Part shown: positions 1 through 64,000 of the stretch, piece after piece
Numbering within the stretch: position 1 is the stretch's first letter
How the letters are laid out: each line of letters begins with the position of its first letter
Source of the DNA: Alphaproteobacteria bacterium PA2
Lineage (GTDB): Bacteria > Pseudomonadota > Alphaproteobacteria > Caulobacterales > Caulobacteraceae
DNA: 64,000 nt
Reading direction: 5' to 3'
Assembly: GCA_002256425.1 (NCBI GenBank)
Contig: NKIZ01000001.1
Span: 1,073,943 to 1,137,942 of the forward strand
The notes under the pieces: model-generated
What the model was told of the DNA's origin: nothing
Databases searched by the model: none
The model's input: only the letters and a program-made list of their open reading frames with translations
Translations under genes and position numbers: made by a program

Positions 1-174
1 ATGAATACCGACAATCACGAAGAACATGAAAGGACCCTGCCCAGCGGTGAGGTCCGCAGGTTCTACGCCATGACGCACGGCGACTTCTACATCTGGGGCG
101 CGACCGCCGGCATGCTGAGGGCCCTCCGCCGCCGCCTTTATGATGGTCCCCAAAGCCTGGAGGCGGTCAGGTGA
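1..174 (+). CDS. C-terminal fragment of a Nudix-family CoA pyrophosphatase (5' part outside window)
   Basis: Frame 1 reads ...RRFYAMTHGDFYIWGATAGMLRAL..., the IWGATA motif typical of CoA pyrophosphatase C-termini. Its TGA (172-174) overlaps the GTG of the next gene. Confidence 0.75.
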   Translation: MNTDNHEEHERTLPSGEVRRFYAMTHGDFYIWGATAGMLRALRRRLYDGPQSLEAVR

Positions 175-1427
175 CTGACACCGTCGGGGTGCAGTCCTGG
201 ATGACCACGCCTCAGGTCACGGCCCTGTTTGACGCCCTCGAGGCGAGGGGCCGTCGAGGCTGCGCGCGGTTTGTTGGCGGTTGCGTCCGCAACACCCTGC
301 TGGGGGCGCCCATCGGCGACATCGACATAGCCACCACCCTGACCCCGGACCTTGTCACCGTCGCGCTCAAGGCTGCTGGAATCAGGGCGGTTCCGACAGG
401 CATTGACCATGGGACGATTACGGCCGTGATCGATGGCCTGCCCTTCGAGGTGACGACCCTGCGCAGGGACGTTTCCACGGATGGTCGCCGCGCCGTGGTG
501 GCCTTCACCCAGGATTGGGCACTGGACGCCCAGCGCCGGGACTTCACCCTCAACGCGGTCTATTCGGATCGGGAAGGTGTCCTTTTCGACCCCACAGGTC
601 GGGGAATCCCTGACGGAAGGGCCGGGGCGATCATCTTCGTCGGTGAGGCCAGGACGCGGATCGAGGAGGACAGTCTCCGGATCCTGAGGTTCTTCCGGTT
701 CCTGGCCTGGTATGGCCGGGGCGACCCTGATGCGGAAGCCCTCGAGGCCTGCCGCGCCCTGGCTGACGCCATCAGGAACCTACCTGCCGAGAGGACGTCG
801 AAGGAGCTGCTCAAACTCCTGGCCGCCGATGACCCCCGAATGGCCGTTGATCTCATGGCCAGGACCGGGGTCCTGGATATCATACTGCCAGACCATCGGG
901 ATCTGGCTGACTTCAGCGCCCTGGTCTGTTTGGCGGTTGAAGGGCGGATACAGTCTGATCCGGTCCTGCGTCTCGCCGCCCTCCTGCCACAGGACAGGGA
1001 GGCCGTGCGCAGGACCGCGGACACAATGCGGCTGTCCAACGCGGAGCGCGGCAGGCTGGTGGCGGCGGCGGAGGCCTCATTGGACTTGCGCCCCGACATG
1101 TCCCCGAAGCTTGCCAGACAGGCCCTCTACCAGATGGGTGCTTCGACATTCGTTGACCGCGTGACCCTCGCCTGGGCGGCATCAGGCTCGACAACCAGCC
1201 GGGCGGCATGGGCCGACCTCCTGGAACTGGCTTCAGCCTGGGTTCCACCGGTTCTTCCGGTCAACGGTGATGACGCTGCTGCAGCAGGCCTTCCCCGCGG
1301 TCCCCTGATCGGCAAGGCCCTGGCCGAGGTCGAGGCCTGGTGGCTGGATCGTGACTTCACGGACGGCAGGGCGGAGGTTCTGGAAAAACTGGGCGTCGTT
1401 GCGGCGTCCCTGGGAGGCGCGCCATGA
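171..1427 (+). CDS. cca: CCA tRNA nucleotidyltransferase / poly(A) polymerase family
   Basis: Motifs VGGCVRN, DIDIAT, EVTTLRRD, DAQRRDFTLNA, IEEDSLRILRFFRF. Confidence 0.9.
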   Translation: MTDTVGVQSWMTTPQVTALFDALEARGRRGCARFVGGCVRNTLLGAPIGDIDIATTLTPDLVTVALKAAGIRAVPTGIDHGTITAVIDGLPFEVTTLRRDVSTDGRRAVVAFTQDWALDAQRRDFTLNAVYSDREGVLFDPTGRGIPDGRAGAIIFVGEARTRIEEDSLRILRFFRFLAWYGRGDPDAEALEACRALADAIRNLPAERTSKELLKLLAADDPRMAVDLMARTGVLDIILPDHRDLADFSALVCLAVEGRIQSDPVLRLAALLPQDREAVRRTADTMRLSNAERGRLVAAAEASLDLRPDMSPKLARQALYQMGASTFVDRVTLAWAASGSTTSRAAWADLLELASAWVPPVLPVNGDDAAAAGLPRGPLIGKALAEVEAWWLDRDFTDGRAEVLEKLGVVAASLGGAP

Positions 1428-2125
1428 AGCTGGCCATTCTGGAGACGGGCCGCCCACCGGAAGATATTGTCGACCGGTTCGGCGACTATCCGTCCATGTT
1501 CCGCACCCTTCTGGGCGAGGGGGCGCATGACTATGCGACCTACGATGTCTCGGACGGGCAGTTTCCGGCCGAGGTCGAGGACCACAGGGCCTACATCATC
1601 ACGGGATCCTCGGCAGGGGTCTACGAGCCCCATCCCTGGATCGATCCGCTCAAGGGCTTCCTTCAGGCCGCCAAGGGGCGCACGGCCCTGGTCGGCGTCT
1701 GTTTCGGGCACCAGATCATGGCCGAAGCCTTCGGCGGCAAGGTAATCAAGTCGCCCAAGGGATGGGGTGTGGGTCTGCATCGCTATGAGGTGGCGACCCG
1801 GCATGCCTGGATGGACACAGCCGCGACCATTGGTGTGCCGGCATCCCATCAGGATCAGGTGGTGGAATTGCCGCCTGGCGCGCAGGTTGTGGCCGCCAAT
1901 GACTTCACGCCTTTCGGCATGCTGGCCTATGGGGACCAGAGAGCCATTTCGATCCAGTTGCACCCCGAGTTCACCCCCGACTACGCCAGGGCCCTGATCG
2001 AGACCCGCCGGGGAACGCGCTATACGGACGCCCAGGCGGAGGCCGCCCTTGCATCCTATGCCCAGGCCGACGACCGGTCCCGGGTCGGCGGCTGGATCGC
2101 AGAGTTCCTGGCCCGGAACGCCTAG
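1424..2125 (+). CDS. Type 1 glutamine amidotransferase (GMP synthase-like GATase)
   Basis: IITGS, GVCFGHQ nucleophile motif, QLHPEF. ATGA overlap with the upstream gene. Confidence 0.85.
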   Translation: MKLAILETGRPPEDIVDRFGDYPSMFRTLLGEGAHDYATYDVSDGQFPAEVEDHRAYIITGSSAGVYEPHPWIDPLKGFLQAAKGRTALVGVCFGHQIMAEAFGGKVIKSPKGWGVGLHRYEVATRHAWMDTAATIGVPASHQDQVVELPPGAQVVAANDFTPFGMLAYGDQRAISIQLHPEFTPDYARALIETRRGTRYTDAQAEAALASYAQADDRSRVGGWIAEFLARNA

Positions 2126-2736
2126 CCTGCGGCCCGGGCCATCCAGACCGTCGCTCCGGCGTTTTCAATGTCCAGTCGGTCCCAGCCACAACCTTCGTAA
2201 AAGCGAAGGGCGCGATGATTGTCTGCGCTGCATCCAAGATGGACCCGGTCCGCCCCGGCCCTGGATACAGCCTTCATCCAGGTCTCCAGCAATGGACGCC
2301 CCAGATGCACGCCCTGTAACCTGGGCAGCAGGTTTATGTGCAGGTGGGCGGGGTGGTCGGCGACTACGGACTGAGGCGTGGGTGGGGGGTAGTGTATCTG
2401 GGCGGCCCGCCATTGATCAGCTGTCCAGCCACTTTGGGAGGCGCCTTCAGGATAGGGATACAGTTCGCGGACCCTGGGCCACCAGACTTCACGGCACTGG
2501 GCTTCAAAGGCCCGGGTGTCTTCGGTTCCCAGGACGTAGCCGCCTACGCCCAATTCATCCTCGACGACGAAGGTCAGGTCAGGTCGGAGCGTTGCATAGG
2601 GCGCTGCGTAGATCTCGCCGATGATCCTTGGATTTTCATAGAGGTGGGAACCGTCACGGCCGCTGTCCCCGGTCTTCAGACAAATCTCGTAAAGCGCGTC
2701 GATATCCTCGGGCCGAAAGGGTCGGATGTGAGGCAT
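2122..2736 (-). CDS. GNAT family N-acetyltransferase
   Basis: HLHINLLPRLQGVHLG acetyl-CoA loop, N..ALRFYE..G C-terminal motif. Confidence 0.85.
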   Translation of the reverse strand: MPHIRPFRPEDIDALYEICLKTGDSGRDGSHLYENPRIIGEIYAAPYATLRPDLTFVVEDELGVGGYVLGTEDTRAFEAQCREVWWPRVRELYPYPEGASQSGWTADQWRAAQIHYPPPTPQSVVADHPAHLHINLLPRLQGVHLGRPLLETWMKAVSRAGADRVHLGCSADNHRALRFYEGCGWDRLDIENAGATVWMARAAG

Positions 2737-2752
2737 GTCGTGCGCTCCGCGA

Positions 2753-3628
2753 TCAGGGCCAGGCGACCATGGGCGGCATGGAGCTGAGAATGCTCTCGAT
2801 GTTTCCGCCGGTCTTCAGTCCAAACATGGTGCCCCGATCGTAGAGGAGATTGAACTCCACATACCGGCCGCGCCGCACAAGCTGCTCCGCCTTGTCTGAA
2901 TCTGACCACCCTTCATGCATGTGTCCACGGGCAATGCGCGGATAGACATCAAGAAAGGCCTCACCCACATCCTGGGTGAACTGGAAGTCGCGCTCCCAGT
3001 CGCCGGAATTGTGGTGGTCATAGAAGATGCCGCCAATGCCCCGGGGCTCATTGCGGTGCGGCAGGAAGAAATACTCGTCGCAGCGGGCCTTGTACTTCGG
3101 GTGCCAGGTCGGGTCGTGCCGGTCGCAGGCGGCCTGCATCGCCGCATGGAAGGTGATGGCGTCGGGGGCTTCCTGCGTCCGCTGGACATCGAGGGTCGGG
3201 GTCAGGTCTGCCCCGCCGCCGAACCAGCTCTGGGTCGTCGCCAGGAACCGGGTGTTCATATGAACCGCCGGAACCTTGGGATTGTGCATGTGGGCGATCA
3301 AGCTGATGCCCGTGGCCGTGAACCGGGGATCCTTGTCGGCGCCTGGCATGGTCGCGGCCATTTCCGGCGTGAAGGTTCCATGCACCAGCGAGATGTGGAC
3401 GCCGCACTTCTCGAAGAACCGCCCGCCGCGCATGAAGCCCATGACGCCGCCGCCGCCCGCCGGTCTGACCCAGGGCTTCAGCTCGAAGCGGCCGGGCGCG
3501 CCGGGGTAGAGGTCGGCGGGCGCCTCGTCCTCCATGGCTTCGAACTCAGCGACGATCCGGTCCCGGAGGGAGTCGAACCAGGCGCGGGCGCGGGTGTTGT
3601 AGCTTTCAAGGGTTGCGGCGTCGGTCAT
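2753..3628 (-). CDS. hemF: Oxygen-dependent coproporphyrinogen III oxidase
   Basis: [53 protein letters not shown]. Confidence 0.95.
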
Positions 3629-4086
3629 GGGACCACGGGATTAGGGAAAAGCGAGGTCTGACGCAACGCTTCGGAAAGTCCGATGGCGGCCGAGACCGTC
3701 ACATTGAATGACCTGCGTCCCGGGCTGAGGGGAATGATGACCCTCGCGTCGGCGGCTTCCGCGACCTCGTCGGGCACCCCAAGGCTTTCCCGTCCGAACA
3801 GCAGGACGTCATCAGGCCGGAACCGGAAGTCATGGAGAGGCGTGGCGCCCTTGGTGGTGAACAGGATGATTCGCCCGAGGTCCGCCGCAATGAAGTCGGA
3901 CCAGCCCGCATGGCGGGTAACTTCTGCCGGTTCGCCATAGTCCATGGCGGCCCGCCGGATGGCTTTGTCCGAGAGCGGAAAGCCGCAGGGCTCGATGACA
4001 TGCACTTTTACCCCCAAACATGCCCCTAATCTGAGGGCTGCTCCAAGGTTTTGCGGAATGTCCGGTTGAAAAAGCGCGAGCAGCAT
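3625..4086 (-). CDS. trmL: tRNA (cytidine(34)-2'-O)-methyltransferase, SPOUT family
   Basis: [29 protein letters not shown]. Start moved to the ATG at 4086; the ORF-track extension to 4212 lacks family features. Confidence 0.88.
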
Positions 4087-4286
4087 TCTAAGCGGTCCAG
4101 CCACGGGATGCATGGGGCTAATCCGAATCATCGAAATGGTGGAGTCGCAAATTGCGGCGACGGCGTTTCCAAAGTTCGGGGCCGGCTCTACAATGTGTTT
4201 TGAGGGACCCAAGCCAGAATCTCTGACTGGGTCGAAGTCGGGCGGGAGCCATCCGGTTTCAGCCCCAACCGAAGGGTAGCTTAAAG

Positions 4287-4841
4287 GTGGCCAGCACCGT
4301 CATGGGCGCAACTCCCGAACACCATACCGGAGGGGAAGACCCCAACCGGCGTGATTTCATTCATATCGCCGCTACCGTCGCCGCCGTCGGCGCCGTCGGT
4401 GGGCTAGCGTGGCCGTTCATCGATCAGATGAACCCTGCCGCAGACACCCTGGCCCTGGCCTCGGTGGAATTCGACCTGTCCAAGGTCGAACTGGGGCAGC
4501 AGGTGGTGATCAAGTGGCGCGGAAAGCCGCTGTTCATCCGCCATCGCACCGGCAAGGAGATCGCTGCGGCGATCAAGGACGACAACGCGGCCCTGCGCGA
4601 TCCCCAGACTGACGAGGAACGTCACAAGGCCGGCAAGGCCGAGTGGCTGGTCCTGATCGGCACCTGCACCCACCTGGGTTGCGTGCCGACCTTCGGCGGC
4701 GGCGATTTCGGCGGCTGGTTCTGCCCCTGCCATGGTTCGCACTACGACACCTCGGGTCGTATCCGGAAGGGCCCTGCGCCAAAGAACCTGGCGGTGCCCG
4801 AATACACCTTCCTGTCTGACAGCAAGGTCAAGGTGGGCTGA
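4287..4841 (+). CDS. petA: Ubiquinol-cytochrome c reductase Rieske iron-sulfur subunit
   Basis: Tat-like RRDF, CTHLGC and CPCHGS Rieske boxes. Confidence 0.97.
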
Positions 4842-4846
4842 GGATC

Positions 4847-6166
4847 ATGAGCGGACATTCAAACTACGAACCCAAGAGCGGCTTCGAGAAGTGGCTCGAC
4901 GTGCGCCTGCCGATCATCCGGTTTGGCCATGACACCATTGTCGACTTCCCGACCCCGAAGAACCTGAACTACTGGTACACATTTGGCGGCATTCTTGCCC
5001 TTTGCCTCGGCATCCAGATCGTCACCGGCATCATTCTGGCCATGCATTATGTGGCCCATGTGAAGTTCGCCTTCGACAGCGTCGAGCACATCATGCGCGA
5101 CGTGAACTATGGCTGGCTCATACGCTATGTGCACGCCAACGGCGCCTCGATGTTCTTCCTGGCCGTCTATGTCCACATGTTCCGCGGCCTGTACTACGGC
5201 TCCTACAAGGCCCCCCGCGAAGTGCTTTGGCTGCTGGGCTGCGTGATCTACCTGCTGATGATCATCACCGCCTTCATGGGTTATGTCCTGCCCTGGGGTC
5301 AGATGAGCTTCCACGGCGCGGTGGTCATCACCAACCTGATCGGCGCCATTCCGGTGATCGGCCAGTCCATCACCACCTGGCTGTGGGGCGGCTTTGCGGT
5401 GGATAACCCCACCCTCAACCGCTTCTTCTCACTGCACTATCTGCTGCCCTTCATGATTGCGGGCGTTGTCGCCCTGCACATCTGGGCCCTGCACGTCCCG
5501 GGCAACAACAACCCGACCGGCGTGGATGTGAAGTCCAAGGAAGATACCGTCCCCTTCCATCCGTACTACACGGTGAAGGACGGCTTCGCGATTTCGGTCT
5601 TCCTGCTGATGTTTGCGGCCTTCGTGTTCTTCAACCCGAACGCCCTGGGCGACGCGGTGAACTATGTTCCGGCAAACCCGCTGGTGACGCCTGCGCACAT
5701 CGTGCCCGAATGGTACCTCCTGCCCTTCTACGCCATCCTGCGGGCCGTTCCGGACAAGCTGATGGGCGTGATCTTCATGGGCGGCGCCATCGCCATGCTC
5801 TTCCTGCTGCCCTGGCTCGACACCTCCAAGGTCCGGTCCATGCGCTATCGCCCGACGGCCAGGCTCTACTTCTTCATCTTCGTGGTGGTGACCCTGGTTC
5901 TGGGCTATTGCGGCGGCCAGCTGCCGGACAACAAGATCATTCCGGGACTTACGACGTTCCAGGTGATCGACGCAGACCTCAACTCGGTGGTCTGGTTGTC
6001 TCGCATGGCTACGGCCTACTACTTCGCCTACTTCCTGATCATCCTGCCGGTCCTGGGCCTCACCGAGACCCCTCTGCCCCAGCCGGAATCGATCAGCGAG
6101 CCTGTGCTTTCACATCCCGCCAATGCGCCAGCCGGTGCTGCGGCTTCGCCTGAAAAGAGGGGTTGA
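4847..6166 (+). CDS. petB: Cytochrome b
   Basis: [26 protein letters not shown] (PEWY motif). Confidence 0.97.
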
Positions 6167-6172
6167 GCCTCG

Positions 6173-7018
6173 ATGCTGCGCAAAGGTTTCGCTCTCGCGG
6201 CGCTGGGGCTTGCTTTCATCGGCGCCCCCGCCCTCGCGTCCACAACCGAGGAAGAGCCCAGGGAAGTTCACTGGAGCTTCCAGGGTCCGCTCGGCAAGTT
6301 CGACCAGGCCCAGCTTCAGCGGGGCTACAAGGTCTATCGGGAGGTCTGCTCGGCCTGCCACTCGATGAACCTGATGTCCTTCCGCAATCTGGGACAGAAG
6401 GGCGGGCCGTTCTACGACCCCGAATTCAAGAACCCGAATGACAACCCCTATGTGAAGTCCATCGCCAAGGAATATCAGGTCGACGATATCGACTCTGAAA
6501 CCGGTGATGTGGTGAAGCGTGCGGCGACATCGGCTGACGCCTTCCCCAATCCCTTCCCCAACGAACCTGCCGCACGGGCTTCAAATGGCGGGGCTCTGCC
6601 GCCGGACCTGTCCACCATGGCAAAGGCACGGGAGGGCGGACCGGCCTATATCTACTCCCTGCTGGTTGGCTATGAAGAAGCGCCCAAGGGCATGACCGTT
6701 CCGACCGGCCAACACTACAATCCCTATATGCCCGGCGACATGAGCAGCTACTGGACGGGTGATCCGAAGAAGGTGCCGATCGGCGGCTTCATCGCCATGC
6801 CGCCGCCCCTGGCGCCGGACAAGGTCACGTTTGATGATGGCGCCAAGTCCACCATCGAACAGCAGGCCCTGGATGTGACGGCCTTCCTGACCTGGGCCAG
6901 CGATCCCAAGATGGAAGAGCGCAAGTCCTTCGGTCTGGCCGCCATGATCTATCTGCTGATCTTCTCGGGCCTGCTCTATGCAAGCTACCGGCGGATCTGG
7001 GCCAATGTCAGCCACTAG
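6173..7018 (+). CDS. petC: Cytochrome c1
   Basis: Signal peptide, CSACH heme motif, PPDLS, C-terminal TM anchor. Confidence 0.96.
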   Translation: MLRKGFALAALGLAFIGAPALASTTEEEPREVHWSFQGPLGKFDQAQLQRGYKVYREVCSACHSMNLMSFRNLGQKGGPFYDPEFKNPNDNPYVKSIAKEYQVDDIDSETGDVVKRAATSADAFPNPFPNEPAARASNGGALPPDLSTMAKAREGGPAYIYSLLVGYEEAPKGMTVPTGQHYNPYMPGDMSSYWTGDPKKVPIGGFIAMPPPLAPDKVTFDDGAKSTIEQQALDVTAFLTWASDPKMEERKSFGLAAMIYLLIFSGLLYASYRRIWANVSH

Positions 7019-7049
7019 GCTGCCCAGGCTGCATTGACGACCGAAACAG

Positions 7050-7080
7050 AAAAGGCCCCGGTTTCCCGGGGCCTTTTTTT
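7050..7080. terminator. Bidirectional intrinsic terminator between petC and ychF
   Basis: AAAAGGCCCCGG-TTT-CCCGGGGCC followed by a T run: GC stem with an A run on one side and a T run on the other, between convergent genes. Confidence 0.9.
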
Positions 7081-7101
7081 GGTCTGCCGATCTGGAAGCT
7101 G

Positions 7102-8199
7102 TCAGACGTTGAAACGGAAGTTCATGACGTCGCCGTCCTGGACGATGTATTCCTTGCCTTCCGAGCGCATCTTGCCGGCTTCCCTCGCGCCAGCTTCGCC
7201 GTTCAGCCGGACATAGTCCTCAAAGGCGATGGTTTCGGCCCGGATGAAGCCCTTTTCGAAGTCTGTGTGGATGACCCCCGCCGCCTGCGGCGCTGTGGCG
7301 CCCACAGGGATTGTCCAGGCGCGGGCTTCCTTGGGGCCAGCGGTGAAATAGGTCTGCAGACCGACAAGTTTGTAGGCCTCGCGGATCAGCTTGTTCAGGC
7401 CGGGTTCTTCCAGACCCAGGGTCTCCAGGAATTCCCCACGCTCAGCGGGATCCAGCAGGGCGATCTCGCTCTCGATCTGAGCCGAGATGACCACGCAGTT
7501 GGCGTGGTCCCGCGCCGCCCGCTCGGCCACTGTGGCGGAGTGACCGTTGCCGGTTGCGGCGGAACCTTCCTCCACATTGCAGACATAGAGGGCTGGTTTG
7601 GAGGTCAGGAGTTGAAGCATCTCCCAGGCCTTGCCGTCTTCCTTGGGAACCTGAACGATCCGGGCAGGGCGCCCCTCGCGCAGTTCGGCCAGGGCGAGAT
7701 TGACCAGCTTGAGGGTGAGCGCACTTTCCTTGTCGCCGGTCTTGGCGCGCTTATCGAGATTGACCACCCGCTTTTCCAGACTTTCCAGGTCGGCGAGCAT
7801 CAGCTCGGTCTCGATGATCTCGAGGTCTGAAATCGGGTCAACACGGCCTTCGACGTGGGTGATGTCGTCGTCCTCGAAGCAGCGGGCGACAAACGCTACG
7901 GCGTCACAGTCGCGGATATTGGCCAGGAACTGGTTGCCCAGGCCTTCGCCCTTGGACGCGCCGCGCACCAGGCCGGCAATGTCCACGAAGTTGATCCGGG
8001 CAGGCAGGATTTCCTTTGACCCTGCAACCCGCGCCAGATCGTCGAGACGGGGCTCGGGGACGGCCACGTCGCCCACATTGGGCTCGATGGTGCAGAACGG
8101 GTAATTGGCCGCCTGGGCGGCTGCCGTCTGGGTCAGGGCGTTAAACAGTGTCGACTTGCCGACATTGGGCAGGCCGACGATGGCGACTTTGAGGGCCAT
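7102..8199 (-). CDS. ychF: Redox-regulated ribosome-binding ATPase YchF
   Basis: GLPNVGKST, NYPFCTIEPN, DIAGLV, GVIHTDFEKGFIRAE. Confidence 0.97.
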   Translation of the reverse strand: MALKVAIVGLPNVGKSTLFNALTQTAAAQAANYPFCTIEPNVGDVAVPEPRLDDLARVAGSKEILPARINFVDIAGLVRGASKGEGLGNQFLANIRDCDAVAFVARCFEDDDITHVEGRVDPISDLEIIETELMLADLESLEKRVVNLDKRAKTGDKESALTLKLVNLALAELREGRPARIVQVPKEDGKAWEMLQLLTSKPALYVCNVEEGSAATGNGHSATVAERAARDHANCVVISAQIESEIALLDPAERGEFLETLGLEEPGLNKLIREAYKLVGLQTYFTAGPKEARAWTIPVGATAPQAAGVIHTDFEKGFIRAETIAFEDYVRLNGEAGAREAGKMRSEGKEYIVQDGDVMNFRFNV

Positions 8200-8259
8200 G
8201 GGGATTTCAGTTTCCTGGTACGGGGCCAGGGCGGACGCCCGGGCGGTTCAGATATGAGT

Positions 8260-9000
8260 TTAGCCGTTGATGGCTGATGCGGCGAGATCGCGCCACCTGC
8301 GGCCTTCCTTGCGGAATTGGGGGTTGGTCTTGGCGAGTCGGCGATCCATCTCGGCGAGTAGTTCCTGTGCCTGCGCCTTGCGGCCGGTTCGGGCCAGAAA
8401 GGCCGCCTGACGCCCCAGGCCTTCCAGGCCGGGCAGGCGGCCTGCAGCCCAGTCATAGGCCGCCTCAGCCTCGGAGACCCGCCCAAGGGCCTCATAGACC
8501 CTTCCCTGGGCCAGGGAGGCTGCCGGCGTGCGCCCTTCCGGATCCAGGCTCAGTTGCTGAAGCAGTCGCAAGGCCTCCTCGGCGCGATCAAGCTCCAGCA
8601 GGGCGTTGGCGCGGCCGAGGAGCAGAACAGGGTCTTCGGCATGGACTCCATGGGCGGCCTCGGCATAAAGCCGCTCGGCTTCGGCATAGCGACCAAGCTG
8701 GGCCTCTGCCGCGGCGAGGCGGGACTGGTTGCGCACGGTCGGCGTTTCAGCAAAGGCCGTCCTGGCCTCCCGGTACTCGCGGTGGGGATCCAGGGTTTCC
8801 CGGGCGGCTTCCCCGAACCGTCGCGCCGTCCGCCCGCCAAGCAGTTCTGGCCCAATGACCGCGACCAGATAGACCACACCGCCCAGCGGCTGGAACATCA
8901 GGATGATCCATAACCAGAAGGTCTGCTGGCCTGACCGCACCACGTGGACGCAGAGGCCTATGGAGAAGATCAATGAAAGGCCAAGAAGTTCCAGGGGCAT
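8260..9000 (-). CDS. Membrane-anchored TPR-repeat protein, function unknown
   Basis: Two N-terminal hydrophobic segments followed by Ala/Leu-rich TPR-like helices (LGRYAEAERLY, LGRVSEAEAAY). Confidence 0.7.
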   Translation of the reverse strand: MPLELLGLSLIFSIGLCVHVVRSGQQTFWLWIILMFQPLGGVVYLVAVIGPELLGGRTARRFGEAARETLDPHREYREARTAFAETPTVRNQSRLAAAEAQLGRYAEAERLYAEAAHGVHAEDPVLLLGRANALLELDRAEEALRLLQQLSLDPEGRTPAASLAQGRVYEALGRVSEAEAAYDWAAGRLPGLEGLGRQAAFLARTGRKAQAQELLAEMDRRLAKTNPQFRKEGRRWRDLAASAING

Positions 9001-9003
9001 GGG

Positions 9004-9615
9004 CTATTGGTCTCCCTGCTTGGGATCAGACTTCTCCGCCGGCGCCAGACGCAGGACTTCAGTCTGATAGCGTTCATCCTCGCCCGCCGCCATAAGGGGT
9101 GCGGCATCGGCAACTGCCGAAATCAGGGCCGAAAGCCAGTTCTGGTCGACCTTGTGGAAGTCGGAAAGAACATGGCCCTGGACCCGGTCCTTGTGGCCAG
9201 GATGGCCTACCCCCAGTCGGGCCCGGCGGAATTCGGCAGTGATATGGGCTGTGACCGAGCGGACGCCATTGTTTCCCGCGGCGCCCCCGCCTGTCTTCAT
9301 GCGGAAGCGGCCCGGCGCCAGATCGATCTCGTCATAGAACAGCACGACATCACGGGGGGCCAGTTTGTAGAACTTCATGGCCTGGGACACGGATTGCCCG
9401 CTGTCATTGTAGAAGGTCTGCGGCTTGAGGATCAGGGCGCGCACAGGTCCTCCGGGGGTGGGGATGTCACCCTCCCGGATCAGGCCCTGAAACTTGGATC
9501 TCTCCGGGCCGAAGCCCCACCGGCGCGCAATGGCGTCCACGGCCATGAAGCCGATGTTATGCCGGTTGCCGGCATAACGCGCGCCGGGATTCCCCTGTCC
9601 CGCAAGTATGAGCAT
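9004..9615 (-). CDS. pth: Peptidyl-tRNA hydrolase
   Basis: GQGNPG..Y..NRHNIGF, LKPQTFYN.SG, GHPG..VLSDF. Confidence 0.96.
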   Translation of the reverse strand: MLILAGQGNPGARYAGNRHNIGFMAVDAIARRWGFGPERSKFQGLIREGDIPTPGGPVRALILKPQTFYNDSGQSVSQAMKFYKLAPRDVVLFYDEIDLAPGRFRMKTGGGAAGNNGVRSVTAHITAEFRRARLGVGHPGHKDRVQGHVLSDFHKVDQNWLSALISAVADAAPLMAAGEDERYQTEVLRLAPAEKSDPKQGDQ

Positions 9616-9651
9616 CTAGTCCTCCGGGGGCTGGAGGCAGCGGAGCCTTGA

Positions 9652-10254
9652 TCAGGCGTCCGCGTTCTCTTCACCGGCGGCGGCCGAAGCCGAAGCCGAA
9701 GAACCAGCCACGGTCGCAATCACCAGATCAGCAGGCAGAGCCGCGCTGGTGCCGGCCGGCAGGGTGAAGGCCGAAACCCGGATGGCGTCGCCGATGTCCA
9801 GACCGGTCAGGTCGAACACCAGTTCTTCCGGGATATGGTCTGCCGGGCAGTTCAGGTCGATTTCGTGACGAACGATGTTGAGCGTGCCGCCGCGCTTCAG
9901 GCCAGGAGACGCTTCCTGGTTCTTGAAGTGAACCGGAATGGCGATCTTGATCTGCTGATGCTCATCAACCCGATAGAGGTCGAAGTGCCAGGGCTGATCG
10001 GTGACCGGATGCATGTCCACCGCCTTGGCGATGACCGGCTGGGTCTCGTCGCCGTACTTCAGGGTCACCAAGTGACCCAGAAGCTTGCCGGTGTAGAGCG
10101 CCTTGCGGAACTCGTTTTCCTTCACCGCGATGGCCACAGGATCCTTGGCGCCGCCGTAAAGCACGCCGGGAACCTTGCCGGAGCGGCGGGTTTCACGTGC
10201 GCCGCCCGTGCCGGTGCGGTCGCGGACTTCAACGTTCAAAATGATATCGGCCAT
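9652..10254 (-). CDS. rplY: 50S ribosomal protein L25 / general stress protein Ctc
   Basis: R..G.VPGVLYG, HFDLYRV, PGLKRGG.L; upstream of pth. Confidence 0.95.
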   Translation of the reverse strand: MADIILNVEVRDRTGTGGARETRRSGKVPGVLYGGAKDPVAIAVKENEFRKALYTGKLLGHLVTLKYGDETQPVIAKAVDMHPVTDQPWHFDLYRVDEHQQIKIAIPVHFKNQEASPGLKRGGTLNIVRHEIDLNCPADHIPEELVFDLTGLDIGDAIRVSAFTLPAGTSAALPADLVIATVAGSSASASAAAGEENADA

Positions 10255-10380
10255 GGCCTTGCCTCAAAACGAAGTCGCCGCGCGAATGTCACGCGCGGCG
10301 GCGGACGACCCGTCAGGGCCGAAAGGTGGCGGTTGATACACAAAACCTGCGCCCATGGCAACGGGCGCAAGCCATGAGTC

Positions 10381-11427
10381 TTAGCGACTCTTTGAAGTCT
10401 TCTTCCGAACAGGCTTCTTTGGCTGGTTGTAACCGATGTCGGAGCGCACCACCGGGATGAATTTCGCCTCGAAGGGCTCGGCCTGACCGGACGCCTTGAT
10501 GACGCAGCGGCCGGTGTCCATCATCACATGCTGGCCCAGACAGAAGATGTCCTCATAGTTCGGTCGGGACACCGCAAGACACTGATAGAGATTCAGTTTC
10601 GACATGGTCATGCAGAAGCTGACATTGCGGTCTGCCATGACCGCATCGATCGAGGCCATGTCAGCCGTGTCGGCCTGATTGAGAACGGCGAGGGCGGCCA
10701 CAGCCAGGCTGCGGACGACCACTTCCGTATTGGCCCCCGCTGCCGTGGCAGGCGTGAGTCCCAGATTGACGGCGCCGACAGAGGCCTGCTGCAGGCGCGC
10801 CGTGACAGCGGATTCCCCGGGAGGGAGGGCCGAAGACAGTTCCTTGGCCCTGGCCAGGCGACCTGGACGGTCTGCGACCTCGGCCTTGGACCAGGGTTGC
10901 TTCTGGAGATCATAAGCCGACTGCTTGACCGCCTTGCCCGCGTTGTAGAGGGCCTGGCCGTCGGCGTTCAGCGCCTGAACCACCAGACCCTGGGCGGAAA
11001 TCGAGCCCGGCAGACCGAGCACATAGCTCGGATTGCGCAGGATCTCGTAGGCCAGCTGTCGCCGCTGTTCAGCGCCGCTGCCGAAGCTGCGGATACCGGC
11101 GACGAAGGCCTGATCCTGCAGGGCTGCGATGGCCCCATAGGCCATGGCGCCCCTCACAAGGGCGGTCGGCTCATAGGCGTCTGCAGATTGCAGGGCCGCG
11201 GCGATATCTTCGCCCGACTGGAAGCCGCCCGTAATGGCGCTGGTGCGGTCCATATAGGTCCGGTAGGCGCTGGCCTGTTCCAGAATGGCGGGCGCCAGAC
11301 GCACGACGGCGGGCGGGGGCGATGGCGCCACGGCCAGGGGTGTTCCGGGGTCTGAAGCGCAGCCCGCCAGGAACAGGACGGCGAGGGCGGCGGACGAAGC
11401 GATCGACGCCTTGAAAGATTTACGCAT
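10381..11427 (-). CDS. Hypothetical lipoprotein
   Basis: Lipobox-like LFLAGC after a basic/hydrophobic signal; helical Ala-rich body; four Cys near the C-terminus. Confidence 0.7.
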   Translation of the reverse strand: MRKSFKASIASSAALAVLFLAGCASDPGTPLAVAPSPPPAVVRLAPAILEQASAYRTYMDRTSAITGGFQSGEDIAAALQSADAYEPTALVRGAMAYGAIAALQDQAFVAGIRSFGSGAEQRRQLAYEILRNPSYVLGLPGSISAQGLVVQALNADGQALYNAGKAVKQSAYDLQKQPWSKAEVADRPGRLARAKELSSALPPGESAVTARLQQASVGAVNLGLTPATAAGANTEVVVRSLAVAALAVLNQADTADMASIDAVMADRNVSFCMTMSKLNLYQCLAVSRPNYEDIFCLGQHVMMDTGRCVIKASGQAEPFEAKFIPVVRSDIGYNQPKKPVRKKTSKSR

Positions 11428-11571
11428 TGCGGCGGTTTTCCCGGTTGGTCTGGGTCGGCCAGGGCGGCAGACGGGCGCGGACGATTTGGTAACCCTAGAC
11501 CAGTTCGGTCAGGGACGGAATCCTTCGCAGACTGCGGTAAGTCCGTGTCGAAACTGCGGCCGGGAAGCCGT

Positions 11572-12507
11572 TCAGTCGAAGAGCTTGGAGACCGATTCCT
11601 CGTTGGCGATCCGGCGGATGGCTTCGCCGATCAGGGTGTCGCAGCTCACCTGGCGGATCTTGCTGCACTTGGCCACCAGATCGGACGCCTCGATGGAATC
11701 GGTGATGACAAGTTCCTTCAGCACCGAATTGGCCACTCGCTCATGGGCGGCGCCAGACAGGACGCCGTGGGTCACATAGGCCGAGACCTCGACGGCGCCG
11801 GCGTCCATCAGGGACTTGGCCGCGTTGCAGAGTGTGCCGGCCGAATCGACAATGTCATCGAACAGGATCAGTCGCCGGCCTTCCACGTCGCCGATGATGT
11901 TGGCGACCTCGCTCTTGCCCGGACCTGACCGGCGCTTGTCGACAATGGCCAGGTCGGCATTCAGGCGGCTGGCGACGGCCAGGGCGCGGACCACGCCGCC
12001 GACGTCGGGCGATACGATGAGCAGTTCGTGAGTGTTCTGGTAGTGGGCCTTGATATCGCCGGCCACCAGGGGCGTCGCCGCCAGGTTGTCTGTGGGGATA
12101 TCGAAGAAGCCCTGGATCTGCCCCGAGTGCAGATCCATGGTCAGGACCCGGTCGGCGCCCGCCCGGGTGATCAGATTGGCGACCAGTTTGGCGGAGATCG
12201 GCGTCCGGCCTCCGGTTTTCCGGTCCTGACGCGCATAGCCGAAATAGGGCATGACCGCCGTGATCCGCCGCGCCGAAGCCCGCTTGAGAGCGTCGATGCA
12301 GATCAGCAGCTCCATCAGGTTGTCATTGGCCGGGTAACTGGTGGACTGGATGACGAAGACGTCTTCCCCGCGGACATTCTCGTCAATGGTGACGAAGACC
12401 TCATTGTCGGCGAAGCGTTTTACCTGGGCCCGGGTCAGGGGCAGGTCCAGATGGGAGGCGACGGCCTCGGCGAGGGTGCGATTGGAGTTGCCAGCCAGCA
12501 GCTTCAT
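11572..12507 (-). CDS. prs: Ribose-phosphate pyrophosphokinase
   Basis: [32 protein letters not shown]. Confidence 0.97.
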
Positions 12508-12583
12508 GGAACCCTCGAGGTCTTGATTTCACCAGATGGCGCGGCTTGTAGCAGCCCCTTGGCGGGGGGCAAGTGCTGGCAGT

Positions 12584-13351
12584 TCAAACAAGCGTAATAG
12601 CTGAGAGCAGGCGGCCAAAATCGGGTTCGCCGCGACGAAAGGCCCGTCGGTTGGAGTAGAATTGCTGCTCATCGGTGCAAGTGTCGGCTCCGATCCAGGC
12701 GCAGGTTTCGACTCCGCTGCGCTGAAGACGGGACAGGACGAAGCCCGGCAGATCGAAATGCCGTTTATCGGCCGACTCACCAGCCATGAAGAAGGTGGAA
12801 TTGCCAGTGTCGGCTGCAATGAACCGGGCCTCGAACTCCAGGCCTACCTCGTAGGAGGTCTGGCTGATGCAGGGACCTACTATGGCGACGATGTTTCCAG
12901 CCCTGGCGCCCCTTGCGATCATGGCATCAACCGTGGCCTCGGCAATTCCCGCGAGCGCGCCTTTCCACCCCGCATGGGCGGCGGCGACGGTCCGCGACTC
13001 TGGATCAGCGAGCAGGATCGGCGCGCAGTCGGCCGCCAGGGCGCCGCAGATCACTCCGGTTGCGCCTGTCACGACGGCGTCGCCCTCAGGCCGTTCAAGG
13101 CCCCAGGGGGCGTCAGCAACAAGGGCTGTGGCTGAATGGATCTGGTAACAGTTTGAAAGGGCGTCTACCGGCAGATCGAAATGGGCGGCCGCCAGCCGGC
13201 GGTTCTCCGCCACGTCTTCGGGTCGGTCACCAGACCCCTGACCGACATTGAGACCTGCATAGATCCCTTGGGACACGCCGCCCTGACGGGTGAAGAAGGC
13301 ATGGCGAACGCCCGGCAGATCCAGCAGCGGCGATGTCAGAACCTGCAGCAT
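12584..13351 (-). CDS. pgeF: Peptidoglycan editing factor PgeF / YfiH laccase-domain purine nucleoside phosphorylase
   Basis: HAFFTRQGGVS, QIHS, ADCAPIL, HAGWKG, CT...FYSNRR. Start taken at the ATG at 13351, overlapping the upstream TGA. Confidence 0.9.
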   Translation of the reverse strand: MLQVLTSPLLDLPGVRHAFFTRQGGVSQGIYAGLNVGQGSGDRPEDVAENRRLAAAHFDLPVDALSNCYQIHSATALVADAPWGLERPEGDAVVTGATGVICGALAADCAPILLADPESRTVAAAHAGWKGALAGIAEATVDAMIARGARAGNIVAIVGPCISQTSYEVGLEFEARFIAADTGNSTFFMAGESADKRHFDLPGFVLSRLQRSGVETCAWIGADTCTDEQQFYSNRRAFRRGEPDFGRLLSAITLV

Positions 13352-14409
13352 CAGAAGGCCTCGAAAGCAGGCGGCGTCAGTCCCGGCTGGGCCAGACAGA
13401 CCACCTTGAAAAGGTCGCCCATTTCCTGTGGGGAGAGCAAGCGGTTCAATTGTCGCTCCAGGGTATCGAACCGCCCGGGCTGTGCCGCCGCCAGGGCTTC
13501 CGCCCGTTCCATGACGCCCATCTTCACCAGGAATGTCGCCTGGGTCAGGATCGGCCATTCCGGCAGGCCCTCGCTGGCTGCAGCGGCGACCACCGCCGGG
13601 AAGTCAGCATGAACCGTCAGGTCGGCGGCGCCCGGATCGGTCAGGGGGGAAACTTTTTCATGGGCCTTCAGGGCCTGAAGCGTGTCGCCAGGTCCCGGTT
13701 CTGAACGTCCATAGTCGATGAGCAGGGCCGCGCCTCCGTCTGCCTGGATCCGCTGGGCCAGGGTGCGGGCCAGCTCCTGCTGGGCGGCGGAGACTTCGAT
13801 CAGAACCCCAGCTGGAGCGTCCGGAAAGGCGCCCGCCGGCAGGGAGCCCATCAGGCCGAAGGTCAGGTTTCCGGCATCATCCAGGCCGACCCCTCGCTCC
13901 GACCAGCCTGCAGGCGTTCGGACAAACTGGCTGGCAGGCAGGCAATCCAGCAATTCATTGGCGACAACCAGCAGGGGCGCACCGGTGGGGACCTCGGAAA
14001 GTGAGGCGGCCCAACTGCCAGCGTCGTCCAGCTTTTCAGCCTGCAGGAATTTCAGCGGGGTCGATGTCTCCACCAGCCACAGATCCTGGGCGGCCAGGAA
14101 GCCTGCGTCCGTCCTGACCGTCCTCTGGATATCGACCATGAGGGTTCCGTCCCCTGGCCCCATTTCCACAAGCCGGAAGGGTGTGGGCCGGCCCAGGCGG
14201 CGCCAGGTCTCGATCAGCCAGACACCGATGATCTCGCCAAACATCTGGCTGACCAGAGGGGCCGTGATGAAATCGCCCTGGGCGCCAAGGGCCGGACGGG
14301 TGGCGTAGTACCCCTCCTGCGGATCATGCAGGCAGAGGTCCATGTATTGCGGGATGCTGAGCGGTCCTGTGGCTGCGATCAGGGCCTTGAGCCGGTCAAG
14401 CAGGGCCAT
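13351..14409 (-). CDS. SAM-dependent methyltransferase, MidA/NDUFAF7 family
   Basis: GYY....GDFITAP..S..FGE, LVEMGPGDGTL, ANELLDCLP, DYG, MG.LFKV; conserved lgt-midA-pgeF order. Confidence 0.9.
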   Translation of the reverse strand: MALLDRLKALIAATGPLSIPQYMDLCLHDPQEGYYATRPALGAQGDFITAPLVSQMFGEIIGVWLIETWRRLGRPTPFRLVEMGPGDGTLMVDIQRTVRTDAGFLAAQDLWLVETSTPLKFLQAEKLDDAGSWAASLSEVPTGAPLLVVANELLDCLPASQFVRTPAGWSERGVGLDDAGNLTFGLMGSLPAGAFPDAPAGVLIEVSAAQQELARTLAQRIQADGGAALLIDYGRSEPGPGDTLQALKAHEKVSPLTDPGAADLTVHADFPAVVAAAASEGLPEWPILTQATFLVKMGVMERAEALAAAQPGRFDTLERQLNRLLSPQEMGDLFKVVCLAQPGLTPPAFEAF

Positions 14410-15247
14410 GGGGCGTCGCCGGGATTTCTTCCTTCATGCCGCGCCAGATCAGCCAGGCGCCGCCAAGGATCATGGGCAGGCTGAGGATCATGCCCATGGT
14501 CATGCCGAGGGGGAAATCAGGCATGCCCTCGTCGGGTTCACGGACATTTTCCAGGGCTGCCCTGAAGAGACCGTATCCCAGGAAGAACAGACCGGCGATG
14601 ACGCCCCGCCGGCGCAGGAGCTTTGCCCCATGGGTTCCCCAGCGCAGGATCAGGAAGAGGAGCACCCCCTCAAGGGTCGCCTCATAGAGCTGGCTGGGAT
14701 GGCGGGTCAGGGGGCCGGCCCCTGGAAACACCATGGCCCAGGGAACATCGGTCACCCGACCCCAAAGTTCGGGCTTGATGAAGTTCGCCAGCCGCCCGAA
14801 CAGCAGACCGATCGGTGTGGCCGCGCAGATCAGGTCTCCGAGCTCATAGAGGTCGAGCTTGTTGCGCCAGGCAAACAGCAGGGTCGCGACGAGCACGCCA
14901 AGGGTTCCGCCATGGAAACTCATGCCGCCGTGCCAGACCATGAAAATTTCCAGGGGGTCGGCCAGAACGATCTGCGGTGTGTAGAACAGGACGTGGCCGA
15001 TCCGGCCTCCGAGGATGATGCCCAGGGTAATCCAGAGAATCAGGTCGTCCAGCTGGATCGGACTCAGCAGGGGCTTGCGGCCGCCCCAGAGCTTCTCGGA
15101 CTTCAACAGGTCGAGGATGTATCGCCAGCCCAGAAGTATACCCGAGATGTAGGCCAGGGCGTACCAGCGGATCGGCAGGGGGCCGATATTCACCAGGACA
15201 GGGTCAATCACCGGATAGGGCAGGGCCACCAAGAACTCTCCATCCAC
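14396..15247 (-). CDS. lgt: Prolipoprotein diacylglyceryl transferase
   Basis: IRWYAL, GGRIGHVLFY, GGMSFHGG, GRLANFI..ELWGR, HPSQLYEA. Confidence 0.96.
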   Translation of the reverse strand: MDGEFLVALPYPVIDPVLVNIGPLPIRWYALAYISGILLGWRYILDLLKSEKLWGGRKPLLSPIQLDDLILWITLGIILGGRIGHVLFYTPQIVLADPLEIFMVWHGGMSFHGGTLGVLVATLLFAWRNKLDLYELGDLICAATPIGLLFGRLANFIKPELWGRVTDVPWAMVFPGAGPLTRHPSQLYEATLEGVLLFLILRWGTHGAKLLRRRGVIAGLFFLGYGLFRAALENVREPDEGMPDFPLGMTMGMILSLPMILGGAWLIWRGMKEEIPATPHGPA

Positions 15248-15312
15248 ACGATGCTATGCGCTTTAGACGAGAACCCCCTCGCATTCATCCCCTGAAGGGC
15301 CATATTAGGGCC

Positions 15313-15591
15313 ATGCAGACACAGAACCCCTTTCTCGACGAAATGGCCAAGCTGACCAACGCAGCCATGGGCCTGGCTCAAAGCGCTGGCGAAGAGGCCA
15401 GGGCGGCCTTCCGCGCCCAGGCCGACCGCATGGCGGCCGAGCTGGATCTGATCCGGCGCGAGGACTTCGACGCCCTGAAGGCCGAGGTGGCGGCGCTTCG
15501 GGCCGAGGTGGCGGAATTGAAGGCTGCCCAGGCTCCCGCCAAGGCTCCGGCCAAGCCCGCTGCAAAGAAGTCGCCCAAGGCCGGCGCCTAA
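15313..15591 (+). CDS. Accessory factor UbiK / BMFP family coiled-coil protein
   Basis: LDLIRREDFDALK motif and C-terminal coiled coil; start at ATG 15313 (MQTQNPFLDE). Confidence 0.8.
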   Translation: MQTQNPFLDEMAKLTNAAMGLAQSAGEEARAAFRAQADRMAAELDLIRREDFDALKAEVAALRAEVAELKAAQAPAKAPAKPAAKKSPKAGA

Positions 15592-15727
15592 ACAGCGCCA
15601 AACACGCGATTGTGGCTCGCTTGCCGGAAGAAGCCGGTGACAGGGCGCGCGCGAAGCAGATTACTTTCACCATCGCACGGTGATTCGTGGGAAAGCCCAC
15701 GCCCGCTGCGAGGAGACCCACGGTCTT

Positions 15728-16231
15728 ATGGAAACGCCCCTTTCCGACGACGACATCATCCTGGCCCATGATCCCCTGGATGTGGTCGAGCATGTGCTTG
15801 CGGCAGAAAACCTCCAGTTCGACCGTACGGAGGAGGGCGACCTCGCCTTCACCCTTTCCGGCGACTGGAAGGATTTCGAGCTGTGGTTCGCCTGGCGGCC
15901 GGAAGCTGACTGCCTGCAGCTCTGCCTGTCTGTCGACCTTCAGGTGAAGCCGGATCAGCGGCCTGCGGCCTTTGAACTGGCCTCGACCATCAACCAGCGG
16001 GTCTGGCTGGGCCATTTCGAGGTCTGGGATGACGGCGAGATCGTCTTCCGCCACGCCATGGCCCTGACAGGCGGCGAGCGCCCAAGCCTGGCCCAGGCCG
16101 CGGCGATGATCGATGTGGCCATGGAGGCCGCCGACCGCTTCTACCCCGCCTTTGATTTCCTGACCCAGGGCGGCAAGACCCCGTCCCAGGCCATCGAGGC
16201 CTGTATGTTCGACACGGTCGGCGAAGCCTAG
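15728..16231 (+). CDS. YbjN-domain (type III chaperone-like) protein
   Basis: INQRVWLGHF, FRHAM, CMFDT.GEA C-terminus typical of alphaproteobacterial YbjN proteins upstream of proC. Confidence 0.75.
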   Translation: METPLSDDDIILAHDPLDVVEHVLAAENLQFDRTEEGDLAFTLSGDWKDFELWFAWRPEADCLQLCLSVDLQVKPDQRPAAFELASTINQRVWLGHFEVWDDGEIVFRHAMALTGGERPSLAQAAAMIDVAMEAADRFYPAFDFLTQGGKTPSQAIEACMFDTVGEA

Positions 16232-16249
16232 GGTCAGCCGGAGTTCCCG

Positions 16250-17050
16250 ATGTCCGCAACGCCCATTCTGATGCTCGGCGCAGGCCGGATGGGCGGCGCC
16301 CTGATCGAGGGCTGGCGCCGGAGCGGGGCCTTTGCGCCCTCCGACCTGATCATCCGCGATCCCCACCTGTCGGAAACCGCCCGCGCTGCCGGCGGGCTGG
16401 GGGCCCTGCTCAACCCCGGGCTGGAAGACCTCGCCAGGGCAAAAACCGTCCTGCTGGCCGTCAAGCCGCAGATCTGGCGCGAGACCGCTATCGAGGTGGG
16501 CGATCATCTGGCGCCCGACGCCATCATGATTTCAGTGGCCGCGGGGGTCAGGTCCTCGGACATCTCCTCAGCTTTCGGCGGGCGCCGGACCGCCCGGATC
16601 ATGCCGACCACAGCCGCCGCTATCGGCCAGGGCGTCGCCAGCATCTTTGCCGACGACCATGAAGCCCGGGCCAGAGCCCGCGCCCTGTTCGCCCCTGTGG
16701 GGACTGTGGTCGATCTGGACGACGAAGAGCTGCTCCACGCCGCAACCGGCGTCTCAGGGTCTGCTCCGGCCTATTTCTACGCCTTTGTGGAAGCTCTCGA
16801 GAAAGCAGGGGTTTCTGTGGGTCTGTCGCCGGAGGCGGCCCGGGATCTGGCGCGCGCCACCATGACCGGCGCGGCGGCCCTGCTGGCCCAGTCCGGGGAA
16901 AGCCCCGCCGATCTTCGCAGGCAGGTCACCTCGCCCAATGGCACAACCGAAGCTGCCCTCAGGATCCTGATGGGAGAGGGCGGACTTGAACCCTTGCTGC
17001 GGGACGCGGTTATCGCGGCGACCCACAGGTCTGTGGAACTGGGCGGCTAG
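16250..17050 (+). CDS. proC: Pyrroline-5-carboxylate reductase
   Basis: GAGRMGGA, LAVKPQ, RIMPTT, SGSAPAY, VTSPNGTT. Confidence 0.95.
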   Translation: MSATPILMLGAGRMGGALIEGWRRSGAFAPSDLIIRDPHLSETARAAGGLGALLNPGLEDLARAKTVLLAVKPQIWRETAIEVGDHLAPDAIMISVAAGVRSSDISSAFGGRRTARIMPTTAAAIGQGVASIFADDHEARARARALFAPVGTVVDLDDEELLHAATGVSGSAPAYFYAFVEALEKAGVSVGLSPEAARDLARATMTGAAALLAQSGESPADLRRQVTSPNGTTEAALRILMGEGGLEPLLRDAVIAATHRSVELGG

Positions 17051-17161
17051 AGCGCGTTCCCTTTAGACGGAACCGTCCAATGGGTAAAAGTGCGCTATAA
17101 TTCAAAGGTTTATGGCACGTTCGTTGCGATAACCGGTTCCCACTTATCGCCGCGGCTCTAG
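17047..17161. repeat. ~115-bp CTAG-bounded palindromic intergenic element (MITE-like, CIR/RIME-type), copy 1
   Basis: Starts CTAGAG, ends CTCTAG. Two nested-hairpin arms (GACGG-AA-CCGTC; GCGATAA...TTATCGC) flank an AT-rich core. Shares GATAACCGGTTCCCACTT with the copy at 50.5 kb. Its ends include the stop codons of both flanking convergent genes. Confidence 0.8.
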
Positions 17162-17583
17162 TCCGCCGACGACCAGATCTGCCCCTGACAGACCACTGAA
17201 ATGCAGCCTTCAACCTTCAGGGTTCCCTTCGGCGTCAGGGCGATCTTCGACACATAGGTCTTGCCCACCTTGGGATCATAGATGGTTCCACCGGTCCACT
17301 TGCCGTCGGCCGATGGTGAGAAGTTACGGAGCAGCTGCAGGCCGACAATGGGCCTGCTGCGAAGGCTGGGGTCTGGGTTCTTGCTGTCCACTGGTGGCAG
17401 GCCGGTCGCCTTGTCGATCTTGTCGCTGATCCAGACAACGGTCCCACACAGCTTCTGACCGCAGGGGGCGATGCGCACCTTGGCCGACCGGTCCTGAACA
17501 TACCAGACGCCTTCGGGAGGGCTGGCGGCGACAGCCGGAAATGCAGCGACAAGGGTTGCAGCAAGGACAAGTTTCTTCAGCAT
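17158..17583 (-). CDS. DUF2147 family secreted protein
   Basis: Signal peptide, EGVW, V.IAPCG..LCG, WTGGTIYDP..GKTY, C.GQIWS. Confidence 0.85.
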   Translation of the reverse strand: MLKKLVLAATLVAAFPAVAASPPEGVWYVQDRSAKVRIAPCGQKLCGTVVWISDKIDKATGLPPVDSKNPDPSLRSRPIVGLQLLRNFSPSADGKWTGGTIYDPKVGKTYVSKIALTPKGTLKVEGCISVVCQGQIWSSAD

Positions 17584-17659
17584 TGCAGGTTCCGGCAGGT
17601 GTTGATCTCGGGGAGTGGAACCCCGCAGATGCCAAGGCCTCATGGCGATTTTGCGACAG

Positions 17660-19027
17660 TCAGAGGCGGGCTTCCACCGACCCTGGCAGGCGCACGGTCG
17701 CCTTCAGGCCGCCCAGGGCGGACCTGGCCAGCAGGATGTCGCCCCCATGGGCCCGGGCCACATCCCTGGCAATGGCCAGGCCAAGGCCCACGCCCTTTTC
17801 GTTCTGGTTCCTGGCCTCATCCAGGCGGTTGAAGGCCTTGAAGGCGTCCTCATAGCGTTCGGGGGCTATGCCGGGGCCATTGTCTTCCACCACGATCTGC
17901 ACCCAGCCCTCCGGCAGGGGCGCGGCGGCGATATGCACCCGGTCCGCATGGGCGGCGGCGTTCATGATCAGGTTGGACAGGGCCCGCTTCAGGGCGTTGG
18001 GGCGGACCTGGACGGTCAGGGCCTCGTCCACGGTGACCCTGGCTTCTACCCCGGCCCGGCGAGCGCCTTGCTCCACATCATCGATCAACTGACCAAGGTT
18101 CACCGACTCGACGATCTCGCCGCCCTCGCCGCGGGCGAAGGCCAGATACTCGTCGATCATGTGCTCCATCTCGGCGAGGTCCCGCTTCATCTCAACGGTG
18201 CGGCTGCTGGGTTCGGCCAGGGCCAGCTCCAGTTTCAGGCGAGTCAAGGGCGTGCGCAGGTCGTGGCTGACCGAGGCCAGCAGGGATGTGCGCTGCTCGA
18301 TGTGGCGCTGGATCCGGGACTTCATGGCCAGGAAGGCCCGGGCCGCCTGCCGCACCTCCCTTGCGCCGTGAGGCTTGAAAGCCGCTGAGTCCACGCCCCT
18401 GCCGAAGTCGTCTGCGGCGTCGGCCAGCCTCTCGATCGCCCGGACCTGGTTGCGGATGAACAGTATGGAGATGGCGGTCAGCAGAAGGGTGGCGATGGTC
18501 ATCCAGAGAACGAAGATGTGGCCCTGGGTCGCCACGGCCCTTTCCCGCGGCGCCAGGACTCGCATGACGCCGTTCGGAGTCTGGACGCGGATGTCCACAT
18601 AGGCTGGATAGCGGGTCGTATCGAACCAGAAGGGCGCATCCAGACGAGCGGCCAGGGCCTTGTCCACCACGCGGTCCACCACGCCGAAGGGGTTATGGCG
18701 GCGGCGTTCAGGCAGGGTGCGGCCAGGCTGCAGGGCGATGGAAAGGCTCATGGACCGTTCGGCCCGATCGGTCAGCCGGGCCAGGGCCGCCGGGCTGGGG
18801 TCGTCATTATAGCTCTCCACCGCCCAGGCGATGTCGCCGGCCAGGCCTTCGGACAGGCGGCTGGTCACGGTCTGCCAGTGGGCGTCGAAGAACACCCAGG
18901 TGACCGCGATCTGCATGATCGCCACTGGCAGTATGATGATCAGCAGGCTGCGGCCGAACAGGGTTGTGGGCAGGCTGCGCTTGATCAGCCTTTGCCAGCG
19001 CGCCGATGAAAAGACCCTCAGGCGCAT
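17660..19027 (-). CDS. EnvZ-like sensor histidine kinase
   Basis: Two TM segments, HAMP domain, VSHDLRTPL H-box, N-box, DNGPG, GVGLGLAI. Confidence 0.93.
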   Translation of the reverse strand: MRLRVFSSARWQRLIKRSLPTTLFGRSLLIIILPVAIMQIAVTWVFFDAHWQTVTSRLSEGLAGDIAWAVESYNDDPSPAALARLTDRAERSMSLSIALQPGRTLPERRRHNPFGVVDRVVDKALAARLDAPFWFDTTRYPAYVDIRVQTPNGVMRVLAPRERAVATQGHIFVLWMTIATLLLTAISILFIRNQVRAIERLADAADDFGRGVDSAAFKPHGAREVRQAARAFLAMKSRIQRHIEQRTSLLASVSHDLRTPLTRLKLELALAEPSSRTVEMKRDLAEMEHMIDEYLAFARGEGGEIVESVNLGQLIDDVEQGARRAGVEARVTVDEALTVQVRPNALKRALSNLIMNAAAHADRVHIAAAPLPEGWVQIVVEDNGPGIAPERYEDAFKAFNRLDEARNQNEKGVGLGLAIARDVARAHGGDILLARSALGGLKATVRLPGSVEARL

Positions 19028-19740
19028 CAGTCGGGTGCCAGCAGATAGCCCACGCCCCGCACGGTCTGCAGATAGCGGGGGGTCTTGGGATCGGTTTCGA
19101 TCTTGCGGCGAAGGCGTGTGACCTGGACGTCCACGGCCCGGCCCGAGGCGTCGACGGTCTCCTTGGCCAGCTCCATCCGCTCCACCGGCTCATGGGGACT
19201 GCGGGCCAGCCGACGCAGGAGGGCGATCTCGGCTTCGGTCAGGCGGATGAGGACGCCGTCCCGGGTCAGTTCTCCACGGTCAATGTCGAACCGGCAGGCG
19301 CCCAGAGCCACCGGCCCGGCGGCGGCCAGGGTCGGGCGCGCGTCGGACCGGCGCAGGATGGCCTCGATCCGCAGCAGTAGCTCTTCGGGCTCGAAAGGTT
19401 TGGCCAGATAGTCGTCTGCGCCCAGCTTCAGGCCCTCGATCCGGTCGCTGGGTTCACCCCGGGCGGTCAGCATCAGCACCGGGGTGCGCCCCGCCGCGCC
19501 CTTGCGCTCCCGCAGCCAGCGGGTGAGGGAAAAGCCGTCCTCGCCGGGCATCATCACGTCAAAGACCGCCAGGTCGAAATCCAGGGAGTCCAGCAGGCCC
19601 CGCGCTGCGGCTCCGCCCGAGGCGGCGGAAACCCGGAACCCGGCCCGGGACAGGTATTCCTTCAGCAGCTGGCGAATGCGGTCGTCGTCATCCACCACCA
19701 GAAGGTGGCGGTCAGCGGCGTAGCTGGAGGTCATCGACAT
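19027..19740 (-). CDS. OmpR-family response regulator (PetR-like)
   Basis: LVVDDD, DVMMPGEDG, LMLTA, GADDYLAKPF, winged-helix C-terminus (RAVDVQVTRLRRKIE). Confidence 0.93.
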   Translation of the reverse strand: MSMTSSYAADRHLLVVDDDDRIRQLLKEYLSRAGFRVSAASGGAAARGLLDSLDFDLAVFDVMMPGEDGFSLTRWLRERKGAAGRTPVLMLTARGEPSDRIEGLKLGADDYLAKPFEPEELLLRIEAILRRSDARPTLAAAGPVALGACRFDIDRGELTRDGVLIRLTEAEIALLRRLARSPHEPVERMELAKETVDASGRAVDVQVTRLRRKIETDPKTPRYLQTVRGVGYLLAPD

Positions 19741-19820
19741 CAGGCCATGGCTCCAAAATGTTTGACGCGACGCGCCCGGAGGTCTGTAAGGGGATTTCCT
19801 TGAAAGGAGGAACTTTCCCC

Positions 19821-20708
19821 ATGACTCTCGTTCCCTTCGATGATCGCGATGGTTGGATCTGGCTGGACGGCCAGTTTGTTGCCTGGCGCGAGGCGAAGGT
19901 GCACGTATTGACCCATGGCTTGCACTACGCCTCGGCGGTGTTCGAGGGCGAGCGCATGTACGGCGGAGAGATCTTCAAGCTGACGGCGCATACCGAGCGT
20001 CTGTTCAAGTCGGCGGAGATGTTGGATTTCGAAATCCCCTTTACCGTCGCCCAGATCGATCAGGCCTGCAAGGAGACCTGCGCCAAGAACGGCCTCAGCT
20101 ACGCCTATCTGCGTCCGATCGCCTGGCGCGGCACGGAAATGATCGGGGTCAGCGCCCAGAATACCAAGATCCACGTGGCCATCGCCGTGTGGGACTGGCC
20201 GGACTATTTCAAGCCCGAGGAAAAGGCCAAGGGCATCCGCATGTGCTGGGCCAAGTACAAGCGCCCGTCGCCCGAGACCGAACCGGTCCACGCCAAAGCC
20301 ACCGGCCTCTACATGATCTGCACCATCTCCAAGCACGCAGCGGAGAAGGACGGTTATACCGACGCCATGATGCTGGACTATCGGGGCTATGTGGCGGAAT
20401 CCACGGGCTCCAACGTCTTCTTCGTCAAGGACGGCGCCCTGCACACCCCGACGCCGGACTGCTTCCTGAACGGCATTACCCGTCAGTCGGTCATCGAACT
20501 GGCCCGCAGCCAGGGCGTGACCGTGACCGAGCGTCACATCATGCCCGAGGAACTGTCGACCTTCACGGAATGCTTCGTGGTGGGCACGGCGGCCGAGGTC
20601 ACCCCGGTCTCGCAGATCGGCGAGTACACCTTCACCCCGGGCGCCCTGTCCCTGGGTCTGATGAACGACTACGCCAAGATGGTCCGGCGCCAGCTGGTTC
20701 CGGCTTAA
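19821..20708 (+). CDS. ilvE: Branched-chain amino acid aminotransferase
   Basis: HGLHYASAVFEG, AKATGLY, ESTGSNVF, LNGITR, GTAAEVTP; AAGGAGG SD before ATG 19821. Confidence 0.95.
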   Translation: MTLVPFDDRDGWIWLDGQFVAWREAKVHVLTHGLHYASAVFEGERMYGGEIFKLTAHTERLFKSAEMLDFEIPFTVAQIDQACKETCAKNGLSYAYLRPIAWRGTEMIGVSAQNTKIHVAIAVWDWPDYFKPEEKAKGIRMCWAKYKRPSPETEPVHAKATGLYMICTISKHAAEKDGYTDAMMLDYRGYVAESTGSNVFFVKDGALHTPTPDCFLNGITRQSVIELARSQGVTVTERHIMPEELSTFTECFVVGTAAEVTPVSQIGEYTFTPGALSLGLMNDYAKMVRRQLVPA

Positions 20709-20734
20709 GTCGCCTTACATCGTCGAATGACATG

Positions 20735-20764
20735 GCGGGATGGGGCATGCCCCATCCCGTTTTT
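20735..20764 (+). terminator. Intrinsic terminator after ilvE
   Basis: GCGGGATGGGG-CATG-CCCCATCCCGT followed by TTTT. Confidence 0.85.
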
Positions 20765-20766
20765 CG

Positions 20767-21216
20767 TCAGAGGATATAGTTCTGCGGGGTCGGATAGGCC
20801 TCGTTCTGCAGGGCCTTGAGCAGGCCGACAATGCAGCGCAGGCCATACCAGATTGAGCTCAGGCCGAAGACCAGCTTGCCCAGGATCAGCACCGGAATGC
20901 CGATCAGTATGACGCTGAGGATTGCGCCCCAGAACAGCATGGCGCCCGCCGCCAGCATGATGGCCGCCCCGATCCAGAAGGTGCGGATCAGGAAAGTATA
21001 GTGCGACTGGGCCCGCGGTGACGCCGAGCTGCGGTTGGCGTAGGCGAGGATCAAGCCGATGATCGCGCTGACCCCGCCGGAGACGAACCCCCCGAGAAAC
21101 AGGGCGTAGGTCACGACCGTCATGGTCTTGTCCTCGACGGCAATCGTAGGGGCGCCTGCAGGGGTGACGCCCGAATGTTCGTCGGGGGCAGGGCTGCTGT
21201 TGGTCTGGTCGCTCAC
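20767..21216 (-). CDS. DUF4870-like small membrane protein
   Basis: IIGLILAY, SHYTFLIRTFW pattern; three TM segments. Confidence 0.75.
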   Translation of the reverse strand: MSDQTNSSPAPDEHSGVTPAGAPTIAVEDKTMTVVTYALFLGGFVSGGVSAIIGLILAYANRSSASPRAQSHYTFLIRTFWIGAAIMLAAGAMLFWGAILSVILIGIPVLILGKLVFGLSSIWYGLRCIVGLLKALQNEAYPTPQNYIL

Positions 21217-21432
21217 TGCGGCCTCCTGTGAAATAGTCCTACAGGATGTGGGGACTTTTTGCCGGATATCCAGCTTAATTCGGTGTCATGTTTGGGGGGC
21301 TGGGAAACGCACCTCACAGCAGATTACCTTGGTGACAAGGCGGGGGATGCGATTGATCTTTCAGATCTGCGGGCATCGAGCCAGGCCAGAGCCATCAAGG
21401 CGGAAATCGAAGGCGCAGGGGAGCACAACTGG

Positions 21433-22398
21433 ATGTTTTCAAGTTCCGGGACGAACAACGCGCATCCCGATCCCGCAAGGCGAACACTGGCCGCCGGGCT
21501 TCTGGGGCTTGGCCTGTCGCCTGCCCTCGCCGGAGCCGGTCCAAAGGTCGTTCAGGGGGAACGGACCTGGAGCGAGTCCGCCATGGTTCTCTATTTTGAC
21601 CCGGCAGTGGAAAACGGGTTCAGCCTGAGGATTTCCCGGTACCCGGAACGCAATGCGACTTGGGTCTGGTGTCATTTGCTTCTCGACGGAAGCCTGTACG
21701 CCTTCACAACCCGAATGGCGCCGTGTGAGTCCAGTCGCACCGATCCAGATCAGCCAACGGCATTCTATACTGCGCCAGGGTTGCGCGTGGGAATCTCCAG
21801 ACTGGGGACTTCGGCCCATCTCCAGGCCCTGTCCTTTCAGGCCGATGTCCGGGCGCATCAGAACTCAGGCGGTCGGGACGGCGATGGCCCCAATAGGGTG
21901 AAGCTTGAGGGGATCTTCCGGCCCGGTCCGCTGAAGACCGGATCACCAAAGGGCCGATTTGAACGGACCGGCCGTATCGAGGCCCGCCTACAGGCGGGCG
22001 GCCGCATTGCGGAATTGTCGGGTGTCGGCAAGGCTCACGAGCAGACCCAGACCGACCCGAGGTTCACCGCGCCTTTCACCTACGCCATGCTCTGGGGTCC
22101 TTCGGCGTCCCTGGTGGGCCTGATGTCCCCCGAAAGGCAGTACGGCGACTTCGAATTCGCGGGTCTCGATACGAAGATGTCCAGCTTTCAGATTGGTCAA
22201 TGGGCGCAGATCCGTAGGTTTGAAGCCTCTCTGGCTGATGGCCGCCGGATTGGGGGCGAGGCCGAAACCGTAAGACAATTCAAGGTGCCGATTTTCGGCC
22301 ACCAGTGGCTCGGGCGCATTGTGCGGGCCAAGGTCGAAGGGCAGTCCATGGTAGGAATGATCAACGACTGGCGGCCTGAAGATCAGGCTTTCAGGTGA
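21433..22398 (+). CDS. Hypothetical protein with possible Tat signal, beta-rich
   Basis: Long ORF; ARRTL followed by a hydrophobic stretch after the ATG at 21433. No family confidently recognised. Confidence 0.6.
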   Translation: MFSSSGTNNAHPDPARRTLAAGLLGLGLSPALAGAGPKVVQGERTWSESAMVLYFDPAVENGFSLRISRYPERNATWVWCHLLLDGSLYAFTTRMAPCESSRTDPDQPTAFYTAPGLRVGISRLGTSAHLQALSFQADVRAHQNSGGRDGDGPNRVKLEGIFRPGPLKTGSPKGRFERTGRIEARLQAGGRIAELSGVGKAHEQTQTDPRFTAPFTYAMLWGPSASLVGLMSPERQYGDFEFAGLDTKMSSFQIGQWAQIRRFEASLADGRRIGGEAETVRQFKVPIFGHQWLGRIVRAKVEGQSMVGMINDWRPEDQAFR

Positions 22399-22420
22399 TC
22401 CAAAGTGGAAGGCTCCAGCA

Positions 22421-23515
22421 ATGACTGACCGCCCATTCTCCAGATTCCGTAACCCCCGCCGCCGGGACCTGCTGAAGGCTGGCCTTGCCTCGCCAATCTG
22501 GGCGATGTCGGTCGCAGGGGATGCAACCGCCGACAGCCTTGGCGCCTTCCAGACCGAAGTCGTGGACCTGGACCTTGCCGACCGCATCCGCAGCAGGATC
22601 GTGAAGACACGCTGCTACATTCCTGTCGGCGCTGGCAGGCGCCCGGTCATAATTTTCAGCCACGGCTTTGGCGGTTCATCCGAAGCCTTTCCCAACACCT
22701 GTCGCGCCTGGGCCAGCCAGGGCCATGTAGTGCTGGTCCCGACCCACTCCGACTCCATCACCGCCCAGGATGCGGACTCGGGCCAGCGCCGTCGCATGAT
22801 CATCCAGAGCGTCATCGCGGCCCGACGCAGCGCCGCGGAAGGTCGGCAGCGGCAATTCAGAAGGTCGAATGCAGAGGCAGTCGACCGCGGAGCCTCCCTA
22901 ACAGACATGCTGGAGGACCCCAAATATCTGTCCAGCAGGCTGGAGGATGTCGCCTTTCTCAAGGCCGCGTTGACCGATCCCAGGCTTGGTCTGGACGCAA
23001 GAGTTCTGGCTGTGGCGGACCCGTTGAGGATGGGCATGGCAGGGCATTCCTATGGCGCCTACACCACCCTGGTCATTGGCGGCGCTGAGCTGTCGCCGCA
23101 GCCTCAGGCGCCTGTCCCGAAGGGGTTCCTCGGGCATCTGGCGATCAGCGGTCAGGGGCCGGGGAGGATGGCCCTGACAGAGTCCAGCTTCAGGTCCATG
23201 ACCGGTCCGCTCTTCGCCGCCACAGGTACAGAGGACTTCGGCGCCGCCGAGGAGACCCCGCCCTGGAGATTGACGGCCTTCCACAAGAGCCCGCCCGGCC
23301 ACAAGTACGCAGCGGTGCTCAAGGGCTTCCGGCACATGGACTTTGACCCATCGCCGACCGACCCGGAGCATGGCGCCCAGGGCGAAGCCTTCAGGGCGCT
23401 TCAGATGGCGTTCTGGAAGGCGACGCTGCGTGGTGACAACTCTGGCTTTGCACGGCTCAACCAGGTTGCACGAGGTTCCCGGGTCACCGACCCTGTCTGG
23501 TTCAGGTCACGCTAG
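22421..23515 (+). CDS. Tat-exported alpha/beta hydrolase (PAF-acetylhydrolase/dienelactone hydrolase-like)
   Basis: RRRDLLKAG Tat signal, IIFSHGFGG, GHSYGA nucleophile elbow, late His (HMDF). Confidence 0.85.
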   Translation: MTDRPFSRFRNPRRRDLLKAGLASPIWAMSVAGDATADSLGAFQTEVVDLDLADRIRSRIVKTRCYIPVGAGRRPVIIFSHGFGGSSEAFPNTCRAWASQGHVVLVPTHSDSITAQDADSGQRRRMIIQSVIAARRSAAEGRQRQFRRSNAEAVDRGASLTDMLEDPKYLSSRLEDVAFLKAALTDPRLGLDARVLAVADPLRMGMAGHSYGAYTTLVIGGAELSPQPQAPVPKGFLGHLAISGQGPGRMALTESSFRSMTGPLFAATGTEDFGAAEETPPWRLTAFHKSPPGHKYAAVLKGFRHMDFDPSPTDPEHGAQGEAFRALQMAFWKATLRGDNSGFARLNQVARGSRVTDPVWFRSR

Positions 23516-23616
23516 GGCTGACGGCGGCCAGCCCTGCACAACCGTGATCTCTACTTCCGGAAACTGGAGGCAGGGCATCACTTGCACAGCCAGCGCGCAG
23601 CCCGTATCCGCACGCC

Positions 23617-24234
23617 ATGACTACGGACCCGGCCAAGCCGCGATCACCCCGCGCCCGGCGCGCTCCGCCCCCTGAACTGGACGGGCGCATGGCGCGGAGC
23701 CGTGTAACCCGCGGGAAGATAGTCGCCGCCCTGCTGGACCTCATTCGCGCGGGGAATCTCAGTCCGACGTCCGAAGATGTGGCTCAGTATGCCAAGGTCG
23801 GACATCGAACGGTTTTCCGCCACTTCCAGGATATGGAATCCCTGTTCGATGAAATGAACACCAAGGTCGGAACCCTGGTGCAGCCCTTGCTGACGCAATC
23901 CTCCTGGGAAGGGCCTCTGGCGCAGAGGATCGACCAGCTTGTTGCGGCCAGGGCGGCCATATTCGAGCAGATCACGCCCTATTTCCTATCCGGGGAAACC
24001 CGGCTCCATACTTCGCCGACCCTACAGCGCGCCAGGGCGCAGTTCGCGAAACAACAGCGCCGCCAGCTTCTCGCCTGTCTCCCAGAGGCCGGAGAACGGC
24101 CGGATGCCGCCGCAGCCATTGACCTGCTGACGTCCATGGAAGGTTGGCTGCGACTTCGTCGCGCGCAGGGCCTCAGCGCCGCCCAGGCCAAGCAGATCAT
24201 CGTCGCCGCCATGAGCCGCCTCCTCGCCAGTTGA
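23617..24234 (+). CDS. TetR/AcrR family transcriptional regulator
   Basis: N-terminal HTH: PTSEDVAQYAKVGHRTVFRHFQDMESL. Confidence 0.9.
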   Translation: MTTDPAKPRSPRARRAPPPELDGRMARSRVTRGKIVAALLDLIRAGNLSPTSEDVAQYAKVGHRTVFRHFQDMESLFDEMNTKVGTLVQPLLTQSSWEGPLAQRIDQLVAARAAIFEQITPYFLSGETRLHTSPTLQRARAQFAKQQRRQLLACLPEAGERPDAAAAIDLLTSMEGWLRLRRAQGLSAAQAKQIIVAAMSRLLAS

Positions 24235-24271
24235 GCGTGATTTGAGGGGCGGCTCCCCTTGTCAAACCTCA

Positions 24272-24314
24272 CCACAGCATATATTGACATAGATAGTGTC
24301 AATATATGCTGTGG
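24272..24314. promoter_or_regulatory. Perfect 18-bp inverted repeat, probable operator upstream of the dehalogenase operon
   Basis: CCACAGCATATATTGACA-TAGATAG-TGTCAATATATGCTGTGG; contains TTGACA on both strands. Confidence 0.65.
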
Positions 24315-24417
24315 GCGCGGGAGGCCGGGCAATGGTGGGTTTCGGGGTTTGGGCCGTCACACCCGCCGCAGCATTGGCGCCGAAGTTTCAACCTCATTTT
24401 CAGACCAGAGCAGCTTC

Positions 24418-25317
24418 ATGAAAATCATCCGCACCCCCGATGAGCAGTTTGAAAACCTGCCTGATTTTCCCTGGGCGCCCCACTACCTGACCGTTCAGGA
24501 TGAAGACGGAACGGACATCCGCATCCATTGCATTGATGAGGGTCCGCGCGACGCGCCGCCGATCCTCTTGATGCATGGCAATCCGACCTGGGCCTATCTC
24601 TATAGGCACATGATCCCCGGGCTGCTGGCGACGGGTCGCCGGGTCATCGCCGTCGACCTGGTCGGCTGTGGGCGGTCGGACAAGCCTGCGGCCAAGAGCG
24701 ACTACACCCTGGCGCGGCACTATGACTGGATGGGCAAATGGCTCACCCAGATGGATCTGACGGACATCACCCTGTTCTGCCAGGACTGGGGTGGCAATAT
24801 CGGCCTCTATCTCGTGGCGCAGCACCCGGAGCGCTTCGCCCGCGTGATCGCCTCCAACACCGGCTTGCCGCTGGGCGAGGGCGAAAGTGAATTCATGAAG
24901 ATGTGGGTCGGCATGATGCGCGAAGCCACGGCCTTTCCCTGGCAGATGCTGGAAGCCGGCATGCAGCGCAAGCTCAGCGAAGGCGAACTGGCCGCCTATC
25001 ACGCGCCTTTCCCGTCATCGGACCATGAAGCCGGGATCATCCAGTTCCCGGTCCTCATCGCCGTCCAGACCGACAATCCCGGCGCCCCGTTGAACCGCGC
25101 GGCCTGGGCGAAACTGGCGTCCTTTGACCGCCCTTTCCTGACGATTTTCGGAGACCTCGATCCGGTCGCCAGGGGGTGGGACAAGCGGGCCCAGGCGTAT
25201 ATTCCGGGCGCGGCCGGTCAGAAGCACCACAACATCCCCACGGCGAACCACTTCATCCAGGAAGACGCACCGGAGGAACTGCTCGCCCACATCATCCCCT
25301 TTCTTGACGTGAATTGA
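24418..25317 (+). CDS. Haloalkane dehalogenase
   Basis: RTPDEQFENLPDFP, LMHGNPTWAYLYR, D..G.GRSDKP, QDWGG catalytic Asp motif, NHFIQED. Confidence 0.9.
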   Translation: MKIIRTPDEQFENLPDFPWAPHYLTVQDEDGTDIRIHCIDEGPRDAPPILLMHGNPTWAYLYRHMIPGLLATGRRVIAVDLVGCGRSDKPAAKSDYTLARHYDWMGKWLTQMDLTDITLFCQDWGGNIGLYLVAQHPERFARVIASNTGLPLGEGESEFMKMWVGMMREATAFPWQMLEAGMQRKLSEGELAAYHAPFPSSDHEAGIIQFPVLIAVQTDNPGAPLNRAAWAKLASFDRPFLTIFGDLDPVARGWDKRAQAYIPGAAGQKHHNIPTANHFIQEDAPEELLAHIIPFLDVN

Positions 25318-25330
25318 GGAGGCCGGTCCC

Positions 25331-25783
25331 ATGGCCCTGCTGCCCCCCAGCACCAACGCCGACTATCGCGGCTCGCGCTTTTCCGCCTGGTTCCTCTGCC
25401 TCTCAGCAGTGCTGACCATCGTCCCGGGAATGATCCACTATTTCCTGCCCGACGGCGGCGCCGGGGTCATCGCCCACATGGATCTGACGACCCGTGCAGA
25501 TGTCATAATCTCCCTGTTCGCCTGGAATGGCGCGCTACAGATCCCATACGGGATCCTCACCCTGGTCATCGCCTTGAGATACCAATCGCTAGTGCCCCTG
25601 GTCCTGCTCGCATTGATCCTCATGCAGTCCCTGGCCACCTTTTCCGCCTGGTTCTGGAAAGGCTCCCATGGCGGTCATCATCCGCCAGGGCACTATGGCC
25701 ACGCCGTGTTTCTTGTGTTGAGCGTCATCTTCCTCATTCTTTCGCTGCGCCCGCAGCGCGCCCAATCGGAGTTGAGCGCATGA
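25331..25783 (+). CDS. Hypothetical four-TM membrane protein with conserved-looking His residues
   Basis: Four hydrophobic segments; SD GAGGAGG; ATGA overlap with the next gene. Confidence 0.7.
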   Translation: MALLPPSTNADYRGSRFSAWFLCLSAVLTIVPGMIHYFLPDGGAGVIAHMDLTTRADVIISLFAWNGALQIPYGILTLVIALRYQSLVPLVLLALILMQSLATFSAWFWKGSHGGHHPPGHYGHAVFLVLSVIFLILSLRPQRAQSELSA

Positions 25784-26859
25784 TCACCCAGGTTCAGGTC
25801 CGTCGGGCCTCGTTTGCCGAAACCCGGGTCGTCTCCCTCGACACGCCGGATCTGGCGGAGGGTGAGATCCTTGTGGCCATCGACAAGTTCGCCATGACCG
25901 CGAACAATGTCAGCTACGCCCTTTCCGGCGATATGATCGGCTACTGGAAGTTCTTCCCGGCCGAAGAGCCCTGGGGGATTGTCCCTGTTTGGGGCTTTGC
26001 TGATGTCGTGGCTTCGCAGGCGCCGGGCATAGCCGTCGGTGAGCGCATCTGGGGATTTCTGCCCATGGCCAGCCATCTGGTCATGCGCCCGTCTGCAGTG
26101 ACTGACCGATCCTTTTCGGACGGCGCCGCCCACCGTGCTGAACTGCCGGCGCTCTACAACAACTATCAGCGCACCAGCGGCGATCCGGCGGAGCTGACCG
26201 CCCTGGAAGACGAGCGGTGTGTGCTCTTCCCGCTCTTTTCAACCTCTTATGTCCTCTACGACTATCTGGTGGACAATGCCTTCTTCGGCGCAGGGCAGGT
26301 GCTGGTCGGCAGCGCCTCGTCCAAGACCGGCCTTGGCCTGACCAACCTGCTTGCACGGCACGGCGAAGGACGCCCCCGGGTGGTCGGCCTGACCTCGCCC
26401 GGGAATGTCGGCTTCGTAAAAGGCCTCGGGACCTGTGATGAGGTGGTGACCTATGACGCCATCGGCGCCATGGACCCGACCATCCCGACCGCCTTTGTCG
26501 ACATGTCCGGTGCGGGCGAGGTCGTCAGCGCCATTCACGGGCAATTTGGCGCCCAGCTCAAACTCAGCTGCGCCGTCGGCGCGACCCATTGGGGCGCCGG
26601 CCGGTATCGCCCGGACCAGCCCGCCATACCACACGCCTTCTTCTTCGCCCCGGCCCAGTTCGCCAAGCGTGATCTGGATTGGGGACCCGGCGAAATCATG
26701 CGTCGCGCCCAGGCGGAGTCTGCCCGTATTTCGGCCGAAATGAAGGGCAGTCTGGAGACGCGTCACGAGCTCGGCCCGGACGCCGTGACAAGCGCCTGGC
26801 GTGGCCTCGTTGAGAACGCCATCGCGCCGAGCGTGGCGATCATGGCTTCACTGCGTTGA
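25780..26859 (+). CDS. DUF2855 family protein (MDR-like fold)
   Basis: FAMTANNVSYA, YWKFFP, VPVWGFA, SASSKT, FFFAP. Confidence 0.85.
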   Translation: MITQVQVRRASFAETRVVSLDTPDLAEGEILVAIDKFAMTANNVSYALSGDMIGYWKFFPAEEPWGIVPVWGFADVVASQAPGIAVGERIWGFLPMASHLVMRPSAVTDRSFSDGAAHRAELPALYNNYQRTSGDPAELTALEDERCVLFPLFSTSYVLYDYLVDNAFFGAGQVLVGSASSKTGLGLTNLLARHGEGRPRVVGLTSPGNVGFVKGLGTCDEVVTYDAIGAMDPTIPTAFVDMSGAGEVVSAIHGQFGAQLKLSCAVGATHWGAGRYRPDQPAIPHAFFFAPAQFAKRDLDWGPGEIMRRAQAESARISAEMKGSLETRHELGPDAVTSAWRGLVENAIAPSVAIMASLR

Positions 26860-26898
26860 TTGACAGACTCTCCGGTCGGCGCGGTCCGGACAGAGCGC

Positions 26899-27321
26899 CT
26901 AGCCGCGCACGACCGTAATCTCCACCCCTGCCGACTGGGCGTGTGGGGCCAGGGCCATGGGCTTTTCCACCCGCACCCTAGCGCGCAGGACCTTGGGGTC
27001 TGACAGGCAGGCGCGGGCCAGGCGTTCGGCGAAGGTTTCAACCAGGCCGATATGGCCCTCGGCCAGAATGGCCTGGGCGGCCTGGCCGACCATTTCATAG
27101 TTCACCGTGTCGGCCAGCCGGTTGAAGGCGGCGGTGGCCACATCCAGCTCGGCGTCGATGATCAGGGGCTGGGCCCGGCCCTTTTCGTGGGCGTAGACGC
27201 CGATATGGGCGTCAACCTTCAGGCCTGTGACGAAGATCTTGGTCATGACCATACGGCCGGGATCGGCGGTCACGGCCTCTGGCTCGTCGGGGCTTGCGGC
27301 GGTGTCCGGGGTCTGGGCCAT
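26899..27321 (-). CDS. folB: Dihydroneopterin aldolase
   Basis: IGVYAHE...QPLIID, TVNYE, LVETFAE, VEKP. Exact start uncertain. Confidence 0.9.
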   Translation of the reverse strand: MAQTPDTAASPDEPEAVTADPGRMVMTKIFVTGLKVDAHIGVYAHEKGRAQPLIIDAELDVATAAFNRLADTVNYEMVGQAAQAILAEGHIGLVETFAERLARACLSDPKVLRARVRVEKPMALAPHAQSAGVEITVVRG

Positions 27322-27328
27322 GGGATCC

Positions 27329-28057
27329 TCAAGCCAGATGCTGACCGGCGTCGACGATGATCATCTGTCCGGTGACCGAAGGCGCGTCAATGAGATAGGC
27401 CATGGCCTGGGCGATCTCTTCAGGCGCCGCTGCTCTTTTGAGCGGCGTGGAGGCTGCTTCGTCGGCAAAGTCCTCTTCCGACTGGTGGATGGACCGCAGG
27501 ACAGGTCCGGGGCCGACGGCATTGACCCGGATGCGCGGCGCCAGGTCCCTGGCCAGCATGCGGGTGGCGTCCCACAGGGCGCTCTTGGACAGGGCGTAGC
27601 TGAAGAAGGCCGGGCTGGGGTTCATCACCCTCTGGTCCAGCAGGTTGAGGATCATGCCGTTCCGGTCGGCTGGCAGGCGCCGGGCGAAGGCCTGGGCCAG
27701 GACCAGGGGCGCGCGCAGATTGGTCTCCATGTGGAGGTCCCAGGAGGCGCGGTTCATTTCGGAAAAGGTCTCGTCCTCGAAGACCGAGGCGGAATTGACC
27801 AGCAGGGTCACAGGGCCCAGCTCGGCTTCGGCCAGACCGACCAGGGGTGCGGTCTCGGCCTCGTGACGCAGGTCGGCGGTGAGGATCACGGCCTTGCGGC
27901 TCAAGGCCCGCACTTCAGCGGCTGCGGCGTGGGCGTCGTCATCGGCGCTGCGGCAGTGGATGGCCACGTCAAAGCCCAGGCCGGCACAGGCGCGGACAAG
28001 GGCCCGACCTATGCGGCGCGATCCGCCGGTGACCAGGGCCGCGCCGCGGCTGCTCAT
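27329..28057 (-). CDS. SDR oxidoreductase, pteridine reductase/FolM-like
   Basis: TGGSRRIG, LVNSAS, YALSK, IRVNAVGPG; adjacent to folB. Confidence 0.85.
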   Translation of the reverse strand: MSSRGAALVTGGSRRIGRALVRACAGLGFDVAIHCRSADDDAHAAAAEVRALSRKAVILTADLRHEAETAPLVGLAEAELGPVTLLVNSASVFEDETFSEMNRASWDLHMETNLRAPLVLAQAFARRLPADRNGMILNLLDQRVMNPSPAFFSYALSKSALWDATRMLARDLAPRIRVNAVGPGPVLRSIHQSEEDFADEAASTPLKRAAAPEEIAQAMAYLIDAPSVTGQMIIVDAGQHLA

Positions 28058-28066
28058 GGTTTGGAC

Positions 28067-28147
28067 CTAGTCGAGACGACCAAAGTCCTTCCAGTTCAGG
28101 GCCAGCATGATGATGAAGAACGGGATGATGATACCAAGCGGGCTCAT
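28067..28147 (-). CDS. 26-aa hydrophobic microprotein (not in ORF track)
   Basis: MSPLGIIIPFFIIMLALNWKDFGRLD; GAGG 5 nt before ATG; host-like codons (ATC, TTC, CTG); ends 9 nt before the SDR start. Confidence 0.6.
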   Translation of the reverse strand: MSPLGIIIPFFIIMLALNWKDFGRLD

Positions 28148-28275
28148 GGACGCCTCATAGGGATAGTGTTCGTCTCCGGCTTTAGCGGGGTCGGCTGCGT
28201 CGGGCAAGGAGTCACCGCCGCTTGCACGCCCCCGGCGGCGAAGGCAGTGTCGGGAAAAGACCAGAGGAAACGACC

Positions 28276-29208
28276 ATGCCGCTTGCCCCCATCCCAGCCG
28301 AGGCCTTTACGAAGATCGCCGTTGGCATAGACCGTCCAGAGGATGTGGTGGTCTCGAAGACCGGGCGTGTCTTCGCCAGCGACCATCAGTGCGCCGTGGC
28401 CGAGATCTTTCCTGACGGGTCCTTCAAGCGGATGGGGCCAAGGGGCGGCGCGCCAAATGGCATCAACATGGATCCCCAGGGCCGCATCCTTATCGCAAAT
28501 TTCGGCATTTATGACCGGGAGGAGGGGCCCCTGCAGAGGTTCGACCCCGCCACTGGCGCCCACGAGACCCTGGTCGCCGAGGTGGATGGCAAGCGTCTGA
28601 CCAGCGCCAACTATCCAGTCATGGACCGGGACGGGAACATCTGGTGCGCCAATTCCACCCATGCCGAAACCTGGCCCCAGGCCCTGGACGGCCGGACCGA
28701 TGGCTTCATCTTCGTCCTGCGGCCTGACGGCTCGACCAGCATTGTCGCCGAGGGCCTGAAGTTTCCCAATGGCATGGCGCTCAGCGCCGACCACAAAACG
28801 CTCTATTGCGCCCAGACCTCGGGCGCCGATGTCATGGCCTTTGACATAATGCCCGGCGGCAAGCTCGGCCCTGGCCGGCGCTATGGCCCCCAGCTGGGCG
28901 CACTTCAGGAAGCTGGTGCAGCCGCGGCCGATCCTCACACCCTGGGCTATACTGACGGCGTGGGCATGGACGCCGAAGGCAATCTCTGGGTCTGCCTGCC
29001 CGCCGCCGACAAGGTGGTGGCGATCACGCCGAGCCTTGAAGTGGTGACCGTGATCCACGACCTGAAGGGCGACACCGTCAATCACCCGACCAATGTCACC
29101 TGGGGCGGGCCGGACCTGAAGGACCTCTACATCGGCTCGATCCGGGCGGGATATGTGCTGAAGGCCCGCAGCCCGGTTGCAGGACTGCCTTTGGTCCACC
29201 AGCTATAG
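28276..29208 (+). CDS. SMP-30/gluconolactonase family beta-propeller
   Basis: PEDVV, APNGI, FPNGMALS, DGVGMDAEGNLWV, PTNVTWGG. Confidence 0.88.
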   Translation: MPLAPIPAEAFTKIAVGIDRPEDVVVSKTGRVFASDHQCAVAEIFPDGSFKRMGPRGGAPNGINMDPQGRILIANFGIYDREEGPLQRFDPATGAHETLVAEVDGKRLTSANYPVMDRDGNIWCANSTHAETWPQALDGRTDGFIFVLRPDGSTSIVAEGLKFPNGMALSADHKTLYCAQTSGADVMAFDIMPGGKLGPGRRYGPQLGALQEAGAAAADPHTLGYTDGVGMDAEGNLWVCLPAADKVVAITPSLEVVTVIHDLKGDTVNHPTNVTWGGPDLKDLYIGSIRAGYVLKARSPVAGLPLVHQL

Positions 29209-29347
29209 GAGCGGAATTCGCGCCTCTGTGGCGTGAATCCGGAAAAACGGCTTTCACAGTTATCAGCGATCACTAAAATGGTTCGCTGAAGCCCGGCGGG
29301 GCGCGTCCCGTCGGTGCGGCTTACCAACATCGATCCGGGAGGACGCC

Positions 29348-30787
29348 ATGCGCGAGTACCTAAAGTTCTATATCGACGGCCAGTGGGTCGAGCCGACCGA
29401 GTTGAAGACGCTGGACGTCATCAACCCGGCTACGGAAGACGTCTGCGGCAAGATCGCCCTGGGCGGCGCTGCTGACGTGGACAAGGCCGTCATGGCCGCC
29501 CGCAAGGCCTTCGCCTCCTGGTCGCAGACCAGCCGCGAAGAGCGCCTGGACGTCCTGAACCGCATCCTGGCCGAGTACCAGAAGCGCTTTGGCGATCTGG
29601 CCACGGCCGTCACCGAGGAAATGGGCGCTCCGGCCTCCCTGGCCCAGCGGGCCCAGGTTCCGATCGGCATGGGCCACCTGGGCACCGCCGTCGCTGTCCT
29701 CAAGGACTTCAAGTTCGAGGAAGATCGCGGCCCGACCCGGATCGTCAAGGAGCCGATCGGCGTCTGCAGCTTCATCACCCCCTGGAACTGGCCGCTGAAC
29801 CAGATCGTCTGCAAGGTGGCTCCGGCCATCGCCACGGGCTGCACCATGGTGCTGAAGCCTTCGGAAGTGGCGCCTTTCTCGGGTCAGATCTTCGCAGAAA
29901 TCATGCACGCCGCCGGCGTTCCGGCTGGCGTCTTCAACATGGTTCACGGCGATGGCCTCGGCGTGGGCGTGCCCATGTCCAGCCACCCGGAAGTGGACAT
30001 GGTCTCCTTCACCGGCTCCACCCGCGCCGGCATCGAAGTGGCCAAGAACGCCGCTCCGACCGTCAAGCGCGTGGCCCAGGAACTGGGCGGCAAGAGCCCG
30101 AACATCGTCCTGGACGATAGCGCCTTCGCCAAGGGCGTCGCCCGCGGCGTGGCCACCATGATGACCAATTCCGGTCAATCGTGTAACGCCCCGACCCGCA
30201 TGCTGGTGCCTTCCAAGCGCATGGATGAAGCCATCGCCGTGGCCCGTGAAACCGCCTCCACCGTGACCGTTGGCGACCCCAACGGCAATTCGCAGCTGGG
30301 CCCCGTGGTTTCCGAAGTCCAGTTCAACAAGATCCAGAAGCTGATCCAGGCCGGCATTGACGAGGGCGCGACCCTGGTCGCCGGCGGCGTCGGTCGTCCG
30401 GAAGGCCTGGACAAGGGCTATTATGTGAAGCCCACCGTCTTCGCCAACGTGACCAACGACATGACAATCGCCAAGGAAGAGATCTTCGGCCCGGTCATCT
30501 CGATCCTCGGCTACGAAACCCTGGATCAGGCCATCGAGATCGGCAACGACACCGAGTACGGCCTGGCGGCCTATGTCCAGGCTGAAGACATCGCCAAGGC
30601 TCGTGAAGTGGCTTCCAAGCTGCGCGCTGGCCAGGTGTCGATCAACGGCGGCGGCGGCGACATGATGGCCCCCTTCGGCGGTTACAAGATGAGCGGCAAC
30701 GGGCGCGAGTGGGGCGATTTCGGCTTCCACGAGTTCCTCGAAACCAAGGCCATCCTGGGCTATGCGCCCAAGGAAGCGGCTGAGTAA
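29348..30787 (+). CDS. NAD-dependent aldehyde dehydrogenase
   Basis: ITPWNWP, SFTGST, QELGGKSP, GQSC, EEIFGPV. Confidence 0.95.
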   Translation: MREYLKFYIDGQWVEPTELKTLDVINPATEDVCGKIALGGAADVDKAVMAARKAFASWSQTSREERLDVLNRILAEYQKRFGDLATAVTEEMGAPASLAQRAQVPIGMGHLGTAVAVLKDFKFEEDRGPTRIVKEPIGVCSFITPWNWPLNQIVCKVAPAIATGCTMVLKPSEVAPFSGQIFAEIMHAAGVPAGVFNMVHGDGLGVGVPMSSHPEVDMVSFTGSTRAGIEVAKNAAPTVKRVAQELGGKSPNIVLDDSAFAKGVARGVATMMTNSGQSCNAPTRMLVPSKRMDEAIAVARETASTVTVGDPNGNSQLGPVVSEVQFNKIQKLIQAGIDEGATLVAGGVGRPEGLDKGYYVKPTVFANVTNDMTIAKEEIFGPVISILGYETLDQAIEIGNDTEYGLAAYVQAEDIAKAREVASKLRAGQVSINGGGGDMMAPFGGYKMSGNGREWGDFGFHEFLETKAILGYAPKEAAE

Positions 30788-30801
30788 GTAAGACGGACCA
30801 C

Positions 30802-30847
30802 CCCCTCCCTGGAAACGGGGAGGGGCAATCCCTCCGCGAGAGAGGGG
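30802..30847. repeat. Twin G/C-purine hairpins (REP-like or terminator) after the aldehyde dehydrogenase
   Basis: CCCCTCCC...GGGAGGGG and CCCTC...GAGGG stems; no U tract. Confidence 0.4.
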
Positions 30848-30862
30848 CTAATGGGAGGGTAG

Positions 30863-32410
30863 ATGGACATCCAATGTGTCGCCGATGTCGCGCGGGTTCA
30901 TGCCCGGCAGCGACCAGACTCCCAGGCCCTCTGGTTTGAGGGCGAGGCCGTAAGCTATGGCCAGCTCGACGCCCTTTCCTCACAATGCGCCCAGGCCCTG
31001 ATTGCGGCCGGCGTCCAGCCCGGCGACCGGATCGGCGTGCTGGCCAAGGGCAATGCCGACTTTTTCATTCTGTGGCTGGGCTGCGTGAAGGCCGGCGCCT
31101 GTCTGACACCGGTCAACTGGCGGCTGGCCGCGCCTGAGGTGGCCTTCATTTTGGGCGATGCCGGATGCCGTCTGGCGGTCATTGGCGCCGACTATGCGGG
31201 ATTGGTCTCGAATCTGGACCTGCCCGCCCTGGCGACCCGGATCCAGTTCGAGCCCGGCCATGCCGAGTGGCCCGGATTCCGCGACTGGATCGCCGGTTTT
31301 CCCGCCAATGATCCCATGCGGGCAGTGGCGGCGGACGAAGACGTCATCCAGCTCTACACCTCTGGCACCACCGGTCTGCCCAAGGGCGTCCAGCTGACCG
31401 AGCAGAACTATGCCGCCTGCTTTGACGGGGCGGTGCAGGCCTGGGCCAGTTTTGAACCCGGCGATGGCGTGCTGGTGGCCATGCCGCTCTTCCACGTGGC
31501 GGGCGCCAATCTGGGCATGCTGGGCCTGTTGCAGGGCGCCCGGATCGTGGTCATGCGCGAGGTCGATATCGGCCAGATGCTGCGCCAGATCGAAGACCAC
31601 AGGATCGCCCACGCCTTCATGGCGCCAGCCATCATCAACATGCTGTTGCAGCATCCCGACCAGGCCGGCGCTGACCTTTCCAGCCTGACCCATGTCTATT
31701 ATGGCGCCTCGCCGATCTCGGAAGAGGTCCTGACCCGGGCCCAGGCGCGGCTGGGATCGCGGTTCATGCAGCTCTATGGCCTGACCGAAACCATTGGCGG
31801 CGGCACCTACCTGCCCCCAGAGGCCCACGACCCGGCCCTTGGCAAGCTGAGAGCCTGCGGCATTCCCAGCCCGGGATACGAGGTCCGTGTCATGGTCGAG
31901 GGCCGGATCGCCGAAGTGGGCGAAGTGGGCGAGATCGAGATCCGGTCGGCCGGCATCATGAAGGGCTACTGGAACCGGCCCGACGCCACCGCCGAGGCCA
32001 TCGACGCCGAGGGCTGGTTCCGCAGCGGCGACGCCGGCTTCTTTGATCAGGATGGCTACCTCTTCATCCACGACCGGGTGAAGGACATGATCGTTTCAGG
32101 CGGTGAGAACATCTATCCGGCCGAGGTCGAGAACGCGCTGATGTCCCATCCGTCCGTCGCCGACGCCGCCGTGATCGGCGTGCCGGACGACAGGTGGGGC
32201 GAAGCCGTGAAGGCCATTGTCGTCCTGCGGTCAGGCGCCGAACTGGACGCGGCAGGGGTCATCAACCACTGCCGCACCCTCATTGCCGGCTACAAGACCC
32301 CCAAGTCGGTGGAGACCATTGCCGTCCTGCCGCGCAATCCCTCCGGCAAGGTCCTGAGACGTGAGCTCCGGGCGCCCTATTGGGAAGGTCGGACACGGCA
32401 GGTCGGCTGA
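30863..32410 (+). CDS. Long-chain fatty acid--CoA ligase (ANL family)
   Basis: YTSGTTGLPKG, YGLTE, WFRSGD, DRVKDMIVSGGENIYP, GKVLR. Confidence 0.92.
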   Translation: MDIQCVADVARVHARQRPDSQALWFEGEAVSYGQLDALSSQCAQALIAAGVQPGDRIGVLAKGNADFFILWLGCVKAGACLTPVNWRLAAPEVAFILGDAGCRLAVIGADYAGLVSNLDLPALATRIQFEPGHAEWPGFRDWIAGFPANDPMRAVAADEDVIQLYTSGTTGLPKGVQLTEQNYAACFDGAVQAWASFEPGDGVLVAMPLFHVAGANLGMLGLLQGARIVVMREVDIGQMLRQIEDHRIAHAFMAPAIINMLLQHPDQAGADLSSLTHVYYGASPISEEVLTRAQARLGSRFMQLYGLTETIGGGTYLPPEAHDPALGKLRACGIPSPGYEVRVMVEGRIAEVGEVGEIEIRSAGIMKGYWNRPDATAEAIDAEGWFRSGDAGFFDQDGYLFIHDRVKDMIVSGGENIYPAEVENALMSHPSVADAAVIGVPDDRWGEAVKAIVVLRSGAELDAAGVINHCRTLIAGYKTPKSVETIAVLPRNPSGKVLRRELRAPYWEGRTRQVG

Positions 32411-32436
32411 CCCCTATTCTTCAGGAAAGAGACCCC

Positions 32437-33372
32437 ATGGATCCGCGCTTCAAGGCCCTGATGGACGCCCAGGCCGCCGCCGCTGCAGGACAGGAGGCGC
32501 CGCCCCTGGACGCCATTCCGCCAGACATGGTGCGGGCCGGCTATCGCATGGAGCGGACCAGCCAGAACCAGAATGCGCCCAAGGATGTGGAGGTCCGCGA
32601 CCTTCAGGTTGACGGAGCCGCCGGCCCGATCGGCGCCCGGCTCTACACGCCCAGGGGCGCGGCGGCTGTGACCCCGGGACTGGTCTATTTCCATGGCGGC
32701 GGGTTCGTCATCGGCGATCTGGAGACCCATGACGGCCACTGCCGCCGGCTGGCCGCCTATTCAGGCTTCCGGGTCATGGCCATCGACTACCGCCTTGCGC
32801 CCGAGCATCCCTTCCCGGCCAGCCATGACGACAGCCTGGCGGCGACGAAATGGGCTTTCGATCACGCCGCCGAAATTGGTTTTGATCCGAAGCGCATCGC
32901 CGTGGGCGGCTGTTCCGCAGGGGGCAATCTGGCAGCCTCCATCTCCATCGACCTGAAGGACGATCCCCAGCGCCGTCTGGCCTGGCAGATGCTGCTTTAT
33001 CCCTTCATCTGTCCCGATGAGGACACCCCGTCCCGTAAGGCCCTGGACGGGCCCCTTCTGACCAAGGCCGCCATTGCCTGGTTCGTGAAGAACCTGGCGG
33101 CTGAGGGCCATCCCCAGGCGGCTCGCGCCATTCTGGGCGCCAGGGCTGACGTATCGGGGACCCCAGCAGCCCACATCGTCACCGGCGGCTATGACCCGCT
33201 GCAGGACGAGGGCCGCGACTATGCTGACCGTCTGGCGACGGCGGGCGTGCCGGTCGAGCATGTGCATTACGCGGACCTGATCCACGACTTCTACGTCATG
33301 GGCGATGTCTCGCCGGCGGTGGAGGATGCGGCCCGGGAACTGGCCGCCGCCATGCAGAAGGCCCTGGCCTAA
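32437..33372 (+). CDS. Hormone-sensitive-lipase family esterase
   Basis: HGGGF, DYRLAPEHPFPA, nucleophile elbow GCSAGG, DPL, terminal H. Confidence 0.9.
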   Translation: MDPRFKALMDAQAAAAAGQEAPPLDAIPPDMVRAGYRMERTSQNQNAPKDVEVRDLQVDGAAGPIGARLYTPRGAAAVTPGLVYFHGGGFVIGDLETHDGHCRRLAAYSGFRVMAIDYRLAPEHPFPASHDDSLAATKWAFDHAAEIGFDPKRIAVGGCSAGGNLAASISIDLKDDPQRRLAWQMLLYPFICPDEDTPSRKALDGPLLTKAAIAWFVKNLAAEGHPQAARAILGARADVSGTPAAHIVTGGYDPLQDEGRDYADRLATAGVPVEHVHYADLIHDFYVMGDVSPAVEDAARELAAAMQKALA

Positions 33373-34550
33373 TCCTCAACCGGGACGTGGCGGCTCTGGC
33401 TCCAGGTCAGGACCGCCAATCCTACAAGAGCTGAGAGCAGGGAACCTGCGACCACGCCCATGCGGACCTGGCTCTGGGCGGCGTCAGGCCCGAAGGCCAG
33501 GGCGCCGATATAGAGGCTCATGGTGAAACCGACGCCGCACAGGACGCTGACGCCATAGATGTCGATCCACTTCGCGCCGGTGGGGCGACGGGCGAGCTTC
33601 AGGCCCATGGCCAGGCTTGCGGCGCCGAAGACCCCGACCTGCTTTCCGACGAAGAGACCCAGAGCCACCCCCAGGGTGACCGGGCTGAAGACGTCACGCA
33701 GGGACAGGCCGCTGAAGGAAAATCCCGCCGCCACAAAGGCGAATGCGGGCAGGATCAGGAAGGCCACATAGGGGTGAAGGCTGTCCATGAAGTAGTGAAG
33801 CACCCCGACCTGACCCGTCCGGCGAGGCTCCAGCGGAATGGTCATGGCCGCCGCCACGCCGGCGAGAGAGGTATTGACCCCGCTCTTCAGGGTGAAGGCC
33901 CATGCTATGGCGAAGAGGACCGCATAGAAGAAGTAGGGCGCATTCCGCCAGCGGCCCATCAGGGCCATGATGGCGATGGCCGAGGCGGCGCCCGCCAGAT
34001 CCCACATGGCGACGTGGTCGGTGAACATCAGGGCGATCAGCACTACCGCGCCCAGGTCATCGACTATGGCCAGGGTCAGCAGAAAGGTCCGCAGGGAGGG
34101 CGGCAGGTTCGGGGCGGCTATGGCCAGGGCCGCCAGGGCGAAGGCGATGTCGGTCGCCACAGGAGTCGGCCATCCGGCTGGAACCCCATCGGCGCCCATA
34201 TTGAAGGCCAGGTAGACCATGGCCGGAACGATCATGCCCCCAAGGGCCGCGAGAATGGGCAGGGCCAGACGACGGGGATTTGAGAGTTCGCCCCGCAGGA
34301 TCTCGAACTTGATCTCCAGCCCGACCACAAAGAAGAAGATGGTCATCAGGCCATCCTTGACCCACTTCAGGACGGACTCCGTTGCGCGGAACTCGCCGAC
34401 CTGCAGGGTGAAAGGCATGGAGATGAAGTCGAAATAGCTGGCCGACCATGGCGAATTGGCCAGGAGGACAGCCATCAGGGCGGCAAGACCCAGAATGACG
34501 CCTGACGCCGCTTCGGTCTTCAGGAAACTCAGGGTGATGCGTCGGGCCAT
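33369..34550 (-). CDS. nhaA: Na+/H+ antiporter NhaA
   Basis: FFFVVGLEIK.E, ATDIAFA, LAIVDDLGA, LCGVGFTMSL. Confidence 0.96.
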   Translation of the reverse strand: MARRITLSFLKTEAASGVILGLAALMAVLLANSPWSASYFDFISMPFTLQVGEFRATESVLKWVKDGLMTIFFFVVGLEIKFEILRGELSNPRRLALPILAALGGMIVPAMVYLAFNMGADGVPAGWPTPVATDIAFALAALAIAAPNLPPSLRTFLLTLAIVDDLGAVVLIALMFTDHVAMWDLAGAASAIAIMALMGRWRNAPYFFYAVLFAIAWAFTLKSGVNTSLAGVAAAMTIPLEPRRTGQVGVLHYFMDSLHPYVAFLILPAFAFVAAGFSFSGLSLRDVFSPVTLGVALGLFVGKQVGVFGAASLAMGLKLARRPTGAKWIDIYGVSVLCGVGFTMSLYIGALAFGPDAAQSQVRMGVVAGSLLSALVGLAVLTWSQSRHVPVED

Positions 34551-34634
34551 GGGCCTAAATTACCATGCGCTCTGTGATCGGAACATGACAATCGGCGCCT
34601 TGCGGGCGTTCTCCGGCCAGTCCATCTGAGGGGC

Positions 34635-36050
34635 ATGAGCCTTTCTCCCGACTACCGCCCCGACCCCCGCCTGCCGCGCCTGGGACCCGACTTCGCCGAT
34701 CCGGTTGAAGCTGCGGACTTTCCGGAGACAAGGCTGCGCTATCGCAATCAGAGGGCGGCGGCGACCGTAGGGCTGGATACCCTGAGCGATGAGGAATGGC
34801 GGGACCACTTCGGGCGGTTCAAGCCCCTGCCGGGCAATCTCGAAGCGCCTTTGGCCCAGCGTTATCACGGCCATCAGTTCCGTGTTTACAACCCGGATCT
34901 GGGCGACGGCCGGGGCTTCACCTTCGCCCAGATGCGCGAAGTCGGATCGGACCGCCTGCTGGACCTGGGGACCAAGGGTTCAGGGCCCACGCCCTGGTCG
35001 CGCCAGGGCGACGGACGACTGACCCTAAAGGGCGGGGTCCGCGAGGTTCTGGCCACCGCCATGCTGGAGGCCGTGGGGGTAAACACCAGCAAGACCTTTT
35101 CCCTGATCGAAACCGGCGAAGACCTTCAGCGCAATGACGAGCCGAGCCCGACCCGTTCAGCTGTGATGGTCCGGCTCAGCCATGGGCATGTCCGGTTCGG
35201 CACCTTCCAGCGTCAGGCCTTCCTGGAGCGGCCCGACCAGATCACCCGCCTGGTCGATTATGTGATCGAGACCTACTACCCCGAACTGGAGGCTGCTGCG
35301 GACCGTCGGGCCGCGCTTCTGGAGGCCGTGATTGTGCGGACCGCGGCCATGTGCACGGGCTGGATGGCGGCCGGGTTCGTTCATGGCGTGCTCAATACCG
35401 ACAACATGAACATTACTGGCGAGAGCTTCGACTACGGCCCCTACCGCTTCCTGCCGCGCAATGACCCCAACTTTGTCGCCGCCTATTTCGACCAGAACGG
35501 TCTCTACAGTTTTGGACGGCAGCCCGAGGCGGTGTTCTGGAACCTGCAGCAGCTGGCGGGGTGCCTGGCCTTGGGCGAGGCGGACCAGGAGCCCTTGGTG
35601 GCGGCCCTCAACACCTTTGGCGGCGTCTACCGTAACGCTCTTGCTGCTTCCATGCTCCGTCGCCTGGGGATAGCGCCTGAAAGTCCGGAGGCTGATTTCG
35701 CCCTCGCGGGATCGGCCTTCCGGGCCCTGTCGGTGGGCGGCGATGTCCTGAGGTGGGAGCCCTTCTTCTTCGACTGGTTCTGTGGCGACACCGGTCGCGC
35801 CATGGCCAGTCCCCGGCGGGAGGTCTATGAGGCGCCGGAGTTCGCAGACTTCCGCGCCCTGATCCATGGCCGGACTGCCGACAGACCGGAGCGACTCGAC
35901 GCTCCCTATTTTTCGAACCCCGACCCGCAGGAACTGATTGTCGAAGAGATCGAGGCGATCTGGGCCGATATTGCGGCACGGGACGACTGGTCGGCGTTTG
36001 ATCAGAAGCTTGTGGATCTGGAGGCCACCCGCACGGCCTGGGCGCTCTAG
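34635..36050 (+). CDS. selO: SelO/YdiU family protein adenylyltransferase
   Basis: YHGHQF, LGDGRG, KGSGPTPWSRQGDGR, GFVHGVLNTDNM, FDYGP. Confidence 0.93.
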   Translation: MSLSPDYRPDPRLPRLGPDFADPVEAADFPETRLRYRNQRAAATVGLDTLSDEEWRDHFGRFKPLPGNLEAPLAQRYHGHQFRVYNPDLGDGRGFTFAQMREVGSDRLLDLGTKGSGPTPWSRQGDGRLTLKGGVREVLATAMLEAVGVNTSKTFSLIETGEDLQRNDEPSPTRSAVMVRLSHGHVRFGTFQRQAFLERPDQITRLVDYVIETYYPELEAAADRRAALLEAVIVRTAAMCTGWMAAGFVHGVLNTDNMNITGESFDYGPYRFLPRNDPNFVAAYFDQNGLYSFGRQPEAVFWNLQQLAGCLALGEADQEPLVAALNTFGGVYRNALAASMLRRLGIAPESPEADFALAGSAFRALSVGGDVLRWEPFFFDWFCGDTGRAMASPRREVYEAPEFADFRALIHGRTADRPERLDAPYFSNPDPQELIVEEIEAIWADIAARDDWSAFDQKLVDLEATRTAWAL

Positions 36051-36937
36051 GCCTTTGGTCGGGCCGACCATTGGGCCAGAACGACCCCGCACAGGGCGAT
36101 GGCCCCGCCCAGGGCCTGCATGGGTCCGAAGACTTCACCGAATATGCTCCAGCCCAGCAGGGCCGCAACGACGGGCTGCACAAGAACGGTGACCGAGGCC
36201 GTGGCGGCGGGCAGGCGCCCCAGTGCCCAGGCGATGGAGCCCTGACCCGCCACGTGCATGACCCCAAGACCGATGCAGGCCGCCCAGCCGGTGAGGCTCG
36301 CAGGGATCAGTTGCTCATGCAGGCCCAGCCCCGCCAGGAGAAGAATCGGAGCTCCGGTCAGGCTTGACCAGAACATCAGCCTGGAAGCCCCCATGGTCCG
36401 CCGCGCAGAGCTGACCCCAAGGAAGTAGAGGGCGTACCAGAAGGCGGTCGCGGTGGAGAGGATGTCGCCCAGAAGGGGTGACTTGCCGGCGAACCCAGCG
36501 TCCCGCGCCATGGCCATGATCCAGGCGCCCGCCACTGCAAGGGCCACAGCCACCAGGAAGAGGGGGCTGGGCTTCTGTTTCAGAACCACCCAGGCCACGG
36601 CGGTGACCACAACCGGTGTCAGGTTGGACAGGACAGTCGCCTTGGCGACAGACGTGAAGGCGATGCCATAGTGCCAGAAGCCCAGGTCCAGGGCGAAGGC
36701 CAGGCCGGTGAGCAAGGCGATGGGGGCAAAGCCCGAAATGGCGCCTTCAGCCCGGCGGGTCAGGAGCGCCAGCAAGGGCAGGGCGAAGGTCAGTCGCCAG
36801 AAGCCAGCCATGACGGGTCCGACATCCGAAAGGCGGACCAGGATCGGGCCAACGCCTATGACGCAGGCGCCCAATAGCAGAACCAGCAGGGCCCGGCCTC
36901 GATCTGACTCGTGGGATTGCACAACGGTCTCAGTCAA
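36047..36937 (-). CDS. DMT/EamA family transporter
   Basis: About ten TM segments with a duplicated EamA pattern. Confidence 0.88.
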   Translation of the reverse strand: MTETVVQSHESDRGRALLVLLLGACVIGVGPILVRLSDVGPVMAGFWRLTFALPLLALLTRRAEGAISGFAPIALLTGLAFALDLGFWHYGIAFTSVAKATVLSNLTPVVVTAVAWVVLKQKPSPLFLVAVALAVAGAWIMAMARDAGFAGKSPLLGDILSTATAFWYALYFLGVSSARRTMGASRLMFWSSLTGAPILLLAGLGLHEQLIPASLTGWAACIGLGVMHVAGQGSIAWALGRLPAATASVTVLVQPVVAALLGWSIFGEVFGPMQALGGAIALCGVVLAQWSARPKA

Positions 36938-37781
36938 ACCCGAGGTCCTTTCGAAGGGTTCCGGGTTTCATCCCCGCAGTCCGGAGACTTTGCAGGGTCT
37001 CGGCGTTGTGGCGTTTTGCCAGACGCACGCCGTCGGCGCCACGCAAGAGTGCGTGGTGCCTGTAGACCGGGGTGGGCAATCCAAGCAGGGCCTGGAGCAG
37101 GCGCTGGATATGGGTAGCCTCGAACAGGTCTTCACCCCGGATGATGTGGGTAACCCCCTGCAGGGCGTCATCCACCGTCACGGCCAGATGGTAGGCGACC
37201 CCCACATCCTTCCGCGCGAGGATGATGTCGCCCGCCAGATCGGGCAGGGCGGTGATGAGTCCATGCTGACCTTCCGGGCCGGCGCCTTCCTCTTCAAAGG
37301 TCAGGTCTGTGAAGCTGCCGAGTTCTGATCTGGCGGCCTCGAGGGAGAGCCGCCAGGCAAAGGGTTCTCCCCGGGCGAGGCGTTCGGACTCTTCGGTTGG
37401 CGATAGGGCTGCGCCCCGAAATGCGGGGGCTGTCCCATGGGGCGCGCTGGCCATTTCCTGCGCCACTTCCCGACGGGTCCTGAAACATCGATAGGCCAGC
37501 CCCCTGTCGCAGAGCCTCTCCAGGGCGGCGTGATAATCGGCCATATGCTCGGACTGGCGGCGGACCGGCTCTTCCCAGCCCAAGCCCAGCCAGGACAGGT
37601 CTTCCAGAAGATCAGCTTCAAAGGCTGGACGACAGCGGGTGGTGTCGATGTCTTCAATTCGGAGAATGAATCGCCCGTCCGCCTCCCGGGCGGCGGACCA
37701 GGCTTTCAGGGCTGAATACGCATGCCCGCGATGCAACAGTCCCGTCGGGGAGGGTGCAAAGCGGGTTGTAAATCCGGGCAC
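36930..37781 (-). CDS. gluQ: Glutamyl-Q tRNA(Asp) synthetase
   Basis: RFAPSPTG, HRGH variant of HIGH, LRIEDID, YHLAVTVDD, LAKR; lacks the anticodon-binding domain. Confidence 0.9.
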   Translation of the reverse strand: MPGFTTRFAPSPTGLLHRGHAYSALKAWSAAREADGRFILRIEDIDTTRCRPAFEADLLEDLSWLGLGWEEPVRRQSEHMADYHAALERLCDRGLAYRCFRTRREVAQEMASAPHGTAPAFRGAALSPTEESERLARGEPFAWRLSLEAARSELGSFTDLTFEEEGAGPEGQHGLITALPDLAGDIILARKDVGVAYHLAVTVDDALQGVTHIIRGEDLFEATHIQRLLQALLGLPTPVYRHHALLRGADGVRLAKRHNAETLQSLRTAGMKPGTLRKDLGFD

Positions 37782-37789
37782 CTTGACGG

Positions 37790-38419
37790 CTATTTCGGGG
37801 TCAGGTCCGCAAACACCCGCATGTGGGAGAAGATCCCCCGGAAGAAGGCCTCTTCGCCGCCGACCGCGTCCTTCAGGTGTTCAAACTGTTTGAATGAGGC
37901 CATTTCCGCCAGGCCGTGGGCCGCGCACCAGGCTGCACTGGTGGCCAGTTCCAGACCGATTTCGTCACTGGGGTCAGCGCCAGCTTCGACCAGGGTGTCC
38001 CGCACCTGGCAGTAGGCGCTGTCATCCTGCATGCGGGCATGTTCGGGCAGGTCGTCCTTGTCCCGGGAGCCGTCATACATGACGCGGTACAGGCTTGGAT
38101 TGTCCCGCGCGAAGCAGACATAGGCGACGCCCAGGGCCACCATGCGGTCACCAAGGGATGAAGCTTCCGCCCGGGCCTTGGTCATGGCCTGGTTCAGCAT
38201 TTCCCAGCCTTCATGGGCTACGGCGTCCAGCAGCTCGCCCTTGTCCTTGAAATGATGATAGGGCGCCGCAGGGCTGACGCCGGCTTCCCGGGCGACAGCG
38301 CGCAGGGAGAGGGCGGAGGGACCGTCGCGTTCCAGCAGGCGACGGGCCGCATCAATCAGGGCGCGGCGGAGATCGCCGTGGTGATAGGGCCGGGCTTCGG
38401 CTGCGACAGTTTCTCTCAT
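37790..38419 (-). CDS. TetR/AcrR family regulator with WHG-type C-terminal domain
   Basis: YHHGDLRRALIDAA, LSLRAVAREAGVSPAAPYHHF, AW.AAHG. Alternative GTG start at 38428. Confidence 0.92.
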   Translation of the reverse strand: MRETVAAEARPYHHGDLRRALIDAARRLLERDGPSALSLRAVAREAGVSPAAPYHHFKDKGELLDAVAHEGWEMLNQAMTKARAEASSLGDRMVALGVAYVCFARDNPSLYRVMYDGSRDKDDLPEHARMQDDSAYCQVRDTLVEAGADPSDEIGLELATSAAWCAAHGLAEMASFKQFEHLKDAVGGEEAFFRGIFSHMRVFADLTPK

Positions 38420-38458
38420 GGCTGGCACCGTAATTCTATATCGCTGCCCCGTAAAGGC

Positions 38459-38503
38459 ATCTTGACAATGCTTAGATATCGGCTATCTTAGCATTGTTCA
38501 AAT
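38459..38503. promoter_or_regulatory. Paired 19-bp palindromic operators over overlapping opposite-strand sigma70-type promoters (module 1)
   Basis: ATCTTGACAATGCTTAGAT (38459-77) and ATCTTAGCATTGTTCAAAT (38485-503). Plus strand TTGACA-N16-TATCTT; minus strand TTGAAC-N17-TATCTA. Confidence 0.75.
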
Positions 38504-38550
38504 AACAGATCTCCCCACTCCCCTGGGGCTCAAACTGAAAGGTGTGTGTC

Positions 38551-38652
38551 ATGTCTCTCGCCAACTTCGAGCGTCTCGTCGACCGGATCGTTCCGGCCTT
38601 CCTTCTGGCGCTGGGCCTCGGCGTCGCGGCCGCAATGGCCGGCGCTGTCTAG
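38551..38652 (+). CDS. 33-aa single-TM hydrophobic peptide P1 (not in ORF track)
   Basis: MSLANFERLVDRIVPAFLLALGLGVAAAMAGAV; GAAAGG SD 8 nt upstream; host-like codons; own promoter and terminator. Confidence 0.75.
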   Translation: MSLANFERLVDRIVPAFLLALGLGVAAAMAGAV

Positions 38653-38676
38653 GCTCCTGAAAACTCCGCAAGGAAC

Positions 38677-38703
38677 GGGGCCCCGAAAGGGGCCCTTTTA
38701 TTG
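38677..38703 (+). terminator. Intrinsic terminator after P1
   Basis: GGGCCCC-GAAA-GGGGCCC followed by TTTTATT. Confidence 0.85.
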
Positions 38704-38758
38704 TCCACGAAATCGACCTCAGCCCATACAAAAATGCATGTCGTACATTGTAAAATGT

Positions 38759-38803
38759 AACTGTACACCGTTCAGATTGGCGCTATCCTGCAATTGTCCA
38801 GAC
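38759..38803 (+). promoter_or_regulatory. Paired 19-bp operator-like sites and promoter (module 2)
   Basis: AACTGTACACCGTTCAGAT (38759-77) and ATCCTGCAATTGTCCAGAC (38785-803), exactly 300 bp after the module 1 sites, with the same 7-nt spacer ending GCT. Confidence 0.65.
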
Positions 38804-38849
38804 GGACAAAGGGTTCGGATCCCCCGGCCCAACCCACAGGAGACTTCAC

Positions 38850-38963
38850 ATGACCAACCGTTCCATCCCCGCCTTCGCCCGCGCCGCCGATCTGCTCGTC
38901 GCCATTCTGTTCGTGTCCATGAGCCTGGCCATCGCCGGCGCCTCTACGATCATTGGCGCCTGA
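38850..38963 (+). CDS. 37-aa single-TM hydrophobic peptide P2 (not in ORF track)
   Basis: MTNRSIPAFARAADLLVAILFVSMSLAIAGASTIIGA; AGGAG SD 7 nt upstream; strongly GC3-biased codons. Confidence 0.75.
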   Translation: MTNRSIPAFARAADLLVAILFVSMSLAIAGASTIIGA

Positions 38964-38975
38964 TGCCGGAAGATT

Positions 38976-39021
38976 GTCCTCGCTTGCCCTATTGAGCGGC
39001 GGTCGCCAGGCAAGCGAGGAC
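38976..39021. terminator. 13-bp stem hairpin after P2 (possible terminator or 3' stabiliser)
   Basis: GTCCTCGCTTGCC / GGCAAGCGAGGAC with a 20-nt loop; no U tract. Confidence 0.45.
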
Positions 39022-39203
39022 CTGATCTGCCAGGAGGTGAAATTTTGACAGACCGTCATTCAAGCGCCAAAGAATCAGGCCTATCCTGAACCAGGCTCAA
39101 CCGGACACCGACTGTCCGGGACGCATATTGGACCTCGGGAGACCCGTCTTCAGGCACAGGCTTTCGTTCAACAGCGCGCCTACGCGCACCGGGAGGCCCA
39201 GCC

Positions 39204-39764
39204 ATGGAGGTGCTTAGTCATCCGCCAACTGGGTGGCCGGCCCTTGTGCTGAACGCCGACTTCAGGCCGTTGAGTTATTATCCCCTGTCGCTCTGGCCCT
39301 GGCAGGATGTGATCAAGGCGGTGTTCCTTGATCGCGTTGACGTGGTCTCGACCTACGATCAGACCATCCGGTCACCGTCCTTTGAAATCCAGCTCCCCAG
39401 CGTTGTGGCGCTGAAGAGCTATGTGGCCCAGGACCGGGCTCCGGTCTTCACCCGATTCAACCTGTTTCTCCGGGACTCGTTCTGCTGCCAGTACTGCCGC
39501 AGGGCCGAGGACCTGACCTTTGACCATGTGACCCCCCGGTCACTCGGTGGCCGGACGACCTGGGAGAACATCGTCACCGCCTGCGCCCGGTGCAATTTCA
39601 TCAAGGGCGGCAAGACGCCTGCCCAGGCCAACATGCATCCCTTCGTCAGGCCACGTCAGCCCACCACCTATGAGCTGCAGGAGCGTGGACGGAAGTTCCC
39701 GCCCAACCACCTGCACCGCAGTTGGATGGACTTTCTCTATTGGGACACTGAGCTGGAGGCCTGA
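39204..39764 (+). CDS. HNH endonuclease (McrA/HNH_5-like, ALVLNA family)
   Basis: ALVLNAD N-terminus; CQYC...DHVTPRSLGG...NIVTAC..CN..KG; GGGAGG SD. Confidence 0.9.
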   Translation: MEVLSHPPTGWPALVLNADFRPLSYYPLSLWPWQDVIKAVFLDRVDVVSTYDQTIRSPSFEIQLPSVVALKSYVAQDRAPVFTRFNLFLRDSFCCQYCRRAEDLTFDHVTPRSLGGRTTWENIVTACARCNFIKGGKTPAQANMHPFVRPRQPTTYELQERGRKFPPNHLHRSWMDFLYWDTELEA

Positions 39765-39772
39765 TCCTCTGA

Positions 39773-40690
39773 TCAGGCGACGTCGAACCTGACGGTCGAT
39801 CGCCCGAAGTCCAGGGCGACAGCATCAAACTGCGCCAGAAGGTCCACGCCCAGAATGATGGCGGGCTTGGTCGTGAGATCCCACACCTTGAAGACGCTGG
39901 CTTCGGAGAAGACCACCGGCACATTGCCCAGGGTCAGGCCGCCCAGCCGAAGGAAGGGCAGGTATCCCATTTCCCCAAGAAACTTCTCGCCCACCAGGGA
40001 GGTCAGTTCGACCTGTTCCACATGGGTCCTTCCCGCATCAGCACGGTTCAGAAGCCGCCGCAGCGCCGCATTGCCAATGGAGACCTGCGATCCCGAGTCG
40101 ATCATGGCGCTGATCGGGGCGCCGCTCATGTCGGCGTCCACCATGGTCAACTGACCGGAACGTCGGCGGGCCGGCACCACAACCCGATTGAAGGAGCTGG
40201 TCTCGTGCTTAGGCGGGGCGATCTCGAGGCTCTTGCCCTTGAAGTCCAGGACCAGTCGGCGTGATTTCAGCCAGTCGACTCCCAGAACGCCCCGGGATTC
40301 CTGCGAAGGCATGGGCAGGACGGGAATATTGATCCGCCTCTGGCTCCTGCCGGCAATCTCAAGGCGCTCCACCCGCGCCGTTGGTCGGGGGTGACTGCTG
40401 ACCATGGTGCGAATGGCGACCATGGGGCCCTCAGGAAGATCCAGTTCGTCGGCCAGCTCCCGGGAAATGCAGGAGCGGTTGGCCCCGGTGTCGACCAGGA
40501 AGTTGAAAGGACCCTTGCCGTTGATCAGGACCGGCGCCACCAGACGTGTCGCCTTGTCACGGGTAGCCGGAACCCGGCTGGCGGTTTCATTGGGCGAGAC
40601 CTCGTCCTGCTCCTGGGCGAAAGCCGTCAGGGGCGCGAGGGCGCCTGTCGCTGCGAGCATGTGGGCGAGTGAACGTCGACTGATCGTCAT
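39773..40690 (-). CDS. Two-domain retropepsin-like aspartyl protease with Tat signal
   Basis: SRRSL Tat motif; FLVDTGA and AMIDSGS catalytic motifs; ILGVDLL. Confidence 0.88.
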   Translation of the reverse strand: MTISRRSLAHMLAATGALAPLTAFAQEQDEVSPNETASRVPATRDKATRLVAPVLINGKGPFNFLVDTGANRSCISRELADELDLPEGPMVAIRTMVSSHPRPTARVERLEIAGRSQRRINIPVLPMPSQESRGVLGVDWLKSRRLVLDFKGKSLEIAPPKHETSSFNRVVVPARRRSGQLTMVDADMSGAPISAMIDSGSQVSIGNAALRRLLNRADAGRTHVEQVELTSLVGEKFLGEMGYLPFLRLGGLTLGNVPVVFSEASVFKVWDLTTKPAIILGVDLLAQFDAVALDFGRSTVRFDVA

Positions 40691-40768
40691 GTCCGAAAAC
40701 CCTTTTTGATACCGCAGCCTAACTTCGAATGGCCGACCATTCAAATTAAACTCCGGCAAGGCCGTGCG

Positions 40769-41419
40769 CTATGGCATCGCAGGCCGGGCCTCGCGCCACA
40801 TGGCGAAGAGGGGAGGGGCGTCAGGTCGGGCCCTGTATTCCTCCACCACTTCAAATCCGTGGCGTTCGTACAGGGGAACATTGGCGGGGTTCGAGCTTTC
40901 GAGGAAGGCGTGACGGCCCTGGGCGTCGACCTCTCTCAGGCCCGCGGCCAGCAGGCGCGAGCCGACCCCATAGCCCTGGGCCTCGGGCCGGACACCCAGA
41001 AACCAGAGGTAGGCGTGTGGTCGGTCCTTTGGATGATGGGCCTCCATGGCGTTGCGCATGGCGATCATCCTCGGCAGGCGGGCGAGGCCTGTGAGGGCTG
41101 CGATCCTGGGCAGGCTGCGAAGGGATTCCAGCAAGGGGGTAGGGCCCAGAGCGTCAGATGGCAGCCAGATCGCTGCGGCGCCCCCTGTGGCAGGGCGCTG
41201 CACCACGCCGTCCGGCAGGGCTGATCCCAGCAGGAGCCCATAGAACAGCCGGAGCCTGGCGGTGTCATGCCCAGCATCTGGCCTGAGGAACCAGAGAAAC
41301 TGCGGGTCCTGGGCGAAGGCTGCGGAGAGGTCGTCGGCGACCTGGCCAACCTGGTCGCGGCTAGCGCGAACCGGCGCTTCTGCGGCAAGTCGCAGGGCGA
41401 CGATCTCCGCCTCGGTCAC
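40769..41419 (-). CDS. GNAT family N-acetyltransferase
   Basis: YLWFLGVRPEAQGYGVG, LESSNPANVPLYERHGF. GTG start taken at the GTGA overlap with coq7. Confidence 0.85.
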   Translation of the reverse strand: MTEAEIVALRLAAEAPVRASRDQVGQVADDLSAAFAQDPQFLWFLRPDAGHDTARLRLFYGLLLGSALPDGVVQRPATGGAAAIWLPSDALGPTPLLESLRSLPRIAALTGLARLPRMIAMRNAMEAHHPKDRPHAYLWFLGVRPEAQGYGVGSRLLAAGLREVDAQGRHAFLESSNPANVPLYERHGFEVVEEYRARPDAPPLFAMWREARPAMP

Positions 41420-41979
41420 AGCTTTTCGCTGATCTTGATGGCGGTCAGGCAACCGGCCTTGATGACGGCCGCCAGCACCGGATAGCCGGGGGTCGACGTC
41501 GCCCCCTCGGCCATGGCGTGATCACGATGGGACAGTTCCTCATCGCGGAACTGACTGAGCTCGGCCGCGAGTTCGGGATCGGAACCCGAGATTTCGGCGA
41601 TCTGTCCGGCATAGTGCTTTTCGATCACGCTCTCGACAGCGACGGTGCAGGCGTGGGCGGCCTTTTCGCCCATCAGGGCCGTGCCCGCGCCCAGGGCATA
41701 GCCAGCCAGTCGCCAAAGGGGCGCCATGAGGGTGGGCCGGACCTGATGGGAGTTCAGAAGGGCGTCGAAGCGGGCCAGGTGCACCGCTTCATGGCCCTCC
41801 ATCTCGGTAAGCTGCTCGACAATGCGCGCCCGACCGGGCGCTGCCCCCAGCACGGCGCGTTGGCCGCGATAGATGTGGACGGCGGCCAGTTCGCCCGCGT
41901 GGTCAACTCGAAGCATCTCTGCCAGCCGGGCCTTGGCGGCGCCCCTTCCGGGGCGGGCTGGAATGGGCTTTTCAGTCAT
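41416..41979 (-). CDS. coq7: Demethoxyubiquinone hydroxylase, Coq7 family
   Basis: RVDHAGE..A..IYRGQ, E..H, CT.AVE..I..HY, FRDEE..H di-iron ligands. Confidence 0.92.
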   Translation of the reverse strand: MTEKPIPARPGRGAAKARLAEMLRVDHAGELAAVHIYRGQRAVLGAAPGRARIVEQLTEMEGHEAVHLARFDALLNSHQVRPTLMAPLWRLAGYALGAGTALMGEKAAHACTVAVESVIEKHYAGQIAEISGSDPELAAELSQFRDEELSHRDHAMAEGATSTPGYPVLAAVIKAGCLTAIKISEKL

Positions 41980-42494
41980 GCAAACTGCCGTCGGCTGGTG
42001 GCCGCCATCAAGCTCAGAATGGTGAGCTTCAGGGAAATCAGGACGTTGTATCCGGCCATGGAAATGCCGAAGAGCCGCCAGGCAGCTTCATCGCAGGACG
42101 GAGGCTTGATCTTCGCCGTGCCCTCGGCGATGGCCGCCAGGGCGCCCAGGTCGACCTTGCCGCCTGACGAGGCGCAGGTTGTCGGCCCTGGCCACCACTT
42201 CCATTCAGCGCCCGAATGGTAGATGGCGATGCCCATCCCAATGGCGAATGCGAGGGCCAGGGCGATATTGAAGGCCCAGCGGAAGCGTTTCATGCCTGGC
42301 CGGGAGGTCAGCACCATGCCGACCAGGGCTATGGCGCCCGCCGCCCAGTAAACCGTCCTCTGATGCAGGCAGAGCGTGCAGGGCGCATATCCGCCAAAGG
42401 TCTCAAAAGCATGGGCTATGGCCAGCATGAGGGCGGACGAAAACAGCGCCCACCCGAGCCAGCGATCAAGGAAATAGCCGATGAGTTTGGACAT
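41976..42494 (-). CDS. dsbB: Disulfide bond formation protein B
   Basis: PCTLCLHQR, YHSGAE..WW.GP..C, second Cys pair (SCD), TM segments. Confidence 0.88.
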   Translation of the reverse strand: MSKLIGYFLDRWLGWALFSSALMLAIAHAFETFGGYAPCTLCLHQRTVYWAAGAIALVGMVLTSRPGMKRFRWAFNIALALAFAIGMGIAIYHSGAEWKWWPGPTTCASSGGKVDLGALAAIAEGTAKIKPPSCDEAAWRLFGISMAGYNVLISLKLTILSLMAATSRRQFA

Positions 42495-42520
42495 GATGCG
42501 ATTAGACCCGAAAATGGCGC

Positions 42521-43099
42521 CTAGCCCAAGACCTTGATCGCAACCACGGCTCCGACCAACAGGGTGAGGCCGAGGATCGAATAGAAGGTCAGTCGCCTTT
42601 CAAACTCTTCCCGGATGGCCGGACCAAAATACTTCAGAAGGGCGGCGGCAAGGAAAAACCGGGCGCCGCGGGTAACCACCGAGGCCCAGACAAAAGTCAC
42701 GAAGGAGAAGTGAGCAAGGCCCGAGGCAATGGTCACCAGCTTGTAGGGAATGGGCGTAAGACCCTTGATCAGTATGACCCACAGGCCCCACTTGCTGAAC
42801 CAGGCCTGGAAGGCCTGCTGGCCATCGGCATGTCCCAGCAGGGCCAGAAGCCATTCGCCAAATCCGACCAGATAAAAGCCGATGGCGTAGCCCAGGCACC
42901 CGCCCAGGACGGAGGCGGCCGTGCAGATCCCTGCATAGACAAAGGCCCTCTCCCGGCGCGCCAGCACCATGGGCGCCAGCATGACATCAGGCGGTATGGG
43001 AAAGAACGAACTTTCCGCAAATGACACCACCGCCAGGGCCCAGGGGGCGCGGGGGGAACCAGCGAGGTTCATGACCCCGTCGTACAGCTTTCGAAACAT
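42521..43099 (-). CDS. YqaA/DedA (VTT) family membrane protein
   Basis: SFAESSFFPIPPD, LTPIPYK, RGARFF. Confidence 0.88.
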   Translation of the reverse strand: MFRKLYDGVMNLAGSPRAPWALAVVSFAESSFFPIPPDVMLAPMVLARRERAFVYAGICTAASVLGGCLGYAIGFYLVGFGEWLLALLGHADGQQAFQAWFSKWGLWVILIKGLTPIPYKLVTIASGLAHFSFVTFVWASVVTRGARFFLAAALLKYFGPAIREEFERRLTFYSILGLTLLVGAVVAIKVLG

Positions 43100-43174
43100 C
43101 AGGATTCCGATTCCAACTCGCCTGCTTGCTAGCAGGACGGCGGCCCCTTGTCTCTTGTCGCGCACTGGGGCATT

Positions 43175-43192
43175 TAGTTACAAATGATACGA
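43175..43192. promoter_or_regulatory. Candidate MarR operator upstream of hppD
   Basis: AT-rich imperfect palindrome TAGTTACAAATGATACGA in a GC-rich background; the operon ends in a MarR gene. Confidence 0.35.
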
Positions 43193-43218
43193 ATTCACCC
43201 GATCAGGACCTGCCACTG

Positions 43219-44307
43219 ATGAACGCCAATTCGCGCGACCTGTTTGAAAACCCCCTCGGCACAGACGGCTTCGAGTTTGTGGAGTTCACCTCGCCTGAGC
43301 CGGACAGGCTGAAGGCCCTGTTCGAGCAGATGGGTTTTACGGCGACGGACCGTCACCGTTCAAAGAACGTCCTGAGGTTCCGGCAGGGGGACATCAACCT
43401 GATCCTGAACATGGAGCCCAATGGCCAGGCTGCCGATTTCCGGCAGGTCCATGGCCCTTCGGCCAACGCCATGGCCTTCCGGGTCAAGGATGCGGCAAGG
43501 GCGCTGCAGCTGGCGGTCGAGCGCGGCGCCGAGGCGGTGCAGGGGCCGGTCGGGCCGATGGAGCTGAACATTCCCGCCATCAAGGGGATCGGGGGCTCGA
43601 ACCTCTATCTGGTGGACCGGTACGGGGCCCAGGCCATCTATGATGTGGACTTCCTTCCGATCCCCGGCGCAGTGGAGCAACTGCAAGCCAACAGCCTGGG
43701 CCTGACCTATCTCGATCACCTGACCCACAATGTCTTCCGGGGCCAGATGGGCGCCTGGGCGGGCTTCTATGAGCAGATCTTCAACTTCCGGGAAATCCGC
43801 TATTTCGACATCGAGGGCGCCCAGACGGGTCTTGTCTCGAAGGCCATGACCAGCCCCTGCGGCAAGATCCGGATCCCCCTGAACGAGAGCCAGGACGACC
43901 ACTCCCAGATCGAGGAGTTCCTGCGGGACTATGGTGGCGAGGGCATCCAGCATATCGCCCTGGGATCCGATGACATCCATGCCAGCGTCGAGGCGATGAA
44001 GGCTCGTGGCGTCCACTTCCAGGATACCATCGACACCTATTTCGACGGCATCGACGCCCGGGTTCCGGGGCACGGCGAAGACGTCGCTCGGCTGCGGGCC
44101 AACCGCGTCCTGCTGGATGGCGCGCCGACGGAGGGACAGGGACTGCTGCTGCAGATCTTTACCGAGAACATGATCGGCCCGATCTTTTTCGAACTGATCC
44201 AGCGCAAGGGAAATGAAGGTTTCGGCGAGGGCAATTTCAAGGCCCTGTTTGAGTCGATTGAACTGGACCAGATTCGCCGCGGGGTGTTGCCTAAGGCCGA
44301 CGCGTAA
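43219..44307 (+). CDS. hppD: 4-hydroxyphenylpyruvate dioxygenase
   Basis: NPLGTDGFEFVEF, DHLTHNV, EGIQHIAL, LLQIF, FFELIQRKGNEGFGEGNF. Confidence 0.96.
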   Translation: MNANSRDLFENPLGTDGFEFVEFTSPEPDRLKALFEQMGFTATDRHRSKNVLRFRQGDINLILNMEPNGQAADFRQVHGPSANAMAFRVKDAARALQLAVERGAEAVQGPVGPMELNIPAIKGIGGSNLYLVDRYGAQAIYDVDFLPIPGAVEQLQANSLGLTYLDHLTHNVFRGQMGAWAGFYEQIFNFREIRYFDIEGAQTGLVSKAMTSPCGKIRIPLNESQDDHSQIEEFLRDYGGEGIQHIALGSDDIHASVEAMKARGVHFQDTIDTYFDGIDARVPGHGEDVARLRANRVLLDGAPTEGQGLLLQIFTENMIGPIFFELIQRKGNEGFGEGNFKALFESIELDQIRRGVLPKADA

Positions 44308-44346
44308 TCTCCCCCCCCTGCTTCTGGCGCTGCATCTGGATTCCCA

Positions 44347-45336
44347 ATGACTGACCCGTCCTCACGCCGCTGGTCCATCGCCATCCATGGGGGCGCGGGC
44401 GCCATAACCCGCGACCGGCTCAATCCGGAACAGGACGCCGCCTATCGTCAGGCTCTTGCACGGGCGGCGGAAGCCGGTGCTGCGGTGCTGGCCTCTGGTG
44501 GGCCTGGTCTCGATGCCGTTGAGGCCGCCCTGCACGTCCTTGAGGATGATCCCCTGTTCAACGCCGGCCGGGGCGCTGCCTTCAGCGCCGGGGGTCGCAA
44601 TGAAATGGATGCGGCCATCATGAATGGCGCCAATCTCCAGGCAGGGGCTGTCGCCGGAGTCACCGAAACCCGCCATCCGATCACCCTGGCCCGGGCTGTG
44701 ATGGAAAAATCGGATCATGTCCTGCTCACAGGTGATCAGGCCGACGCCTTCGGCCGGTCCGTTGGCGTCGAGGCCATCGATCCGGCCTTCTTCTTCGTGG
44801 AGCGCCGCTGGCGCAGTCTGGAACGCTACCTGCAGGCTCAGGGCCTTGCGGTTCCACCTCGCCCGGCGGGCGCCAGCCCGGACGCCCAGGGCCATCTGGT
44901 TCATGACGAGGGAAAGCACGGCACAGTCGGCGCTGTGGTCCGGGACATGGAAGGCCATGTGGCGGCAGGCACTTCAACGGGCGGCACCACAGGCAAGCGC
45001 TGGGGCAGGGTCGGAGATTCGCCGATCATCGGCGCCGGAACCTATGCCGATGACCGGTCCTGCGCCGTCTCGGCCACTGGCGTGGGAGAATACTTCATCC
45101 GCCTGGCCGTCGCCCATGACATCAGCGCCCGCGTGCGGTTCGCCGGCATGAGTCTTCAGGCGGCGGTGGACGCGGTCATTCAGCAGGAACTCACCGACCT
45201 TGGCGGCGAGGGCGGGGTAATCGCCGTCGCGCCGAGCGGCGAGATCGCCTGGAGCTTCAACACCACGGGAATGTACCGGGCCAGCCAGACGGCGGGCGGG
45301 CCCCTGCAGGTCAGCATCTACAAGGACGAACCCTGA
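44347..45336 (+). CDS. Isoaspartyl peptidase / L-asparaginase (Ntn hydrolase)
   Basis: IAIHGGAG, FNAGRGA, HGTVGAV (Thr nucleophile), GTSTGG, GRVGDSPIIGAG. Confidence 0.92.
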   Translation: MTDPSSRRWSIAIHGGAGAITRDRLNPEQDAAYRQALARAAEAGAAVLASGGPGLDAVEAALHVLEDDPLFNAGRGAAFSAGGRNEMDAAIMNGANLQAGAVAGVTETRHPITLARAVMEKSDHVLLTGDQADAFGRSVGVEAIDPAFFFVERRWRSLERYLQAQGLAVPPRPAGASPDAQGHLVHDEGKHGTVGAVVRDMEGHVAAGTSTGGTTGKRWGRVGDSPIIGAGTYADDRSCAVSATGVGEYFIRLAVAHDISARVRFAGMSLQAAVDAVIQQELTDLGGEGGVIAVAPSGEIAWSFNTTGMYRASQTAGGPLQVSIYKDEP

Positions 45337-46463
45337 TGGCCAGAAACTGGATCCCGGTCCGCGGCGCGCAGGGAACCCATTCCCGGCAGGCTCATGCCGA
45401 CATGCCTCCGGGAACCTATGAGCGGGAAATGTCCAAGGAGGGGTTCTTCGGCCCGGCCGCCTTCCTGCATCACGCAAACCCGCCTACGGGCTGGGTGGAT
45501 TTCCAGGGTCCCCTGAGGCCCCGGGCCTTTGATCTGGCCCGCCTGGAAGAAGGGGCGACCTCGCCCTGGTCTGCCCCGGTCATCCTGCACAATGCCGCCA
45601 CCGAAGTCCGGTTCTGGAAACTCAGCGCGCCCATGGCTGACCTGGCCCGCAATGGCGATGGCGACCAGCTGCTCTTCATCCATCAGGGGCAGGGCGAACT
45701 GTTCTGCGACTTCGGCCGTCTGGCCTATGCCGCGGGAGACTATCTCTACCTGCCCCGTGGAACCATGTGGCGGCTGATCCCGGCAGCTCCCACAGCCATA
45801 CTGATGATCCAGGCGACCAACACCCACTTCACCCTGCCGGACAAGGGCATGCTGGGCGGGCACGCCCTGTTCGACCCCGCCATGCTGGACATACCGCAGA
45901 TGGATGAGGCCTTCCGCGCCCATCAGGCCCTGCCCGGGGCCTGTCGCATAGAGATCAAGAAGCGGGGTCAGGTCTCCGTCGCCACCTATCCCTACAATCC
46001 CCTGGACGCCGTCGGCTGGCACGGCGAGCTGGCGCCGGCGCGGATCAATGTGAAGGATCTGAGGCCGGTGGTCAGCCTGCGCTATCACCTGCCGCCCAGT
46101 GTCCACACCACCTTCGTCTCGGATCGCTTTGTGGTCTGCACCTTTGCGCCGCGGCCCTTCGAGACCGATCCCGGAGCCCTCAAGGTGCCGTTTTTCCATA
46201 ACAATGACGACTATGACGAGGTCCTGTTCTACCACGCCGGCGACTTCTTCAGCCGCGACAATATCGATGCCGGCATGATGACCTTCCACCCTTCCGGGTT
46301 CACCCACGGGCCACATCCCAAGGCCCTGAAGAACATGTTGGTTCAGCCCAAGACCGCCACGGACGAGTACGCCGTGATGATCGACACCCGCGACCCGCTG
46401 GATGTGGGCGAGGCCGCAGGTTCGGTGGAGAACCTCGCCTATGTCGACAGCTGGAAAGCCTGA
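45336..46463 (+). CDS. hmgA: Homogentisate 1,2-dioxygenase
   Basis: RNGDGD.LLFIH.G, PLDAVGWHG, PFFHNNDDYDEVLFYH, HP.GFTHGPHP. Confidence 0.9.
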   Translation: MARNWIPVRGAQGTHSRQAHADMPPGTYEREMSKEGFFGPAAFLHHANPPTGWVDFQGPLRPRAFDLARLEEGATSPWSAPVILHNAATEVRFWKLSAPMADLARNGDGDQLLFIHQGQGELFCDFGRLAYAAGDYLYLPRGTMWRLIPAAPTAILMIQATNTHFTLPDKGMLGGHALFDPAMLDIPQMDEAFRAHQALPGACRIEIKKRGQVSVATYPYNPLDAVGWHGELAPARINVKDLRPVVSLRYHLPPSVHTTFVSDRFVVCTFAPRPFETDPGALKVPFFHNNDDYDEVLFYHAGDFFSRDNIDAGMMTFHPSGFTHGPHPKALKNMLVQPKTATDEYAVMIDTRDPLDVGEAAGSVENLAYVDSWKA

Positions 46464-46732
46464 TGTCCTTCATCGCCATTGACGCTGATCTGGCCGCTGC
46501 GGCGGACGAGGAACTGGACCGGGCCTGCGACCTGTCCTGGCGGGACCTGTCAGGCATCATTCCCTGGGGGGACAGCTATGAAGGCGTCACGCCTGGCGGA
46601 CGGGATGCGGTTTTCGAGCGCAACTACATCTGGGCCGAGGCGCCGCGCGGCGACATCTGCGTCGAAGTCCTTGTCCACCTGCCACGCAATTTCGAGCAGG
46701 GCGCGAAACGCACTCGCCTGATCAAGCGTTAG
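46463..46732 (+). CDS. Hypothetical 89-aa protein coupled to hmgA
   Basis: TGATG overlap with the hmgA stop; PWGDSYEG..P and FERNY.W motifs; no family recognised. Confidence 0.6.
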   Translation: MSFIAIDADLAAAADEELDRACDLSWRDLSGIIPWGDSYEGVTPGGRDAVFERNYIWAEAPRGDICVEVLVHLPRNFEQGAKRTRLIKR

Positions 46733-46772
46733 GGGACATGCTCCTGCCAACAAACAAGACAGAGGAAACGCA

Positions 46773-47780
46773 ATGAAGCTGGCGTCATTGAAGTGGGGGC
46801 GTGATGGCCGCCTCGTCGTCGTGTCCCGGGACCTGGCCTGGTGTGTCGAAGCCGGCGAGTTCGCGCCGACCCTGCAGGCAGCCCTCGACGACTGGGACCG
46901 CTGCGAGCCCCTCCTGCGCGGCCTGGCCGAGGGTCTGGAACACGGCTCCATCCCCCGGGTGCGCTTCCACGAACATGACGCCGAAAGCCCCCTGCCCAGG
47001 GCCTATCAGTGGGCCGACGGCTCGGCCTATGTGAACCACGTGGCCCTGGTGAGGCAGGCGCGGGCCGCCGACATGCCCGCCAGCTTCTGGACTGACCCCC
47101 TGATGTATCAGGGCGGATCGGACAGCTTCCTGGCGCCCCGCGACCCCATTCCCCTGGCCGATGAGGCCTGGGGCTGCGACATGGAAGGCGAGATCGCCGT
47201 GATCGTCGGCGACGTGCCCCAGGGCGCCACTCGGGAAGAGGGGCTGGCGGCGGTCCGTCTGGTCCTGCTGGCCAATGACGTCTCCCTGCGCAACCTGATC
47301 CCGGGCGAGATCTCCAAGAGCTTCGGCTTCTTCCAGTCCAAGCCGTCTTCGGCCTTTTCGCCGGTCGCGGTGACCCCGGACGACCTGGGCGCGGCCTGGA
47401 AGGACGGCAAGCTGCACGGCGCCCTCGAGGTCGAACTGAACGGCAAGCCCCTGGGCGAGGCGGACGCCGGTGTCGACATGACTTTCGACTTCGGAACCCT
47501 GATCGCCCACGCCGCAAAGACCCGCGCTCTCTGCGCCGGAACCATCATCGGATCGGGCACCGTGTCGAATCGCGGTCCTGACGGAGGTCCAGGGAAAACC
47601 GTCGCCGATGGCGGTGTTGGCTATTCCTGCCTCGCCGAGTTGCGGACCGTTGAAACCCTTGCCCAAGGCGCACCCAAAACACCCTTTCTCAAGATCGGCG
47701 ATCGCGTGAGAATTGAAATGCGCGACGCCAAACGTCACTCAATATTCGGAGCGATAGAGCAGGAGGTTCAGGCTCCGTGA
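46773..47780 (+). CDS. Fumarylacetoacetate hydrolase family protein
   Basis: DMEGEIAV, LANDVSLR, QSKP, GTIIGSGTVS; sits in the tyrosine catabolic operon. Confidence 0.9.
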   Translation: MKLASLKWGRDGRLVVVSRDLAWCVEAGEFAPTLQAALDDWDRCEPLLRGLAEGLEHGSIPRVRFHEHDAESPLPRAYQWADGSAYVNHVALVRQARAADMPASFWTDPLMYQGGSDSFLAPRDPIPLADEAWGCDMEGEIAVIVGDVPQGATREEGLAAVRLVLLANDVSLRNLIPGEISKSFGFFQSKPSSAFSPVAVTPDDLGAAWKDGKLHGALEVELNGKPLGEADAGVDMTFDFGTLIAHAAKTRALCAGTIIGSGTVSNRGPDGGPGKTVADGGVGYSCLAELRTVETLAQGAPKTPFLKIGDRVRIEMRDAKRHSIFGAIEQEVQAP

Positions 47781-48253
47781 CGATCACTTCGAGGGTTCCC
47801 GAGACGTCGGCGAGCGGCCTGCGGCTCGACGACTATCTGCCCTACAGGCTGTCGGTCGCCTCCAACGCCGTCTCGGGCCTGATCGCACGGGCCTATGAGG
47901 ACCGGTTCGGCCTGACCATTCCGCAATGGCGCCTGATCTGTGTCCTGGCCGAAGACCTGGCCCTCAGCCAGGTGGACATTGTCGCCCGCACCGGCATGGA
48001 CAAGGTGACCGTCAGCCGGGCGGCCCAGGGTCTGCTGAACCGGCGCATTGTCAGCCGCAGTGAGCACAAACGGGACGGGCGGTCGCACATGCTGGCCCTC
48101 ACCAAGGAAGGCGCCCATCTGCACAGTGAGATCGCGCCCCTGGCCCTGGCCTATGAGGCGGCCCTGATCGCTGGCCTGGCCCCGTCCGAGGTCGCCATGC
48201 TCAAGCGTCTGCTGTCACGGCTGCAGGGCGCGGCCCAGGCTCTGGGGGGCTAG
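47777..48253 (+). CDS. MarR family regulator
   Basis: YLPYRLS, QWR, DKVTVSRA, DGRS winged-helix motif. Confidence 0.9.
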   Translation: MTITSRVPETSASGLRLDDYLPYRLSVASNAVSGLIARAYEDRFGLTIPQWRLICVLAEDLALSQVDIVARTGMDKVTVSRAAQGLLNRRIVSRSEHKRDGRSHMLALTKEGAHLHSEIAPLALAYEAALIAGLAPSEVAMLKRLLSRLQGAAQALGG

Positions 48254-50133
48254 CCCCAGCCCAGCGCGACGGCGGTCTGGTAGACGATGAAGGCCGCCCC
48301 ATAGGCCAGGGCCAGCATGTAGACGAACATGAAGATGGGCCAGCGCCAGGTATTGGTCTCCCGCCGCACCACGGCCAGGGTCGCCACGCACTGGGGCGCA
48401 AAGACATACCAGGCCAGGAAGGCCAGGCCCGAGGCCAGGGACCAGGACTGATGCAGGGTGGTCGCCAGGCTGGTCGCCGCATCCCCGCCCACCGCATAAA
48501 CCGTGCCCAGGGCGGCCACAGCCACTTCCCGGGCCGCCATGCCGGGGATCAGGGCCACGGTCATCTGCCAGTTGAAACCGATGGGCGCGAAGATCGGCGC
48601 CAGGGCGTGGCCGATCATGCCGGCGAAGCTGTAGTCGATGGCCGGGCCTGTGGCCCCTGCAGGGGCATTGGGGAAGGTGGACAGGAACCAGACCAGGACC
48701 ATCAGGGGCAGGATCACGCGCCCGGCCCGCTTGATGAAGATCTTGGCCCGGAGCCAAAGACTGCGGGCGACATTGATCAGCTCTGGCGCCTTGTAGGTTG
48801 GAAGCTCCATCATGAAAGGCTCGCTGACCCCGCGCCAGAACACCTTGCGCATGACCAGGCTGACGGCCAGGGCCGAGAAGATACCCGCCGCATAAAGGCC
48901 GAACATGACCAGGCCCTGCAGGCTGGCGAAGCCCCACAGGGTCTTCTGCGGCACCACGGCGCCGATGATCAGGGTATAGACCGGGATCCGCGCCGAGCAG
49001 GTCATCAGGGGCGCGATCATCATGGTGGTCAGGCGGTCGCGCTTGTTGTCGATGACCCGCGTCGACATGATGCCCGGAATGGCGCAGGCGAAGCTGGAGA
49101 GCAGGGGGATGAAGGCCCGGCCATGCAGGCCCGCTCCGCCCATGATCTTGTCCATCAGGAAGGCCGCCCGGGCCATGTAGCCGGAGTCCTCCAGCAGGAT
49201 GATGAAGAAGAACAGGATCAGGATCTGCGGCAGGAAGACCAGGACACTGCCGACCCCGGCAATGATCCCGTCCGCCAGCAGCCCGCGCAGCAGGCCGTCC
49301 GGCAGGACCGCAGAGATACCTGCCGCTAGCTGGCCAAAGCTCTGGTCGATCAGGTCCATGGCCGGCGCGGCGCCCGTGAACACCGCCTGGAACATGACGA
49401 ACAGCAGGGTCAGCAGGATGGTCATGCCCCACACCGGATGCAGCAGGACGCTGTCGATCCGCCCGGTCAGGGTGTCGGGGTGCTCGGGCGGGCGGACATA
49501 GGCCCGCATCATGGCCTGGGCCTTGCGGTGGGCGTCCTTGATCTGTGAGGCGTCCAGTTCGCGCCATTCGCTGGCCTGGACCGGCGGCAGGTCGGCCAGA
49601 ACCTCATCGACCTTTGCCACCAGGTCCTCGATCCCCCGGCGGCGGGTGGCCACGGTTGTGACAATGGGCGCGCCAATTTCCCGCGACAGCCCCTCCAGGT
49701 CGATCTTCAGCCCCTGCCTCTGGGCGATGTCGTACATGTTCAGCGCCAGGACCAGGGGGCGCCCCACGGCCTTGAGCTCCAGGATCAGCCGCAGGACCAG
49801 CCGCAGATTGGTGGCGTCGGCCACACAGACCACCACGTCGGGGGCGATCTCTCCGGCCAGCCGGCCCAGGACCGCATCCCGGGTCACCGCCTCGTCCGGG
49901 CTGCGGGCCCGCAGGGAATAGGTGCCCGGCAGGTCCAGCACCTGGATCCGCCGGCCAGAGGCTGACACCACCGTGCCTTCCTTCCGCTCGACCGTCACCC
50001 CGGCATAGTTGGCCACCTTCTGCCGCGCCCCGGTCAGGGCGTTGAACAGGGCGGTCTTGCCGCAGTTGGGATTGCCCACAAGAGCGATGCGGGCTGGGGC
50101 GATGCGGGCCGGGGCGGCGAGGGCGGAAGTCAT
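48250..50133 (-). CDS. feoB: Ferrous iron transporter FeoB
   Basis: GNPNCGKT, VANYAGVTVE, DLPGTYSL, LNMYD, SGYMARAAF, PQC. Confidence 0.96.
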   Translation of the reverse strand: MTSALAAPARIAPARIALVGNPNCGKTALFNALTGARQKVANYAGVTVERKEGTVVSASGRRIQVLDLPGTYSLRARSPDEAVTRDAVLGRLAGEIAPDVVVCVADATNLRLVLRLILELKAVGRPLVLALNMYDIAQRQGLKIDLEGLSREIGAPIVTTVATRRRGIEDLVAKVDEVLADLPPVQASEWRELDASQIKDAHRKAQAMMRAYVRPPEHPDTLTGRIDSVLLHPVWGMTILLTLLFVMFQAVFTGAAPAMDLIDQSFGQLAAGISAVLPDGLLRGLLADGIIAGVGSVLVFLPQILILFFFIILLEDSGYMARAAFLMDKIMGGAGLHGRAFIPLLSSFACAIPGIMSTRVIDNKRDRLTTMMIAPLMTCSARIPVYTLIIGAVVPQKTLWGFASLQGLVMFGLYAAGIFSALAVSLVMRKVFWRGVSEPFMMELPTYKAPELINVARSLWLRAKIFIKRAGRVILPLMVLVWFLSTFPNAPAGATGPAIDYSFAGMIGHALAPIFAPIGFNWQMTVALIPGMAAREVAVAALGTVYAVGGDAATSLATTLHQSWSLASGLAFLAWYVFAPQCVATLAVVRRETNTWRWPIFMFVYMLALAYGAAFIVYQTAVALGWG

Positions 50134-50451
50134 CTAGGCGTCCAGCTGGATCATCACATCGCCGGCGTCCCGGCGGCGCAGGGCGATGCGCATGTCGTCC
50201 AGCTTGACGGCTATGGGGTCATGTCCCACCCCGCCCTCATGGATCACCTCGATCCGGGCGCCTTCCACAAAGCCGAATTCCAGCAACCGCCTCTGCAGTT
50301 CAGCGGCGTCGACCCCGTGGTCCAGACCATCCCGATCGGCCTGCACGTCAACGATCACGCCCGCCGCGCCGACCCTGGCGTCCCGCAGCCTCACGCGCGC
50401 GCCCTCGCCCTGCCGGGCGGTGAGGTCCTTGGTCGGGAAAGGCGCGGTCAT
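50134..50451 (-). CDS. feoA: Ferrous iron transport protein A
   Basis: RRLLEFGFVEGA.IEV, DPIAV, IALRR. Start moved to ATG 50451. Confidence 0.88.
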   Translation of the reverse strand: MTAPFPTKDLTARQGEGARVRLRDARVGAAGVIVDVQADRDGLDHGVDAAELQRRLLEFGFVEGARIEVIHEGGVGHDPIAVKLDDMRIALRRRDAGDVMIQLDA

Positions 50452-50481
50452 GGGAAGGGGAGGGAACCTGTCTCTGCGTAC

Positions 50482-50500
50482 TTGCGAGTGATTATCATAT
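50482..50500. promoter_or_regulatory. Fur-box-like site upstream of feoAB
   Basis: Minus strand ATATGATAATCACTCGCAA contains ATGATAATCA of the canonical Fur box; 30 bp upstream of feoA. Confidence 0.65.
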
Positions 50501-50504
50501 ACAT

Positions 50505-50617
50505 ATAGCGACCCGAAGGGCCCGACGCAATTCCGGGGCTTGCGGCCACAGTCGCCCCCTGATTTCAGCGCATGTCCGGTCCGATAACCGGTTCCCACTT
50601 CTGGGAACATGCCCTAG
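50505..50617. repeat. ~113-bp palindromic intergenic element, copy 2 (same family as 17047-17161)
   Basis: Right arm GCATGTCC...GATAACCGGTTCCCACTT...GGAACATGCCCTAG; left arm GCGAC...GTCGC stem; ends in CTAG. Confidence 0.65.
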
Positions 50618-50635
50618 ATTGCCCGCCCCGCTGGC

Positions 50636-50719
50636 GCCCCAGTGGCGAAATGGTAGACGCGGTAGACTCAAAATCTATTGCCGAGAGGCGTGCTGGTTCG
50701 AGTCCGGCCTGGGGCACCA
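50636..50719 (+). tRNA. tRNA-Leu (CAA)
   Basis: Acceptor GCCCCAG/CTGGGGC, anticodon arm GTAGA-CTCAAAA-TCTAT, long variable arm, GGTTCGAGT T-loop, encoded CCA. Confidence 0.96.
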
Positions 50720-50778
50720 CGGGATAGGGTCAGTCAGGGTCGGCCAGGAAAGCGCGCTTGGCTTTGATCCAGGCCAAA

Positions 50779-51222
50779 CTAGGCGGGGGGTTTGCCCCCG
50801 GGCTTCCAGGCCAGTGCCACGATCAGGACGGGAACAGTCAATTCCAGGCCCAGCAGGATGATGAACGGCAGTCGGGGTGGACCGCCAGCCAGCCAGGCCA
50901 GCGCCCTGCCAACCCCTCCAGCGAGAAACAGGCCGGCCAGGGGCACGATCCAGCGTCGGTGATCGTCAAGTCTGGCGGATGTCCAGATAAGCGCCGCGCC
51001 ATAGGCGACCCAGAAAGGCGCGTAAAAACGAAGTTCACTGTCGGTGGTCGGCGAGAAGGTCTCTCCGCCCTCGAAGGGCAGACCCAGAGCAAAATCTGTC
51101 AGGCGTTCGGTCGTTGCAGCCGTGATCTGGGCGCCGAGGAAGAAGATCGACGATCCGATCAGGACGGCGGCTGCTCCAAGCAGGATCAGAAGGCTTCGGA
51201 GGATGTGGTCTCGCATGGCCAT
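50779..51222 (-). CDS. DUF4345 family membrane protein
   Basis: DSELRFY motif, four TM segments, GGAGG SD before ATG 51222. Confidence 0.8.
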   Translation of the reverse strand: MAMRDHILRSLLILLGAAAVLIGSSIFFLGAQITAATTERLTDFALGLPFEGGETFSPTTDSELRFYAPFWVAYGAALIWTSARLDDHRRWIVPLAGLFLAGGVGRALAWLAGGPPRLPFIILLGLELTVPVLIVALAWKPGGKPPA

Positions 51223-51387
51223 TTGCCTCCCCAGGTTCGGGCAGGAACTGGATGCCATGGTTCCGCAGGCGCGCACAGGTACTGAAGAGACGTGTGGCCC
51301 CGCGGCCTGCGAAAAGTTCCCGCAGGCTGCTGTGGTTGTGGCGTCGCAGGGCCTGAGAGGCTATGGCCAGCCATCTGGAGTCGCCCC

Positions 51388-52299
51388 TTGACCACCCCCG
51401 CCGCCCCCGCACCCCACGCCCAGGTCCAGAACACCGGTCTCGGGATCATCTTCCGGGTGGCGGCCATGTGTTGCATGGCGGGGCTGGGGGCGATTGTGAA
51501 GTGGACCTCCGGCAAGGGGGTGCCGGTCCTGGAGATTGTCTTCTTCCGCAACGCCTTCGCCTTCGTCCCGGTCCTGCTCTACATCAGCCAGACTGCGGGG
51601 TTGGGGGTTCTGAAGACCCGGCGGCCGGTGGGGCATCTGGTCCGCAGCACCATTGGTCTGTCAGGCATGGTGTTCGGGTTTTCGGCGGTCAGTCTTCTGC
51701 CCCTGACCCAGTCCACGGCCCTGTCCTTTTCCACGCCCCTGTTCATGACCGCCCTGTCGGCACTGATCCTGCGCGAGCCGGTGGGCGCCCACCGCTGGGC
51801 GGCGGTAGTGGTCGGGTTCATTGGCGTGGTCATCATGATCCACCCTGACCCGGCTCATTTCGCCGGTATTGGCGTGGTCTTCGCCCTGATCGCCGCCGTG
51901 TCGGCTGCGGGCGCCCAGATCGCCATCCGCGAGATCGGCCGGACAGAACCAGGCCCGACCATCGTCTTCTATTTCACCCTTGCCGGAACGGTGCTGGGCC
52001 TGGCCAGCCTGCCCTTTGGCTGGATCATTCCCGATCTGCCGGTGCTGGGCCTGCTGATCCTTGGCGGTCTGCTGGGCGGTGTCGGGCAATTGTTTCTGAC
52101 CGAGGCCCTGCGCCGGGCCAATGTCGCCGTGGTGGCGCCCTTCGACTATACCCAGATGGTTTGGGCCACCCTGTTCGGGTTCTTCATCTGGCATGAGGTT
52201 CCCAAGGTCTTCACCTGGGTCGGCGCCCTGGTGGTGGCGGGCAGCGGGGTCTATATCCTGCTGCGGGAAACCCGCAGGTTCCGCCTGCCGCCAGCGTGA
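51388..52299 (+). CDS. DMT/EamA family transporter
   Basis: EIVFFR, HLVRS, FSTPLF, LRE.VG.HRW, APFDY. TTG start inferred from a GGAG SD. Confidence 0.88.
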   Translation: MTTPAAPAPHAQVQNTGLGIIFRVAAMCCMAGLGAIVKWTSGKGVPVLEIVFFRNAFAFVPVLLYISQTAGLGVLKTRRPVGHLVRSTIGLSGMVFGFSAVSLLPLTQSTALSFSTPLFMTALSALILREPVGAHRWAAVVVGFIGVVIMIHPDPAHFAGIGVVFALIAAVSAAGAQIAIREIGRTEPGPTIVFYFTLAGTVLGLASLPFGWIIPDLPVLGLLILGGLLGGVGQLFLTEALRRANVAVVAPFDYTQMVWATLFGFFIWHEVPKVFTWVGALVVAGSGVYILLRETRRFRLPPA

Positions 52300-52365
52300 T
52301 TTGACACCTCGCGGCTTTGGGGTGAGCCTGCCGCCATCAGGTCGCAGCCCAAGCAGGAATGTATC

Positions 52366-52935
52366 ATGTCCAAGCTCTTCATCGCCGCCGGATTCGCCCC
52401 AATGGTTCTGGCTGCGGCGGTTCTCGCACCCCAGTCGGCCCTGGCGGCCTCCACCGTGTTTGGCGGAGGTATGGCCGAGGCCTGCTCCAAGGCGGCCATT
52501 CGTGGCGAGGTGGACGCACAATATGAAAAGGTCTGCACGGAGTCGCTCAAGACCGAATTCCTCGACACCCAGGACAGGGCGGGGACCTATGTGAACCGCG
52601 GTGTCCTGCGCCTGCGCCGGGCCAGCTATGACGACGCCACCCGGGACTTTGACGAAGCCGCCCGCCTCGCGCCCAATCTGGGGGAGGCCTATGTCAACCG
52701 GGGCGCGGCCCTGGTTGGCCGTCGCCAGTTCTCCCAGGCCCTGGTGGACATCAACCGGGCCATCGACCTGGGCGTCGATGAGCCGGCCAAGGCCTATTAC
52801 AACCGCGCCCTGGCCTATGAGGGGCTGGACAACCTGAAGGCCGCCTATTTCGACTATCAGAAGGCCCAGGAGATCAGCCCGGAATGGGAGGCGCCGAAGA
52901 AGGAGCTGGCCCGGTTCTCGGTCTCCAAACCCTAG
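52366..52935 (+). CDS. Secreted TPR-repeat protein
   Basis: Signal peptide; YVNRG, AYVNRG, AYYNRA TPR repeats. Confidence 0.85.
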   Translation: MSKLFIAAGFAPMVLAAAVLAPQSALAASTVFGGGMAEACSKAAIRGEVDAQYEKVCTESLKTEFLDTQDRAGTYVNRGVLRLRRASYDDATRDFDEAARLAPNLGEAYVNRGAALVGRRQFSQALVDINRAIDLGVDEPAKAYYNRALAYEGLDNLKAAYFDYQKAQEISPEWEAPKKELARFSVSKP

Positions 52936-53004
52936 ACCTTCCCGAACCCTAGACCTTTCACGGGTTTCGCCGCATGTTCCCGGCGAACTTGAAGAGGTAT
53001 TCCC

Positions 53005-53865
53005 ATGCGTTGGCAGGACGGTGACCGGGGCGGCAATATCGAGGACCGGCGTGGGCTCCATCCCGTTGCGGCTGGCGGCATAGGCGTCGGCGGCCTGGTC
53101 CTGGCGGCCATCGGCTATTTTGTCTTTGGTATCAGTCCGTCCGACACCCTGAGTGCTGTCAACCAGATCAACGGCGCCCAGGCCCAGCAGGAACAGCAGG
53201 CCGGCGCCAGGGGCACCCCCGGCGATCAGGACGCCCAGTTCGTCGACGTCATCGAGCAGTCGACCACCGATGTCTGGACGCCCATCTTCCAGCAGTCGGG
53301 CCGCGCCTATCAGCGGCCGGCCGGCATGGTCATCTACCAGCAGGCGACACCCACCGGCTGTGGCGAGGGCCAGAGCGCCATGGGGCCGTTCTATTGTCCG
53401 CAGGATCAGAAGGTCTATCTGGACTTGAGCTTCTGGCAGGAACTGGAAACCCGGTTCGGGGCCGGCGGCGAGGCCGCCCGGGCCTATGTCATCGCCCACG
53501 AGATCGGTCATCACGTCCAGCAGCTGACCGGCGCGGCCGAACAGTCCCGGCGCCTGGGCGCCCGTGGGGCAGATTCAGGGTCTGTGCGTCTGGAGCTGCA
53601 GGCCGACTGCTATGCCGGCGTCTGGGCGGCCCATGCGGCCGAGGTTTCCGGCGGTCGCGTCGCCCTGGACCCCAGAGATATCGAGGATGGCCTTGCGGCC
53701 GCCTCTGCCGTCGGCGACGACACCCTGCAGAAACAGGCCCAGGGCCAGGTGGTTCCCGACGCCTTCACCCACGGGTCCAGCGCCCAGCGCATGAAGTGGT
53801 TCCGGGCTGGGGTGGAGTCGGGCGACCCGGCCGCCTGCAACACCTTCGGGGCGGCGCGGCTTTAA
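53005..53865 (+). CDS. YpfJ-like neutral zinc metallopeptidase
   Basis: S.NIEDRR-like N-terminus, GPFYCP.D..VYLD, AHEIGHHVQ, ELQADC, FTHGSS. Confidence 0.92.
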   Translation: MRWQDGDRGGNIEDRRGLHPVAAGGIGVGGLVLAAIGYFVFGISPSDTLSAVNQINGAQAQQEQQAGARGTPGDQDAQFVDVIEQSTTDVWTPIFQQSGRAYQRPAGMVIYQQATPTGCGEGQSAMGPFYCPQDQKVYLDLSFWQELETRFGAGGEAARAYVIAHEIGHHVQQLTGAAEQSRRLGARGADSGSVRLELQADCYAGVWAAHAAEVSGGRVALDPRDIEDGLAAASAVGDDTLQKQAQGQVVPDAFTHGSSAQRMKWFRAGVESGDPAACNTFGAARL

Positions 53866-53901
53866 GAAGAGCTGATCGGCGGCAAGGCCGAGCTTTATGA
53901 A

Positions 53902-53986
53902 CTGGACCCCGGCCTCCGCAGGGGTGAGCGGTTGAAATGCTGCGGCATGCCCACCCCCGGTCATACCGGCGCAGGCCGGTATGCAG
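53902..53986. repeat. Pair of oppositely oriented REP-like palindromes (CGTC-type, degenerate)
   Basis: Minus strand GCTCACCCCTGCGGAGGCCGGGGTCCAG (53902-53929) and plus strand GGTCATACCGGC-GCAG-GCCGGTATGCAG (53959-53986). Confidence 0.55.
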
Positions 53987-54018
53987 TTCGTAGGTCCCAG
54001 CCTTTCCGGGTCGGCGCT

Positions 54019-54714
54019 CTAGCCTTCGAGAACCGGAACGGGTTCCAGGCCCAGGCAGACATTGACGCAGCGCCGGGCCAGCAGTTCGCCGGCGTCAAGC
54101 AGGGGCACGGAAACCTCACCTGGGGTGAGGACCAGAGGCACTTCGGTGCATCCGGCGATGACGGCTTCGGCCCCTTCGCTGACCAGGATCTGGGCAAGAT
54201 CGGCCATGCCCTGGCGGACAGAAGTGCTGCGGTCGCCAGCCTTGATCATGTTCAGCAGGGTCATGAAGCCTGTCTGCGCTTCAGGAGGCAGGGTGACCAG
54301 ACCCATGCCCTGGGCCGCCAGATACTCGTGATAGAGCTTCACCGCGTCCTTCGTGCCCAGCACGCCTGCCCGCCGGGCGCCGGTGTCCCGGGCAGCCCGA
54401 GCCCCTGTGGCGATCATGTCGATCAGGGGAAGGCCTGAGGACCGGCTGATCAGGCCAGCGTGGACGTGGGCGGTGTTGCAGGCGATGGCCAGGACATCGG
54501 CGCCAGCGCCGCGCAGGGCGCCCGCCATCTCGGCCAGGATAGGGCCCGGCTTGGCGAAGGGGTCATTGCGGTCCGGCACCTGGGGGTTGATGTCGACGAT
54601 GACCCGGATGTGGTCCTGATCCTTCTTGGCCGGGGTGAAGGCCTGGACCTTGGTCAGGAAGTCGAGGGTGGCGGCGGGCCCCATGCCCCCCAGAACGCCG
54701 AGCACCTTGCTCAT
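54019..54714 (-). CDS. Cofactor-independent Asp/Glu racemase family (possible cysteate racemase)
   Basis: [24 protein letters not shown] two-Cys catalytic motifs. Confidence 0.88.
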
Positions 54715-55715
54715 GCCAGATGTCCTTCCAGAACCGTTGCATAGCCCGAGAGGCCCTGGGCCCCGCCGGTGTGCAGGAAGACCACGGTCTCGTCCTTGAA
54801 ATGACCCTTCCGGCAGAGGTCGATCAGACCCTTCATGGCCTTGCCGGTATAGACCGGATCCAGCAGCAGGGCCTCGGTCCGGGCGGCGAGCTTCAGGGCT
54901 TCGATGATGGCCTCATCCACCAGGCCATAGCCGGCGCCCACATAGTCGCAATTGGCGACGGTCATGTCGCGGGTGACCCGGTCGCCATGGCCCAGCAGTT
55001 CGGCAGTCGCTACGGCCAGCTTGTGGACATTGGCTTCCTGGGTCTCCTTCGGCGCCCGGACACCTATTCCGAGGATCGGAATATCGGCGCCCACCAGGGC
55101 CAGGCCCGCCACCAGGCCCGCATGGGTTCCTGCGCTGCCAGTGGCCGTGACGATGCGGTCAATGACCAGACCCTGGGCATTGGCCTGGGTCACCAGTTCG
55201 ATGGCGCAGTCCACATAGCCGAGCGCGCCTATGGTGTTCGAGCCGCCGCCGGGAATGACATAGGGCTTGCCGCCCTGGGCGCGGACTTCCTCGGCCACGG
55301 CGTCGAGCGCCGCATTCATGTCGGATCCAGCCGGCACATTGCGCAGCTTACCGCCCATCAGGCGATCCAGCAGGACATTGCCGCTTTCATTGTAGTCGGC
55401 GGCGTTGGTGGCGACCCGTTCTTCCAGGATGATCTCGCAGGCCATGCCATAGCGGGCCGCTGCGGCGGCGGTCTGGCGGACATGGTTGGACTGGACTGCC
55501 CCCTGGGTCACCAGGGTGTCGGCGCCCTGGGCCAGGGCCTCGCCCACCAGGAATTCCAGCTTGCGGGTCTTGTTGCCGCCGCCGGCCAGACCGGTGCAGT
55601 CATCCCGCTTGACCCACAGCTTCGGGCCCCCGAGCTCGGCGCTCAGCCTGGGCATGGGCTCCAGCGGCGTCGGCAGGTGGGCGAAACGGGCGCGGGGGAA
55701 ACGGGCGAGATGCAT
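54711..55715 (-). CDS. PLP-dependent D-cysteine desulfhydrase / cysteate sulfo-lyase (CuyA-like)
   Basis: [47 protein letters not shown]. Confidence 0.88.
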
Positions 55716-55776
55716 GGGGAACTCCTGTCAGGACCGGCCTAACACAGGTCCTGACGCCGCGCCCATATGCTGGGCC

Positions 55777-56142
55777 CTAGGGGCGAAGCTTTTTCGGAAT
55801 GGCTGAGGCCTGTTCGGGGCTCAGCTTTTCGATCCTGTCGATGATGCAGGCGCTGGCGCCACCCGTGGTCGCGATCTTGAGATTGAGATCAATGGGCTTG
55901 CAGATCGCCCCGCCGCCAAAGCTTTCCGTGATGATCGGATCACTGCGCATGGCGCCGCCCAGACAGGCGCCCTTCATGGACACCTTGTAGACATCCTGAC
56001 GGCCGACAGCCAGGTACATGGTGTCCCTGTCGGCGATGGAATGGCCCCGGATCTCACTCATTCTGAAGCAAGCAGCGTTTGCGGAGCCGCTGGCGGCGGA
56101 CAGGGCCAGTGCGGTGGAAAGGCAAAGGGCGAAGAGTCTCAT
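55777..56142 (-). CDS. Small secreted hypothetical protein with Cys pairs
   Basis: Signal peptide; ACF...I, C, C..IDL, C.I..IEKL pattern; CAGGAG SD before ATG 56142. Confidence 0.7.
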   Translation of the reverse strand: MRLFALCLSTALALSAASGSANAACFRMSEIRGHSIADRDTMYLAVGRQDVYKVSMKGACLGGAMRSDPIITESFGGGAICKPIDLNLKIATTGGASACIIDRIEKLSPEQASAIPKKLRP

Positions 56143-56316
56143 GATCGTCTCCTGCGGGTCGCTTGAAGTCTGAAGCTCGCCTTGAATATGGGCCAAATTC
56201 CGGCCCGATCCAGAGGTGTCAAAATACCAGCTTTTCAGTGGCGAGACTCAGGCGTATTGCAGTGCAGCATGTTTCCTGGGGGGACGGCCCTTCGGGACTC
56301 AAGGAGCGCTTTCCCC

Positions 56317-58281
56317 ATGACGGGTGAGAACAATCTCGCCGCGTCCGCAAAAGCCCAGTCGCCTTCCCCTGATCCCTCCACGTCCGCCCACAAGGCCGAC
56401 GCGCGCTTCTGGACCCTGGCCCTTGGCAGTGTCGGCGTGGTCTTCGGCGATATCGGCACCAGCCCCCTCTACGCCTTCCGCGAAGCCCTGGCCCAGACGG
56501 GCGAGGCCAGCATGACGGTCGGATCGGTCATGGGGGTTACCTCCCTGGCCCTTTGGGCCCTCTTCCTGGTGGTGACGATCAAATACGTCTTCTTCCTGAT
56601 GCGGGCCGACAATCGCGGGGAGGGCGGGGTCCTGTCCCTGGCGGCCCTGGCTCAGGGCGCCGTAGGCCGGCGCACGCCGCTGATCTTCTTCCTGGCCTGC
56701 ACGGGCGCAGCGCTCTTCTATGGCGACGCCATCATCACGCCGGCTGTCTCTGTGCTATCGGCCGTAGAGGGCCTGCGGAGCATTCCAGCAATATCTTCGG
56801 GCGTCACACTGCCGGTGGTTCTGGTGTCCAGCCTGACCATTCTGGTGGTTCTCTTTGCCGTGCAGTCAAAGGGGACAACAGGCATGGGCCGCTATTTCGG
56901 CCCGATCTGCGTGGTCTGGTTCATGGTCATCGCCCTGCTGGGCGTAACCCATATTCTCCACGCTCCGGCGATCGCAGGCGCCCTCAATCCCATCCATGCC
57001 CTGCGCTTCCTGAGTAATCATGGCGTGGCCGGGCTCTTCGTTCTGGGGTCTGTCTTCCTGACGGTGACCGGGGCCGAGGCGCTTTATGCCGACATGGGCC
57101 ATTTCGGTCGCTGGCCGATCCAGGCCTCATGGGTCGGGTTTGTCCTGCCGGCCCTCATGCTCAACTATCTGGGACAGGGCGCCTTTGTGCTGAACCTGAT
57201 CGCCCAGTCCCACGGCAATCCAGTGCAAAACGACAACTGGTTCTTCCTGATGGCGCCGGAAGCCTATCGCGCGCCGCTGGTCCTGCTGGCCACAGCCGCG
57301 ACCATCATTGCATCCCAGGCGGTGATCACCGGCGCCTTCTCCCTGACCAATCAGGCCATGCAGCTGGGTCTCCTGCCGCGGATGACGGTCCTGCGGACGT
57401 CCCCGACCCAGGCCGGTGAAATCTATATGCCGCAGATCAACCTGATGCTGGCCATCGGGGTCGTCCTGTTGATTGCGGTTTTCAAGACATCTTCTGACCT
57501 GTCCCATGCCTATGGGCTGGCGGTGACGGGGACCATGGCGGTCACGACTTCCCTGGCCTTCATTGTTGTTCGCCGGAAGTGGAAGTGGTCCCTCTGGCAA
57601 GCCCTGCTGCTGATCGGCCCGCTCTTCGCCATCGACATGATTTTCCTTGGCGCCAACGCCCTGAAGATCTTCTCCGGCGGCTTTGTACCCCTGATACTTG
57701 GCGCGGCGGTCTTCACCCTGATGGCCACCTGGGTCCGGGGCACCGAGCTGATCGCCGAGAAGGTGGCCGCCGAAAGCGTGCCCCTGGAAGACATGGTTCC
57801 GGTCTTCGCCACCTCTTCGGCCTATCGCGCCGAGGGGACGGCGGTCTTCCTGACCTCGGATCCGGACGTGACGCCGGCGGCCCTGCTGCACAATCTCAAG
57901 CACAACCGGGTCATCCACAGGAACAACCTGATCGTCAGCATCCGTACCGCCGATGTGCCCCGGGTCTCTGAGTTTGAGCGCGCCGCGATCCAGAAGCTGT
58001 CGGACGACTTTACGCGGATCTCCCTGACCTATGGCTTCATGGAAACCCCGAATGTGCCAAAGGCTCTGGCGGAGCTGCGCAAGAAGGGCGTGGCCTTTGA
58101 CATCATGTCGACCTCGTTCTTCCTGGGTCGCCGGACCATTGTGCCCAGCGCCAGCTCGCGCCTGCCGAAGCTGCTCAACAACGTCTTCATCTGGATGACC
58201 CGCAATGCGGCCAATCCCACTGACTTCTTCCACATTCCTGCGGGCCGTGTGGTGGAGCTGGGCGGTCAGCTGGCCATCTAG
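56317..58281 (+). CDS. kup: Potassium transporter Kup
   Basis: GVVFGDIGTSPLYA, ADNRGEGG, TGAEALYADMGHFG, AYGLAVTGTM, LHNLKHN. Confidence 0.96.
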   Translation: MTGENNLAASAKAQSPSPDPSTSAHKADARFWTLALGSVGVVFGDIGTSPLYAFREALAQTGEASMTVGSVMGVTSLALWALFLVVTIKYVFFLMRADNRGEGGVLSLAALAQGAVGRRTPLIFFLACTGAALFYGDAIITPAVSVLSAVEGLRSIPAISSGVTLPVVLVSSLTILVVLFAVQSKGTTGMGRYFGPICVVWFMVIALLGVTHILHAPAIAGALNPIHALRFLSNHGVAGLFVLGSVFLTVTGAEALYADMGHFGRWPIQASWVGFVLPALMLNYLGQGAFVLNLIAQSHGNPVQNDNWFFLMAPEAYRAPLVLLATAATIIASQAVITGAFSLTNQAMQLGLLPRMTVLRTSPTQAGEIYMPQINLMLAIGVVLLIAVFKTSSDLSHAYGLAVTGTMAVTTSLAFIVVRRKWKWSLWQALLLIGPLFAIDMIFLGANALKIFSGGFVPLILGAAVFTLMATWVRGTELIAEKVAAESVPLEDMVPVFATSSAYRAEGTAVFLTSDPDVTPAALLHNLKHNRVIHRNNLIVSIRTADVPRVSEFERAAIQKLSDDFTRISLTYGFMETPNVPKALAELRKKGVAFDIMSTSFFLGRRTIVPSASSRLPKLLNNVFIWMTRNAANPTDFFHIPAGRVVELGGQLAI

Positions 58282-58326
58282 GCGTGTTGACCCTTCCCCT
58301 GAGGCGCGATCAGGCCTAGGTTTTGA

Positions 58327-60302
<1,976 letters not shown>

Positions 60303-60311
60303 TCGGGTCCG

Positions 60312-61043
60312 ATGGATCTCCGGTCCGGACAGTCTGTTTCGGGGGTCGACCTTTCAGGGATCGACTTCACCGACCTTGACCTGACCGACTGTGTCTTCAC
60401 GGACTGCCGGTTCAGCGATCAGATCCTGTCCAGCACGGTCCTGGAGGGCGCGCGGTTCCAGGGGTGCGTACTTGAAGGCTGTCGCTTCACCCATGCCGAC
60501 CTTCGGGAAGCTGTCTTCGAGGACTGCACCCTGTCTGCGCAGCAGTCAGGGTGCGGGTTCGCCTTCAGCCGGATGGACATGGTCCGGTTCATCCGATGCA
60601 ACCTCTCCTTCGGGAGGTTCGACCGGATCGAGGCCTATGGCGCGGAGTTTGACACCTGCAATCTGCGCGGCGCGGTGTTCCTGAAGGCTGACTTCGGTCG
60701 GTCCTTCGGGCGAAGTGTCGTCAGGTCCTCAGGGCGTTTCAGGGCGTGTAATCTGGAACTGGCCGACATGGCTGAGCTGGCCCTGCCGGAAGGTGACTTC
60801 GGAGGATCAAGCCTGCGGGAAGCCGATCTCCGCTCGGCAAACCTGGAGAGGGCCGACCTGACGAATGTGGACCTGTTTCAGGCCCTGACAGAGGGGGCTA
60901 GGCTGGCTGGGGCCGACCTGCGTGGCGCAGAGGTGAGCGGTCTGAATCTGGCGGCCCTGGGCAGCTATTCCGGCGCCCGTTTCGCATCAGATCAGCAATA
61001 CCGCCTGCTGTCGGCCCTTGGGGTGGAAATTTATTCTGACTAG
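60312..61043 (+). CDS. Pentapeptide repeat protein, Qnr-like
   Basis: Continuous pentapeptide repeats, two loop insertions and a C-terminal helix positioned as in Qnr proteins. Confidence 0.8.
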   Translation: MDLRSGQSVSGVDLSGIDFTDLDLTDCVFTDCRFSDQILSSTVLEGARFQGCVLEGCRFTHADLREAVFEDCTLSAQQSGCGFAFSRMDMVRFIRCNLSFGRFDRIEAYGAEFDTCNLRGAVFLKADFGRSFGRSVVRSSGRFRACNLELADMAELALPEGDFGGSSLREADLRSANLERADLTNVDLFQALTEGARLAGADLRGAEVSGLNLAALGSYSGARFASDQQYRLLSALGVEIYSD

Positions 61044-61084
61044 CGCTTCTTGTTACTGCGGTCGGGCCCACTATATCGCGAAGC

Positions 61085-61978
61085 ATGTTCGGAAACTCAC
61101 CCATCAATAATCCAAAAATCCCCGCCTATTCACCGCGCAGGCTGGTGAGTGGCATCGCCGTCATTGGCGTGCTGTTTGGCGCCCTTCTGGTCCTGACCAA
61201 CTGCTCCACCACGGTGCAGCCCGGCAATGTCGGGGTCCGGATCCGGACCCTGGGCACCAATGCCGGCGTCCAGCAGGAGCCGCTGCCGGCCCGTTGGTAT
61301 CTGGTCGGGGTTGGTGAGCGGATCGTGCAGTATCCGGCGATCCAGCGGACCTATACCTACACCCGGGAAGCCGACCAGTTCGGCTCTGACGGCAACGAAG
61401 AAATCTCCTTCAGCGACAACAACGCCCTGCCGATGACGGCCGACGTCCAGGTGGTCATGCGGGTCGACCCGCAGGCAGCGCCGGTGCTTTACACCCGCTA
61501 TCGTCTGTCCTTCGACCAGCTGTTCGAGGGGCCCATCCGCAACGACATCCGGTCCGCCATCGCCGCAGAGACCGAGCTTGTGCCCGTGGAGTTCCTTTAC
61601 AGGGGCGGCCGCCAGCAGGTGATCCAGAAGGCCCTTGCCCGGGTCCAGAAGAAGTGGGGCCCCCAGGGCGTGGCGATCAGCCAGGTCGACTGGATCGGCA
61701 ATATCCGCTACCCGCAGGTCATCCTCGACTCGATCCAGGCCAAGACCAAGGCCGACGCAGACACGATCGCCGCCCAGGCCCGGGTCGCCGTCGCCAAGGC
61801 TGTGGCGGAGTCCAAGGTGGAACAGGCCAGGGGTGAGGCCGAGGCCAACCGCCTGCTCGCCCAGTCCATTTCCAGCAGCCCGGAGGTCGTGCAACTGCGC
61901 GCCATCGAGAAGTGGGACGGAAAGCTTCCGACGGTCACTGGCGGGTCTGTACCCTTCGTGGATATCCGCGGGAAATAG
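61085..61978 (+). CDS. SPFH/band 7 (prohibitin-like) protein
   Basis: N-terminal TM, VQPGNVGV, C-terminal coiled coil A.GEAEA, IEKWDGKLP. Confidence 0.88.
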   Translation: MFGNSPINNPKIPAYSPRRLVSGIAVIGVLFGALLVLTNCSTTVQPGNVGVRIRTLGTNAGVQQEPLPARWYLVGVGERIVQYPAIQRTYTYTREADQFGSDGNEEISFSDNNALPMTADVQVVMRVDPQAAPVLYTRYRLSFDQLFEGPIRNDIRSAIAAETELVPVEFLYRGGRQQVIQKALARVQKKWGPQGVAISQVDWIGNIRYPQVILDSIQAKTKADADTIAAQARVAVAKAVAESKVEQARGEAEANRLLAQSISSSPEVVQLRAIEKWDGKLPTVTGGSVPFVDIRGK

Positions 61979-61981
61979 CGC

Positions 61982-62575
61982 CTAGGCTTCGGCCTCGACG
62001 CCTTCCCGACGGGCTGCCTGCCAGACCTCTTTCGCTGCGTCGATGTTCATGGCGGCGATGGCCAGGCCGACGACCAGATCCGGCCAGAAGGCTTGGGTCA
62101 CTGAGGTGAGCAAGGCGGCGCCGATGATGGCGATATTGGCCAGGGCGTCATTCCGCGCCGAAAGGAAAGCTGCGCGGGTCAGGCTTCCGGCGTGCTCACG
62201 ATATCGGGCCAGCAGGAAGGCGCAGGCAAGATTCACGCCCAGGGCGCCCAGGCCGGTGATGGACAGGAGGCCCGGATCCGGAACTACCGGATGTGTAAAT
62301 TTGGTGATGACTGTCCACAGGGTCGCCAGACCCGGCGCCAGCAGCAGAGCGGCCAGTCCCTTGCCGACTGTCGCCCTGCGACGGGCCGACCAGCCCAGGG
62401 CAGCCAGGATCAGCAGGTTCACTGAGGCGTCTTCCAGGAAGTCCACAGAGTCAGCGAAGAGGGATACCGACCCGATCCTTCGCGCGACGAAGAACTCCAC
62501 GCCGAAATAGGCCAGATTGGCGAGGGCGACGATCAGGACGGCGCGGCGAAGGGCGTGGGTGCTGGGGGCTATCAC
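61982..62575 (-). CDS. Short cation-efflux (CDF-like) membrane protein lacking the cytosolic domain
   Basis: SVSLFADSVDFLED, AFLSARND, PDLVVG. Confidence 0.82.
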   Translation of the reverse strand: MIAPSTHALRRAVLIVALANLAYFGVEFFVARRIGSVSLFADSVDFLEDASVNLLILAALGWSARRRATVGKGLAALLLAPGLATLWTVITKFTHPVVPDPGLLSITGLGALGVNLACAFLLARYREHAGSLTRAAFLSARNDALANIAIIGAALLTSVTQAFWPDLVVGLAIAAMNIDAAKEVWQAARREGVEAEA

Positions 62576-62715
62576 GGCGGCGTCCTACCACAATTGTTCC
62601 GGAACAGGTGCGGCGTCGGAATTGTCACACATATATGTCAGATCGCTTGCCGGTAGCGGCGCATCTTGACCCGGCCTGCGGTGCGCTCTCTAGGTGAAAT
62701 TCAACGGAGGACTTC

Positions 62716-64000
62716 ATGCGGCTTCAGGATCGGCTCAAGCGGGATTGGCGTTTCTGGCGCGGTCTCAGCCGGACGCTGAAGCGTGTAAAGTCCATCTCGC
62801 CGGACAGCGAGAACCTGCTGTGCGATGACCTGCAGGAGGCCGTGGAAACCTGGCGGGATCGCCGCGCCCTGACCTTTGACGGCAAGACCCTCACCTATGC
62901 CGAGATGGACGCCCTGGCCAATCGCTATGCCAACTGGGCGCGCAGCCAGAACCTGAAGCGCGGCCAGACGGTCGCCCTCTTCATGCCCAACCGCATGGAG
63001 TATTTCCCGATCTGGTATGGCCTGACCAAGATGGGCGTCATCACCGCCCTCATCAACAATCAGCTGGTCGGCCAGGCCCTGGCGCACTGTCTCAACCTGT
63101 CGGGCGCATCTCATGTCATTCTGGACGCCGAGACCGCCCCCGCCTTCGAATCCGCTGAGAGCCTGCTTGAAAAACCCATGATGCAGTGGGTCCATGGTCT
63201 AGTGCATGGCGCCCAGCGCGACATGGTCCAGACCCTGCGCAGTTGCAGTCAGATCCCTCCGGACCGGTCGGTGCGCAGCGGCATGACGGCCAGGGACCCT
63301 GCGCTCTACATCTACACCTCGGGTACGACCGGTCTGCCCAAGGCGGCCAAGATCAGCCACATGCGGGCCCAGCTCTACATGCGCGGCTTCGCCGGTGCGA
63401 CCGGTGCGACGGCCAATGACCGGATCTATGTGGCCCTGCCGCTCTACCATGCGACCGGCGGCCTCTGCGGCCTGGGCGCCGCCTTGCTCAATGGCGGATC
63501 CGTCGTCCTGAAGTCGCGGTTCTCCGCCACCCGCTTCTGGCCCGATGTGGTCGAGGAGGGCGCGACCATGTTCGTCTATATCGGCGAGCTGTGCCGCTAT
63601 CTGGTCAACCACCCTCCTGGTGAGGATGAGCGCCGGCACAAGCTGCGCCTGGCCTTCGGAAACGGCCTCAGCGCCGATGTCTGGGCCGAGATGCGCCCCC
63701 GGTTCAAGGTGCCCGACGTGCTGGAGTTCTATGGCTCCACCGAGGGCAATGTTTCCATGTTCAACTTCGACGGCAAGGTCGGCGCCATTGGTCGCGCGCC
63801 CAAGTGGCTGGGCAAGCGCATCAATTTCAAGCTGGTTCAGTTTGACCTGGAAACCGAGGCGCCGGTCCGCAGCGCCGCCGGGCTTTGCGTGGCGGCCGGG
63901 GTCGGTCAGATCGGCGAGTGCCTGGGCAAGATCGCGGCGTCGGATCCACGCAGCGAGTTCACGGGCTATGTGGACAAGGCGGCTTCGGACAAGAAGATCC
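62716..64000 (+). CDS. Long-chain acyl-CoA synthetase (FATP/FACL-like), 3' truncated by the window end
   Basis: GGAGG SD, ATG 62716, MRLQDRLKRDW...; YIYTSGTTGLPKAA, LPLYH, YIGELCRY, EFYGSTEGN. Confidence 0.9.
   Translation, partial: MRLQDRLKRDWRFWRGLSRTLKRVKSISPDSENLLCDDLQEAVETWRDRRALTFDGKTLTYAEMDALANRYANWARSQNLKRGQTVALFMPNRMEYFPIWYGLTKMGVITALINNQLVGQALAHCLNLSGASHVILDAETAPAFESAESLLEKPMMQWVHGLVHGAQRDMVQTLRSCSQIPPDRSVRSGMTARDPALYIYTSGTTGLPKAAKISHMRAQLYMRGFAGATGATANDRIYVALPLYHATGGLCGLGAALLNGGSVVLKSRFSATRFWPDVVEEGATMFVYIGELCRYLVNHPPGEDERRHKLRLAFGNGLSADVWAEMRPRFKVPDVLEFYGSTEGNVSMFNFDGKVGAIGRAPKWLGKRINFKLVQFDLETEAPVRSAAGLCVAAGVGQIGECLGKIAASDPRSEFTGYVDKAASDKKI

Follow-up and report, generated by a model that had tools for sequence, protein, structure and literature searches.

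A TetR_C_33 regulator gene, paired operators and micro-membrane-protein genes: a putative chemical switch in Phenylobacterium and Caulobacter

In a Phenylobacterium (Caulobacteraceae) genome, a TetR-type gene adjoins pairs of operator-like palindromes that lie over the promoters of two micro-genes, P1 and P2, whose predicted products are membrane proteins of a single helix. We consider it likely that the locus is a one-component chemical switch, in which a repressor of the TetR_C_33 type acts on the operators and the genes for micro-membrane-proteins are the output. The layout is common to at least 80 species of Phenylobacterium and Caulobacter, with 1–5 micro-genes and usually a separate operator pair for each. 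The evidence comes from the anatomy of the locus, its conservation, the coding constraint on the micro-ORFs and, in Caulobacter crescentus, from mapped transcription start sites (TSSs) and translation initiation. Among bacterial gene products, those least understood include the small membrane proteins, for which a clear handle on regulation is rare; in this locus, an entire paralogous family appears to come with a dedicated, probably ligand-responsive repressor and with well-defined predicted operators. Because the orthologous pair CCNA_02286/CCNA_02287 is found in a genetically tractable model organism, both the function of the micro-proteins and the inducer are directly testable. Throughout the text, “the window” refers to the whole 64-kb stretch of DNA that was analyzed, and coordinates count from its first letter (Table 1).

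Table 1. Features of the tetR/micro-gene locus in window coordinates (a dot marks sites listed without a strand).
Feature	Position	Strand	Description
EamA/DMT transporter gene	36047..36937	-	EamA E=1e-30; 8-nt overlap with gluQ end
gluQ-like gene	36930..37781	-	glutamyl-Q tRNA(Asp) synthetase type; tRNA-synt_1c E=2e-48; class I tRNA-synthetase-like
tetR	37790..38419	-	209 aa; ATG at 38419, stop 37790-37792; TetR_N + TetR_C_33 (PF13305)
Inferred tetR promoter	38427..38455	-	-35 TTTACG 38455-38450, 17-nt spacer, -10 TACGGT 38432-38427
Degenerate site 0	38440..38458	.	ATCGCTGCCCCGTAAAGGC; PWM -14 bits; strong operator over tetR -35 in 65/79 relatives
Operator 1	38459..38477	.	ATCTTGACAATGCTTAGAT; covers P1 -35; 27-29 bits; position conserved in 80 loci
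P1 promoter	38462..38496	+	-35 TTGACA 38462-38467, -10 TATCTT 38484-38489, predicted TSS G ~38496
Operator 2	38485..38503	.	ATCTTAGCATTGTTCAAAT; covers P1 -10 and +1; 26 bp from operator 1; 30 bits
P1 5′ UTR hairpin	38513..38528	+	stem CCCCA/TGGGG, loop CTCCCC
P1 micro-gene	38551..38652	+	33 aa, MSLANFERLVDRIVPAFLLALGLGVAAAMAGAV, one hydrophobic helix
P1 intrinsic terminator	38677..38702	+	8-bp GC stem, GAAA loop, T-run (hairpin + T-run 38677-38696)
Operator 3	38759..38777	.	AACTGTACACCGTTCAGAT; over weak -35 TGTACA of P2; 22-24 bits
P2 promoter	-10 at 38784..38789	+	weak -35 TGTACA, -10 TATCCT; under operators 3 and 4
Degenerate operator 4	38785..38803	.	ATCCTGCAATTGTCCAGAC; overlaps P2 -10 TATCCT; 1.4 bits; right half-site alone kept
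P2 micro-gene	38850..38963	+	37 aa, MTNRSIPAFARAADLLVAILFVSMSLAIAGASTIIGA, P1 paralog; tblastn and HMM matches
Hairpin past P2	38976..39021	+	13-bp perfect arms, no U-tract; -38 kcal/mol, z = -4.1

The regulator belongs to the TetR family, as the preliminary description of this DNA had it, and by every feature testable on its sequence it is a typical member. In Pfam, its residues 24–70 match the TetR_N helix-turn-helix (PF00440, E=2.2e-15) and its C-terminal domain matches TetR_C_33 (PF13305, E=1.2e-11). The nearest PDB entries by sequence, 3on2 and 3cjd, are TetR-family proteins from structural genomics only, the former titled merely “Probable transcriptional regulator”. Orthologs of tetR with 65–97% identity are present in at least 80 Caulobacteraceae species genomes.

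On the shared minus strand the gluQ-like gene starts 8 nt past the tetR stop and is probably co-transcribed with tetR; the EamA/DMT transporter gene, which overlaps the end of gluQ, is probably the third member of the unit. Beyond these genes lies a convergent selO gene, and P1, P2 and an HNH endonuclease gene follow each other in this order on the plus strand, divergent from tetR. The synteny HNH-[micro-genes]-tetR-gluQ-(eamA)-selO is kept in 80 loci: gluQ stands behind tetR in every locus that reaches far enough, and eamA stands behind gluQ in most Phenylobacterium loci and is missing from that position in many Caulobacter loci. The proposal that tetR itself and the micro-genes are the only local targets had to be abandoned, because tetR is packed with gluQ (8 nt off) and eamA (8-nt overlap) as one unit and the peptides would therefore not be the sole local output.

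Two palindromes cover the P1 promoter, one over the −35 and the other over the −10 and +1, and a repeat finder reports a 14-nt inverted repeat here (38465–38478/38484–38497). The promoter itself, TTGACA-N16-TATCTT at 38462–38489, is the only sigma-70-like match found by a promoter scan in 1.6 kb (0.3 expected) and is homologous to that of the mapped C. crescentus TSS 2435662(−); on both the promoter and its two palindromes the preliminary description was right. Sites were scored with a position weight matrix (PWM) built from the sites of relatives, the window being excluded. In the 64-kb window this PWM finds no site above 13 bits beyond those at 38459, 38485 and 38759, which score 22–30 bits, and the motif was thereby confirmed as non-random; a loose 19-mer pattern with up to one mismatch matches nine times against 1.6 expected, a count reached by 0 of 100 shuffles. 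Four 19-mers had been counted at the outset. Three of them are strong, but the fourth, operator 4, is degenerate at 1.4 bits. Counterparts of operator 3 sit ahead of P2-type genes elsewhere, and the counterpart of operator 4 is strong in most other loci. With two of the five sites degenerate, P2 control as well as autoregulation may be weak in the window.

The promoter of tetR is best placed close to its start codon. The letters of the minus-strand promoter first suggested, TTGAAC-N17-TATCTA, are indeed present, but its −10 is specific to the window, with GATCTG in its place in relatives, and the TSS mapped for the C. crescentus ortholog uses a proximal promoter instead; on these two grounds the candidate was ruled out. 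We placed the tetR promoter by homology with the mapped C. crescentus tetR TSS, aligning the intergenic regions by eye, and a TAnnGT hexamer stands 7 nt from the tetR ATG in 46 of 79 loci. By the same homology the TSS is predicted at ~38420, one base ahead of the ATG, so that the tetR mRNA would be leaderless. Relative to this promoter operator 1 lies at about −39 to −57, and the two strong operators would leave the tetR core promoter uncovered in the window. Most relatives differ in this respect: the autoregulation claimed at the outset fits the 65 of 79 with a strong site over the tetR −35, but in the window that site (site 0) has fallen to −14 bits and full autoregulation is doubtful. Its loss is shared with the closest relatives (loci L001–L003, two strong sites each), a minority among the 79 loci. 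Since site 0 has decayed, tetR feedback would be weak or absent in the window.

Aligned tetR-P1 intergenic regions show three blocks of a 19-bp palindrome-like consensus, ATCTnnrCrnyGTyyAGAT. Three strong sites, spaced by 19–20 bp and 26 bp, stand between tetR and the first micro-gene in 65 of 79 loci; site 2, over the micro-gene −10/+1, is present in all 79, with the 26-bp spacing in 64. When an operator-like site was defined by a match at seven or more of the eight outer bases, 328 of 355 sites in the 216 kb of upstream DNA from 80 loci fell 50–150 nt upstream of a micro-gene start. Micro-genes that lie as orphans at a distance from tetR retain their operator pair (loci L173 and L184), and from these unlinked copies regulation in trans would follow. 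We also scanned the species-genome collection for the paired DNA pattern alone, without protein information, and obtained 135 operator pairs in 119 loci. A micro-gene lies 20–200 nt downstream of 106 of these pairs and a TetR homolog within 250 nt of 94, leaving 14 pairs that have neither, about half of which are tandem repeats in unrelated organisms.

The operator pairs are not confined to the Caulobacteraceae. They recur in Gemmatimonadota, Fermentibacteria, Firmicutes, Acidobacteria and other Alphaproteobacteria, and in the nine distant lineages checked with Pfam the adjoining regulator is TetR_N+TetR_C_33 each time. Among the neighbors in these lineages are genes for RPE65-type oxygenases, TolC/HlyD pump parts, an FMN reductase, an MBL hydrolase, an ABC-2 permease and alpha/beta hydrolases, and none of these lineages has a small hydrophobic ORF in the target position. 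From this cross-phylum co-occurrence, the best support available and an indirect one, we infer that the adjacent TetR binds the 19-bp palindromes. The comparison also upholds the earlier remark that the target is unusual for a TetR, as the putative targets of this operator in distant relatives are pumps, oxygenases and hydrolases. On this comparative reading an old operator is turned to a new use in the Caulobacteraceae: the TetR subfamily would recognize the same DNA in different phyla, with the regulated output shifting from pumps and enzymes to micro-proteins.

The C. crescentus ortholog of the micro-proteins is CCNA_02286, annotated as a 36-aa hypothetical protein (AAK24174, Q9A691); that of TetR is CCNA_02287 and that of the gluQ-like gene is CCNA_02288. 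In the 5′-RACE entries for this locus, CCNA_02286 has its primary TSS at 2435662(−), with TTGACGGCGTTCAGATTGGTGCTAT at −34, and CCNA_02287 has its own at 2435739(+), with TTTACAGCGTTTAGATGAAATTTTA at −35 (Zhou et al., 2015, PMC4287350). Going by these entries, the two mapped TSSs are 77 bp apart, each with the −35 and −10 that had been predicted, and the CCNA_02286 +1 lies inside operator 2, downstream of a promoter that is the homolog of the P1 promoter of the window. The entries also list an RNA-seq coverage after the TSS of 689 for CCNA_02286 against 173 for tetR, and a 5′-RACE signal of 865 at 0 min post synchrony against 12–75 later (PMC4287350); the 0-min spike may reflect handling stress. 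Raw RNA-seq reads on a C. vibrioides locus begin abruptly 8 nt downstream from the TSS mapped for the micro-gene and reach depths of thousands over the micro-ORF against tens to hundreds over tetR. Given such abundance of the micro-gene mRNA in ordinary cultures, either repression is leaky or the inducer is normally present and the switch partly induced. In two Ribo-seq runs a small peak of footprints stands on the start codon of the micro-ORF; footprints are few, at 13–15 reads in the 600-nt stretch. The C. crescentus micro-ORF has abundant RNA on its 3′ side, which was considered as a candidate 3′-UTR sRNA and set aside, as most of it can be attributed to a separate TSS mapped for the greB-like gene. 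Our literature search found no functional study of CCNA_02286 or CCNA_02287 other than a published table entry in which the CCNA_02286 region co-purifies with the sRNA GsrN, and likewise none in the literature on Caulobacter small-protein Ribo-seq or on TetR regulators with small membrane proteins. Overall, the initial idea of a TetR switch on genes for small membrane peptides holds as far as operators on their promoters are concerned, with support from the upstream clustering (328/355 sites), the pattern-only scan (106/135 pairs), the co-occurrence with TetR_C_33 and the C. crescentus TSSs, but not with the peptides as sole output.

The micro-proteins are 29–40 aa long, and a profile of P1 and P2 finds 1–5 copies in 79 of 80 loci. 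Among 78 orthologs of P1, nucleotide diversity by codon position is 0.40/0.32/0.50, GC3 is 0.83 and 55% of single-base codon differences are synonymous; by these measures the micro-ORFs are coding and under codon-level purifying selection. An alignment of P1- and P2-type proteins has one invariant Asp and a conserved end rich in small residues, AGATAxxGA. A short charged N-terminus is followed by an uncharged C-terminal stretch with a median of 22 residues, and the best 19-residue hydropathy is 2.15 for P1 (residues 13–31), 2.23 for P2 and 2.19 as the median over 143 members; by hydropathy, P1 and P2 are thus both proteins of less than 50 aa with a single transmembrane helix. The invariant Asp together with the small-residue face suggests a helix-helix contact with a partner. 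P1 and P2 have no match in Pfam at E<=0.01 and none in NCBIfam, and even at E<=1 no Pfam family matches more than one of 34 micro-protein members. All 551 database homologs are labeled “hypothetical protein” and lack a Pfam domain. As judged by these profile searches, the micro-proteins are outside any described family.

An alternative is that tetR-gluQ-eamA is the output that matters physiologically, a classic module of TetR plus transporter with the DMT permease as effector and the micro-genes as accessory subunits or passengers. The tight packing leaves no space for a promoter between tetR and gluQ or between gluQ and eamA, gluQ follows tetR with the constancy described above and eamA does so in most Phenylobacterium loci, CCNA_02287-02288 is given as one transcription unit (Schrader et al., 2014, PMC4117421), and transporters are among the apparent targets of the distant TetR_C_33 relatives that share the operator. 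We nevertheless regard this as unlikely, since the number of operators scales with the number of micro-genes, orphan micro-genes carry operators too, many Caulobacter loci keep the micro-gene with eamA missing from its position, and in the window it is the site over the tetR −35 that has degenerated. C. crescentus reads also fall more than 10-fold past tetR, a drop possibly exaggerated and to which we give no weight because the reference strain diverges from the sequenced strain in that stretch.

Two further readings keep the micro-genes at the center and change what they make or do. Were the short transcripts mainly regulatory or dual-function RNAs, with the peptides secondary, one could point to the hairpin in the P1 5′ UTR, which among 32 Phenylobacterium leaders has compensatory changes at four of five pairs and a conserved C-rich loop, to the co-purification of the CCNA_02286 region with GsrN in the published table, and to a CCNA_02286 RNA that is very abundant while its footprints are few. 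This is very improbable in light of the amino-acid-level constraint, the GC3 and the invariant Asp; in addition, the hairpin is not recognizable in Caulobacter leaders despite the kept peptide, footprints peak on the micro-ORF start codon, and an Rfam scan of the window at 37000–40000 and of the C. crescentus-type locus returned nothing near threshold. The other reading takes the micro-proteins for repressor-controlled membrane-damaging toxins of the TisB/DinQ type that arrest growth under stress, and the analogy is apparent: single hydrophobic helices of ~30 aa under a dedicated repressor, as with LexA-controlled tisB and dinQ. Nonetheless we think it improbable. The micro-gene mRNA is high in healthy cultures, and the 5′-RACE rows around the C. 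crescentus gene (2435374(−), 2435662(−) and 2435739(+); PMC4287350) include no antisense TSS beside CCNA_02286; as far as these rows of the ortholog go, the two observations argue against potent toxins. Furthermore, the micro-proteins match no type I or SOS-type toxin family in Pfam (TisB, DinQ, Hok, Ldr), the P1 leader has a simple form and a good Shine-Dalgarno sequence, and there are 1–5 copies per locus. Sequestration of that Shine-Dalgarno sequence was likewise ruled out, as shuffled sequences fold just as well (z = −0.4) and the bases that would pair are peculiar to the window.

In the switch that we favor, a dimeric repressor encoded at 37790–38419 would bind the 19-bp palindromes, and with operator 1 on the −35 of the strong housekeeping-type P1 promoter and operator 2 on its −10/+1, the bound repressor would exclude RNA polymerase. 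The one strong and one decayed site at P2 would act likewise on a weaker promoter. A small-molecule ligand, probably hydrophobic, would release the repressor, and two short monocistronic mRNAs for the 33- and 37-aa proteins would be made. Their products would be N-in single-helix inner-membrane proteins, with a short charged N-terminus, the Asp at the membrane boundary and the AGATAxxGA face. The divergent tetR mRNA, predicted to be leaderless, would run on into gluQ and the EamA/DMT gene, and in most relatives the third operator over the tetR −35, decayed in the window, would add autoregulation. Repressor-operator binding, ligand release, membrane insertion and the role of the micro-proteins are the parts of this scheme that we infer. 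As to that role, our best guess is that the micro-proteins modulate a membrane protein or membrane properties under chemical stress. We put forward, as a tentative proposal, that they could be a new ligand-inducible inner-membrane modulator family confined to the Caulobacteraceae. In this lineage a TetR_C_33 sensor would have exchanged pumps and enzymes for a small regulon made up almost wholly of micro-protein genes (1–5 per genome, some unlinked), whose products would tune a membrane complex or the membrane to a chemical cue. In a bolder version, the micro-proteins would resemble cargo-less signal peptides, with a charged n-region, a hydrophobic core and an A-x-A-like end, and would act on the secretion or signal-peptide-processing machinery.

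Several known systems share parts of this design. In the Tn10-type TetR/tetA system, the repressor gene is divergent from the pump gene that it targets, two palindromic operators lie over the promoters and a ligand releases the repressor. The locus described here also has a divergent TetR_N repressor and two palindromic operators on promoters, with ligand release presumed, but its targets are genes for membrane proteins of 29–40 aa in place of a pump, every extra micro-gene copy has its own operator pair even when unlinked from tetR, the C-terminal domain is TetR_C_33, unlike that of TetR(B), and the predicted tetR mRNA has no leader and runs on into gluQ-eamA. A small peptide as the de-repressed output of a TetR-family repressor, rather than a pump or enzyme, is also seen in NalC-ArmR of Pseudomonas aeruginosa. 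ArmR, a soluble anti-repressor of 53 aa, has MexR as its binding partner and shares its transcript with a larger gene, whereas the peptides here are predicted membrane helices without a detectable match to any Pfam family. A third comparison is with the small inner-membrane proteins AcrZ (MarA/Rob/SoxS), MgtS and MgrB (PhoP), MntS (MntR), and TisB and DinQ (LexA), which are mostly single-helix proteins induced by a dedicated sensor-regulator, several of them modulating a transporter or kinase. The micro-proteins are equally small, of the same helix type and apparently under a dedicated regulator, but they have no sequence relationship to these proteins in Pfam or NCBIfam, their regulator is of another class and they form a multi-copy paralogous family with operators for each copy. 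Closest in the regulator itself are the TetR_C_33 (PF13305) proteins of other phyla, which have the same domain pair and the ATCTTGACnnCGTnAAGAT x2 operator beside the regulator gene; their loci adjoin pumps or enzymes with no micro-ORF, and none of them is apparently characterized. Our literature search found no description of a TetR regulon made up almost wholly of multi-copy micro-membrane-protein genes.

The window also suggests where the micro-gene transcripts end. P1 is, as first described, a 33-aa peptide closed by a terminator, its ORF at 38551–38652 being followed by the GC hairpin and T-run at 38677–38696. As a side observation, P1, P2, the HNH gene and the tetR/gluQ junction are covered by contigs of low depth in a single wetland metatranscriptome, where carry-over of DNA is possible. 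The hairpin past P2 (38976–39021) is probably the 3′ end of the P2 transcript.

The operator pair, two 19-bp palindromes that are predicted TetR sites, was found in full ahead of two orphan micro-genes in relatives, both distant from any tetR. One of these orphans is flanked by isochorismatase-like and acyl-CoA thioesterase-like ORFs; the other lies between a dehydrogenase-like ORF and one that probably encodes a membrane protein (names assigned by eye). Because these operator-bearing micro-genes lie so remote from the regulator gene, their sequences imply that the predicted TetR regulon is trans-acting in some genomes. A single Phenylobacterium MAG carries five micro-genes in tandem, among them a divergent 29-aa “VPV” subtype; a full operator pair is recognizable at only some of the five copies.

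Coordinates of features at the micro-gene locus and in relatives
Feature	Sequence	Positions	Strand	Remarks
gluQ and eamA	window	36047-37781		gluQ type: tRNA-Asp queuosine glutamylation enzyme
Small hairpin	window	38513-38528		P1 5′ UTR; conserved C-rich loop CTCCCC
Perfect 13-bp inverted repeat	window	38976-39021		20-nt loop; starts 13 nt past P2 stop
HNH endonuclease gene	window	39204-39764		constant neighbor of micro-gene array
Region of CCNA_02286 (P1 orthologue)	C. crescentus NA1000	2435450-2435500	-	
Mini-ORF MIHEFFRP	C. vibrioides (L089)	2542-2568	minus	8 codons
Orphan micro-gene	L173	2593-2774		
Orphan micro-gene	L184	3844-4065		
Five tandem micro-genes	L058/L266	about 460-1745		

Two RNA structures frame the micro-genes P1 and P2. 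The hairpin in the P1 leader shows compensatory changes at four of its five pairs across 32 Phenylobacterium leaders, and no counterpart was apparent in the Caulobacter leaders inspected; it could act as an mRNA stabilizer, as a site for an sRNA or a protein, or as a seed. The inverted repeat downstream of P2 (-38 kcal/mol, z = -4.1) has no U-tract and probably serves either as a U-less terminator or in controlling RNA stability. In C. crescentus, the CCNA_02286 region was enriched in a pull-down of the general-stress sRNA GsrN (log2 3.26; Tien et al., 2018), and the TSS signal of this gene in a 5′-RACE time course was 865 at 0 min and 12–75 at later times (Zhou et al., 2015; PMC4287350).

The same 5′-RACE study mapped a separate TSS for CCNA_02283, the C. 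crescentus orthologue of the HNH endonuclease gene; CCNA_02283 has been proposed as a candidate for control by CcrM methylation. Ribo-seq footprints in C. vibrioides pile up at about L089 2545-2586 and cover the ATG of the mini-ORF MIHEFFRP. The stop codon of this mini-ORF shares bases with the start codon (ATG) of CCNA_02285, a greB-like gene; the mini-ORF may encode a translationally coupled leader peptide.

On the other side of the locus, tetR is invariably linked with gluQ, and in Phenylobacterium gluQ overlaps the EamA/DMT permease gene. The permease has a weak SLC35F-like match (E = 0.009), and a connection between queuosine metabolism and this transporter is conceivable. The eamA and selO genes converge, and their ends overlap.

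Follow-up and report, generated by a model that had tools for sequence, protein, structure and literature searches.

A locus in the genus Phenylobacterium raises the question of whether two short modules that agree in layout and hardly at all in sequence are copies of one genetic unit and, if so, what such a unit encodes and what controls it. The two modules, at approximately 38459–38700 and 38760–39021 of a 64-kb window (the whole stretch of DNA analysed, from a Phenylobacterium genome), share a single geometry and stand beside the gene of a TetR-type repressor. As judged from sequence comparison, they are two cassettes of ~300 bp that represent old, diverged copies. The reading favoured here, to which we assign a probability of roughly 60 %, is that a TetR-type repressor gene lies divergently from a tandem array of self-contained, TetR-controlled micro-gene cassettes, each specifying a membrane peptide. 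The features concerned are the following.

37790–38428, minus strand: tetR-family gene; TetR_N HTH and a TetR_C_33/WHG-type ligand domain
38462–38489, plus strand: predicted promoter P1; -35 TTGACA (38462–38467), 16-nt spacer, -10 TATCTT (38484–38489), predicted transcription start ~38496
38470–38492, no strand: putative operator 1; palindrome GCTTAGAT-ATCGGCT-ATCTTAGC, between and over the P1 -35 and -10 elements, extended arms 38465–38497
38513–38528, plus strand: leader hairpin of cassette 1, seen in the fold; stem CCCCA/UGGGG, loop CUCCCC
38538–38553, plus strand: translation initiation region AAAGGTGTGTGTCATG; nucleotides nearly invariant in alignments of type-A cassettes
38551–38652, plus strand: small ORF 1, type A; 33 aa, MSLANFERLVDRIVPAFLLALGLGVAAAMAGAV, predicted single-helix membrane peptide
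38677–38700, plus strand: intrinsic terminator of cassette 1, from a terminator scan; GGGGCCCC-GAAA-GGGGCCCT, then TTTT
38726–38739, no strand: palindrome ATACA-AAAA-TGCAT (ATGCA-N4-TGCAT in the consensus of the family), located ~65 nt upstream of where transcript 2 is predicted to start
38763–38790, plus strand: promoter-like P2; -35-like TGTACA (38763–38768), 16-nt spacer, -10 TATCCT (38785–38790), predicted transcription start ~38797
38771–38793, no strand: putative, degenerate operator 2; GTTCAGAT-TGGCGCT-ATCCTGCA
38795–38831, plus strand: leader of cassette 2, from the sequence; hairpin TTGTCC-AGAC-GGACAA (38795–38810) and a GC hairpin with loop AUCCC (38812–38831)
38850–38963, plus strand: small ORF 2, type B, divergent; 37 aa, MTNRSIPAFARAADLLVAILFVSMSLAIAGASTIIGA, Shine–Dalgarno sequence AGGAG at 38839–38843
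38976–39021, plus strand: 3' hairpin of cassette 2; perfect 13-bp stem (38976–38988/39009–39021), 20-nt loop, no T tail

The initial annotation of this DNA had described a diverged tandem module whose palindromes and -10 elements were offset by exactly 300 bp. The first of the quoted palindrome strings does lie at 38459–38503, while the second was misplaced by one nucleotide and lies at 38760–38804. The measured offset is 301 nt, both between the AGAT cores (38474–38477 and 38775–38778) and between the -10-like hexamers, and the exact value of 300 gives way to a near-identical spacing; the offset of 299 nt between the ORF starts and between the 3' hairpins was reproduced. The combination of low identity and conserved geometry likewise holds, as self-comparison yields the same geometry at a background identity of ~32 %. 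DNA identity of the modules at an offset of 299/300 is 31–32 %, against 21–34 % at neighbouring offsets, the global alignment of module 1 with module 2 is no better than that of shuffled sequences, and a repeat search between the modules returned only short direct repeats at chance level. Duplication therefore cannot be shown from the window alone, within which the repeat is one of geometry only. That the resemblance is more than chance follows from two further observations: each peptide matches orthologues of the other, with a single HMM family taking in both, and the same cassette geometry appears again in ~80 related genomes.

The small ORFs 1 and 2 belong to a single peptide family, which in the alignment has an N-terminal FERxFDR motif, an invariant Asp and one TM helix, and the family HMM recovers ORF 1 with an E value of 6e-17 and ORF 2 with values of 1e-6 and 4e-7. 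Kyte–Doolittle 19-residue means peak at 2.15 and 2.23; the hydropathy of ORF 1 stays above 1.6 across its C-terminal two-thirds, that of ORF 2 supports a TM segment, and AlphaFold2 models the ORF 1 peptide as one helix (residues 3–32, pLDDT 95), so that hydropathy and structure prediction together give a hydrophobic helix long enough to span a membrane. The ORFs evolve as coding sequence does: codon-position entropy follows the order 3>1>2, the ATG, the Shine–Dalgarno site and the stop codon are conserved, ORF length changes by whole codons only, and the amino acids are conserved although the DNA diverges. Neither peptide matched Pfam or NCBIfam at E ≤ 1, and no homology to a described small-protein family was found. 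A search with an alignment led by the 69-aa stop-to-stop translation returned 539 database relatives, all tiny and either unnamed or 'hypothetical' except for a few automatic JGI labels. The exact small ORF 2 protein is present in public assemblies, and among the loci examined here the family is confined to those of Caulobacteraceae.

Comparison of ~80 Phenylobacterium and Caulobacter loci places these peptides in a stable chromosomal setting, with the conserved gene order SelO-EamA-gluQ-tetR-(peptides)-HNH. The TetR orthologues are 65–96 % identical across 80 loci, each always followed by gluQ, and the peptide genes always lie on the strand opposite to tetR, between tetR and the HNH gene, in 1, 2, 3 or 5 tandem copies with a median start-to-start spacing of 324 nt. 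The comparison of syntenic loci proposed in the initial annotation thus gives 1–5 tandem copies across Caulobacteraceae. Linkage between tetR and the peptide cassettes is strict in every locus examined, and the locus has been inherited vertically at one chromosomal position throughout the family. The homologous cassettes fall into two types, A and B, whose promoter/operator consensus is equal at 38 of 52 defined positions and which, on sequence grounds, are ancient paralogues older than the Phenylobacterium radiation; the window holds one of each. The proposal of an old duplication kept by selection is borne out by the conservation of both types across Phenylobacterium and by the coding-type evolution of the ORFs. 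Literature searches gave no study of the cassette or the locus, in agreement with the earlier remark that no locus of this form had been described. Rfam 15 returned at best 12.7–18.8 bits on the window, against thresholds of 34–80 (E 0.5–4.7), and no match on the Caulobacter vibrioides locus.

The regulator itself is assigned to the TetR family by its N-terminal TetR_N HTH (PF00440, E 2.2e-15) and its all-helical C-terminal ligand domain (PF13305, E 1.2e-11). Its PDB relatives are all TetR-family proteins, the closest solved structure being 3on2, which has no assigned function. The gene may start at ATG 38419 instead of GTG 38428, and many relatives align from residue 4 only. With regard to its own promoter, a conserved CGTAAA (TTTACG on the tetR strand) stands at no normal -35 distance from any good -10.

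The site through which such a regulator might act is well preserved in cassette 1. P1 matches 10 of 12 sigma-70 consensus positions in a consensus scan and is kept as ATCTTGACg...TATCTtAGC in first-copy cassettes, and operator 1 forms an inverted repeat with 14-nt arms that are 93 % complementary (38465–38478/38484–38497) and is the sole match to the motif within the 64-kb window. Counted as present at ≤2 mismatches, the palindrome GYTYAGAT-N6-8-ATCTWAGC lies between the -35 and -10 elements in 64 of 77 type-A and 57 of 66 type-B cassettes and in 0 of 715 shuffles. Its spacing to the ATG is fixed (82 and 86 nt). The combined -35 and operator pattern marks one locus per genome; the contigs bear the label Caulobacteraceae, with the exception of two MAG contigs labelled otherwise. 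Because the right half-site also serves as the -10 region, part of its conservation is promoter conservation; promoter function by itself would not account for the conservation of the left half-site, which falls within the promoter spacer. Inspection of spacing and sequence ruled out two other readings of the conserved motifs, as a sigma-54 promoter and as a LexA box of the alphaproteobacterial form (GTTC-N7-GTTC).

Cassette 2 departs from this picture. Of the paired operators attributed to both modules, that of module 1 is strong and overlaps the promoter of the adjacent gene, whereas in module 2 only the left half-site, GTTCAGAT, is perfect, and the right half-site, ATCCTGCA, mismatches the family half-site at 4 of 8 positions. 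The orthologous site is intact in two other loci, L002 and L003 (GCTTAGAT-N7-ATCTTAGC), and carries 3 mismatches in a close relative, L001. The right half-site has thus been lost in this genome, which makes shared control of module 2 doubtful here; that both modules stand under one regulator is an inference from adjacency and the palindrome. P2 fell under the threshold of a simple promoter scan; it occupies the place at which type-B cassettes conserve ATCT(g/a)(t/g)ACA...TATCTaAGC. The ATGCA-N4-TGCAT palindrome recurs upstream of most type-B cassettes and may be the site of a second regulator.

As proposed initially, promoter-like and operator-like elements and a 3' hairpin are present in each module separately. 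A loop-anchored pair count over 48 distinct type-A leaders showed the loop CUCCCC in 37 and compensatory changes in the stem (closing pair G-C 32, A-U 7 and C-G 9; third pair C-G 33 and U-A 12). RNAalifold found zero pairs on a MAFFT leader alignment, in which the hairpin columns are misaligned, and the folding z-scores of single leaders were not significant. In type-B cassettes GTCCAGATGGAC is kept at the leader position of cassette 2; taken alone, the leader of cassette 2 folds with no unusual stability (z = +0.55). The terminator of cassette 1 (stem 38677–38696 plus T run) reaches -21.5 kcal/mol with z = -3.05, and a stem of at least 7 bp follows 94 % of type-A ORFs, usually starting ~25 nt past the stop codon. 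The corresponding values for the 3' hairpin of cassette 2 are -33.3 kcal/mol and z = -4.24; a stem of at least 7 bp follows 98 % of type-B ORFs, with a loop of at least 10 nt in 65 % of those stems and a T tail in 8 %.

Transcription could be followed best in C. vibrioides. In its RNA-seq libraries, which are unstranded, depth is ~2 over the tetR–peptide intergenic promoter and 150–1700 downstream of it (400–1700 on the ORF), with a sharp RNA 5' edge at L234:2395, close to the promoter but 15 nt past the predicted -10 and not ~7 nt. The tetR read ends fall ~8 nt inside the mRNA, which in the NA1000 operon table starts at the tetR start codon, and the true start of the peptide-gene transcript is therefore plausibly ~8 nt upstream of the edge, where the promoter predicts it. 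Ordinary RNA-seq shows the peptide gene to be highly expressed, roughly at least 10-fold above tetR; with tetR present, such expression implies no more than partial repression in these cultures. In Ribo-seq, 3 + 5 reads, a very low count, cover the start codon of the peptide gene in the correct orientation. The RNA 3' of the ORF reaches 10–20 times the ORF depth without ribosome footprints, and in the NA1000 genome a 50-nt segment covering the 3' end of the ORF and the sequence just past its stop codon (2435450–2435500, attributed to CCNA_02286) co-eluted with the sRNA GsrN (PMC5869019, Table 1), the sole mention of CCNA_02286 found in the literature. In the only RNA run from the sample of the window organism, the region is free of reads. 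A wetland metatranscriptome contains low-depth contigs of a 90–95 % relative across nearly the whole region, in which read-through, DNA carry-over and separate transcripts are inseparable, and some low-depth RNA-labelled contigs reach a few nucleotides upstream of the predicted type-B start. Of the separate promotion proposed for the two modules, the type-A part is supported by C. vibrioides, in which a transcript begins at the predicted promoter; for type-B cassettes the support for independent transcription is weak and comes from conservation and low-depth contigs.

Taken together, the locus could work as follows. Each cassette of ~300 bp would be transcribed from a sigma-70-type promoter of its own, with a palindromic operator of 23 bp (GyTyAGAT-N7-ATCTaAGC) covering the spacer between -35 and -10 together with the -10 itself. 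A ~55-nt structured leader with a Shine–Dalgarno site, an ORF of 29–38 codons for a single-helix inner-membrane peptide (FERxFDR followed by a TM segment rich in small residues), and a 3' hairpin or terminator would complete the cassette, which would yield its own monocistronic mRNA of ~200 nt. Most probably, a dimer of the adjacent TetR would bind the operators and block RNA polymerase until a ligand, probably a hydrophobic one, frees it and all cassettes fire together. With the right half-site of the type-B operator lost in this lineage, cassette 2 may be weakly or not repressed by TetR and may rely on the upstream ATGCA-N4-TGCAT site instead. Our best guess is that the peptides serve a membrane complex as small subunits with an accessory or modulating role.

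The palindrome might instead belong to another regulator or be simply an unusually extended promoter element, with tetR controlling, for example, itself and gluQ. Such an arrangement would accommodate the overlap of the right half-site with the -10, the lineages in which type A has lost its left half-site and tetR is kept (L031, L037, L039/40, L067 and L072), the high expression in C. vibrioides and the second conserved palindrome, through which other factors probably act here. It is nevertheless unlikely, as the linkage of tetR and cassettes is strict, the conservation of a left half-site within the -35/-10 spacer is explained only by a DNA-binding protein, and a divergent target with a promoter-overlapping palindrome is the standard TetR-family layout (TetR/tetO, QacR/IR1 and the AmtR box CTAT-N6-ATAG). 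A different objection concerns cassette 2, which may be served by read-through from the cassette 1 promoter in a single operon, its own promoter and operator being a decaying relic of duplication. The poor -35 of P2 and the degenerate operator 2 in the window fit this account, as do the wetland contigs that span the inter-cassette stretch 38729–38911 at low depth and the extra copies that clearly lack a promoter of their own (L015 copy 3, L037 copy 3 and L058 copy 4). A strong canonical terminator, conserved after type-A ORFs, nonetheless follows ORF1, and across the genus the type-B promoter/operator block is conserved far better than flanking intergenic DNA. In P. haematophilum, moreover, 11 short low-depth contigs from RNA-labelled runs, possibly contaminating DNA, form separate ORF1, ORF2 and HNH-leader groups, and none of them crosses the cassette-2 promoter, although one full-coverage run, perhaps also DNA, does. 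We consider the single operon distinctly unlikely.

There are two further accounts. If the transcripts acted mainly as RNAs, as sRNAs or with a dual function, the ORFs would be incidental or secondary; the conserved leader and 3' hairpins, the CUCCCC loop, the nucleotide-invariant initiation region, the abundant footprint-free 3' RNA of C. vibrioides and the GsrN co-elution point in this direction. An account of this kind is hard to reconcile with amino acids conserved between two cassettes at background DNA identity, with the codon-position entropy, the retained ATG, Shine–Dalgarno site and stop codon and the whole-codon length changes, with ribosome footprints at the start codon or with the lack of an Rfam match, and is judged very improbable. 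The repeats also recall type I toxin–antitoxin loci such as E. coli LDR/SIB, in that ~300-bp tandem units have their own promoter and a hydrophobic ORF of ~35 codons like the ldr/ibs families, and four reads of the Ribo-seq libraries lie antisense over the C. vibrioides promoter and 5' end (L234 2381–2420, + strand); the peptide would then be a membrane toxin under a post-transcriptional check. There is scarcely any likelihood of this, since no conserved antisense promoter or hairpin was noticed in the type-A and type-B alignments, the mRNA is abundant in ordinary cultures, the locus is inherited vertically at one position with a dedicated protein repressor adjoining it family-wide, and the conserved charged motif and invariant Asp make a specific interaction likelier than generic membrane damage.

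The reading of TetR-controlled peptide cassettes may be extended, speculatively and with more doubt than conviction, to a Caulobacteraceae-specific 'expandable regulon' in which autonomous cassettes multiply in tandem (1–5 copies, A/B) and set peptide dosage and diversity under one ligand-sensing TetR. Type B would also be wired to a second regulator via ATGCA-N4-TGCAT, and the mRNAs would double as abundant regulatory RNAs, an idea prompted by the loop CUCCCC in the leader, by the co-elution with GsrN and by the great abundance of the 3' fragment in C. crescentus.

Small membrane proteins are poorly charted, and most of those known were found singly in E. coli. The present locus offers an unannotated peptide family that is conserved across a bacterial family and has a dedicated sensor-regulator, together with mutable cis-elements and natural variation in copy number. 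Its orthologue in the tractable C. crescentus (the CCNA_02286/02287 interval) is highly expressed and has one pull-down link to the stress sRNA GsrN. Once found, the TetR ligand and the membrane partner of the peptide would give a function to a conserved 'hypothetical' locus, and their discovery would also show how a regulon grows by the duplication of whole promoter–operator–gene cassettes.

Among the closest counterparts is the orthologous locus of C. crescentus NA1000, in which CCNA_02287 is the TetR gene, annotated in an operon with the gluQ-like CCNA_02288. CCNA_02286, for which the annotation gives no more than 'hypothetical protein', falls in the interval containing a single-copy 36-codon orthologue; this locus has one cassette, followed by GreB/Rnk-like and AlkA-like genes before HNH. 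In E. coli, the LDR (ldrA-D/rdlA-D) and SIB (ibs/sib) loci are toxin-encoding repeats under cis-antisense RNAs. They likewise consist of direct repeats of a few hundred bp, each with an autonomous promoter, a hydrophobic ORF (~19–35 codons) and a terminator, whereas the copies described here are far more diverged and have a putative protein operator beside a TetR gene, with no antisense partner evident. Bacterial small membrane proteins such as AcrZ, MgtS, KdpF, CydX and MgrB modulate larger complexes and resemble the present peptides in having fewer than 50 residues, one predicted TM helix, small-residue packing motifs (here AGATAxxGA) and dedicated transcriptional control, which is inferred here; they have no sequence relationship to them, and the genes of this locus are tandem paralogues. 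A TetR repressor with a divergent target is in itself ordinary regulatory logic. As in TetR-tetA, QacR-qacA and AcrR-acrAB, a TetR_N HTH regulator adjoins its divergent presumed target and the palindrome overlaps the target promoter, with half-sites 6–7 nt apart as in AmtR boxes. In contrast to these pairs, the regulator here carries an uncharacterised kind of ligand domain (TetR_C_33), the target is an array of 30–37-codon genes and not a transporter or enzyme, and the operator–promoter unit is duplicated with each micro-gene, so that the regulon would grow by cassette duplication.

Both modules lie in the 775-bp 'intergenic' stretch between the TetR-family gene and the HNH_5 endonuclease gene.

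Features of the locus (window positions)
36930-37781, minus strand: gluQ-like tRNA-synthetase paralogue gene (ORF listing, Pfam)
37790-38428, minus strand: TetR-family gene (ORF listing, Pfam)
38462-38489: module 1 promoter, TTGACA-16-TATCTT (promoter scan)
38465-38478 / 38484-38497: module 1 inverted repeat with 14-nt arms, spanning the promoter (inverted-repeat search)
38551-38652: module 1 ORF1, 33 codons
38677-38696: module 1 canonical terminator with T run (terminator scan; -21.5 kcal/mol, z = -3.05)
38763-38790: module 2 promoter-like TGTACA-16-TATCCT (geometry as in module 1)
38850-38963: module 2 ORF2, 37 codons
38976-39021: module 2 hairpin, perfect 13-bp stem (inverted-repeat search; -33.3 kcal/mol, z = -4.24)
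39204-39764, plus strand: HNH_5 endonuclease gene (ORF listing, Pfam)

The module 1 promoter was the sole sigma-70-like match of the promoter scan in this region. The ORF and hairpin offsets of 299 nt given in the initial annotation hold, whereas its second operator string lies one base further on, at 38760-38804, and the operator/-10 offset is 301 nt. The start of tetR in the window is ambiguous (GTG 38428 or ATG 38419, region 38417-38428), and no -35/-10 pair there was convincing enough to be assigned to it. The wider synteny of SelO, EamA, gluQ, tetR ... Coq7-like and DsbB genes is common to the window (36047-36937, 34635-36050, 41416-42494) and C. crescentus (NA1000 CCNA_02279-02288), and in a metagenomic relative (L306) a phage-type integrase directly follows the HNH gene.

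Within the window, no DNA similarity between the modules was detectable: identity was 31-32 % at offsets 299/300 versus 21-34 % at neighbouring offsets, and global alignment of the two was no better than shuffles. Rfam, Pfam and NCBIfam gave no match for the module RNAs or peptides. From the window alone, the resemblance is one of geometry only. While self-comparison thus stays at background, the count of copies across syntenic loci is informative. The TetR protein of the window, which is itself of Phenylobacterium origin, retrieved 80 Phenylobacterium and Caulobacter loci, including a P. zucineum-labelled MAG with a 96 % identical TetR, and the gluQ-tetR-...-HNH order is kept in all 80. A jackhmmer search of all stop-to-stop frames in the intergenic regions of the retrieved loci, seeded with ORF1, recovered a single peptide family, always on the strand opposite tetR, to which both window ORF1 and ORF2 belong (E 6e-17 and 1e-6). 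The peptide is present once in 24 loci, twice in 48, three times in seven (including one double-counted match, L054) and five times in one. Consecutive copies have a median start-to-start distance of 324 nt (IQR 311-341) and the intergenic lengths fall into groups of about 460, 770 and 1050 bp; therefore, the ~300-bp cassette is the true unit of the locus, which confirms the tandem modules proposed initially.

Two cassette types can be distinguished. Type A, the first-position copy, has upstream cgTAAAgat-ATCTTGACgccGyTcAGAT-N7-TATCTTAGCrttGTTCAAATAA, followed by a hairpin with a CUCCCC loop and then AAAGGTGTGTGTCATG, whereas type B, the last-position copy, has ATGCA-N4-TGCAT, GTAAA and ATCT(g/a)(t/g)ACA-ttGyTyAGAT-N7-cTATCTaAGCATcGTCCAGATGGAC, followed by a GC hairpin and the Shine-Dalgarno sequence AAGGAA. 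The architectures are A-B (43), A-A-B (4), A-B-B (2), A-A (2), A-B-B-B-B (1) and single copies, those of Caulobacter having mixed A/B features and owing their 'B' label to a simple typing rule. Of the 52 defined positions in the promoter/operator block, 38 are shared by the type-A and type-B consensuses, and thus the cassettes are homologous at the DNA level, although copies within one genome have drifted apart. This agreement supports the earlier proposal of an old duplication kept by selection. Some duplications are recent: copies 1 and 2 of one locus (L042) are nearly identical, and another (L058) has three similar short copies ~295 nt apart. The ATGCA-N4-TGCAT palindrome (window 38726-38739) is conserved in most type-B cassettes (L002-L079), where it precedes the predicted TSS by ~65 nt, and absent from type-A cassettes; it may be a site for a second regulator, perhaps an activator offsetting the weak -35. 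The CGTAAA beside the operator is likewise conserved.

The operator, GYTYAGAT-N6-8-ATCTWAGC with at most 2 mismatches in the 16 specified positions, was found upstream of 64/77 type-A and 57/66 type-B ORFs, compared with 0/715 shuffled controls; the median distance from its start to the ATG is 82 nt in type A and 86 nt in type B. The right half of the operator overlaps the -10, and its left half lies within the -35/-10 spacer; conservation of the left half, where promoter function sets no constraint on sequence, is the main argument for a predicted bound protein. In a collection-wide scan, the -35 plus operator pattern occurred at one locus per genome, on contigs labelled Caulobacteraceae except for two from MAGs, with the labels Novosphingobium and Alsobacter, which carry the same tetR locus. 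A variant-spaced AGAT-N7-TATCT with TTGAC also matched contigs labelled Deinococcales and Myxococcus/Myxococcaceae (L081, L085, L087, L100), either through mis-binning of Caulobacteraceae contigs, perhaps, or by chance.

The 'paired operators' of the initial annotation fared unequally. The module 1 palindrome is the sole site within three mismatches in the 64-kb window, whereas in module 2 (GTTCAGAT-TGGCGCT-ATCCTGCA) only the left half matches perfectly and the right one carries 4 mismatches. The closest relative (L001) has 3 mismatches in this operator and the next two (L002, L003) have it intact; therefore, the module 2 site is decaying in the window lineage. The type-A left half-site has been replaced in L031, L037, L039/L040, L067 and L072, which retain tetR as well as the -35 and the -10/right half-site, suggesting that cassette A escaped or changed control in parts of the genus.

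RNA data searched for the window organism itself were uninformative. Transcription was followed in raw 2026 RNA-seq runs of C. vibrioides DSM 9893, in which the orthologous single-copy locus (L234 coordinates) comprises TTGACG (2437-2432), TATCTA (2415-2410) and a 36-codon ORF (2327-2217, minus strand). Read depth is about 2 from 2401 upstream, over the promoter and the intergenic DNA nearest to tetR, 150-245 at 2391-2395, with fragment ends piled exactly at 2395, and 400-1700 over the peptide ORF. This 5' edge lies 15 nt past the -10, at the foot of a leader hairpin, and could be a processed 5' end or reflect library loss of about 8 nt at 5' ends. The latter is supported because the tetR read ends (2502-2504) lie 7-9 nt inside an mRNA beginning at its own ATG (2495); in the NA1000 operon table, the CCNA_02287-02288 operon also begins at the CDS start (PMC4117421 supplement), and in both C. 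crescentus and C. vibrioides the tetR transcript appears leaderless. Under both readings, the peptide transcript starts at the predicted promoter, without read-through from upstream. Ribo-seq (two runs sampled at 12-19 %) gave 3 + 5 correct-strand reads, all on the start-codon region (2301-2345), a positive but thin indication of translation. Antisense plus-strand reads over the -10 and 5' end of the peptide gene (2381-2420; three plus one in two Ribo-seq libraries, RNA-seq depth about 2) bear on a type I toxin-antitoxin reading and are too few for interpretation.

For P. haematophilum, which has two cassettes (L019), 11 RNA-labelled runs contain short contigs of low depth that correspond to the ORF1 unit, the ORF2 unit (e.g. 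2363-2550, its upstream end ~6 nt upstream of the predicted TSS) and the HNH leader. None crosses the cassette-2 promoter (2551-2629), although one full-coverage run, possibly DNA, does; these contigs, which could be contaminating DNA, lend weak support to separate transcription of cassette 2. The third unit (2100-2321; window ~39022-39203) starts after the cassette-2 hairpin, covers the ~160-nt stretch upstream of the HNH gene and may represent either an extended leader of that gene or a further small RNA.

The type-A leader hairpin (5-8 bp) occupies a fixed place in 48 distinct leaders, with a CUCCCC loop in 37, and compensatory substitutions are seen in its stem (G-C 32 / A-U 7 / C-G 9 at the closing pair; C-G 33 / U-A 12 at the third pair), while single-sequence folding energies of the leaders are unremarkable. 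The loop lies at window 38518-38523, and many type-B leaders have AUCCCC (cassette 2: 38820-38826); such a C-rich loop is unusual for an mRNA leader and has no obvious pairing with the cassette's own Shine-Dalgarno site. The translation initiation region AAAGGTGTGTGTCATG (window 38538-38553) is near-invariant in nucleotide sequence in type-A cassettes across genera, far above the coding sequence downstream, suggesting that it binds a factor or has a structural role in addition to serving as a Shine-Dalgarno site. At the 3' end, type-A cassettes carry tetraloop terminators ~25 nt after the stop and type-B cassettes GC stems (8-13 bp) that have large loops and lack a T tail.

In C. vibrioides, the stretch from the peptide-ORF stop to the GreB/Rnk-like gene (L234 2044-2200; ~NA1000 2435303-2435459) reaches an RNA depth of 9,000-18,000 (ORF 400-1,700, tetR 50-250), ends sharply at 2044 and is free of ribosome footprints; at 2178-2195, read mapping is disturbed by differences between strains. 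Candidate explanations are an abundant sRNA derived from the 3' UTR and a stable product of decay. In NA1000, where the interval comprises CCNA_02285 (GreB/Rnk-like), CCNA_02286 ('hypothetical'), CCNA_02287 (TetR) and CCNA_02288, a sense CCNA_02286 segment (2435450-2435500, log2 fold 3.26) co-eluted with the stress sRNA GsrN (PMC5869019, Table 1), the sole mention of this gene found in the literature. The segment (~L234 2191-2241) overlaps the ORF 3' end and the upstream end of the abundant stretch.

The peptides share the consensus M-x3-L-x2-FERxFDR-(TM)-AGATAxxGA, in which the Asp is invariant. Codon-position entropy follows 3 > 1 > 2 in four independent length classes, ORF lengths vary by whole codons, and the ATG, SD and stop codons are conserved, establishing coding-type evolution. 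Both window peptides have a hydrophobic stretch exceeding the usual TM threshold, and ORF1 was modelled as one continuous helix (residues 3-32, pLDDT 95; AlphaFold2, 52-sequence alignment); the peptides are predicted to insert into the membrane. Two features, the invariant Asp-Arg at the membrane interface and the C-terminal face of small residues, argue for a specific helix-helix partner and against generic activity on membranes. Among 5.8 billion proteins searched by profile, 539 relatives were found; among those listed, lengths are 34-64 residues, with no Pfam domain and 'hypothetical' as the best description, in agreement with exact-sequence look-ups. Both relatives sampled for context (2/2) lie in a SelO-EamA-gluQ-TetR-peptide(s)-HNH neighbourhood, and no further family members were found elsewhere in the 64-kb window.

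On these homologous cassettes, with their conserved operator and promoter-proximal RNA start, a TetR-family dimer would bind the 23-bp palindrome of each cassette and occlude RNA polymerase; a ligand would relieve this repression, and the resulting mRNAs, short, monocistronic and protected by hairpins, would encode single-helix membrane peptides. The TetR has a standard DNA-binding domain and an uncharacterised ligand domain of the TetR_C_33 type, and its closest structure, 3on2, has no assigned function. The high expression in C. vibrioides cultures implies that TetR repression is at most partial there. The initial interpretation, two separately promoted micro-genes under one regulator, was largely right: the cassettes are ancient, tandem and equipped with their own control and termination signals, whereas control by TetR is putative and operator 2 is half-lost.

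No paper describing the locus, peptide family or regulator was found. The locus would represent a TetR-guarded, copy-number-variable micro-gene array for an undescribed membrane-peptide family, the interest of which is raised by a tractable orthologue in C. crescentus. The proposed regulatory scheme is the usual one of TetR-family pairs, and the half-sites, 6-7 nt apart, resemble AmtR boxes. The E. coli LDR and SIB repeats, in which small hydrophobic ORFs encode antisense-controlled toxins, are similar in cassette arrangement, although the present locus shows no evident antisense partner. The peptides themselves belong to no described family but fit the class of small membrane-protein modulators such as AcrZ and MgtS, which may indicate their function.

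Follow-up and report, generated by a model that had tools for sequence, protein, structure and literature searches.

A family of predicted single-helix membrane microproteins encoded opposite a TetR-family regulator in Caulobacterales

Introduction

Annotation systematically overlooks small membrane proteins, and the regulator is known for only a few of them. Single-pass proteins of ~30–50 amino acids can be induced by a regulator and modulate a sensor kinase, a transporter, or an enzyme (review PMC8534201). A preliminary description of a 64,000-nt stretch of DNA from Alphaproteobacteria bacterium PA2 (Caulobacteraceae), hereafter the window, pointed to two very short open reading frames, P1 and P2, and called them unannotated, mutually similar, single-transmembrane microproteins. 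The locus thus raises the question of whether P1 and P2 are genuine genes, how they are related and controlled, and what their products might do.

Results

Two short open reading frames with the codon signal of neighboring genes

P1 (38551..38652, + strand) is a type A microprotein gene of 33 codons, encoding MSLANFERLVDR and then a 21-residue hydrophobic tail. P2 (38850..38963, + strand), a divergent type B microprotein gene, encodes 37 amino acids, MTNRSIPAFARAAD and then a 23-residue hydrophobic tail. Both read as first quoted, and the good Shine-Dalgarno (SD) sites ascribed to them were found: the SD-like AAGGTG, six bases 5′ of the P1 ATG, and AGGAG (38838..38842, + strand; read from the sequence), 7 nt 5′ of the P2 ATG. 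Other type B genes carry AAGGA-type SD sites at the same spacing as P2. The claim of host-typical codons also held, as GC content at codon positions 1/2/3 was 0.81/0.47/0.81 in P1 and 0.58/0.56/0.86 in P2, matching the real genes that adjoin them (~0.70/0.48/0.77). Three overlapping open reading frames, at 38546-38995 (+, 149 aa), 38549-38731 (−, 60 aa), and 38772-39059 (−, 95 aa), were rejected on their flat or wrong, non-coding GC1/2/3 patterns. GTG 38542 was likewise rejected as the start of P1, because conservation falls on the ATG and its SD.

P1 and P2 are related by profile comparison

The ungapped match reported between the two peptides was readily reproduced, with F-x-R-x-x-D-x-x-V, then L-x-x-A-x-A, and a Gly-Ala near the C-terminus. 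Pairwise identity is 24%, which alone is not significant. A profile of P1-type orthologues, built with the window left out, placed P2 second among 1,551 six-frame window segments (E = 0.015), and a profile of P2-type genes, built with the P2 clade left out, recovered both P2 (E = 9e-7) and P1 (E = 1.1e-5). Profile-profile comparison of the two types with hhalign gave 97.5% probability (E = 5e-12). On this sequence evidence, P1 and P2 are paralogous genes of one family, and their proposed similarity is confirmed. A profile search of the 64-kb window found no further family copy.

The family is widespread in Caulobacterales and under purifying selection

Essentially all of 80 related Phenylobacterium/Caulobacter loci carry family homologues, as do 34 loci from metagenomes. 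Across Caulobacter-type bacteria, the proteins are 31–38 residues long with a single predicted helix. Among 81 sources, we counted 77 type A genes at positions orthologous to P1. In a six-frame profile search, all members detected lay on the strand divergent from TetR, and they came from 78 of the 81 sources; the other three comprised one contig edge and two loci in which sub-threshold copies were visible by eye. The genes form tandem arrays of 1–5 copies per locus, and their open reading frame, start codon, and SD are kept across genera.

Selection was measured by counting substitutions at each codon position in independent close pairs, which replaced whole-family pN/pS. Between the window and the related locus L001, P1 differs at 2/2/16 first/second/third positions, with 15 synonymous and 4 amino-acid-changing codons, and P2 at 6/0/15; the P2-type genes of two other loci (L002 and L003) differ at 0/0/7, all synonymous. 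Over independent closest pairs, type A changed at 83/55/164 positions (chi-square p = 1.5e-14) and type B at 102/55/195 (p = 1.6e-19). Length differences among family members appear in the protein alignments as whole-residue gaps and are thus in frame. The dN/dS check that had been suggested gave a divided answer: the whole-family Nei-Gojobori ratio was not low (0.65 for type A, 0.93 for type B), whereas codon positions in close pairs revealed purifying selection. The whole-family ratio is indecisive because synonymous sites are saturated, GC3 is constrained, paralogues are mixed, and hydrophobic exchanges are tolerated in the transmembrane segment, so that selection becomes clear only in close pairs. 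As judged from these substitution patterns, the in-frame length changes, and the conserved starts and SD sites, P1 and P2 are genuine, intact protein-coding genes under purifying selection at the protein level.

To sample sequence databases, we fused type A and type B pairs and searched with their alignment. Among 5.8 billion proteins, 226 matched at E ≤ 0.01, and these homologues have no Pfam domain. A database of 1.84 billion contained 196 family clusters (50% identity). The best 150 of the 196 clusters span 31–118 aa, and none of these is a large protein carrying the family segment as a domain. Metagenomes were scanned with 20 FERFFDR-containing members as the query. All named organisms recovered belong to Caulobacterales, mainly Phenylobacterium and Caulobacter; the wider reach into Sphingomonadales that had been envisaged was not seen.

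Annotation, literature, and RNA data

The description of P1 and P2 as unannotated was correct in that no family model covers them: searches against Pfam and NCBIfam gave 0 families at E ≤ 10, a PADLOC search gave 0 matches, and comparison of the family profile with the PDB gave chance matches only (E about 1). It did not hold at the level of gene calls, since the exact P2 sequence is already called in public assemblies and Caulobacter orthologues stand in RefSeq as “hypothetical protein” (e.g., WP_004622156.1). The orthologous locus of C. crescentus NA1000, with a 36-codon open reading frame, sits between the TetR-gluQ operon and a greA-like gene. Annotation of family members is inconsistent: starts are misplaced, so that the call extends through the operator, and the name “NuoK” is applied spuriously. 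Full-text literature searches, and searches of the supplementary files to the Caulobacter ribosome-profiling study PMC4117421, turned up no mention of the family.

In a wetland metatranscriptome, which may contain DNA, low-depth contigs span 38512-38706 and 38729-38911 and do not cover the TetR side; this coverage of P1 and P2 is suggestive of expression. By hand count, 9 of the 12 listed differences between the window and a relative's metatranscriptome contig are third positions of P1. RNA from the source sample was a poly-A run and uninformative. For the Caulobacter locus L057, no near-identical laboratory RNA-seq was found. The C. vibrioides locus is only ~80% identical to the loci used in the RNA-data searches.

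A conserved charged N-terminus precedes a hydrophobic tail of fixed length

The N-terminal 12–14 residues contain F-E-R-x-F-D-R, in which Asp11 is invariant and conservation reaches at least 90% at F6, E7, R8, F10, and R12. Across 349 family sequences, the remainder is an uncharged C-terminal tail that runs up to the stop codon, with a median of 22 residues (5–95% range, 21–23) and a composition of 27% Ala, 19% Leu, 16% Val, and 13% Gly; the penultimate position is most often occupied by Gly. AlphaFold2 modeled P1 as one helix over residues 3–32 (pLDDT 95.9). The fixed tail length and the confident single helix bear out the single-transmembrane character first proposed. They argue strongly that the 21–23 uncharged residues form one transmembrane helix ending at the stop codon. 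The short N-terminus is most likely on the cytoplasmic face, because its two Arg obey the positive-inside rule.

The preliminary description had also raised a secreted or processed signaling peptide. According to this explanation, the peptides would be signals, bacteriocins, or RiPP precursors, with the N-terminus as leader and the hydrophobic part as exported core. The conserved N-terminus, the more variable C-terminal half, and the richness of that half in Gly, Ala, Thr, and Ser would suit such a precursor. Against this, the hydrophobic segment is of constant, membrane-spanning length and extends to the stop codon, so that no mature peptide is left; moreover, there is no cleavage motif between leader and core, nor a signal-peptidase or double-glycine layout. 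Among the genes annotated around the locus, we saw no peptidase-ABC exporter or other exporter, peptidase, or modification enzyme. A nearby aspartyl protease was considered as a linked gene and dropped because it occurs in only 4 of 80 loci. We therefore regard secretion or processing as very improbable.

The genes are invariably linked to a divergent TetR-family regulator

On the opposite strand lies an operon whose first gene encodes a TetR-family regulator (37790..38419, −; Pfam TetR_N and TetR_C_33), followed by a GluQ-RS-like gene (36930-37781, −; Pfam tRNA-synt_1c) and an EamA transporter gene (36047-36937, −; Pfam EamA). These open reading frames abut or overlap, and 131 nt separate the 5′ end of the TetR gene from the divergent P1 ATG. 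The nearest solved TetR structures, 3on2 and 3cjd, are both uncharacterized. A divergent TetR gene adjoins the peptide genes in 80 of 80 TetR-anchored loci and in all 25 metagenome loci that were anchored on the peptide and had 600 nt or more upstream; three further peptide-anchored look-ups agree. GluQ is conserved in 80 of 80 loci and EamA in 64; the 16 loci that lack EamA, among them most Caulobacter loci, still have the peptides. On the other side, a conserved HNH gene is nearly always found downstream of the family genes, and in C. vibrioides two unrelated genes stand between the peptide gene and HNH. Inheritance of the locus is vertical and syntenic across genera.

A putative palindromic operator overlies the promoters of both gene types

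The only sigma-70-like match in 38300-39300 is the P1 promoter (TTGACA, 16 nt, TATCTT; 38462..38489, +), which agrees with the consensus-like pattern at 10 of 12 positions and of which TTGAC and CTATCT are kept in all aligned loci, Caulobacter included. Over its −35/−10 spacer and −10 box lies a palindromic operator (38465..38497), ACAATGCTTAGATA / TATCTTAGCATTGT, with 14-nt arms that are 93% complementary. Its half-sites are 5 nt apart; a search with 6-nt spacing gave no match. The palindrome is conserved from Phenylobacterium to Caulobacter. Its core, [CT]AGAT-N5-9-ATCT[ATC]A, occurs ~80 nt upstream of 49 of 77 type A and 49 of 65 type B genes, and 98 of its 125 matches in 1.27 Mb fall upstream of family genes.

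P2 is preceded by a promoter and operator block (38726..38809, +), and many loci keep this block ahead of their type B genes. It consists of ATACAAAAATGCAT (38726-38739), TACATTGTAAAATGTA (38744-38759), an operator-like TTCAGAT-N5-CTATCCTGCA with the −10-like GCTATCCT (38771-38792), and the palindrome TTGTCCAGACGGACAA (38794-38809), all on the + strand. In the window, the right half-site of this operator has drifted to 4 mismatches (by eye), which is why it fell outside a 3-mismatch search. P1 ends in an intrinsic terminator (38677..38703, +), an 8-bp GC stem followed by a T run, and type A genes in other loci have an equivalent hairpin and T run downstream. P2 is followed by a 13-bp GC-rich hairpin (38976..39021, +; inverted repeat, 100% complementary) without a T run, which is probably the 3′ end or a stabilizer of its transcript; type B genes elsewhere have analogous GC hairpins. 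Each gene is thus its own unit with promoter, SD, and terminator, and the same palindromic box covers type A and type B promoters.

As in TetR-repressed divergent pairs, the genes diverge across a short intergenic region and the palindrome overlaps the target promoter. From adjacency and symmetry, we presume that the palindrome is the binding site of the divergent TetR, though another regulator could use it. SOS/LexA control was considered and rejected, as no GTTC-N7-GTTC box was visible by eye in the P1 or P2 promoters.

The constancy of TetR would also fit membrane-tethered feedback partners. Here F-E-R-x-F-D-R would bind TetR or another operon product and hold it at the membrane, and build-up of peptide would reinforce or reset derepression. 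TetR is the only invariably linked gene, with gluQ behind it, the conserved motif faces the cytoplasm, and the peptides remain where EamA is absent. Regulation explains adjacency to the regulator more simply than binding does, however, and we think such a feedback role quite unlikely.

The P1 leader has a predicted open ribosome-binding site and an invariant initiation region

The 5′ UTR of P1 contains a small hairpin (38513..38528, +) with a CCCCA / TGGGG stem and a C-rich loop. RNAalifold on 38 orthologous 5′ UTRs predicted 4 pairs, and for every pair some sequences show compensatory double changes; the hairpin lies upstream of the SD, and both SD and start codon are unpaired. Conservation at the nucleotide level continues through the type A translation-initiation region, AAGGTGTGTGTC ATG TCT CTC GC (38539..38561, +), of which AAGGTGTGTGT is identical in 38 of 38 sequences. 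Codon 2 is TCT in 64 of 77 type A genes, compared to 9 of 225 Ser codons elsewhere in the family. In the mRNA, the invariant region corresponds to AAGGUGUGUGUC-AUG-UCU-CUC, with GUGUGUGUC and UCUCUC as element parts. The motif occurs once in the window, and its complement does not occur there. We found no minus-strand promoter-like site in 38300-39300, and the conserved blocks between and after the open reading frames are terminators and sense promoters only, none of them antisense. No Rfam match was obtained at the P1/P2 locus.

Conservation of the type A initiation region beyond what a protein needs could indicate that the DNA is a cis-regulatory leader or a small RNA, with open reading frames that are incidental or are translated only as leaders of downstream genes, for instance HNH; the order of P2, a hairpin lacking a T run, and HNH on the same strand would be in keeping with this. 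Strong third-position bias speaks against it, as do amino-acid motifs that two diverged paralogue types share with different codons. P1 has a terminator of its own, conserved RNA structure is scant and without an Rfam counterpart, and the intervening genes of C. vibrioides uncouple the peptide from HNH. There is little to recommend a non-protein function, and we give it only a slim probability.

The main rival reading is that P1 and P2 are repressor-controlled membrane toxins, TisB-like or type I-like, whose derepressed helices would oligomerize in the inner membrane and dissipate the proton-motive force, so that growth slows or the cell becomes dormant, with an RNA or TetR to silence them. 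Like TisB/IstR-1, Ibs, Ldr, ShoB, and DinQ, they are hydrophobic peptides in the 20–40 aa range and often tandem; a helix of 21–23 residues rich in small residues within 33–37 aa, and arrays of paralogues, are typical of type I toxins as well. dinQ, like tisB, has a repressor (LexA)-controlled promoter (PMC3567139 for DinQ), and the promoters here are tightly covered by an operator. The type A initiation region, conserved as nucleotides, could be an sRNA target. Unlike in TisB and type I toxins, however, the SD of P1 is not occluded, as the 5′ UTR forms one 4-bp hairpin upstream of it; this open SD makes a classical type I toxin somewhat less likely. Neither a minus-strand promoter-like site in 38300-39300 nor a conserved antisense promoter block between or after the open reading frames was found, and inheritance is strictly vertical and syntenic across genera. 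Finally, the helix has no charged residue, and the nearly invariant cytoplasmic motif exceeds the apparent need of a pore-former. On balance, we consider a toxin rather unlikely.

Discussion

The family was previously uncharacterized and is new, though of a known kind, the small membrane proteins. There is, in our view, about an even chance that P1 and P2 are tail-anchored microproteins of the inner membrane, controlled by a repressor and acting on a partner in the membrane or at its cytoplasmic face. The neighboring TetR would plausibly bind the palindrome and repress both peptide genes. A ligand that frees TetR would then plausibly allow the strong promoter and open SD to yield a burst of peptide, along with expression of the TetR-GluQRS-EamA operon. 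By analogy with AcrZ, MgrB, or sarcolipin, the Ala/Gly-rich helix might pack on a membrane protein, which the conserved cytoplasmic motif might then modulate. The co-regulated EamA exporter could be the nearest candidate partner; its candidacy is weakened because the peptides persist in the 16 loci without it, and the partner may therefore lie elsewhere.

AcrZ, a 49-aa single-helix inner-membrane protein of E. coli, is an accessory subunit of the AcrB efflux pump; it is controlled by the same transcription factors as its transporter, on which it acts by helix packing. P1 and P2 resemble it in that their regulatory region is common to an operon in which an EamA exporter is usually present. They differ in lacking sequence similarity to AcrZ and any Pfam or NCBIfam match, in ending with the helix where AcrZ has a cytoplasmic C-terminal tail, and in that the exporter is confined to 64 of 80 loci. 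With MgrB, MgtS, and PmrR, they have in common a small single-pass form and a dedicated regulator, putative for P1 and P2; sequence similarity is absent, and whereas a periplasmic or C-terminal segment is functional in MgrB, MgtS, and PmrR, the non-membrane part of P1 and P2 is the N-terminus only. The overall architecture is shared with sarcolipin, phospholamban, and KdpF, which have a short cytoplasmic N-terminus and one helix to or near the C-terminus and bind their pumps laterally. These are unrelated in sequence and lineage, and our locus has no P-type ATPase or other pump except EamA.

Closer by host is SidA (and DidA) of Caulobacter crescentus, a tiny inner-membrane protein with a repressor-controlled promoter that is active under stress. 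SidA binds a membrane protein of the division machinery. The checkpoint concept is summarized in bioRxiv 10.1101/391730. Compared by description, P1 and P2 are likewise tiny, predicted inner-membrane proteins from the same bacterial group. SidA is under LexA/SOS control, whereas P1 and P2 have a TetR-type palindrome and, by eye, no alpha-proteobacterial GTTC-N7-GTTC box.

Extending the preferred reading of repressor-controlled microproteins, the peptides might be the dedicated membrane output, and possibly a feedback partner, of a Caulobacteraceae-wide TetR-type sensor, that of C. crescentus included. F-E-R-x-F-D-R would bind TetR or a target at the cytoplasmic face and so couple membrane state to transcription, with a post-transcriptional layer acting on AAGGUGUGUGUC-AUG-UCU-CUC. 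This is speculative and has, in our estimation, a low probability. If true, a repressor, a tail-anchored microprotein, and a dedicated RNA element would together constitute a new regulatory module.

From the comparative data, annotation pipelines can take a ready-made profile that covers about 200 sequence clusters. With clear selection, a recognizable motif, a fixed context, and a candidate repressor and operator, the family is tractable, and it is present in Caulobacter crescentus/vibrioides, a model organism in which genetics is routine. Finding the role of these peptides would assign a function to the conserved TetR-GluQRS-EamA locus and could give a new example of microproteins that tune bacterial membrane processes.

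P1 and P2 are homologous microprotein genes

P1 runs from ATG 38551 to TAG 38652 (+) and encodes MSLANFERLVDRIVPAFLLALGLGVAAAMAGAV, and P2 runs from ATG 38850 to TGA 38963 (+) and encodes MTNRSIPAFARAADLLVAILFVSMSLAIAGASTIIGA. The preliminary description presented these as two mutually similar, unannotated single-transmembrane microproteins with good Shine-Dalgarno (SD) sequences and host-typical codons. SD-like sequences were indeed found at normal spacing (AAGGTG before P1, AGGAG before P2), and GC at codon positions 1/2/3 (0.81/0.47/0.81 for P1, 0.58/0.56/0.86 for P2) agreed with neighbouring genes. Longer ORFs overlapping P1 and P2 were rejected, their codon-position GC being unlike that of neighbouring genes.

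To examine conservation, 80 loci from distinct species, mostly Phenylobacterium with some Caulobacter, were collected using the adjacent TetR protein as anchor. The closest was from P. zucineum at 96% identity, which places the window in Phenylobacterium. An iterated profile search over all six-frame stop-to-stop segments detected the family in 78 of 81 sources, always on the TetR-divergent strand, between the TetR and HNH genes, and in 1–5 copies. The three misses were a contig edge (locus L033) and two Caulobacter loci (L053 and L075) in which a copy was seen by eye. One Phenylobacterium MAG locus (L058) carried five tandem members (reverse strand, ~280–1750 in locus coordinates), three of them short 29-aa copies of the MTFMTFFDRIAPMFILVLGMVPVAGALGV type, which shows that the family has been amplified locally. 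No copy besides P1 and P2 was found in the 64-kb window.

The members form two subtypes: P1-like type A, with consensus MSLxxFERxFDRxAPxxLLxLGL..., and P2-like type B, commonly MSIxxNRILDxxxSFAIVALGLTLAGATAxxGA. Synonymous bias, an earlier suggested check on coding, was evident as a third-position excess in close pairs. In type A, substitutions at codon positions 1/2/3 numbered 83/55/164 (p=1.5e-14) across independent closest pairs, and in type B 102/55/195 (p=1.6e-19); whole-family pN/pS (0.65 and 0.93) is uninformative at such divergence. Between the window and related locus L001, P1 showed 2/2/16 substitutions (15 synonymous codons versus 4 replacement) and P2 6/0/15, and all seven P2 differences between loci L002 and L003 were synonymous. 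Protein alignments showed length differences between members as whole-residue gaps. P1 and P2 are coding, and a non-coding element is an unlikely reading of sequences that vary in this way; no Rfam family was found in the P1–P2 region.

Each subtype profile detected the other subtype in the window, and hhalign paired P1 with P2 at 97.5% probability. By these sequence comparisons the two are homologous, going beyond the mere similarity first described.

Architecture of the microproteins

Across 349 family sequences, an N-terminal segment with two basic and two acidic residues is followed, after the last charged residue, by a median of 22 residues (5–95%: 21–23) up to the stop codon. This tail is composed of Ala, Leu, Val, and Gly, usually with Gly as penultimate residue. 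Within the family motif Asp is invariant, and the flanking F, E, R, F, and R are ≥90% conserved. AlphaFold2, given the family alignment, returned one helix over residues 3–32 (pLDDT 95.9). Most simply, each member would be a tail-anchored protein that crosses the membrane once and has no periplasmic part, and the positive-inside rule suggests an N-in/C-out topology. A secreted or processed signalling peptide, also raised in the preliminary description, is unlikely, as the uncharged tail continues to the stop codon.

Genomic linkage and regulatory elements

Left of P1 lie genes for a TetR-family protein (TetR_N plus TetR_C_33; 37790–38419, −), a GluQ-RS-like protein (36930–37781, −), and an EamA transporter (36047–36937, −). 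These abut or overlap operon-fashion, in an order kept in most relatives, with a CBS-domain gene inserted among them in some. A TetR regulator over a tRNA-modification enzyme is unusual. Right of P2 is an HNH-domain gene (39204–39764, +), whose 186-aa product is 74–94% identical across the genus, exceeding TetR, and has only generic matches (Pfam HNH/HNH_5, with weak IscB and PtuB domain matches). The adjoining retropepsin-like aspartyl protease with a signal-like N-terminus (39773–40759, −) was rejected as a linked gene, being found in 4/80 related loci only.

Gene order among the TetR-anchored loci (HNH, peptides, TetR, GluQ, EamA, SelO) is highly conserved, with HNH in 72/80, GluQ in 80/80, EamA in 64/80, and SelO in 63/80. 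Anchoring bias was removed by retrieving loci through the peptide itself. A divergent upstream TetR_C_33 gene was present in 3/3 exact-protein look-ups and in 25/25 metagenome loci with ≥600 nt of upstream sequence; HNH lay downstream wherever the contig extended that far. Because two unrelated genes separate peptide from HNH in C. vibrioides, we regard HNH as a neighbour outside the unit.

P1 has a near-consensus promoter (TTGACA-16-TATCTT; 38462–38489, +), and an inverted repeat with 14-nt arms (38465–38478 and 38484–38497) covers its spacer and −10 box. Both are kept from Phenylobacterium to Caulobacter, including C. vibrioides. The same palindromic box precedes type B genes at equal distance from the ATG, though the right half-site before P2 has drifted in the window. 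The pattern [CT]AGAT-N5-9-ATCT[ATC]A was found upstream of 49/77 type A and 49/65 type B genes, and 98 of its 125 matches in 1.27 Mb precede family genes. We infer, with moderate confidence, that the neighbouring TetR represses P1 and P2 through this palindrome.

The ~55-nt P1 5′ UTR contains a small hairpin with compensatory changes that leaves the SD free, and an intrinsic terminator follows the gene (38677–38703, +). The type A initiation region, AAGGTGTGTGTC-ATG-TCT-CTC (38539–38561, +), is kept at the nucleotide level: it was invariant in 38/38 orthologues and recurred in second-copy paralogues and distant relatives, and the rare TCT codon occurred in 64/77 type A genes versus 9/225 of the family's other Ser codons. 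An sRNA or a protein might bind this region, or it might be optimised for initiation; no complement to it was found in the window. Upstream of the P2 promoter and overlapping it are the AT-rich palindromes ATACAAAAATGCAT, TACATTGTAAAATGTA, and TTGTCCAGACGGACAA (38726–38809). Many loci keep them ahead of their type B genes, which suggests further binding sites for regulators or a hairpin in the 5′ RNA. Downstream of P2, a GC-rich stem of 13 perfectly matched bp closes a 20-nt loop (38976–39021); like analogous hairpins 3′ of type B genes elsewhere, this one has no T run.

Distribution, annotation, and expression

Searching 5.8 billion proteins with a family profile returned 226 members at E≤0.01; those with names are labelled "hypothetical" or, wrongly, "NuoK". 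HMMER, run in full over 1.84 billion cluster representatives, gave 196 clusters. The best 150 of these were 31–118 aa, the longer being upstream-extended or read-through calls, and none was a large protein with the family segment as a domain. Gene callers often pick starts too far upstream, translating operator or promoter ("YLSIVQ..." or "KVCVM" N-termini). Such starts and misnaming, including the JGI name "NADH:ubiquinone oxidoreductase subunit K", are annotation artefacts that affect P0033, P0045, P0063, P0094, P0107, and other database proteins. The description as unannotated stands for Pfam, NCBIfam, and PADLOC models, none of which matched P1 or P2, but RefSeq does list Caulobacter orthologues as hypothetical proteins (e.g., WP_004622156.1). 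We found no related PDB entry and, in literature searches, no study of the family.

The source sample RNA run, which was poly-A selected, was empty at the locus. Wetland metatranscriptome contigs from a relative 90–95% identical span 38512–38706 and 38729–38911 and not the TetR side, which is weakly compatible with a transcript from the predicted promoter, given low depth and possible DNA carry-over. Region 38300–39300 matches an "algae metagenome" run at 98% word identity (depth ~430x there); the DNA probably comes from a Phenylobacterium that accompanies an algal culture.

Proposed function

We propose that a TetR ligand would lift repression, and that the strong promoter and open ribosome-binding site would then yield a burst of peptide, which would insert in the membrane as a tail-anchored helix. 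There it may act on a partner both by helix packing and through the F-E-R-x-F-D-R motif on the cytoplasmic side, by tentative analogy with AcrZ, MgrB, and sarcolipin. EamA is only a candidate partner, since loci lacking it retain the peptides. The leading alternative is a membrane toxin under repressor control, which would suit the tandem copies, the hydrophobicity, and the conserved type A leader. Several features speak against a toxin, however: the SD is open, no conserved antisense element was found between or after the ORFs, inheritance is vertical and syntenic, and the cytoplasmic motif is specific. The preliminary interpretation holds, and P1 and P2 represent a family that is new and uncharacterised, within the known class of bacterial single-helix microproteins. 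Its regulatory context is unusually clean, and a model organism carries an orthologue.
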